Source of the DNA: Bacteriovoracaceae bacterium
Lineage (GTDB): Bacteria > Bdellovibrionota > Bacteriovoracia > Bacteriovoracales > Bacteriovoracaceae
Assembly (NCBI GenBank): GCA_018649885.1
Contig: JABIHA010000075.1
Coordinates: 62,001 to 88,344 of the forward strand
DNA: 26,344 nt
Reading direction: 5' to 3'
Shown: piece after piece, positions 1 through 26,344 of the stretch
Numbering within the stretch: position 1 is the stretch's first letter
Layout of the letters: each line of letters begins with the position of its first letter
Position numbers and translations under genes: made by a program
The notes under the pieces: model-generated
What the model saw: only the letters and a program-made list of their open reading frames with translations
What the model was told of the DNA's origin: nothing
The model's database searches: none

Positions 1-996
1 GTCACCCACTTGATCACGCAAGCCTGGTAAATCTGAATAACAAACAGGCGTCTTAAAATGAAACGCTTCTAGGGGGGGAATATTAGAAGGGCCAAAATAT
101 GTTGGCATAACAAGTGAAAGAGACTGCTTATAAAGGTATGGAATTTCAGCTCCATTAACAAACCCAATATCATGAATTTGATCACTTATTCCGTATTCAA
201 GGGCGCGGGCCTTAATATAGCCTGAATTACCTTTACTAATTCCTGAGAAGATTGCATCAACTTTTTGATTGTGATTTTCTTTTAAAAACCTTAAGGCCTT
301 TAAAATATAAATATGGTTTTTGTGTGGCCAAAATTGTGCGGGATAAAAAATATAATCATTTGAAAGACCATACTTCTGTTTAATATCCACATTTCCTAAA
401 GACTCCTGAGTATGAATCCCAGGAAGAAGATTAACTACTTTGACCCTTTCTGAGTCGACACCATATCTATCAACGATTGTACTGCTTAAATGTTTTGAAA
501 CAGCTGTTACAGCAACAGCTTTTTTGAGAACTGTACTATAGAGCATTTCTCTTTCATTAAATTGAGTAGCATTTCTAACTTCAGGAAACTCATTGAAATC
601 TCTGTGACATAAATCCCACACTGTAAATACATAGGGAATGATATTAAAATCAAGAGCTAGCAAAGAGGGTGATAAAAAATATATTAAATCTACACCCTGA
701 TTATTTATTAAATCTGTTTCAATCTTCTTTTTTTCTAAATTAAATTTACTGAAAATCCTAAGCCAGCAATCATTTCTCATGATACGTCGATGAATTTTCG
801 AAAGTATTCCTTCTTGCAATAAATCTACATTCAATCCGATGTCAGTATATTGCTGTTGTACTTCTTTATTAGTTGTAAAAAAATAAAACTCAAATCTATC
901 ATGAGATAATTTAGAAAATAATTCGACGATTTTGGCTTCGTACTGAAACCCACCACCAGAATCTAAATCGGAACCTACATTAAAAGCTATTTTCAT
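1..996 (-). CDS. GT4 family (GT-B) glycosyltransferase, 3' end runs off the window
   Basis: Not in the ORF track; translated by hand. ATG at 996 overlaps the upstream TGA (ATGA, 993-996) and the frame is open to base 1: MKIAFNVGSDLDSGGGFQY...FTVWDLCHRDFNEFPEV...YIFYPAQFWPHKNH...LVMPTYFGPSNIPPLEAF...VCYSD. These are typical GT4 motifs. Confidence 0.88.
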   Translation of the reverse strand, partial: MKIAFNVGSDLDSGGGFQYEAKIVELFSKLSHDRFEFYFFTTNKEVQQQYTDIGLNVDLLQEGILSKIHRRIMRNDCWLRIFSKFNLEKKKIETDLINNQGVDLIYFLSPSLLALDFNIIPYVFTVWDLCHRDFNEFPEVRNATQFNEREMLYSTVLKKAVAVTAVSKHLSSTIVDRYGVDSERVKVVNLLPGIHTQESLGNVDIKQKYGLSNDYIFYPAQFWPHKNHIYILKALRFLKENHNQKVDAIFSGISKGNSGYIKARALEYGISDQIHDIGFVNGAEIPYLYKQSLSLVMPTYFGPSNIPPLEAFHFKTPVCYSDLPGLRDQVGD

Positions 997-1754
997 TTTT
1001 TCCTAAGTACCCATACGACATACCAGCTGCCAAACGAAGGACTCTCATCTGTTAGCCACTGTAATTTCTGGGCAATCTCAAACCCATTTGATTCACAAAA
1101 CATTTCAAGTTCCGGATCAAAAAAATATCTCACATCGTGCTTTTCACTTTTTTCTATAATTTCACTAGATTTTTTATCTTTAATGAAAAAATGATAATTA
1201 ACCCTAACCATATTTTCACGCTCAAAGAACTCTGGTTCACTAAGTCTTGTGACATCAATATCATCATCCCCGAATCGCTTTATTCGAGTTTCGGGCATAT
1301 CAGTTAAGACACCTGGACCGTACCAAAAATCAAAAATAAATAATCCGCCTTGATTCAAATGATCACTTGCCACACGAAATACATCACCAACATTTGCGTT
1401 CGTTGTCAAATATCCCATAACGTGAAAAAGAGAGACAACTGTATCGAATTTTTTATCTAAGGATAGCTCTGTGATATTAGCGCAGCTAAACCTAACTTCG
1501 GAATTTTCTTCCCCTATTCTTTTCTTTGCTATTTCTAGCATCTCATCACTTAGATCAACCCCATGTACTGAATGACCCTTATTTAAAAATAATTCAGCAT
1601 GCTTACCAGTACCACAGCCTAGATCGAGAATTGACTTAGAATTTCCTGCATATTTTTTAATTAGAGAACTGACATAGTCGACTTCGGAGTCATACTCCTT
1701 AGATTCATAAACTAAGTCATAACATTTTGCATATAACTCACCAAAAACGGACAT
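993..1754 (-). CDS. Class I SAM-dependent methyltransferase, TylM1/DesVI-like (probable NDP-aminosugar N-methyltransferase)
   Basis: SAM motif ILDLGCGTG, GVDLSDEML and FDTVVSLF. The N-terminal YDLVY..KEY..E and the FIFDFW segment resemble sugar N-methyltransferases. It directly follows a sugar aminotransferase. Confidence 0.8.
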   Translation of the reverse strand: MSVFGELYAKCYDLVYESKEYDSEVDYVSSLIKKYAGNSKSILDLGCGTGKHAELFLNKGHSVHGVDLSDEMLEIAKKRIGEENSEVRFSCANITELSLDKKFDTVVSLFHVMGYLTTNANVGDVFRVASDHLNQGGLFIFDFWYGPGVLTDMPETRIKRFGDDDIDVTRLSEPEFFERENMVRVNYHFFIKDKKSSEIIEKSEKHDVRYFFDPELEMFCESNGFEIAQKLQWLTDESPSFGSWYVVWVLRKK

Positions 1755-1779
1755 CGCGGGCCTTGGACAGTGGGTATAG

Positions 1780-2907
1780 TTATTTTTTCAAGCTAATTAG
1801 TGTTTCACTTATATATTTAATCTTCTCACTTGGTAGGTTACTCGATGAAGGCAGGTAAAACCCATTTTTTGTCAATTTTTCTGTAACTGAGTAATCACCA
1901 GTCATGGTGCAACCATATTTTTCAAGCGAAGGCTGCTGGTGCATACCTACAAAAAATCTTCTAGAGTCGATTCCTTTCTCTCGGAGCATTTCCATAATCT
2001 CTATGGAGCCCCTGCCAAATTTTTCAGGATCAATTAATATTCCATTCATCCATTTAACATTCACAGAGTCCAACTGATCCACAGGAAAGCTAATACCTTC
2101 AACATTTTGAAGATATTCCTTGTAGGCTTCAGAATTTTTTATCCTTAGAGATCTGTATTCATCGGCCTTCTCAACTTGAGCAAGTCCAATGGCTGCATGA
2201 ATATTAGACATTCGGTAATTGAAACCAATGTCATGATGTCTGTAATCTCTTGGTCCATCTAAAGAAAAACATACATTTTTATAATAAAGTAGGTTTTTAT
2301 AAACTTCCTCTGAATCAGTTACCGCAAGGCCTCCCTCTCCAGTGGTTAAGTTTTTATTTGAATACAAACTAAAAGCAGCAACATCTGACATGGATCCTAC
2401 CTTTGATCCTCTGTATTCTGCTCCATGTGCCTCAGCTGCATCTTCTAAAATAAGAAGGTTGTGTTTTTCAGCAACTTTTCTGATGGCATCCATATTACAG
2501 GGGTTGCCAAAAATATGAACTGGCATTATAGCTTTTGTTTTAATCGTTATTTTGCTCTCAATTTCATCTTCATTTATATTCCATGTATCTGACCGGGCAT
2601 CCACAAAAACGGGCATGGCCCCTGTATAGCAAACTGCGAATGCGCAAGATGACATAGTAAAATTAGGGATAATAACTTCATCACCCTTTCCAATTCCAAG
2701 AGCAACTAAGGCTAGATGAAGTGCCGCAGTTCCATTGCAAACAGAAACTGCATATTTAACATCACAATATTCTGCAAACATTTCCTCAAACTGAGAAACA
2801 TACTTGCCCTGTGATGATATCCATCCAGTGGAAATGGCATCGTTAACATATTTTATTTCGTTGCCATTTAAAGAGGGCTCGCAGACGGGAATAAACTCAC
2901 TGCTCAT
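1780..2907 (-). CDS. DegT/DnrJ/EryC1/StrS PLP-dependent sugar aminotransferase, perosamine synthase-like
   Basis: GWISSQG, NGTAALHLAL, VHIFG, EDAAEAHG, FSLYSNKNLTTGEGG (catalytic Lys codon at 2353-2355), GFNYRMSN and YLPS. Confidence 0.92.
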   Translation of the reverse strand: MSSEFIPVCEPSLNGNEIKYVNDAISTGWISSQGKYVSQFEEMFAEYCDVKYAVSVCNGTAALHLALVALGIGKGDEVIIPNFTMSSCAFAVCYTGAMPVFVDARSDTWNINEDEIESKITIKTKAIMPVHIFGNPCNMDAIRKVAEKHNLLILEDAAEAHGAEYRGSKVGSMSDVAAFSLYSNKNLTTGEGGLAVTDSEEVYKNLLYYKNVCFSLDGPRDYRHHDIGFNYRMSNIHAAIGLAQVEKADEYRSLRIKNSEAYKEYLQNVEGISFPVDQLDSVNVKWMNGILIDPEKFGRGSIEIMEMLREKGIDSRRFFVGMHQQPSLEKYGCTMTGDYSVTEKLTKNGFYLPSSSNLPSEKIKYISETLISLKK

Positions 2908-3278
2908 ATGAGCTTTTCATCCAATCTATAGGTGTCGGACTCATATTCTTTTCCACCTCTTGGACCTTGAGTGAAAACTATCATCTCTGATTTTTCTAGG
3001 GCCTTGAAGGCATGGTATTCATTTGGCACAGTCTCAACAAAGTCACCTTTTTCCATTACAATCTCGACAGGTTCTCCATCTAACATTTTTGCCACATGCT
3101 TAACTTTTCCAGAAATTATATAATTCCACTGAGTTGTTTCTTTGTGATAGTGATTCGCTCTGACAGCATCTGTTTCAAACGAAATCACTGTAACCGCATT
3201 AATATTCTTATTTTCAAGAAGGTCAGTTATTACACCTCTGTCATCTGTATGGGCGGGTACAAGGTTAATTTTGTTCAC
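2904..3278 (-). CDS. Cupin-domain protein (putative NDP-4-keto-sugar isomerase/epimerase)
   Basis: DDRG, RANHYHKETTQW and PNEYHAF cupin motifs. GTG start; 4-nt overlap with the aminotransferase gene. Confidence 0.8.
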   Translation of the reverse strand: MNKINLVPAHTDDRGVITDLLENKNINAVTVISFETDAVRANHYHKETTQWNYIISGKVKHVAKMLDGEPVEIVMEKGDFVETVPNEYHAFKALEKSEMIVFTQGPRGGKEYESDTYRLDEKLI

Positions 3279-3301
3279 GTTATTTCCTTTATTTATTATT
3301 T

Positions 3302-4525
3302 TTAAACAATATGTGGCATTGGAATTGGAATTATGAATTTCCCACCACGCTTTTGGTATTCACTATTATTTTTAATTATTTCATCGGCAAAATTCCATGC
3401 CAGCAGTAGTGCATAGTCTGGTTGATGCTCTAATAAGTACTCATCTGTAACGACCGGTATATGATCCCCGGGAGTGTATCGACCAATTTTAAGTTTGGAT
3501 TTTTCTGTTACAACGTCGAGTAACTGCTTACCAATCTTGCAGTAGTTTAAAAGAGTCATTCCCTTTGCTGGAGCACTAACTCCTACTATAGTTTTGCCTT
3601 CACTTTTTAATTTACTTAGAAGTGTTGTTAATTCAAATCTGTTTTGTTTTACTTTTTCAGAAAATTCATCAAGTGTTTTGTGGTCATATAATTTCATACT
3701 GATTTCATTTTCAATCAGCTCACCAACAATTGGCTCAACCTTTCTTGAGTTTTTCTCTGCCATATAAATACGACAAGAACCACCATGTATATCCACTTGC
3801 CTCACATCAAAAATTTCCATATTAAATTTTTCGAGAAAAGGAACAAGCGGCTTGATGGAAATATAGGATAAATGCTCGTGATAAATAGTATCGTATTCGA
3901 GCTTATTAACTAGATTCACAAAATAGGGAGCTTCTATTATCAGGACACCCTTTTTGGTCATAAGTTTTTTTGCATTATTAATAAAAGAGCTCAAGTCATC
4001 AATGTGTGCAAACACATTTGTTCCTGTAATAACTGATGCCTTGCCAGACTTTTCAGTTATTGTGTCAACAGACTCTGAATTAAAGAAATCACAAATAGTC
4101 TCTATACCATTCTCATTTGCCATGCGAACAATATTCGCAGCGGGGTCAACACCTAGAACTTTAGTGCCTCGAGATTTAAAACGGCTTAGAAGTGTGCCTA
4201 CATTGCTACCAATATCAACCACAAGGCTATCTTTATCTAAATCAAACCTAGAAACCACATCCTCAGCGAATCCGTCCCAGTGCTCATAACCTTGCCTGGT
4301 GGTTGAAGATTCATAAGGGTAATCATTTCGATATAAAATCTCTGGTGTAACAATATGGTTGAGTTGAACAAAACTACACACGTCGCACACACAAACTTCC
4401 AAGGGATAATGAATAACAGGTTCTTTAAGTTGATCTTTTCTTCGAAATTGATCAGCCGGCGGGGTGAAACCTAAGTCCAAAAATTTATATAAATCAGTGC
4501 TTCCACATAGTCTGCAATTGAGCAT
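3302..4525 (-). CDS. NDP-hexose C-methyltransferase (TylCIII/EryBIII/TcaB9-like; zinc-binding, SAM and C-terminal domains)
   Basis: CxxC...CxxC zinc site (CRLC, CDVC), VVDIGSNVG, NVFAHIDD, DTIYHEHLSY, HGGS, APAKGMTLLNY, LLLAWNFADEI and GGKFIIPIP. Confidence 0.9.
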   Translation of the reverse strand: MLNCRLCGSTDLYKFLDLGFTPPADQFRRKDQLKEPVIHYPLEVCVCDVCSFVQLNHIVTPEILYRNDYPYESSTTRQGYEHWDGFAEDVVSRFDLDKDSLVVDIGSNVGTLLSRFKSRGTKVLGVDPAANIVRMANENGIETICDFFNSESVDTITEKSGKASVITGTNVFAHIDDLSSFINNAKKLMTKKGVLIIEAPYFVNLVNKLEYDTIYHEHLSYISIKPLVPFLEKFNMEIFDVRQVDIHGGSCRIYMAEKNSRKVEPIVGELIENEISMKLYDHKTLDEFSEKVKQNRFELTTLLSKLKSEGKTIVGVSAPAKGMTLLNYCKIGKQLLDVVTEKSKLKIGRYTPGDHIPVVTDEYLLEHQPDYALLLAWNFADEIIKNNSEYQKRGGKFIIPIPMPHIV

Positions 4526-4550
4526 GGTATAGACGTCCCTTTAGGGTAAA

Positions 4551-4578
4551 GATTTAAATAATTATCACCAGCTGTCAA
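4551..4578 (-). promoter_or_regulatory. Possible sigma70 promoter for the C-methyltransferase cassette
   Basis: Perfect TTGACA on the minus strand (4573-4578) in a 77-nt gap, followed by an AT-rich tract with only a poor -10 match. AAGGGA SD-like sequence precedes ATG 4525. Confidence 0.3.
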
Positions 4579-4602
4579 GGATTTCGGCGCGTAGCAAGAT
4601 CT

Positions 4603-5487
4603 CTATAATTTGAAAGAAGAGTAAATATCCCAATCGATAAAAAGATCTTCAATCAAAACACTCCAATCCTCTGGGCTGTAACTAAACTCACTACGAAATT
4701 TATTAGAGTTGAGGCTTCTATCAATAGAAAGCGCCTCATTTGGCTCGATTTCGATATTTAGATTTCTCTTCCCCGCAATCAGGTCAATCAAATCAAACTT
4801 ACTAATTGGGTTTGCAGAAATATGATAGAGACCATGGGGGAATTTCTCACCCCTAATAACCCTGTCAATAATTTTTGCCACAGAGTGTGTGGGGAAGCCA
4901 CTAAAGATGGCCTTAGTGAATCCACCTACAGATTTTCCCTCTTGTGAAAGAAACCATTCAACAAGGTTTGAACCAACCCTTAACTCTCTTCCAATTAATG
5001 AAGTTCTTATGGTCATTGAATTCTCTTGCAAGGCCACTTCACCTAAGAGTTTTGATCTGCCATATAACTTGGTGCAATCAGCAGTATCTTCTTCAGTGTA
5101 ATCACCTCTTTTTCCAGAGAAAATACAGTCCGTACTAAAGGTAATTAGCCGAATACCTTGCTCTCTACAAATCCTAGACATTTGGTGGGGGAAAAGCGAG
5201 TTAGACTGAATACTTGGCTCATAGTTATCAGCTTCTTCTTTTTGGTTAATATTCCCCATAGCATTAATCACCAAATCAATTTTATAATCTTGAATGATTC
5301 TTTTCATTTCACTCAAGTTGAAAAAATTATCTAATTTGATTGAATTTTCTTTTTCGATTCCTGGAATACTATAGAGGTGATCAAAGTCGGACCTAACTAG
5401 CCCAAAGCTATCGTGCCCCATTCCTGTAAAACTGGCCCACAGACGGTGCCCAAGCATGCCTGTTCCACCTAAGGTTAATATTCTCAC
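4603..5487 (-). CDS. RmlD-like NDP-4-keto-6-deoxyhexose reductase (SDR)
   Basis: GGTGMLG, FSTDCIFSG and YGRSK catalytic motif, plus DRSL. GTG start directly abuts the upstream TAA. Confidence 0.88.
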   Translation of the reverse strand: MRILTLGGTGMLGHRLWASFTGMGHDSFGLVRSDFDHLYSIPGIEKENSIKLDNFFNLSEMKRIIQDYKIDLVINAMGNINQKEEADNYEPSIQSNSLFPHQMSRICREQGIRLITFSTDCIFSGKRGDYTEEDTADCTKLYGRSKLLGEVALQENSMTIRTSLIGRELRVGSNLVEWFLSQEGKSVGGFTKAIFSGFPTHSVAKIIDRVIRGEKFPHGLYHISANPISKFDLIDLIAGKRNLNIEIEPNEALSIDRSLNSNKFRSEFSYSPEDWSVLIEDLFIDWDIYSSFKL

Positions 5488-6714
5488 TTACTCACCTTTC
5501 GTCTCTTCAAAAAGATTTTCTAGCTGGTCAAAAAGTTTGGCGCGCTTAAAATTGAGGTCATAATACTCTCTGGCGCGTGTTCCCATTAACTCAAGCTCTT
5601 CTGTAGAGCTATTGTAGAACTTTAAGGCCGTATCTGCCAACGCTTTTGAATCAGATGAGGGGCAACTAAAACCGGCTTTTGACTCTTCAACAATTCTAGC
5701 TCCCTCTCCATCGATAGAGGCCAAAATCGGCTTTGACGAGGCAAAGTATGATTGAATTTTGGAAGGTATAGTAATTTCAAAAAGGGGGTCAGTTTTGAGA
5801 CTCACCAAAAGAACATCAGCTAACTTATAGTATGCTGGTACCTGCTCTAGCGATTTTCGGCCCAGTAAATAGACATTTTCCTGAAGGCCTAACTCACTTA
5901 TCTTTTGCTCCATTTCTTTTCGCATTAACCCGTCACCTAAAAATACCCATTTAATATCTTTTTGGTCTTTAATTAGGTGGCTGGCTTCTATTACTGAGTC
6001 CAAGGCCTGAGAGGTTCCTAGGTTCCCTGCAAACATAATGACAAACCCTTTCGGAACTTCACTTCTTAAATCACTGGGAACATCTTCATTATTTTCTATC
6101 TCAAATAGCTCTTCTGCCCAATAGGGCCAAAAAACAGACTTATCTGCGGCGCCGTATTTTTTGAGGTTTGGAAAATAGCCCTTAGATGGGACAAGCACCT
6201 TATCACTACGGCCATAGAGAAATTTCACCAAACGCCCAACCATCCCTATAACAGGTTTTGAGCTTACTGCATTTGTGGCCAGTAGAGTCTCAGGCCATAA
6301 ATCTGTCACCCAGAAAAACATCTGGGCCTTTTTTAAATACTTCATTACGACGCCGGGCAGTCCCACCGTAATGGGAGAGACTTCGAATACAAAAATTTTA
6401 TCAAATTTATGTTTTCTGAAAATAAAGGGACCTAAAAAACTAGCAAATAGAGCAAAACTCAAATAATTCAACAAAAGCCGAAAGCTCTTCTTAGAACCCC
6501 TTGGTAAAAGTGGGACTCTGAAAACATCAATTCCTTCATAGCTTTCACGGCTTGGTCCAAAAAAAGAATAACCCTCAAAAAAATTTCCCTGAGGGTAATT
6601 AGGCATACCAGTGAGTACGCTCACCTGGTGTCCGCGATCCCTAAGTCCTGTGGCGAGATCATTAACCCTAAAGCCTTCAGGCCAAAAATATTGTGTCACT
6701 ATGAGTATTTTCAT
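5488..6714 (-). CDS. GT4 glycosyltransferase, WbuB-like (L-FucNAc/L-QuiNAc-transferase type)
   Basis: Family-like N-terminus MKILIVTQYFWPE...VLTGMPNYPQG begins at ATG 6714, not at the track's 6873. Also DLWPE, FAGNLGTSQ and TIPSKIQSYFAS. Confidence 0.88.
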   Translation of the reverse strand: MKILIVTQYFWPEGFRVNDLATGLRDRGHQVSVLTGMPNYPQGNFFEGYSFFGPSRESYEGIDVFRVPLLPRGSKKSFRLLLNYLSFALFASFLGPFIFRKHKFDKIFVFEVSPITVGLPGVVMKYLKKAQMFFWVTDLWPETLLATNAVSSKPVIGMVGRLVKFLYGRSDKVLVPSKGYFPNLKKYGAADKSVFWPYWAEELFEIENNEDVPSDLRSEVPKGFVIMFAGNLGTSQALDSVIEASHLIKDQKDIKWVFLGDGLMRKEMEQKISELGLQENVYLLGRKSLEQVPAYYKLADVLLVSLKTDPLFEITIPSKIQSYFASSKPILASIDGEGARIVEESKAGFSCPSSDSKALADTALKFYNSSTEELELMGTRAREYYDLNFKRAKLFDQLENLFEETKGE

Positions 6715-6763
6715 CAAATTTAACTCTATCAAAAAAGCATGGTTTTGACATGAATATACAAAA

Positions 6764-6792
6764 TTAGCATCTCTGCGGTATGATTTTATGAT
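6764..6792 (+). promoter_or_regulatory. Candidate sigma70 promoter for the ligase-like gene
   Basis: TTAGCA-17 nt-TATGAT in the divergent gap. AAAGGA SD lies 7 nt before TTG 6837. Confidence 0.35.
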
Positions 6793-6836
6793 AACGGGGA
6801 GCAACGAATTATACCTATTACTGAAAGGATTCAGCT

Positions 6837-7952
6837 TTGTTATTAGATCGATTGAAAATAGCTCTTTTTTCACTATCAGTGTTCAAGCAAACACTGGGCT
6901 TTAAAATGTACCTCAATATTATCCTCCCTCTTCTTGGAGGATTTCAATTTTTAAGAGATAGATCTCCCATCAGACTATTATTACCATTCCAGATTCTCCT
7001 TCTCATCAACCTAGCGGTTGTCGTGTTTAAGGGCGAGTACCAGGCCATTCCCAGGCTTGGACAATTGTGGTGTCTACTATATTTTTGCTCCTTTATTGAA
7101 AAGCAAATGCCTAAAGAAATTTTAGACAAATCTATTAAATTGATTGCCGTCATGGGATTTCTCTTTATTTTTGTTGAAATGATTTTTGGCCCTCCGCTTG
7201 AAGGGTATATTCCATTTCTAAAAACTGACTTTACAAGACAATATGGTATTTATGGTGAGCCAAACTTTTCTGCAATGCTTATGTTTGGAGTTGCTCTTTA
7301 TCTCATTGTCTTCGGTTTTTACAAATTTTCACTTTTAGCAATAATTGCCTTAGTTTTCACGGTTTCAAAGGGAACAATGCTTGCCCTGCTATTATTTTTT
7401 GCTCTTTTTTCTTTAAAAAAATTAAAGCGTCTGCAAACTTGGGCCCTCAATATACTAATGATAGTTTTTCTATTCATTCCCCTGCCAATTTATATGAGTG
7501 GAAAAATGCTGTCATACCCACAGAAACTCTTCATGCACCAATTAACTTCTAAAAGGTATTTCTTATTCCTCCCATATATTAAAATGGGAATCGATCACCC
7601 TTTGGGGGTTGGCTACTTTCAAGGTCCAAAATATATTGCTAATTATCAAAAAAGTGAAATTAGCGAATTTAGTGAAGAGCAAAAAGCACGCATTCTTGCT
7701 CTACAGCAGCATTCTATTTTTGTTCAGATTTTTTCCGAATTTGGGCTTATTGGGTATCTAATCTTTTCATTTCAGCTCTGGTGGTTATTTAAAATATCTT
7801 TAAAGAATCGTGAATATGAAATCTCAGCTGCTTTTGTTTCAGTACTCGCTGGATTTTCACTCCTAAATGGATTAAGTGAGATGACTCTATATCTTTTTAT
7901 AGGGCTGATAATGTCTTATGATGGCTTAAGAAATAAAAAGATCACTTTATAA
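6837..7952 (+). CDS. O-antigen ligase-like (WaaL/Wzy_C family) polytopic membrane protein
   Basis: About 10 hydrophobic segments; R..GIYGEPN, TVSKG, R.......HPLGVG and the His-containing HSIFVQIFSEFGLIG motif typical of O-antigen ligases and O-oligosaccharyltransferases. Confidence 0.75.
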   Translation: MLLDRLKIALFSLSVFKQTLGFKMYLNIILPLLGGFQFLRDRSPIRLLLPFQILLLINLAVVVFKGEYQAIPRLGQLWCLLYFCSFIEKQMPKEILDKSIKLIAVMGFLFIFVEMIFGPPLEGYIPFLKTDFTRQYGIYGEPNFSAMLMFGVALYLIVFGFYKFSLLAIIALVFTVSKGTMLALLLFFALFSLKKLKRLQTWALNILMIVFLFIPLPIYMSGKMLSYPQKLFMHQLTSKRYFLFLPYIKMGIDHPLGVGYFQGPKYIANYQKSEISEFSEEQKARILALQQHSIFVQIFSEFGLIGYLIFSFQLWWLFKISLKNREYEISAAFVSVLAGFSLLNGLSEMTLYLFIGLIMSYDGLRNKKITL

Positions 7953-7956
7953 ATAA

Positions 7957-8904
7957 TTACTTGCTACCCATTTCCAGAAATTTTTTGGCAGACCAAAGGA
8001 AACTATGAAGTTTTCTATTTATCAAACCGTTTATAAGCATTCGGTAGGTTTTCATAGAAAAAGAATTCTTCCAAAAAAGTAGACTTCCCCGATAAAAGCG
8101 ACTGATACCAATAATGTATCTTCCGGCCCTAAGATGGAGTTGACCCGAGATAAAAAGAGCATTGCTTTTTGATTCATTCAAATACTCATTGTACTCACTT
8201 AAATCTAAATCATTGTAGGTAGTATCAATAATTGAAATAACTTCATCTGCCCTGGCTTTAGATACACCTTCAAATGTCTGTGAATTATTGTGAACTCTAA
8301 AAGCCGCTAAGTTTTTGTTTACCCACTGAACATTACAAAACTTTGTCACTTTTAGCCAGTAAGCAAGATCTGGCATCTGAATCAGATCTTCTCTCCATCC
8401 ACCAAAATTTTCGAATATTTTTTTTCTAAAAAGAACACCTGGACCAATGGGATTATCGATGTGGCGAATAAGCTTTGAGTAGCAAAACCTCCTACTGACA
8501 ATTTCCCTTATTACTTTTGAGTTTGGGTCAATCAAATCAAAATTTGGATAGCAAATATCAATAGACTCATCTGACATGGCCAGCACAAGCTCTTTTATAG
8601 CATTTGAATGGAAAAAATCATCATCACTTAGATAACCAACAATTTCACCACGGGCCAGTGACCATCCCTTATTTAGTGAAGCCGGTTGACCAATATTTTC
8701 TTGATTAACAACTATGGCCCTTTCCTTAAACTCATTAATTATTTGAGGACTCGAATCAGTAGATCCATCGTTAATTATAATAAGTTCTATGTTGGGATAA
8801 CTTTGAGAAAGGATGCTTTCGATGGCGGTGCGAACGTAGCGCTGTCCATTATAAACACATATAATAATCGACACTAAAGGCCGGTAATCATCATCATTTT
8901 TCAT
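7957..8904 (-). CDS. GT2 family glycosyltransferase
   Basis: PLVSIIICVYNG, INDGSTD, LNKG, YLSDDD, GGWREDL..MPD and FRVH. Confidence 0.92.
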   Translation of the reverse strand: MKNDDDYRPLVSIIICVYNGQRYVRTAIESILSQSYPNIELIIINDGSTDSSPQIINEFKERAIVVNQENIGQPASLNKGWSLARGEIVGYLSDDDFFHSNAIKELVLAMSDESIDICYPNFDLIDPNSKVIREIVSRRFCYSKLIRHIDNPIGPGVLFRKKIFENFGGWREDLIQMPDLAYWLKVTKFCNVQWVNKNLAAFRVHNNSQTFEGVSKARADEVISIIDTTYNDLDLSEYNEYLNESKSNALFISGQLHLRAGRYIIGISRFYRGSLLFWKNSFSMKTYRMLINGLINRKLHSFLWSAKKFLEMGSK

Positions 8905-8925
8905 CGCTATAAGAGTAATACAGAA

Positions 8926-10686
8926 TTACCGCTTTGCTAAGCTTCTCATGTTGATAATTTGATCAGCGTACTTAATTATTCCAGGCCGATGCGAAACAAT
9001 AATTGTAGTAGAATTGCCTTTGAATTGCCGGATGGCATCAGCAATATTGTCTTCAGTTTGCACGTCTAAGTTGGCAGAAATTTCATCGAGTATCAAAAGT
9101 GTAGGATCCCTTAAAATTGCTCTCGCAATGGACACCCTTTGCTTTTGCCCTGTGGAAAGCTCACTAGCAGCTTCGCTTAACTGAAAAGCCAGACCTTGCG
9201 GTTTTTCATGATACCAACTACTTAAACCAACCTTATCAAGAATTTCTTCTATTTTTTTATCCTCAATGCTAATGCTATTTCCGTAGAGTAAATTCTCCCT
9301 AAGAGAGCCTTCCACTAAAAATGGATCAGGCCCAACGTAGCCAATACTCTTTGAGTGCTCTAGTAAATACTGACTAGGACCAAGGCCATCAATTTTCACA
9401 CTCCCTGCAGCAGGCTTTAACATCCCCATCAGTAGTGCCAAAAGTGTCGATTTTCCGGAGCCGCTCTCTCCTACAATTGCCAGCTGCATTCCGCCATCCA
9501 CTGTGAAATTAACATCCTTGATTAGATGTGGATTCGTTTCATCATACTTGAAACCCAGACTTTCAATTTTTAAAATGGGTGGTTTAGAAATATCTTTTGG
9601 AGCGGTGATAGAGCTCTTTGAATCAGCTTCTACTTTGTCAGTACCCAGACCTCCAGTAGGTGTTGGTGAGAATATCCGGACTCTATTGTTAGCAAGTGTG
9701 TACGGTTTAACTTTCTCTTTAGGTATTTGGCCAAAAAATTCCCAAGCAAGTTTGAAGTGGGGATAATGAATATTTGCGATTCCAAAAAAATTGGAAATTT
9801 GTCCCAAGAGTTGAACAAATCGCATAAAGAGATAGAGGTAGGAGAGAAATAGAGCATTTTCAATGAGATGATTTTGTTTATGGAAAAGTAAAAAAATCAC
9901 CACAAGAATAATCCCCAGAGCAGAGGGAAGATTAACTGAGAGAAGTGACAAAACGTTAGCAAAAATATTTCTGGTAGTGTAATTAACCTGTAGCTCTTTG
10001 AAGCGTCCACTTTCAGTATTTTCAATTCCTAAAATTTTGATCAAAAACCAATTTTTCACAATTCTGACAACACTAGAGTGCAACTCACTATTAATGCCAG
10101 GTAGTGGAGCCACCATTACTTGAATCTTTTTTTGAATGAAAAAGACTACTGTGGCAGCAAATACTAGGTATACCAACCCTATTAGGGTGTAAGTAACGGA
10201 AGTGAGGAAAAGAAAAGTAAAAATACAAACCATTTGAATTGTTAACGGCAAGATATGTGCGAAAGAGTGAAAAAACAAAGCTGTTTTTCCAAATGTTTCT
10301 GCAAACATAGAATTTGTACTAGCAAGGGAAGTAAAGGATGAATTTGCGTACAAAATATTATTCATACAAAGTAGTTTCAAACGAGAAGCAAAAAGTTCAT
10401 TTGAAACAACAGCACTAAGGCCCGAAAACAAAAACATAACGGCCCGCAAAACCCCTAGTAGGGCAAGGACAAGTAGTCCTTTTGTTAAATCATTTACCTC
10501 AATATTCAAACCAAATGGCATCTGCACAGCTTGATCAGTAAGACCAAGAGCTCTAATGATCACCATAATATAGCCAGAAAAGATGATTTCAATACCTGCC
10601 AGAATCAACCCTGAAGACATGCCTATGACAAGCCACTTTAATGACCTAGTACCTGTAAATGTTGAAACCTTTTTTGCGAAGCTCAT
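8926..10686 (-). CDS. ABC exporter with fused TMD-NBD (PglK/MsbA/HepA-type, putative lipid-linked glycan flippase)
   Basis: N-terminal multi-TM domain, Walker A GESGSGKST, signature LSTGQKQR, Walker B LLILDE and H-switch SHR, in a glycan-locus context. Confidence 0.88.
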   Translation of the reverse strand: MSFAKKVSTFTGTRSLKWLVIGMSSGLILAGIEIIFSGYIMVIIRALGLTDQAVQMPFGLNIEVNDLTKGLLVLALLGVLRAVMFLFSGLSAVVSNELFASRLKLLCMNNILYANSSFTSLASTNSMFAETFGKTALFFHSFAHILPLTIQMVCIFTFLFLTSVTYTLIGLVYLVFAATVVFFIQKKIQVMVAPLPGINSELHSSVVRIVKNWFLIKILGIENTESGRFKELQVNYTTRNIFANVLSLLSVNLPSALGIILVVIFLLFHKQNHLIENALFLSYLYLFMRFVQLLGQISNFFGIANIHYPHFKLAWEFFGQIPKEKVKPYTLANNRVRIFSPTPTGGLGTDKVEADSKSSITAPKDISKPPILKIESLGFKYDETNPHLIKDVNFTVDGGMQLAIVGESGSGKSTLLALLMGMLKPAAGSVKIDGLGPSQYLLEHSKSIGYVGPDPFLVEGSLRENLLYGNSISIEDKKIEEILDKVGLSSWYHEKPQGLAFQLSEAASELSTGQKQRVSIARAILRDPTLLILDEISANLDVQTEDNIADAIRQFKGNSTTIIVSHRPGIIKYADQIINMRSLAKR

Positions 10687-12002
10687 ATAATTTGTTGGGT
10701 ACCCTTAAGCTGACTATCGTTAACTCTACTATACTTTGTGACCATCACCAATATTGAAAGTACTACCCAAAATCCAGGGGTCTCAAATGTTGCGCCAAAT
10801 ATGCCCATGATACAATTGTAGAAAATAAATAGTAACCACACTAGTGAAATTAAATCTTTTTTATCTCTGAAAGAAATTTCAAACTTTCTAACATAGTAGC
10901 CTATTAACAGCCCGATAAAAACAACTCCAATATCTCCAAAATCCCAGTATGGTGATGAAATCATAGTATAAAAAGAATTGTGGGTATAAAACCAATGATG
11001 TGTGGGGAGTTTATCACCTGTTACGATCTTATAGCTTTGATAAAACAGGTTTAGGTGAGTTGGCGAAGAGAACATTTTCTCACCCAGTCCTCTGAGAAAA
11101 ATCGTATAAAGATAATCGAGACCACCAAGTGTCATCCGTCCAAAGCTTGGATCATTTGTGATGAAAAAATTGTCATTTTCCATCATTTTGGAAAATAGAG
11201 TGAACCCTACGGTATGGTAATTGAAAACTGCCCTAAAAAAGCTATTATTTCTTGCAAGAGATATAAGATAGAAAGCAGGTACACTGAGTGCACCACCTAA
11301 CGCAATTCTAACCACATGCTTTTTAGTTAGTTTTAAAAATTCAGGAAAACAAAAGACCAAGTAAAGGCCACAAACACCAAGTGAATATAGTGGACCTCTT
11401 GATAATTTGAATGCCGTCTCAATTACGACTAGTAATATCAATAAAACCATTGGAAGCTTCTTTTTGAGAAGTACCAACTGGGCCATGGAAGAAATTAAAA
11501 GAAAATGGAAACAAACCCCACTCAATATAAAATAAAGGGCTGAAAATATTTTTGAAGAAAACCAAAGATTACCATTTTTCCCAATTTGGAAAAAACGAAT
11601 CCTTATGTGCATTAAGTCCACACCTTCGTTCATAAAAATGACAATCGTTTTATAAAGTAAAAATAAGGATACAAGTATAACTGGCACTACCAATGTGTAC
11701 CCAATAAGATTCAACAATCTTGAGGCATTACCATTTTCAACACTGATACTAGTGCTACTAGCTCCTTTCGATTGAAAACAAAAACTTCCCACAACCATGC
11801 TTGCTCCAAATAAAAGTGCTAGGAATTCTACATTCGTGTTGGGAAAGGCCACCGACCCCAAATCTAAGACTGAGATGAAGCTCCATCCAAGCCACCAAAC
11901 CAGAATCAAGCTCAAGGTATTAAAGAAGCTATTATATATTCTGGCGCTCAAAATAATTAAAAGCAGTGAGCATGAGAGAAATATCAATAGATGCCAAATC
12001 AT
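10683..12002 (-). CDS. wzy: O-antigen/oligosaccharide repeat-unit polymerase (Wzy-like)
   Basis: About 11 TM segments, SRG motif and the C-terminal N.FYT....PYWDFG.IG motif seen in Wzy-type polymerases. ATGA overlap with the ABC gene. Confidence 0.7.
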   Translation of the reverse strand: MIWHLLIFLSCSLLLIILSARIYNSFFNTLSLILVWWLGWSFISVLDLGSVAFPNTNVEFLALLFGASMVVGSFCFQSKGASSTSISVENGNASRLLNLIGYTLVVPVILVSLFLLYKTIVIFMNEGVDLMHIRIRFFQIGKNGNLWFSSKIFSALYFILSGVCFHFLLISSMAQLVLLKKKLPMVLLILLVVIETAFKLSRGPLYSLGVCGLYLVFCFPEFLKLTKKHVVRIALGGALSVPAFYLISLARNNSFFRAVFNYHTVGFTLFSKMMENDNFFITNDPSFGRMTLGGLDYLYTIFLRGLGEKMFSSPTHLNLFYQSYKIVTGDKLPTHHWFYTHNSFYTMISSPYWDFGDIGVVFIGLLIGYYVRKFEISFRDKKDLISLVWLLFIFYNCIMGIFGATFETPGFWVVLSILVMVTKYSRVNDSQLKGTQQII

Positions 12003-12153
12003 TTAAGAGGACCCATTTTTATCAAAAACTATGGTTACATGCCTTTCAGAGTATAAAACTTAACATATTTCGTCATTTTTTTTGAATTGCCATTGCATTG
12101 CAGCTCCCAAGAGCTCTCTTGAAGTCTTAACTCAAATAGGCATAATGAGAATA

Positions 12154-12726
12154 ATGAAAAATAAAAAGCTACTATCCATAATGGTTTTGACCATTTTTTA
12201 TTTTACAACCTCTGTGGTTTTTTTAAACAGAATAACTCAAAATCTCGAACTAGAGATCCAAACAGATAAAGAGTTGATAGACAGACCTGTGTGGGCAAAA
12301 CACAAAGTGGTAGAATATCTCCAAACCTATTTCGATGCCCATCCAACCCTAAAATTAAATCGTCTCTTTGTGGCAACGCATGTGGAATTTGGGAATAAAA
12401 ATTGGCTCATTGCCAATATTAGACTCTCGCTTACAAATAGAAGTTTTTCATCATTTTTTGATAATTCACCTCAAATCTTCTTAGAGTCAGAAAGCGCTAT
12501 AAAGAAATCTTACCGCAGTATTTTATCAAAAAGAGAAGATGGTTCTAAAAAAGCAATCAACTTCTTATCGAGAAAAAGTAGCTACTACTTTGATAATTTA
12601 GCTTGGTCTATTTTAAAACTTATCATTTATTCATTGATATTTTCAATAGTAACCATTTCAATCTTTTCAAAACCCACTGAACTTGAGTTTAATATACTAA
12701 AAAAATTAAAATTAATTAGAAACTAA
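12154..12726 (+). CDS. Hypothetical membrane protein with N- and C-terminal TM helices (Wzz-like topology)
   Basis: ORF 12082..12726. The likely start is ATG 12154 (MKNKKLLSIMVLTIFYF) or ATG 12145. Hydrophobic stretches at both ends flank a soluble region of about 130 aa. Confidence 0.6.
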   Translation: MKNKKLLSIMVLTIFYFTTSVVFLNRITQNLELEIQTDKELIDRPVWAKHKVVEYLQTYFDAHPTLKLNRLFVATHVEFGNKNWLIANIRLSLTNRSFSSFFDNSPQIFLESESAIKKSYRSILSKREDGSKKAINFLSRKSSYYFDNLAWSILKLIIYSLIFSIVTISIFSKPTELEFNILKKLKLIRN

Positions 12727-15434
12727 CGGCCAATATTTCTCAAACGCCAAATACTTCTTAAGCCTTTAAAAATACCAGGGGGGAGGGACTTATTTAAAAA
12801 TACTGAAATCTCTGGAATTGAGTAGAAATGATCCCTCTTAAAAATTCTTTGGAATACCTTCTTACGAACTAGAAATTCTGTCTTGAGAAAAAAGTTATCA
12901 AATACAGATGATTTTTTGAGCCGAGTTGTAATTTCCCCCGCACTAAAATACTTTCTATTAATAGCAGTAGTTTTACAATCACATAAAAATCTATGCCAAG
13001 AAGTTTTGGTTTGGTCGACTGTATAGGCATACTCTAAAATTGTCTCACGTGGAGAAAATTGAAAATCTTTTAGCCTTTCAACCCCGGCTTCAAAATCAGG
13101 GCCAAAAATACCAAGACGTACGAGTTTGTCTTCAGGAATATCTTTAAAGATCCCCACCCTATTCATCACAACAGGAAGACCACAAAGCGCTGCTTCTATG
13201 GCAGCTAAGCATTGGGTTTCAACAGTTGATCCCAAAATAAAAAAATCAGCACAATTTAAAAGCTCACAAAGTGTCTCTTGATCAACCTTGTTAAACTGAG
13301 ACACATTTTCGTGAGAATACTTACAATCATATTTGGAAACAATAATCCATTTATGATCACTCAACTTATCTATGACTGCCATTACTGAAGGCCATCCCTT
13401 CACGCTATCAAGGGCGCCAACAAAGATTCCTACCTTTGCATCTGAATCAATTTTCCACTTTTGTCTTAACCTATTTTTATCCATTGGCCTAAAAAGTTTG
13501 TGATTAACCCCAACAGGAATCACCTCAAATGGATACTCTGGATATGAAGAGGCAGTGCCAATAGAATTGGTTACCCAAGCGTTCGCCATTTTTAAATTCT
13601 TTTCTTGAATATAAGATGGGTTACTCATACCTCTCAAATTATCTTGCAAAAATGCGACAGTATATTTTCCGTCCCCCATATAATCGACAAAAGAGGCATT
13701 TTGAAGCACAACCTTTACAGCTGGCAAGTTGTCATCAATATATTTTTTGAAATGAGGTCCACTTTCCCCGCCTGCTTTTTCAAAATCTAAACCAAAAGTT
13801 CCAGGGAGTGTAAGCAGATGGTCCCAAAGAACTTCCTCGCCCATTTGACCTGTAACGATATCATTACAAATAACAACTTCTGCATCAGCATCCTTCATAG
13901 ATGAATACTGCTCACTTCTTTTTTCACCTTCTTGAAAGTGGTAGACAATACTATCGAAACTCGTTTGATGGTAAATACCGTGACTACCGAGTTTTTCAAT
14001 AAAAGCGGTATCTCCAGATATTAAGTCATCTCCTGGATTTGATATCACTGGATTAAAGACATCACTACCCTTTACCACATTGCCTTCGGGATAACCTGAA
14101 ACAAGGTCAAAGTGATCTTTTCTCATTAGAAGCGGCATGTAAAGGCCACCTTCCATCACTTTATCTTCTTGGAGCTCTCCTGCGTATGCAATAAAATCAT
14201 TTTCTCTATAGTCAGAGAAATCATCACCAAATCTTTTGGCAATTCCATATCTACCAGGCGTTAGCTTTCCATGTTCTACCAATCTTGATGAAATACAGTT
14301 CTTTCCATCATAGGCCTTATAGAGATTTTCGAGCCAACCCGGACTAAATGCCATATCAGAGTTTATTAAAACCACAAAATCGCCTTTAGATTTTTTCACT
14401 CCGTGGTTATAACCTCGGTAAACATTATTCATATAATATTCTTCTCTTTGCTCAGGAGTGTGATCGAGGACATAGTGAGGAATAAAGTGAGAGACCAAGT
14501 ATTGTTTAACATCATCATTTGCGCCATTGGCGACAAAGAAAAATTCGCTCTCTGATAAGTCTGTATTTTTAAAAACGCTTTCATAAACAAACTCAAGCCA
14601 TCTAACATCCTTGTAAATTAAACAAACAATGGAAAACTTAGGTTTATTTACCTTGGGGCGATTTTCAATACTTCTAGCAATATACTCTTCCATTTTAAGA
14701 GGAGTGGGCATAAGCTCTTCAACTTGATAAGCAGTAGGCAAATTCTCATGAGAGATTCTTTCAAACTTAACCTTTGATTCATCAATCATTCGAGTTAGTG
14801 CAAAGCCAGTTTGCCCATATTTTTGGTAGGTGATAAATTTTCTAACGATTCTATCAATATTAGAAAATCCAGTATGTAATATTTTAAAAGTAGGATCTTT
14901 TATTGTGGCCTTTATATATTCAGGATGAAGCAATTGATGAAGAGTACCTTTGTCATTTGGAAAAGGCTCCTGTCCACTTCTATGCTCCCACAGCTTCACT
15001 GGCTGGTATTCATCAAAGAGTGAATCGACTCTCTTCCAAGTTTTACTTCGCCACAAATTAATAAAATCAACTTGAATGCCTTCGTAAACACTTTCCTTTA
15101 AAGTTCTACAATGCTTTTGAAGTTGCTCTCTTGTCAAAAGAAGAATCTCATCAGCATCTAAACTCAAAATAAAATCAGGTTTTAACTTATCAGCATATTG
15201 AATTAATTGAGTCTTATGATTAACCTCACTCGAGAAGCAATTCTTTGTGCCTCTGATTACATGAGGTGTTTTTTCCTGACAATACTCCCAACTTCCATCA
15301 GTACTACCATCGTCGTAAATAACAAAGTCATCTACTAACTTGGATGCATTTTCAAAAAACTCAGGCAAATGAGCTGTATCAAGCTCATTATAAACTTGAA
15401 CAATGCAAACAATTTTGAAGTTTTCAGATGCCAT
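12723..15434 (-). CDS. Three-domain glycosyltransferase (GT-A/GT2-like + GT-A/GT2-like + GT-B/GT4)
   Basis: Domain 1: VQVYNE, YDDGSTDG, LDADE. Domain 2: FSIVCLIY, FVANG, LINSDM, YHF. Domain 3: FVGALDSVKG and EX7E (ETQCLAAIE). Confidence 0.85.
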   Translation of the reverse strand: MASENFKIVCIVQVYNELDTAHLPEFFENASKLVDDFVIYDDGSTDGSWEYCQEKTPHVIRGTKNCFSSEVNHKTQLIQYADKLKPDFILSLDADEILLLTREQLQKHCRTLKESVYEGIQVDFINLWRSKTWKRVDSLFDEYQPVKLWEHRSGQEPFPNDKGTLHQLLHPEYIKATIKDPTFKILHTGFSNIDRIVRKFITYQKYGQTGFALTRMIDESKVKFERISHENLPTAYQVEELMPTPLKMEEYIARSIENRPKVNKPKFSIVCLIYKDVRWLEFVYESVFKNTDLSESEFFFVANGANDDVKQYLVSHFIPHYVLDHTPEQREEYYMNNVYRGYNHGVKKSKGDFVVLINSDMAFSPGWLENLYKAYDGKNCISSRLVEHGKLTPGRYGIAKRFGDDFSDYRENDFIAYAGELQEDKVMEGGLYMPLLMRKDHFDLVSGYPEGNVVKGSDVFNPVISNPGDDLISGDTAFIEKLGSHGIYHQTSFDSIVYHFQEGEKRSEQYSSMKDADAEVVICNDIVTGQMGEEVLWDHLLTLPGTFGLDFEKAGGESGPHFKKYIDDNLPAVKVVLQNASFVDYMGDGKYTVAFLQDNLRGMSNPSYIQEKNLKMANAWVTNSIGTASSYPEYPFEVIPVGVNHKLFRPMDKNRLRQKWKIDSDAKVGIFVGALDSVKGWPSVMAVIDKLSDHKWIIVSKYDCKYSHENVSQFNKVDQETLCELLNCADFFILGSTVETQCLAAIEAALCGLPVVMNRVGIFKDIPEDKLVRLGIFGPDFEAGVERLKDFQFSPRETILEYAYTVDQTKTSWHRFLCDCKTTAINRKYFSAGEITTRLKKSSVFDNFFLKTEFLVRKKVFQRIFKRDHFYSIPEISVFLNKSLPPGIFKGLRSIWRLRNIGR

Positions 15435-15460
15435 CTACCAACCAGATTGAGTGAATGAGT

Positions 15461-15489
15461 AGTATACTGATTTCTCTCCACATTATCCA
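15461..15489 (-). promoter_or_regulatory. Candidate sigma70 promoter for the 903-aa glycosyltransferase
   Basis: TGGATA-17 nt-TATACT on the minus strand, ending 26 nt before ATG 15434. Confidence 0.35.
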
Positions 15490-15689
15490 GAATGCTGCTC
15501 GTTAGTCTGCATTTTTATATGCTCTCTAAGCTTGAACATGCCTAGCAGCGCACCTCGAAGGTGCAGCAACACTTTACCAAGGCGGGCAACATTTCAGTGT
15601 AAACTATAACGACTGTGTGCAGAGAAACAACAGGAACTAGGGGGCCAATTGCAGACCCTTGTGGCTTTCTTGGATCCCACATAGGTAAA

Positions 15690-16835
15690 TTAACTTAGAA
15701 AAGATTTAACTTTGGAAACTTTTTCTTTGTGCTTATTTCTTATAAGTTGCATTTGTAGGGGTATTTTAGAAAAGACACTGTAAAATTGGCGAGAATAATT
15801 TTCTCCCTCTAAACAGTTATTACAATTTTTAAACAAAGGTCTTCTGGTCTCATTCATGATGACACCAGAATACAATTTAGATTGAAGTTGATTATCTTTC
15901 CAAAGCCCAATAAAGCCACTGTGCTTAATATTTCCCATGGGTTTTCCGTCACAATAAGTTGATATTCGGTAGTCGCCATTACTTTCAATATAGCCACCAT
16001 AAAGGCCTGCAAAACAAGGCAGCAACTCATTTCTCTCCTGGAAAGTTGAGGCATCAGAGGTAAAGCTTTGTCTTGCATACTCTAGGGTTTTCAATAAATT
16101 ATTAGAAAGATTCCCCTGAGTAAACCTTTCCTCTATTTCAGATAGAACTTTATTAATATGTCCAAATTCTAATTTTTTTGAGGCAATTTCTTTGTAACCA
16201 ACATATACAGGTCTAATGGCCACAAATATGTCATTTTTCTCAACGTAATCTAGTACTTCCGAAAACTCAGCATAATTGTCTGTAGTCATCACATAGTTAA
16301 TTTGGATTTTCTTTTTAACACCAGGAATTTTTGCCAATCGGTCTAAATTTTTCATGATTTTTGGAAGCTGAGTAGCTCCTTTGTAATCATGAATCACCTG
16401 ATGAGTTACATTATTAAAAGAATTAATACTGATAGTAATTTTATGAAGCTTTGAAAATGTAGAGTCCGGGAGTCTCTCAACGAGTGTACCATTGGTGACG
16501 ATTAATACTTTCACACCCGCTTGGTGTAAAAAATCTACAATTGGCGTCAGTCTTGGGTCAGCTGTAGGCTCACCATTTCCGGCCAACCTTACTTCTTCAA
16601 TTTTTAACTTTTTAATATCAGATAAAAGCTTCCACAACATTTCATCTGGCATCTTAAAAGAAGTGTGCTCCACAGGAATTAAATTTGAATGTTCAGCACA
16701 AAAATAACATTTATGGGTACACGCTGAAGTAGTAGCTACTTCAAGCATGATGGGACCTTTATTACAGTCCGTATTAAAATTAACGGTCTTCATCAATGAA
16801 ATACCGCGCTTTATATTTTCCAAGTTTAGATTCAA
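15690..16835 (-). CDS. Radical SAM protein with C-terminal SPASM/Twitch-like domain
   Basis: CxxxCxxC (CTHKCYFC), GNGEPT, VTNG and ISINS; C-terminal PCF...IESNGD...C...GNI...LW...CNNC. Likely start is TTG 16835, 8 nt after AAGGAAG (track start 16898). Confidence 0.88.
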   Translation of the reverse strand: MNLNLENIKRGISLMKTVNFNTDCNKGPIMLEVATTSACTHKCYFCAEHSNLIPVEHTSFKMPDEMLWKLLSDIKKLKIEEVRLAGNGEPTADPRLTPIVDFLHQAGVKVLIVTNGTLVERLPDSTFSKLHKITISINSFNNVTHQVIHDYKGATQLPKIMKNLDRLAKIPGVKKKIQINYVMTTDNYAEFSEVLDYVEKNDIFVAIRPVYVGYKEIASKKLEFGHINKVLSEIEERFTQGNLSNNLLKTLEYARQSFTSDASTFQERNELLPCFAGLYGGYIESNGDYRISTYCDGKPMGNIKHSGFIGLWKDNQLQSKLYSGVIMNETRRPLFKNCNNCLEGENYSRQFYSVFSKIPLQMQLIRNKHKEKVSKVKSFLS

Positions 16836-16874
16836 AACTCGAGCTTCCTTATTTCTGAGAATAATCAAAGAATA

Positions 16875-16903
16875 ATAGTAATTTAATAAGCACAGCATTC
16901 CAA
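16875..16903 (-). promoter_or_regulatory. Candidate sigma70 promoter for the radical SAM gene
   Basis: TTGGAA-17 nt-TACTAT on the minus strand, upstream of the SD and TTG 16835. Confidence 0.3.
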
Positions 16904-17011
16904 GTAAGGACTTGAAATTAAAGAAAATTTTAAGTTGTGCAATATGTAAAATGTTGTAATAAGTTGAATTTATTTAAATAGTCATGTCTTCTAGTACGCC
17001 ACGCCGGGTTA

Positions 17012-18508
17012 CTAATGTCGCCCCACTTCACCCAATGTCTTTGAGTGAAATATTCCACTACTAAACATTCCCTCTAACATCTGGTGACTTTTTTCAGGTG
17101 AAATCCTAAAACCGTAATGCTTGTAGTAGGCCATGATATATTTTCGGTTAAACCAATAGGGGTGTGGTGAGCTAAACCACATTTTTGCATAGCCTTTGCT
17201 TTTAGAAATATCTGCACGTAAAAACCGCTTATTAATATCCCCATAATCTGAATATCTAAAATGATAAACATTAAATAAAATAACTAAGGCCAGTGCAATG
17301 AATCTTTTTTCTTTCTCTGACTGAAAACGCTCAAATAGATCTTCCAAAATGCAGCATAGTGATAACACAAAAAGCCAATCAGAATAAATAAGGTAGACCA
17401 TATTATGGCCCCTGATACAAAAGAAAGCTAAATAAGTGATAAAAAAACCATAGACCAAAGATTTTTTTACCAAGTGCTTTCTCCTGGCAAAAAGAAAGAG
17501 CAACGTGAAAACCACAAAAACAGACCAATGAGAAAAATATTGCTCAATATAGTAATTCAAAGTAACTAGCATTTCTCCTAAGTCTAAACTTACCTTAACT
17601 TTTGTAGTACCTATTGGGTTTAATATTAACGTAGAGAGAAGCTTTTGGTAGTACCAAGCCCTTGCCTTACCAATTAATGGGTAGGTTATTAAATACGGTG
17701 TGAAAAAAGACACACAAAATCCAAAGGCCAAGACAGTTGTTGGAACGACACTTTTTAAAACCAATACCTTGCCCTTTAGGTACACACCCAATTTGCCAAA
17801 TATCTTAATGTAGTTTTCATTGTACTCACTTGAAATCACAATTCTAAATACCTCGAAACCTAGAGGGGCCAAAAAAGGGTAGGCCATAATTTTATTGTAA
17901 AGGGCCCAACAATATAAAAACCCTGAAAGAAATAAGCAGATTAAATACCTAAACAGCCGCTCTTTTTTGAGTTGTTGAGTAGCACAGAGAATAAATATCC
18001 ATGAGATGACACCAAAGCTACATGATAACAACTCTGATCTAATAATTTGCATTTGATCGCAAACACCAATCCCTCCCATAACCATTAAAGAGGCCGATGC
18101 AGCAATGGTACGACTTTTAAATAAAAGTCCGAACAAGACAAAAATACACATGATAAAAAATATGGAGCAAATAAGACTATAGTAGCTAGCAAGCTTAATT
18201 ATGCAGGGCCACTGCATAATAAGATTATTTGAATCAGAAAAATAACTCACATCAAAATGTGGAATGACCCCTACGATATAAGCCATTTTCACAAATCGAC
18301 CAAATAGAAGTTTCGTAAAAAATGAAGGGTGCACTGAAAGAGCGGGAAATTCACCACTATTTAGTGCTATTGCACCTGAAATTTGTTGGACATCATTGTC
18401 AAGTGCTGCCCACCAAGTCCTAGTTTCTAAGAGCCATGTATGTTTTAAAGAAAGTAATAAAGTTACCGTAAGTAGAAGAAATAAAAATAATCTCTTAGAT
18501 TTAGTCAC
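17012..18508 (-). CDS. Polytopic membrane protein, probable GT-C fold (ArnT/PMT-like) polyprenyl-phosphate-sugar-dependent glycosyltransferase
   Basis: About 11 TM segments. Acidic residues (DND) follow TM1, then HPS, and IRSE lies in a later loop, matching the GT-C layout. It sits directly downstream of a DPM-synthase-type GT2. GTG start after GGTGA. Confidence 0.6.
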   Translation of the reverse strand: MTKSKRLFLFLLLTVTLLLSLKHTWLLETRTWWAALDNDVQQISGAIALNSGEFPALSVHPSFFTKLLFGRFVKMAYIVGVIPHFDVSYFSDSNNLIMQWPCIIKLASYYSLICSIFFIMCIFVLFGLLFKSRTIAASASLMVMGGIGVCDQMQIIRSELLSCSFGVISWIFILCATQQLKKERLFRYLICLFLSGFLYCWALYNKIMAYPFLAPLGFEVFRIVISSEYNENYIKIFGKLGVYLKGKVLVLKSVVPTTVLAFGFCVSFFTPYLITYPLIGKARAWYYQKLLSTLILNPIGTTKVKVSLDLGEMLVTLNYYIEQYFSHWSVFVVFTLLFLFARRKHLVKKSLVYGFFITYLAFFCIRGHNMVYLIYSDWLFVLSLCCILEDLFERFQSEKEKRFIALALVILFNVYHFRYSDYGDINKRFLRADISKSKGYAKMWFSSPHPYWFNRKYIMAYYKHYGFRISPEKSHQMLEGMFSSGIFHSKTLGEVGRH

Positions 18509-18518
18509 TAATCACCAA

Positions 18519-19229
18519 TTACTTTTTGGGAGCAATTAACTTCCAACGTTGCCCAACTTTAATTTCTCTGAAAAATAATTTTAAAAAAGACAGGCCTGTT
18601 TCAATGCTCGGAGAACCTTCTTGCTCATCGATTCTCTGGCCTTCATAAGTTGGAAATTCTTTAATCTTAAGGCCCAATTTAAATGCTCGAATGCTACTTT
18701 GGTACTCTATTGTGTATCCAGGACCATCGAGAGAGATTCTCTCCCAGGCAGATCTAGTGATTGCTCTAAAGCCATTGATTGTATCGTAAACAAAATCCCC
18801 TCTATTCCACATGACGTTGGCAATGAGAGTGAAAAAATTATTGGCCCATTTTCTTATTTTTAAAAACTGCCCATCTTCTTCATTATGCCCACCATCTGAC
18901 ATTCTATTTCCAATTACTATGTCATAGCCATCATCAAGATAAGGTTTAAATTTAAATATATCAGCAGCTGTTTCATTTCCATCGGGGCTGTAAAAAATCA
19001 AAGCGTCCCCAGTTGCCTTTTCAAAGGCCAAGCGAAATGCCTCTCCCCTACCTTTGACATCTTGTATGTGACAAGTAACTCCATTTTCTTTGAAGAACTC
19101 AAGGCTTCCATCAGTAGATCCGCCATCGACTGCAAAGACCTCATCAACTGCGTCCATAGGGATCCCAGAAAATGTTTCTTTTAACCCTACAATCTCGTTG
19201 TAAGTAAGTATCACTAGTGTCGTTTTCAT
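18519..19229 (-). CDS. GT2 glycosyltransferase, polyprenyl-phosphate glycosyltransferase (DPM1/ArnC/GtrB-like), no TM tail
   Basis: ILTYNE, VDGGSTDG, GRGEA, SPDG (DxD position), DIVIGNR, DTINGFRA and IKEFPT. Confidence 0.88.
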   Translation of the reverse strand: MKTTLVILTYNEIVGLKETFSGIPMDAVDEVFAVDGGSTDGSLEFFKENGVTCHIQDVKGRGEAFRLAFEKATGDALIFYSPDGNETAADIFKFKPYLDDGYDIVIGNRMSDGGHNEEDGQFLKIRKWANNFFTLIANVMWNRGDFVYDTINGFRAITRSAWERISLDGPGYTIEYQSSIRAFKLGLKIKEFPTYEGQRIDEQEGSPSIETGLSFLKLFFREIKVGQRWKLIAPKK

Positions 19230-19232
19230 TAT

Positions 19233-20165
19233 TTATCCTAAGTCTCTATCTAAAAAATCAAGGTATGCGATTTTAACACCCTCTTCAAGAGTATAATTTG
19301 ACTTCCACCCCAGGGCCTCTAACTTCGTTACGTCTATATTTTTTCTTAGTATCCCATCCGGTTTAGAGGGGTCATTGCAAATTTTAACTGGATATTCCAA
19401 AACTTGACTGACTTTTTGAGCTAACTCCATTACAGAGTGATCGACTCCCGTGCCTACATTAATAGGTTCTAATTCATTGTAGTTTTGGAGTAAAAAAACC
19501 AAGGCGTTAGCGCAGTCATCAGCTAACATAAACTCTCTTCTTGGTCTTCCACTTCCCCATATTTCAATTTCTTTTTCACCTTCTTTTTTTGCCTGGTGCA
19601 CTTTTCTGATTAGTGCTGGAAGAAGGTGCGACTTTATAGGGTCGTAACTATCATTTACTCCATATAGGTTTGTGGGGATGGCCGAAATAAAATTCACACC
19701 ATATTGTGTCCTATAATATTGACACATTTTTATTCCTGAAACCTTTGCTAGTGCATAAGCTTCATTTGTTGGCTCAAGTGGTCCTGTAAATAGATATTCT
19801 TCCTTAATAGGGTTTTCAACTTCCTTGGGGTAGATACATGAGCTTCCTACAAATAAAAGTTTCTTCACTCCTGACTTATATGAATGATGAATTACATTAT
19901 TTTGAATCTTGATATTGTCATAAAAAAATTCTGCAGGAGAATTGATATTGGCCTGTATTCCACCCACTTTTGCAGCTGTCAAAATTACATACTCAGGGCG
20001 CTCACTACTGATAAAATCACTTACAGATTTTTCGTCTCTTAAATCGAGCTCTGCACTAGTTTTACAGATGATATTTGTAAAACCTTTGGCCTTTAACTGT
20101 TTAACAATTGCGGAGCCTAATAAACCTCTGTGTCCAGCAACATAAATTTTATCACTGGGCTTCAT
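19233..20165 (-). CDS. fcl: GDP-L-fucose synthase family epimerase/reductase (Fcl; possibly ColC-type in this context)
   Basis: AGHRGLLGS, AAKVGGI, GSSCIYPK, LEPTNEAYALAK, PTNLYG, SHLLPAL, WGSGRPRREF and KPDG. Confidence 0.92.
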   Translation of the reverse strand: MKPSDKIYVAGHRGLLGSAIVKQLKAKGFTNIICKTSAELDLRDEKSVSDFISSERPEYVILTAAKVGGIQANINSPAEFFYDNIKIQNNVIHHSYKSGVKKLLFVGSSCIYPKEVENPIKEEYLFTGPLEPTNEAYALAKVSGIKMCQYYRTQYGVNFISAIPTNLYGVNDSYDPIKSHLLPALIRKVHQAKKEGEKEIEIWGSGRPRREFMLADDCANALVFLLQNYNELEPINVGTGVDHSVMELAQKVSQVLEYPVKICNDPSKPDGILRKNIDVTKLEALGWKSNYTLEEGVKIAYLDFLDRDLG

Positions 20166-22062
20166 AAGCCATTTCCTTTTTCCGCTTCTTACTAAGCTCA
20201 GGTTTTAAAATATTTTTTAAAATCATTGTGGTAAATTTAATTGCGCTAAGGAATCTATTTTGTTTCTTTCTTCGAATCAGCTCCCTTCTCTCCCGAGTAG
20301 GAATCTCTGATACTTTGAGTCCATATTTCACAGATTTGAGAGTCATCTCAAACATAATGCTATAGCCTTTTTCAACTAGACTCATTTTGTGAATAGCGTG
20401 TTTTTTAAATCCCCTAAAAATATTATTACAGTCTGTTATATTTCTTCCATATAGAACATTTAAAATACCGGTGAAAAACCTATTCCCAACAGAGTGAAAA
20501 GAGTATGGCCTTAAAATATCCCTCTCTCCTCCCATCATAAAACGACTTGCAATCACAAGTTCGGTGCCCTGACGTAATTTAATTAAAATTTTGTCAATAT
20601 CATCAATTACTTCTGTCCCATCAATTCCCATCACAATAATATTTTCACAATCTGTACTCTCAACTGCTTGGAGAAGAAGCTCTCCTTTTTGGGCCCCAGG
20701 ACGATGAATGACATTAACACCTAGGTCTTGAAAAAAGTTTTCAACGCGAGCATGAGTTGATGCATCCGCGACAATTACGTCATCAAGGGATCTCCCGCTT
20801 AAGCTATCCCATAGACCTGAGAAGATAACACTATCCTCTAATTCATCAAGCTTTGAGAGTATGATAAGGCATGACTTATCAACGCGAATGGATTTCTTAC
20901 TAAAATAATCACCAAATGTTTCAACAATATATTCTCTTTCAATATCAGATATTCCCTGATGTGATCCAATATAAAATCCACTTTCATTTATCCATTTGGC
21001 CACAGGGTAATCATCTTCTTTTATATCTAATAATTCTTTGTAATAGGGTTGGTTTGTGAGAGGGAGCATATCTCTCGTTTCAATTCCATTTTTTTCAAGA
21101 TACTCAACTAGCTTTTCTTTTGATTCATTTTTCACCACAATAGGAAACATCATAAAAGAGTGTCCACAATCTGGTCGAACCTGGGGAAGCTGAATATAAT
21201 CACTAAAGCTTTCAAGCTTTTCTATGAAAAATTGTCCATTGTCCCATCTCTTTTTCATCATTTCATCATGGTTTTCAAACTCTGCAAGGCCAACCGCACC
21301 TTCCATCTCGGTAACTCTAAAGCTGTGACCCATTTGAACAAAAGAAAATCTTTTCTTGATAATCATTTTCATTTCATCATCAGTTTTATCTTTGTCGTCA
21401 TCAATACTGATATAAATTGAATCTCGACCATGATTCATCATAGAACGAATCCGAACAGCAAGATCAGTGTCATTGGTTGTATTTAGGCCACCAACACCAG
21501 TTGTGAGTATGTGGGCCACATAGGTTGAAAAACATCCTACATCTCCAAGAGACCCAACTGATCTCCCCTTGTATTTTACAAACATCGTCTCACACGAATC
21601 TTCTATCACTCTAAGCTTGTTAATCTTTGCAATATCTAAAATAGGATCCATATCACAGGGAGATCCAAATAGATGAACGGGAATCACACACCTGGTCTTT
21701 TCAGTAATTTTTTCCTCAATTTTAGTTGGGTCTAATTCATAAAAATGAGGGTCAACATCAACAAAAACTGGAACCATATTGCATTGTAAAACAATATTCG
21801 AGGTGGCAATAAAAGTTACAGCTGGGACAATGACTTCATCTCCATCCGACCACCCGTACTTTGTCTTGAGTGCCTGCAACGCCAGAAGTAATGATGAAGT
21901 TCCACTATTAGTCATGGTTGCAAATCGGCAGTCATGGGCAAAAGCAAACTTGCTTTCGAATTTCTGGGTAAAAGGCCCATAGGAAAGGCGCCCCGTTTCA
22001 ATCACCGAGTTCAGATATTTTTTGGTATTTTTTGAAATTTTATAAGTCCCTACACCTATCAT
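20152..22062 (-). CDS. Fusion of a DegT-family PLP enzyme with His in place of the catalytic Lys (ColD-like 3-dehydratase) and a C-terminal degenerate DPM-type GT2 domain
   Basis: NSGTSSL, PAVTF, PVHLFG, EDSCE and FSTYVAHILTTGVGG; the C-terminal ~240 aa contain LVIASRF, GNRFFT, TDCNNIFRG and VSEIPT. Likely start is ATG 22062 (track TTG 22083). 14-nt overlap with fcl. Confidence 0.85.
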   Translation of the reverse strand: MIGVGTYKISKNTKKYLNSVIETGRLSYGPFTQKFESKFAFAHDCRFATMTNSGTSSLLLALQALKTKYGWSDGDEVIVPAVTFIATSNIVLQCNMVPVFVDVDPHFYELDPTKIEEKITEKTRCVIPVHLFGSPCDMDPILDIAKINKLRVIEDSCETMFVKYKGRSVGSLGDVGCFSTYVAHILTTGVGGLNTTNDTDLAVRIRSMMNHGRDSIYISIDDDKDKTDDEMKMIIKKRFSFVQMGHSFRVTEMEGAVGLAEFENHDEMMKKRWDNGQFFIEKLESFSDYIQLPQVRPDCGHSFMMFPIVVKNESKEKLVEYLEKNGIETRDMLPLTNQPYYKELLDIKEDDYPVAKWINESGFYIGSHQGISDIEREYIVETFGDYFSKKSIRVDKSCLIILSKLDELEDSVIFSGLWDSLSGRSLDDVIVADASTHARVENFFQDLGVNVIHRPGAQKGELLLQAVESTDCENIIVMGIDGTEVIDDIDKILIKLRQGTELVIASRFMMGGERDILRPYSFHSVGNRFFTGILNVLYGRNITDCNNIFRGFKKHAIHKMSLVEKGYSIMFEMTLKSVKYGLKVSEIPTRERRELIRRKKQNRFLSAIKFTTMILKNILKPELSKKRKKEMAYEAQ

Positions 22063-22271
22063 TTTTCCGCCAAGAAATCGCAAAGCACTGGTGGCCCAAA
22101 GTTAGTGTTGGACACGGATGCGACAATGGTAAATTTATACTGGTCACAAGATACAATGATTGATGACTCAAGTAAATTTTTCGGACGCTGAAGCTACTAC
22201 GCATCAGTTGTCAGAGTCACCCACAAATATCGCAACGAATCATCTTGGAAGTTATCAGGCCCAGATTAAAT

Positions 22272-22949
22272 TTATTCTTTTTCGGCCATCACTAGCAGGT
22301 TTTTTCCAAAGAACTTTTTAAAGATAAAATCGAGATATTTACCAAGAGGGAAGAAGACTTTGTCGTATAAAAATACTGACCAAGAGCTAATTTCGCTTCC
22401 ACCTGTCAGTTTGTAAATGAGGGCAAACAGGAAGCCCAGGGTATCGGCGAACTCTAACTTTCGAATTGAAAGCTTACTCTCTATGATCTTGGATTCAAGC
22501 TCTGTCCAAGTGTAGCGTCTAAAATGGCCTACTTTTTTATCAAATTTCGAATAGAGAATTGGGCCTGCAGGTACATAGAGAAATAGCTGTCCTCCAACTT
22601 TTAGTTTTTGGTACATTTTTTGTAAAATTTCACGGTCATTGTCGATATGCTCTAGAACATTAAGGGAATAGATTAGATCAAATGAGTTATCCTCAAAGCA
22701 GTCTAGTGATTCAAAGACCTCAAAATTAAATTTAGTCAAAAAAACCTTCAACTCTGGGTCAACTTCCACACATATTGGCTTTTTAAACTTGGCAGCAACC
22801 TGCTTTGCAAACACCCCCCGCCCAGCGCCGAAATCTAAGACTTTTTTATCGCTATCAAGAAACTTACAAAGATGCTCAAACACAAAACCATTGTAATTCG
22901 TGGCCTTATCAAGGATTTCTAGCTCTTCTTTTCCTGCGTACCTTGTCAC
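22272..22949 (-). CDS. Class I SAM-dependent methyltransferase
   Basis: VLDFGAGRG, FDLIYSLNVLEHI and VPA...YSKFD..VGHFRRY. GTG start after AGGAG. Confidence 0.88.
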   Translation of the reverse strand: MTRYAGKEELEILDKATNYNGFVFEHLCKFLDSDKKVLDFGAGRGVFAKQVAAKFKKPICVEVDPELKVFLTKFNFEVFESLDCFEDNSFDLIYSLNVLEHIDNDREILQKMYQKLKVGGQLFLYVPAGPILYSKFDKKVGHFRRYTWTELESKIIESKLSIRKLEFADTLGFLFALIYKLTGGSEISSWSVFLYDKVFFPLGKYLDFIFKKFFGKNLLVMAEKE

Positions 22950-22962
22950 TCACACTCCTATA

Positions 22963-23002
22963 TTGATCCTCAGATCATAAAAAATATGATGGGTCTTTGC
23001 AA
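22963..23002. promoter_or_regulatory. Overlapping divergent sigma70-like promoters
   Basis: Minus strand: TTGCAA (22997-23002)-17-TATGAT (22974-22979). Plus strand: TTGATC (22963-22968)-16-TATGAT (22985-22990). Confidence 0.5.
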
Positions 23003-23035
23003 AATAAAAATGCGTGATAGTCGATGGGAAGTTAG

Positions 23036-25498
23036 TTGAGTAGAATAAGCACAATATTGTTCAAAGCATTATTAAAATGGTCACCCGTGAAAAAAAATAA
23101 AATAATTATCTCTATTTCAATTCTCGGAGCTATAGTCGTGCTGATGGCGAGTTCTCAACTCATTTTGATCTCTCTCCAGAAAATATTCGGACCTGGATAT
23201 ATTTCAAAGTCACTTAGCTATCTAGACCCAATACTGACATTAAGCAAACCCTCTACTGACCCCAAACTTATTCAATTTGATATAAAACTACCAGATAAAG
23301 AGTGGAATGAAATTTCAGCTCACTATATGAAATTAATGGAGAAAAAAATTAATAATGATGAATATCTTGCAGGTAATATTTGGCACAAGGCCAAACTGGT
23401 TTACCGCGGCCACCCTTATAGGATCAAGTTAAGACCTCATGGAAGAGAGCCCTCTGGACACCTCCATCGTGGAATGATGTCCTTAGAGATAAAGATTCGT
23501 GATAATCGCAATTTATTTGGTGGACGAAAATTTAACCTCATTATTTACGAAAGGATTAAATACCTATTTGAACCCAAGAAATATCTCTCAGAAAAGCTTG
23601 GTATCACGCACATAAAATCCCAAGTTGCCAAAGTAAAAATTGGTAATTTGGGTTACAAAGTCTTTTTCATAGAAAACAAATTTGATAATTCCTACTTTGA
23701 GATCAATGGAAACTCATCGCTTAAGGTATTTAAATGGGCCGAATTTAAATCTCCGATATTGAGCACAGTCAGAAGACCTGGTATTAGTGGCAAACAAAAA
23801 ATAAAAGCTGCTGCCTACGAACAAAATAAAAGCATGCTAGCTAAATTTGGAGAATCGCTCGATTTAGTAAAGACAGATGTAAACCAAAAACAATACTACC
23901 TAACTTTTTTCAATAAACTTAATACCTGCATAATAGAAAATGATCTAGATTGTGTAAAAAGTTACTTTGACGTTGAATATATTAGCTCATTTCTGGCGCT
24001 AAAAGAGCTACTAGGATTTAAATGGCATGGAGTAATGCCGGATAACTTTTTTGTGGCCTGGAATCAATCAAATGGAAAACTCTACCCTATAATAAATAGA
24101 GATTATTATACATCAGTATTCGAAACAAATACGCTCCCCAATTATTTTTATGAGTTTAAAGAGGGGGCATACCATTTTAATCTTATCCTAATTAAAAGAC
24201 TTAATAGCATTCCTGAAATCAACCATCTAAAAATAAAAAAGATTTTAGCGATCACAGGACAAAAAAAAGAAAAAGAAGAATATATTAAATTTAGAAACCA
24301 ATCTAGGGATAGACTCACTAAATTAAAATACAATCGCCTTGGACAAGTCATTCAAAATTTCATGCACCACAAAAGGGATCAGATAAGAGGAAATGTTACC
24401 CAAAATTGGGATAAGTTGCACAAATACTATAGAAAAAGAAAAAACCCACAACCGAACTTTCAAAGAAAAAATCACCACCCCCTCATTACTGTAAAGGAAT
24501 TTTTTAGGGTTAAATTAATAGGAAATACCATTCATATACTTCCCGGCAAATATACGATTACAAGAAATATCATCTTCCCAAAAAAATACAGCGTTGAAAT
24601 TTCTGGACCTACTAAAATAGAAATTTCTCCAAAATCTTCTATTGTGATCCAAGGTAATTTTAAAATTTTCTCACCCAACTCTAATCGAGTTCAAATTAGC
24701 TCTACCAGCCTCACTAAGCCATTTGGAGCTTTTGCCATAAATGGAGCCGAAAACTGTAACATAGATGGACTTGATATAAGCGGTGGGAGTCAAGCATGGA
24801 TAACTGGAAGTTTCTATAGTGGAGGCTTAAATATCTATAACTGCAAAAATGTTTCAGTCAAAAATACAACCGTTTCCAAAAACTATGCAGACGATGGCCT
24901 CAATATAAAACTTTGTGACCATTTACAAATAAGAGATTCCAAATTTTTAAATAATTTCGCTGATCAAGTGGATATTGATTACTGCAACGGTGTCGTTGAA
25001 AACTCTGTCTTCTCTGATTCTGGAGGTGATGATAACGGAGACGGAATCGATGTAAGCGGCTCAGAGATTATCCTTAGAAACAACCACTTTTCAACATTTC
25101 GCGACAAAGCAGTCAGCCTTGGAGAAAAATCAAAGGTCATATTGGCCTCCAATACATTTTTGAAAAACAAGCTCGCCATAGCCGTAAAAGATTTAACGGA
25201 TGCAATTATCCTCGAAAACAAATTCTCTGGAAATCAAATCGACGTTATTGGATATCAAAAAAAAGAAATCTTTGATGGTGCCAATATCTATATTGACAAA
25301 AAAATCAGTGAGAGTATTTCTTATGCCATTGATACCAGATCAAATATCTTTCAAAAGAAATACTCTCAGGACTTGCTAACTCAAACGGCCAAGGCGACTA
25401 GATACACAAACCTTTCAAATCTATTTGGAAAGGGATACTATGTTGATACCCGAGACATTAGCCACCTCGCGCGCAGCAGCTGGCTTCCAAACAACTGA
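23036..25498 (+). CDS. Membrane-anchored CotH-kinase-like protein with C-terminal right-handed parallel beta-helix domain
   Basis: N-terminal TM; IKLRPHG...SLEIKI, V.VKIG...VFFIE..FD and HG...DN....N...GKLYPI..D resemble CotH family motifs. C-terminal repeats DDGLN, DQVDID, GDGIDVSG and DKAVSLGE. Start is uncertain (TTG 23036 or GTG 23087). Confidence 0.7.
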   Translation: MSRISTILFKALLKWSPVKKNKIIISISILGAIVVLMASSQLILISLQKIFGPGYISKSLSYLDPILTLSKPSTDPKLIQFDIKLPDKEWNEISAHYMKLMEKKINNDEYLAGNIWHKAKLVYRGHPYRIKLRPHGREPSGHLHRGMMSLEIKIRDNRNLFGGRKFNLIIYERIKYLFEPKKYLSEKLGITHIKSQVAKVKIGNLGYKVFFIENKFDNSYFEINGNSSLKVFKWAEFKSPILSTVRRPGISGKQKIKAAAYEQNKSMLAKFGESLDLVKTDVNQKQYYLTFFNKLNTCIIENDLDCVKSYFDVEYISSFLALKELLGFKWHGVMPDNFFVAWNQSNGKLYPIINRDYYTSVFETNTLPNYFYEFKEGAYHFNLILIKRLNSIPEINHLKIKKILAITGQKKEKEEYIKFRNQSRDRLTKLKYNRLGQVIQNFMHHKRDQIRGNVTQNWDKLHKYYRKRKNPQPNFQRKNHHPLITVKEFFRVKLIGNTIHILPGKYTITRNIIFPKKYSVEISGPTKIEISPKSSIVIQGNFKIFSPNSNRVQISSTSLTKPFGAFAINGAENCNIDGLDISGGSQAWITGSFYSGGLNIYNCKNVSVKNTTVSKNYADDGLNIKLCDHLQIRDSKFLNNFADQVDIDYCNGVVENSVFSDSGGDDNGDGIDVSGSEIILRNNHFSTFRDKAVSLGEKSKVILASNTFLKNKLAIAVKDLTDAIILENKFSGNQIDVIGYQKKEIFDGANIYIDKKISESISYAIDTRSNIFQKKYSQDLLTQTAKATRYTNLSNLFGKGYYVDTRDISHLARSSWLPNN

Positions 25499-25506
25499 GA
25501 ATTATA

Positions 25507-26199
25507 ATGGAAGATTTTTTTTCAAAAATCCTTGAGATTACCCCTAGCAGTTACTCATTTTCCCTGGCCGATATTGTATTTGTTATATTTCTTTCTTTTA
25601 TCCTTAGCATGATCATCGCAAAGACATATACCCTTACTCACTCTGGAATTTCTTACTCAAGAACATTTACCATTAATCTCGTCATACTCAGCCTCGTTGT
25701 TTCTTGTGTAATGCTAATTGTAGGATCAAATATTGCGAGGGCCTTTACACTCGTTGGAGCGCTTTCAATTGTAAGATTTAGAAATGCTATTAAAGACACT
25801 ATTGATATTGGATTTATCTTTTTTTCCATGGCCGTGGGCATGGCCTGTGGAACTAGGTTTTATTTAATGGGTGTTACAATGACTCTTTGTATTTCCACCA
25901 TCATTTTTATTTTAAATAAGACAAATTTTGGAGAAAGAAATGTATCTCAATCTCTTTTAAAAATTATGACAAATGAAAAAGATGGAGCTGACACGATTAT
26001 TTCTCCCCTTATAAAGAAAGTGGCTTTCGAGCATTCACTTATTAGTATCAATGGAGTGGGCGGAGACAATATTGAATTAAATTACGCTGTAACATTTCAC
26101 CATAAAAATAAGGAACAGCTACTTGTAAGTACCCTTAGAGATGTTCCAATAGTAAAAGATGTGCAAATTTATCTTGGAGATGCACTTTCTGAAATTTAA
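25507..26199 (+). CDS. DUF4956-like membrane protein (TM domain plus C-terminal ACT-like domain)
   Basis: YSRTF...L, IVGSNIARAFTLVGALSIVRFRNAIKD..DIGFIF.SMAVGMACG is the characteristic DUF4956 pattern. Confidence 0.85.
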   Translation: MEDFFSKILEITPSSYSFSLADIVFVIFLSFILSMIIAKTYTLTHSGISYSRTFTINLVILSLVVSCVMLIVGSNIARAFTLVGALSIVRFRNAIKDTIDIGFIFFSMAVGMACGTRFYLMGVTMTLCISTIIFILNKTNFGERNVSQSLLKIMTNEKDGADTIISPLIKKVAFEHSLISINGVGGDNIELNYAVTFHHKNKEQLLVSTLRDVPIVKDVQIYLGDALSEI

Positions 26200-26344
26200 C
26201 AAATTTTTCTATCCATTTTTAGTAGCGTCTACAACCGTCTTAATCGGGATTGGTATTTGGCAAAAATTTTTTACAACCGATGCCTTACCAGTGATTAAAA
26301 ATCGTAGCAGTATTAAGCTTTCAGAAGTAGCTCTCCCCCCCCCC
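26180..26344 (+). CDS. Partial ORF with N-terminal membrane anchor or signal, runs off the window
   Basis: Translated by hand from ATG 26180, which overlaps the end of DUF4956: MHFLKFNKFFYPFLVASTTVLIGIGIWQKFFTTDALPVIKNRSSIKLSEVALPPP, open to the edge. Confidence 0.55.
   Translation, partial: MHFLKFNKFFYPFLVASTTVLIGIGIWQKFFTTDALPVIKNRSSIKLSEVALPPP

Follow-up and report, generated by a model that had tools for sequence, protein, structure and literature searches.

A recurrent four-gene cassette predicted to load a 3,6-dideoxyhexose, possibly colitose, onto polyprenyl phosphate for transfer outside the membrane

A co-oriented four-gene cassette that recurs in uncultured bacteria

Four genes, all on the minus strand at 17012..22062 of the 26,344-nt stretch of DNA analysed here (the window), form a cassette that recurs together across many uncultured bacteria. 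Based on sequence comparisons and structural models, we consider it fairly probable that the cassette makes a polyprenyl-phosphate-linked 3,6-dideoxyhexose, probably colitose, for extracytoplasmic transfer. To the narrower statement that the sugar is colitose itself we give slightly less than an even chance.

The cassette encodes a fusion of a His-type DegT enzyme with a DPM-type GT2 domain (20152..22062; 636 aa counted from ATG), an Fcl-family epimerase/4-reductase (19233..20165), a stand-alone GT2, also DPM-type, that belongs to the SPDGNE clade (18519..19229; 236 aa) and a polytopic membrane protein that is a predicted GT-C enzyme (17012..18508; 498 aa). The spacing is exactly a 14-nt overlap, then a 3-nt gap and then a 10-nt gap, which confirms the tight packing described in a previous reading of the sequence alone. 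The frame of the fusion is open upstream as far as a TTG at 22083, and the majority of aligned homologs start at or near MIGVGT. A promoter and terminator scan gave counts at chance level (20 against 25.9 expected, and 8 against 5.2).

The identical gene set in the same order was also present in three other loci (L004, L013 and L096), and all four functions were found in 11 of the 12 tabulated loci carrying the window's GT-C family; the exception is a 2.9-kb contig. An upstream methyltransferase was rejected as a core part of the cassette, with a homolog near just 8 of 122 GT2 loci.

A His-type dehydratase domain fused to a degenerate GT2

The N-terminal half of the fusion (residues 1-391; 20890..22062, minus strand) is a His-type DegT/DnrJ PLP enzyme domain (PF01041, 300 bits) that we predict to be a GDP-4-keto-6-deoxymannose 3-dehydratase, ColD-like in mechanism and from a separate clade. 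His184 occupies the position taken by the catalytic Lys in perosamine synthase and by H188 in E. coli O55 ColD, as expected for the His-type enzyme originally proposed; this position is His in 114/115 full-length fusion homologs, and the domain is the sole His-type member among the 8 DegT-family genes of the genome. The Lys-to-His change is described as a hallmark of sugar 3-dehydratases (PMC8987622). The E1/SpnQ-type [2Fe-2S] Cys motif, present in 5 other rows compared, is absent from the window's clade, and an E1/E3-type system was rejected on this ground. An Arn-like amino-sugar pathway was likewise rejected, given His instead of Lys and the lack of ArnA/D/E/F.

As a statement of orthology, the label ColD did not hold. 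The domain shares 27% identity with ColD, is a better match to perosamine synthase (202 bits) than to ColD (143 bits), and falls outside the ColD/E1 clade in a FastTree phylogeny without support values, for which the rows had been thinned to 103. Equivalents of ColD D159, E162, S183, H215, R250, E329 and R331 are kept, and six other ColD residues (K26, W88, S187, E194, R219 and N248) differ. We know of no assayed member of the window's clade.

The C-terminal half of the fusion (20152..20889, minus strand) is a DPM-type GT2 domain with 26.5% identity to the neighbouring stand-alone GT2. Its donor-site columns (N11, E12, S38, D40, G60, E86 and R199) are unconserved across 115 homologs, and on this ground a catalytically active domain was rejected. 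The columns of the lipid-phosphate triad are Arg in 115/115, Arg in 105/115 and Asn in 114/115 homologs, with His at the second Arg column in the window copy. The fusion of DegT and GT2 recognized from the sequence is present, but its GT2 half appears to be a degenerate pseudo-enzyme that has lost its donor site and likely acts as a membrane or lipid-phosphate tether. A complex prediction pairing it with the stand-alone GT2 scored 0.01, which speaks neither for nor against an interaction.

An Fcl-family reductase predicted to perform the ColC step

The second gene product is predicted to do the job of ColC as a GDP-sugar epimerase/4-reductase. It matches NF047922 with 431 bits, below the cut-off of 500, and retains S-S-C109, Y136/K140 and H179, which we take to be the epimerase-reductase residues of Fcl and ColC (Ser-x-Cys109, Tyr136/Lys140 and His179). 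Both Cys109 and His179 are retained in 77/77 reductases neighbouring GT2 loci. Here too orthology was not supported: the protein is closer to E. coli Fcl (46% identity) than to E. coli O55 ColC (40%), and in a quick tree it groups with Fcl, outside a ColC clade with support of 100. When blastn was used to search E. coli genomes, fcl alone was among the matches listed.

The gene is the second fcl copy in the genome; the other adjoins gmd. As previously reported, no gmd lies within the window, and a genome search located it about 82 kb from the cassette. GmhA/GmhB/HddC-like genes, judged by their first residues, occur in the surrounding island, and a separate Lys-type PerA-like gene lies at 1780..2907 of the window.

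The ColD/ColC pathway for GDP-L-colitose (E. coli O55, PDB 2GMS; locus L084) resembles the window in that a PLP enzyme with His for Lys and no Fe-S motif adjoins an Fcl-family epimerase/reductase, with Gmd in the genome. Besides the divergent dehydratase with its fused pseudo-GT2 and the reductase outside the ColC clade, the two differ in the genes that accompany these enzymes: an alpha-1,2-fucosyltransferase-type gene, Wzx and Wzy in the O55 cluster, a DPMS-type GT2 and a GT-C in the window.

Structural models of the GT2 and the membrane protein

The stand-alone GT2 is a predicted polyprenyl-phosphate:GDP-3,6-dideoxyhexose transferase. Its model (pLDDT 88.7) has no TM helix, and its best sequence and fold match is PfDPMS (PDB 5MLZ; Z 22.7, rmsd 2.9, 223 residues aligned), 4.7 Z ahead of the phosphoglycerate-acceptor enzymes GpgS (Z 18.0) and MpgS (17.4); ArnC matched with Z 16.5. 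R109/R126/N130, invariant in 23/23 sequences, align with the PfDPMS triad R117/R131/S135 (with Ser changed to Asn), equivalents of D91 and R202 are kept, and helices 125-141 and 208-225 of the model match the DPMS interface helices (C-terminal half). These predicted features favour the polyprenyl-phosphate type first suggested for this enzyme. In contrast to PfDPMS, the window GT2 has SPDGNE for DADLQH, Thr for K178 and no C-terminal TM domain. The DxD site reads S-P-D, such that the metal-binding second Asp is kept and the sugar-contacting first Asp is Ser. An invariant Glu86 replaces PfDPMS His94, which contacts the donor 3-OH, making this residue odd for a 3-deoxy donor.

The 498-aa membrane protein is predicted to have a GT-C fold; its family is rare and has no Pfam model. 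The protein had no match in Pfam, NCBIfam, PDB-sequence or word-index searches, a local PMT profile likewise missed it, and 25 distant homologs were found among 1.84 billion searched. When its predicted model (pLDDT 77.6, pTM 0.84) was compared with 48,161 chains using VIA-align, the top 20 matches all belonged to the GT-C superfamily (Z 21.7-11.6, next 7.6), among them ALG12 (Z 21.7, rmsd 4.8 over 377 residues), Pmt2 (21.1), AglB (20.8) and ArnT (19.3), in line with the fold anticipated from the sequence. Seven of 24 aligned family members match PMT, and the Atlas neighbours of the protein are PMT/PMT_2. D37, R157 and E159 are near-invariant in the family, with D37 (at least 90% conserved) in a D-x-D after the first helix; proteins of the GT-C superfamily characteristically have an acidic residue in their first external loop.

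The absence of a GtrA-type flippase from the window was confirmed, and neither GtrA (PF04138) nor SMR (PF00893) flippases were found in the 92%-complete genome. The cassette itself has no dedicated GtrA/SMR/MATE flippase gene; two Wzx-type and two LPG_synthase_TM genes lie elsewhere, and GtrA stands beside 1 of 122 GT2 loci.

Co-occurrence of the module and alternative readings

The predicted association of these genes was found across phyla. In a metagenome survey anchored on the GT2 alone (23 full-flank loci), a His-type DegT was present within 5 kb of the SPDGNE GT2 in 20 loci and a K-type in 2. Within the same phylum, 13/14 loci had a His-type DegT, the single miss stopping at a contig break; after removal of the four loci in the query alignment, the count was 9/9 informative loci. 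By comparison, a His-type DegT was found in 6/40 Fcl-anchored control regions and in 0/6 sister-clade GT2 regions.

True ColD orthologs (59-65%) together with ColC and Gmd were partners of the GT2 in L201, L203, L207, L208, L129, L138, L147, L160 and L161, and in the GT2 tree the true-ColD and window-clade partners are interleaved (13 label changes against a minimum of 4). In L207, a true ColD-ColC-GT2-Gmd set is accompanied by a GT-C of the window's family (E 2.8e-35; this sequence was absent from the profile). That the GT2 is found now with true ColD, now with a ColD sister and now with a dehydratase of the window's clade supports a GDP-3,6-dideoxyhexose donor. It is unlikely that the same lipid-carrier/GT-C route instead carries a sugar epimeric to colitose at C4, a 3,6-dideoxyheptose or, in the case of transamination by the His enzyme, an amino sugar. 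Such a substrate would suit the separate dehydratase clade, the invariant Glu86 and the heptose-type genes of the island, as well as descriptions of C. jejuni ColD homologs (62-67%) that act on GDP-heptose (PMC10440746) and of SpnQ, a His enzyme that transaminates without its reductase (PMC8987622). However, the GT2 clade is common to true ColD-ColC-Gmd sets, and the window already has its distinct PerA-like gene. Heptose genes lie within 6 kb of just 5/122 GT2 loci, which disfavours a heptose substrate, and an Fcl-type keto-reductase, superfluous for an aminotransferase product, is near 19/23 loci.

The GT-C is linked to the module more loosely than the dehydratase and is a variable partner, often absent. 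A GT-C lay within 3.5 kb of the GT2 in 14/23 metagenome loci and 5/13 same-phylum loci, compared with 6/40 in the Fcl-anchored control (p 0.11 for the same-phylum loci). Many modules are minimal and have no GT-C next to them (nine related loci, L030-L046, plus L009, L011, L159, L107 and L120), and ten GPDGNE loci have no GT-C in view. The window's own GT-C family was not found in 4/5 tested module-bearing genomes, and four weaker matches to it are in genomes without the GT2; in the reverse test, the GT2 was present in 3/4 non-circular genomes having a strong match to the family versus 14/300 genomes. We regard it as improbable that the three soluble genes make a dideoxysugar that the GT2 transfers on the cytoplasmic side to some other acceptor (a phosphate that is soluble or on a glycerolipid, or an Und-PP glycan under assembly), with the GT-C a frequent neighbour using another donor. 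The many modules without an adjacent GT-C or flippase would fit this arrangement, as would the GT-C found in 10/24 control His-DegT loci lacking the SPDGNE GT2, the fold matches to GpgS and MpgS, and the other DPM-like GT2s and 5 PMT_2 matches in the genome. Against it stand the lead of DPMS over those matches, the invariant lipid-phosphate triad, the GT2-to-GT-C gap of just 10 nt, and the rare GT-C family, which tracks the GT2 across genomes and lies beside it with three different dehydratase clades.

It is very improbable that the Fcl paralog makes plain GDP-L-fucose for a polyprenyl-phosphate-fucose/GT-C route while the His-type DegT serves another purpose: the grouping of the reductase with Fcl, the 3/23 GT2 loci without a His-DegT within 5 kb and a Glu86 that could bind a 3-OH are outweighed by the gmd-fcl pair already in the genome, the fusion of the dehydratase to a DPM-type GT2 copy, and the contrast between the GT2 loci and the 20 top-scoring Fcl control regions, where His-DegT was found in 0/20.

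Proposed pathway and its significance

The sequence-only reading of a four-gene lipid-carrier pathway is supported in part, by the predicted GT-C fold, the DPMS-like site of the GT2 and the co-occurrence of the genes; orthology to ColD and ColC is not supported, the fused GT2 has lost its donor site, and the GT-C partner varies. In the polyprenyl-phosphate-dideoxyhexose pathway that we favour, GDP-4-keto-6-deoxymannose likely comes from Gmd, whose gene lies in another part of the glycan island that contains the cassette. The His-type PLP domain, likely held at the membrane by the pseudo-GT2, would remove the 3-OH. Epimerisation and reduction of the product by the Fcl paralog would then yield a GDP-3,6-dideoxy-L-hexose, with colitose the likeliest sugar. 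This sugar would be loaded onto polyprenyl phosphate by the SPDGNE GT2, some transporter would flip the lipid-linked sugar across the membrane, and on the outer side a surface acceptor would receive it from the GT-C protein. With inversion at each of the two transfers, the sugar would end up beta-L-linked, the reverse of what one-step direct transfer from the GDP-sugar would give.

The sugars known to pass through lipid-monophosphate/GT-C glycosylation are common hexoses, pentoses and amino sugars; we did not find a lipid-carrier delivery route described in the literature for the 3,6-dideoxyhexose class. The three-component periplasmic systems outlined in PMC11127046 (GtrABC, Gml and pentofuranose/GT136) share a polyprenyl-phosphate-sugar synthase and a variable GT-C with the window. 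Compared with that outline, the window's donor is a predicted GDP-3,6-dideoxyhexose made inside the module, the cassette has no GtrA, SMR or MATE flippase gene, and the GT2 lacks a TM helix and reads S-P-D where D-x-D is usual. The Arn (Ara4N) operon likewise combines a DegT-family enzyme, a polyprenyl-phosphate GT2 and a GT-C (ArnB/ArnC/ArnT), whereas in the window a His-type dehydratase takes the place of the Lys aminotransferase, a formyltransferase, a deformylase and ArnE/F are absent, and the predicted sugar is a neutral deoxysugar.

In Bdellovibrio bacteriovorus, a relative from the same phylum, mannose is described in place of the lipid A phosphates (PMC7468853), making neutral-sugar capping of lipid A a candidate acceptor role. 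More broadly, there is close to an even chance that the cassette belongs to a widespread and so far undescribed polyprenyl-phosphate-colitose pathway. In it, a GT2 clade that serves only 3,6-dideoxyhexoses would have teamed up again and again with His-type dehydratases from four or more lineages, in one of which the Lys-to-His change may have arisen independently, with a pseudo-glycosyltransferase as membrane tether; the GT-Cs that attach beta-L-colitose to lipid A, O-glycan or protein on the outer side of the membrane would be interchangeable. If true, lipid-monophosphate/GT-C glycosylation would be extended to 3,6-dideoxyhexoses with an unusual beta-L linkage, and three families that occur in many phyla and are so far uncharacterised would gain a function, namely the SPDGNE GT2, the Pfam-less GT-C family and a second clade of His-type dehydratases.

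Genomic setting of the cassette

We rechecked the cassette and found four minus-strand open reading frames at 17012..22062 with a 14-nt overlap followed by gaps of 3 and 10 nt, as the sequence-only reading had described. The cassette lies inside a large glycan-biosynthesis island. The first bases of the window's contig and those of a second contig, C24, share about 57 nt with one mismatch, so that the island spans C24 and C37. On C24, some 82 kb from the cassette, lies gmd, and after it a second fcl; this fcl is split over the two contig ends (G000:C24:244-1293 and C37:1-750), with a divergent Rmd-like gene alongside.

The island holds further pairs of a GT2 and a multi-TM protein with a GT-C-like N-terminus (C24:10959-16746, C24:23416-30315 and C37:15252-17530). 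Within the window, a Lys-type PerA-like aminotransferase, a cupin, a sugar C-methyltransferase and a methyltransferase (993-4525) probably form a branched or methylated amino-sugar pathway. An opposite-strand O-antigen ligase-like gene, a Wzy-like polymerase and a PglK/MsbA-like ABC transporter (6837-12002) could possibly provide an acceptor pathway or flippase. Downstream of the GT-C gene by 113 nt, on the same strand, is a Radical SAM/SPASM gene (15690-16898), which does not recur regularly in related loci. A class I methyltransferase (22272-22949) lies upstream on the same strand and has homologs near 8 of 122 GT2 loci. The interval 23036-26199 encodes an 820-aa protein, with a beta-helix at its C-terminus, and then DUF4956, which also occurs near the GT2 in locus L128.

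Predicted sugar-modifying enzymes

The first gene (20152..22062, minus strand) encodes the DegT::GT2 fusion, with the DegT/DnrJ PLP domain at residues 1-391. His184 stands where perosamine synthase has its catalytic Lys and E. coli O55 ColD has H188; earlier reports describe this Lys-to-His change as the hallmark of the 3-dehydratases E1, ColD and SpnQ (PMC8987622; bioRxiv 2021.09.04.459008). The protein has no E1-type Cys motif. It is no ortholog of ColD: identity is only 27%, perosamine synthase scores higher, and the protein falls in a separate clade, albeit in an unsupported tree. The ColD residues D159, E162, S183, H188, H215, R250, E329 and R331 are retained; K26, W88, S187, E194, R219 and N248 are changed.

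Fusions of this kind are widespread, occurring in many phyla. Among 120 homologs listed, 115 were full length and 114 of these carry the His. Their fused GT2 domain has lost its nucleotide-sugar motifs and keeps the lipid-phosphate columns (R in 115, R in 105 and N in 114 of 115, with His at the second in the window's copy). It is best read, from these patterns, as a pseudo-enzyme tether. At L019:10001-13750 a PMT_2 GT-C comes immediately after a fusion whose GT2 might be less degenerate; neither an SPDGNE GT2 nor an Fcl is in view there.

The second gene (19233..20165, minus strand) encodes a member of the Fcl family (431 bits against a cut-off of 500) that shares 46% identity with E. coli Fcl and 40% with ColC. 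Its proposed identity as ColC was not upheld, as it falls outside the ColC clade in a nine-row clade of cassette neighbours. Cys109 and His179, which we take to be the epimerisation residues, are kept in 77 of 77 reductases found beside the SPDGNE-type GT2 clade, and this suggests an epimerising step that yields an L-sugar.

Predicted lipid-carrier glycosyltransferases

The stand-alone GT2 (18519..19229, minus strand) has PfDPMS as its sole PDB sequence match. Its model (pLDDT 88.7) is closest in fold to DPMS (Z 22.7, versus 18.0 for GpgS, 17.4 for MpgS, 16.5 for ArnC and 14.3 for GtrB). In PfDPMS, R117, R131 and S135 bind the lipid phosphate (PMC5526996). R109, R126 and N130 align to this triad and do not vary among the 23 sequences compared, consistent with the polyprenyl-phosphate type predicted from the start. 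The DADLQH motif of PfDPMS is replaced by SPDGNE, and the residues reported to contact O2 and O4 of the donor are changed. At the position that contacts O3 an acidic residue is retained, which sits somewhat uneasily with a predicted 3-deoxy donor.

The membrane protein (17012..18508, minus strand) matched no family in family-model searches and had 25 distant homologs among 1.84 billion representatives. PMT was matched by 7 of 24 aligned family members, and Atlas neighbours carry PMT/PMT_2. The expected GT-C fold was recovered: with the model (pLDDT 77.6, pTM 0.84), the top 20 matches were all GT-C superfamily chains (ALG12 Z 21.7, Pmt2 21.1, AglB 20.8, ArnT 19.3) and the next row had Z 7.6. 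D37 (first loop), R157 and E159 are conserved almost throughout. The predicted fold does not indicate the acceptor.

Searches for GtrA and SMR in the genome, which is 92% complete, gave no match. Candidate flippases are the ABC transporter (8926..10686) and, elsewhere in the genome, two Wzx-type and two LPG_synthase_TM genes. Scanning 20 small membrane proteins near the 122 GT2 loci (17 of 25 candidates and three others) gave one GtrA and one LPG_synthase_TM, plus one in L045.

Co-occurrence of the GT2 with sugar genes

Anchoring on the DegT clade, we scored 79 of 80 genome loci (L013 was left out of this count and checked separately) and found the SPDGNE GT2 within 5 kb in 31, an Fcl-like gene in 38 and gmd in 21; the dehydratase thus often occurs without this GT2. 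The GT2 was present at 15 of 18 DegT fusions in this set.

The proposed co-occurrence was borne out when the GT2 was the only anchor. The 80 metagenome loci, with the window's own sequence dropped, included 69 with the exact motif, 23 of them with 4 kb on both sides; near-duplicates in the set are L108/L109/L125 and L081=L153. Within 5 kb, these 23 loci contained a His-type DegT in 20, a Lys-type in 2, an Fcl-like gene in 19 and gmd in 6. Ten GPDGNE loci outside the 23 comprised five beside true gmd-colC-colD and five with no His enzyme in view; none of the ten had a GT-C in view. In L129, L138 and L160 the GPDGNE-subclade GT2 is flanked by gmd-colC-colD on one side and a PseB/PseC-like pair on the other, and no GT-C is visible.

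Among 300 other genomes of the phylum, 14 carried the SPDGNE clade, and a His-type DegT lay beside it in 13; the remaining locus is cut off by a contig break. The query alignment already contained four of the 14. Partners in the nine informative others were four true ColD orthologs (60-65%), four ColD sisters and one member of the window's clade. In control sets, a His-type DegT was found in 0 of 6 sister-clade GT2 regions (the short L188 shows a 40% ColD-like fragment) and in 6 of 40 Fcl-anchored regions, three of these six being ColD-ColC-Gmd sets without this GT2. The Fisher p of about 2e-8 for enrichment is an overstatement, because kin are not independent. The sister GT2 clade (SPDGNS; L209-L214) sits amid other SDR sugar enzymes with no His-type DegT and possibly makes a lipid donor of another rare sugar.

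On the GT2 tree, partner types are interleaved with 13 changes (minimum 4), and strongly supported branches force at least two for ColD. This exchange of partners is the strongest reason to think that the window's dehydratase clade makes the ColD product.

The GT-C as a variable partner

In 12 tabulated loci the GT2 has a member of the window's GT-C family beside it; 11 of these have all four functions, and three different dehydratase clades are represented. The loci were retrieved through other anchors, and most of them (not L207 or L018) then entered the family profile A5. In the reverse direction, strong matches (E<1e-30) occurred in 5 of 300 other genomes, 4 with the GT2 (3 of 4 once the circular one is removed; p 2.5e-4, with the same caveat of genome kinship). 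The two genes are adjacent in two of the four, 50 kb apart in one and on separate contigs in one. Four weaker matches came from genomes that lack the GT2.

Counting GT-Cs of any family by hand, we found one within 3.5 kb at 14 of 23 metagenome loci and at 5 of 13 phylum loci; widening the limit to 4.3 kb gave 7 of the 13. The figures for comparison are 6 of 40 Fcl-anchored controls and 10 of 24 His-DegT loci without this GT2 (4.1 kb window). Three-gene minimal modules without a GT-C are common, and the window's family was not found in four of five module-bearing genomes tested. The GT-C is therefore only loosely linked and a variable partner, as it is in Gtr systems. Its frequent absence leaves room for the alternative that the GT2 uses another acceptor on the cytoplasmic side and that the GT-C is a frequent neighbour with another donor. 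In five Elusimicrobiota loci (L057, L060, L067, L071, L082) the gene after the GT2 encodes an O-antigen-ligase (Wzy_C) plus TPR protein in place of the PMT-type GT-C.

Proposed route

We favour, with moderate confidence, a lipid-carrier/GT-C route for a 3,6-dideoxyhexose. Gmd would convert GDP-mannose to the 4-keto-6-deoxy sugar, from which the His enzyme and the Fcl paralog would make a GDP-3,6-dideoxy-L-hexose. The GT2 would load this sugar onto polyprenyl phosphate, and after the product had crossed the membrane the GT-C would pass the sugar to a surface acceptor. That the sugar is colitose itself is slightly less likely than not.

Searches of mainly open-access literature turned up no lipid-monophosphate donor that carries colitose, fucose or another 3,6-dideoxyhexose. 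The parts are of known kinds: the chemistry of ColD and ColC, and glycosylation by three-component systems (PMC11127046; PMC7685785).
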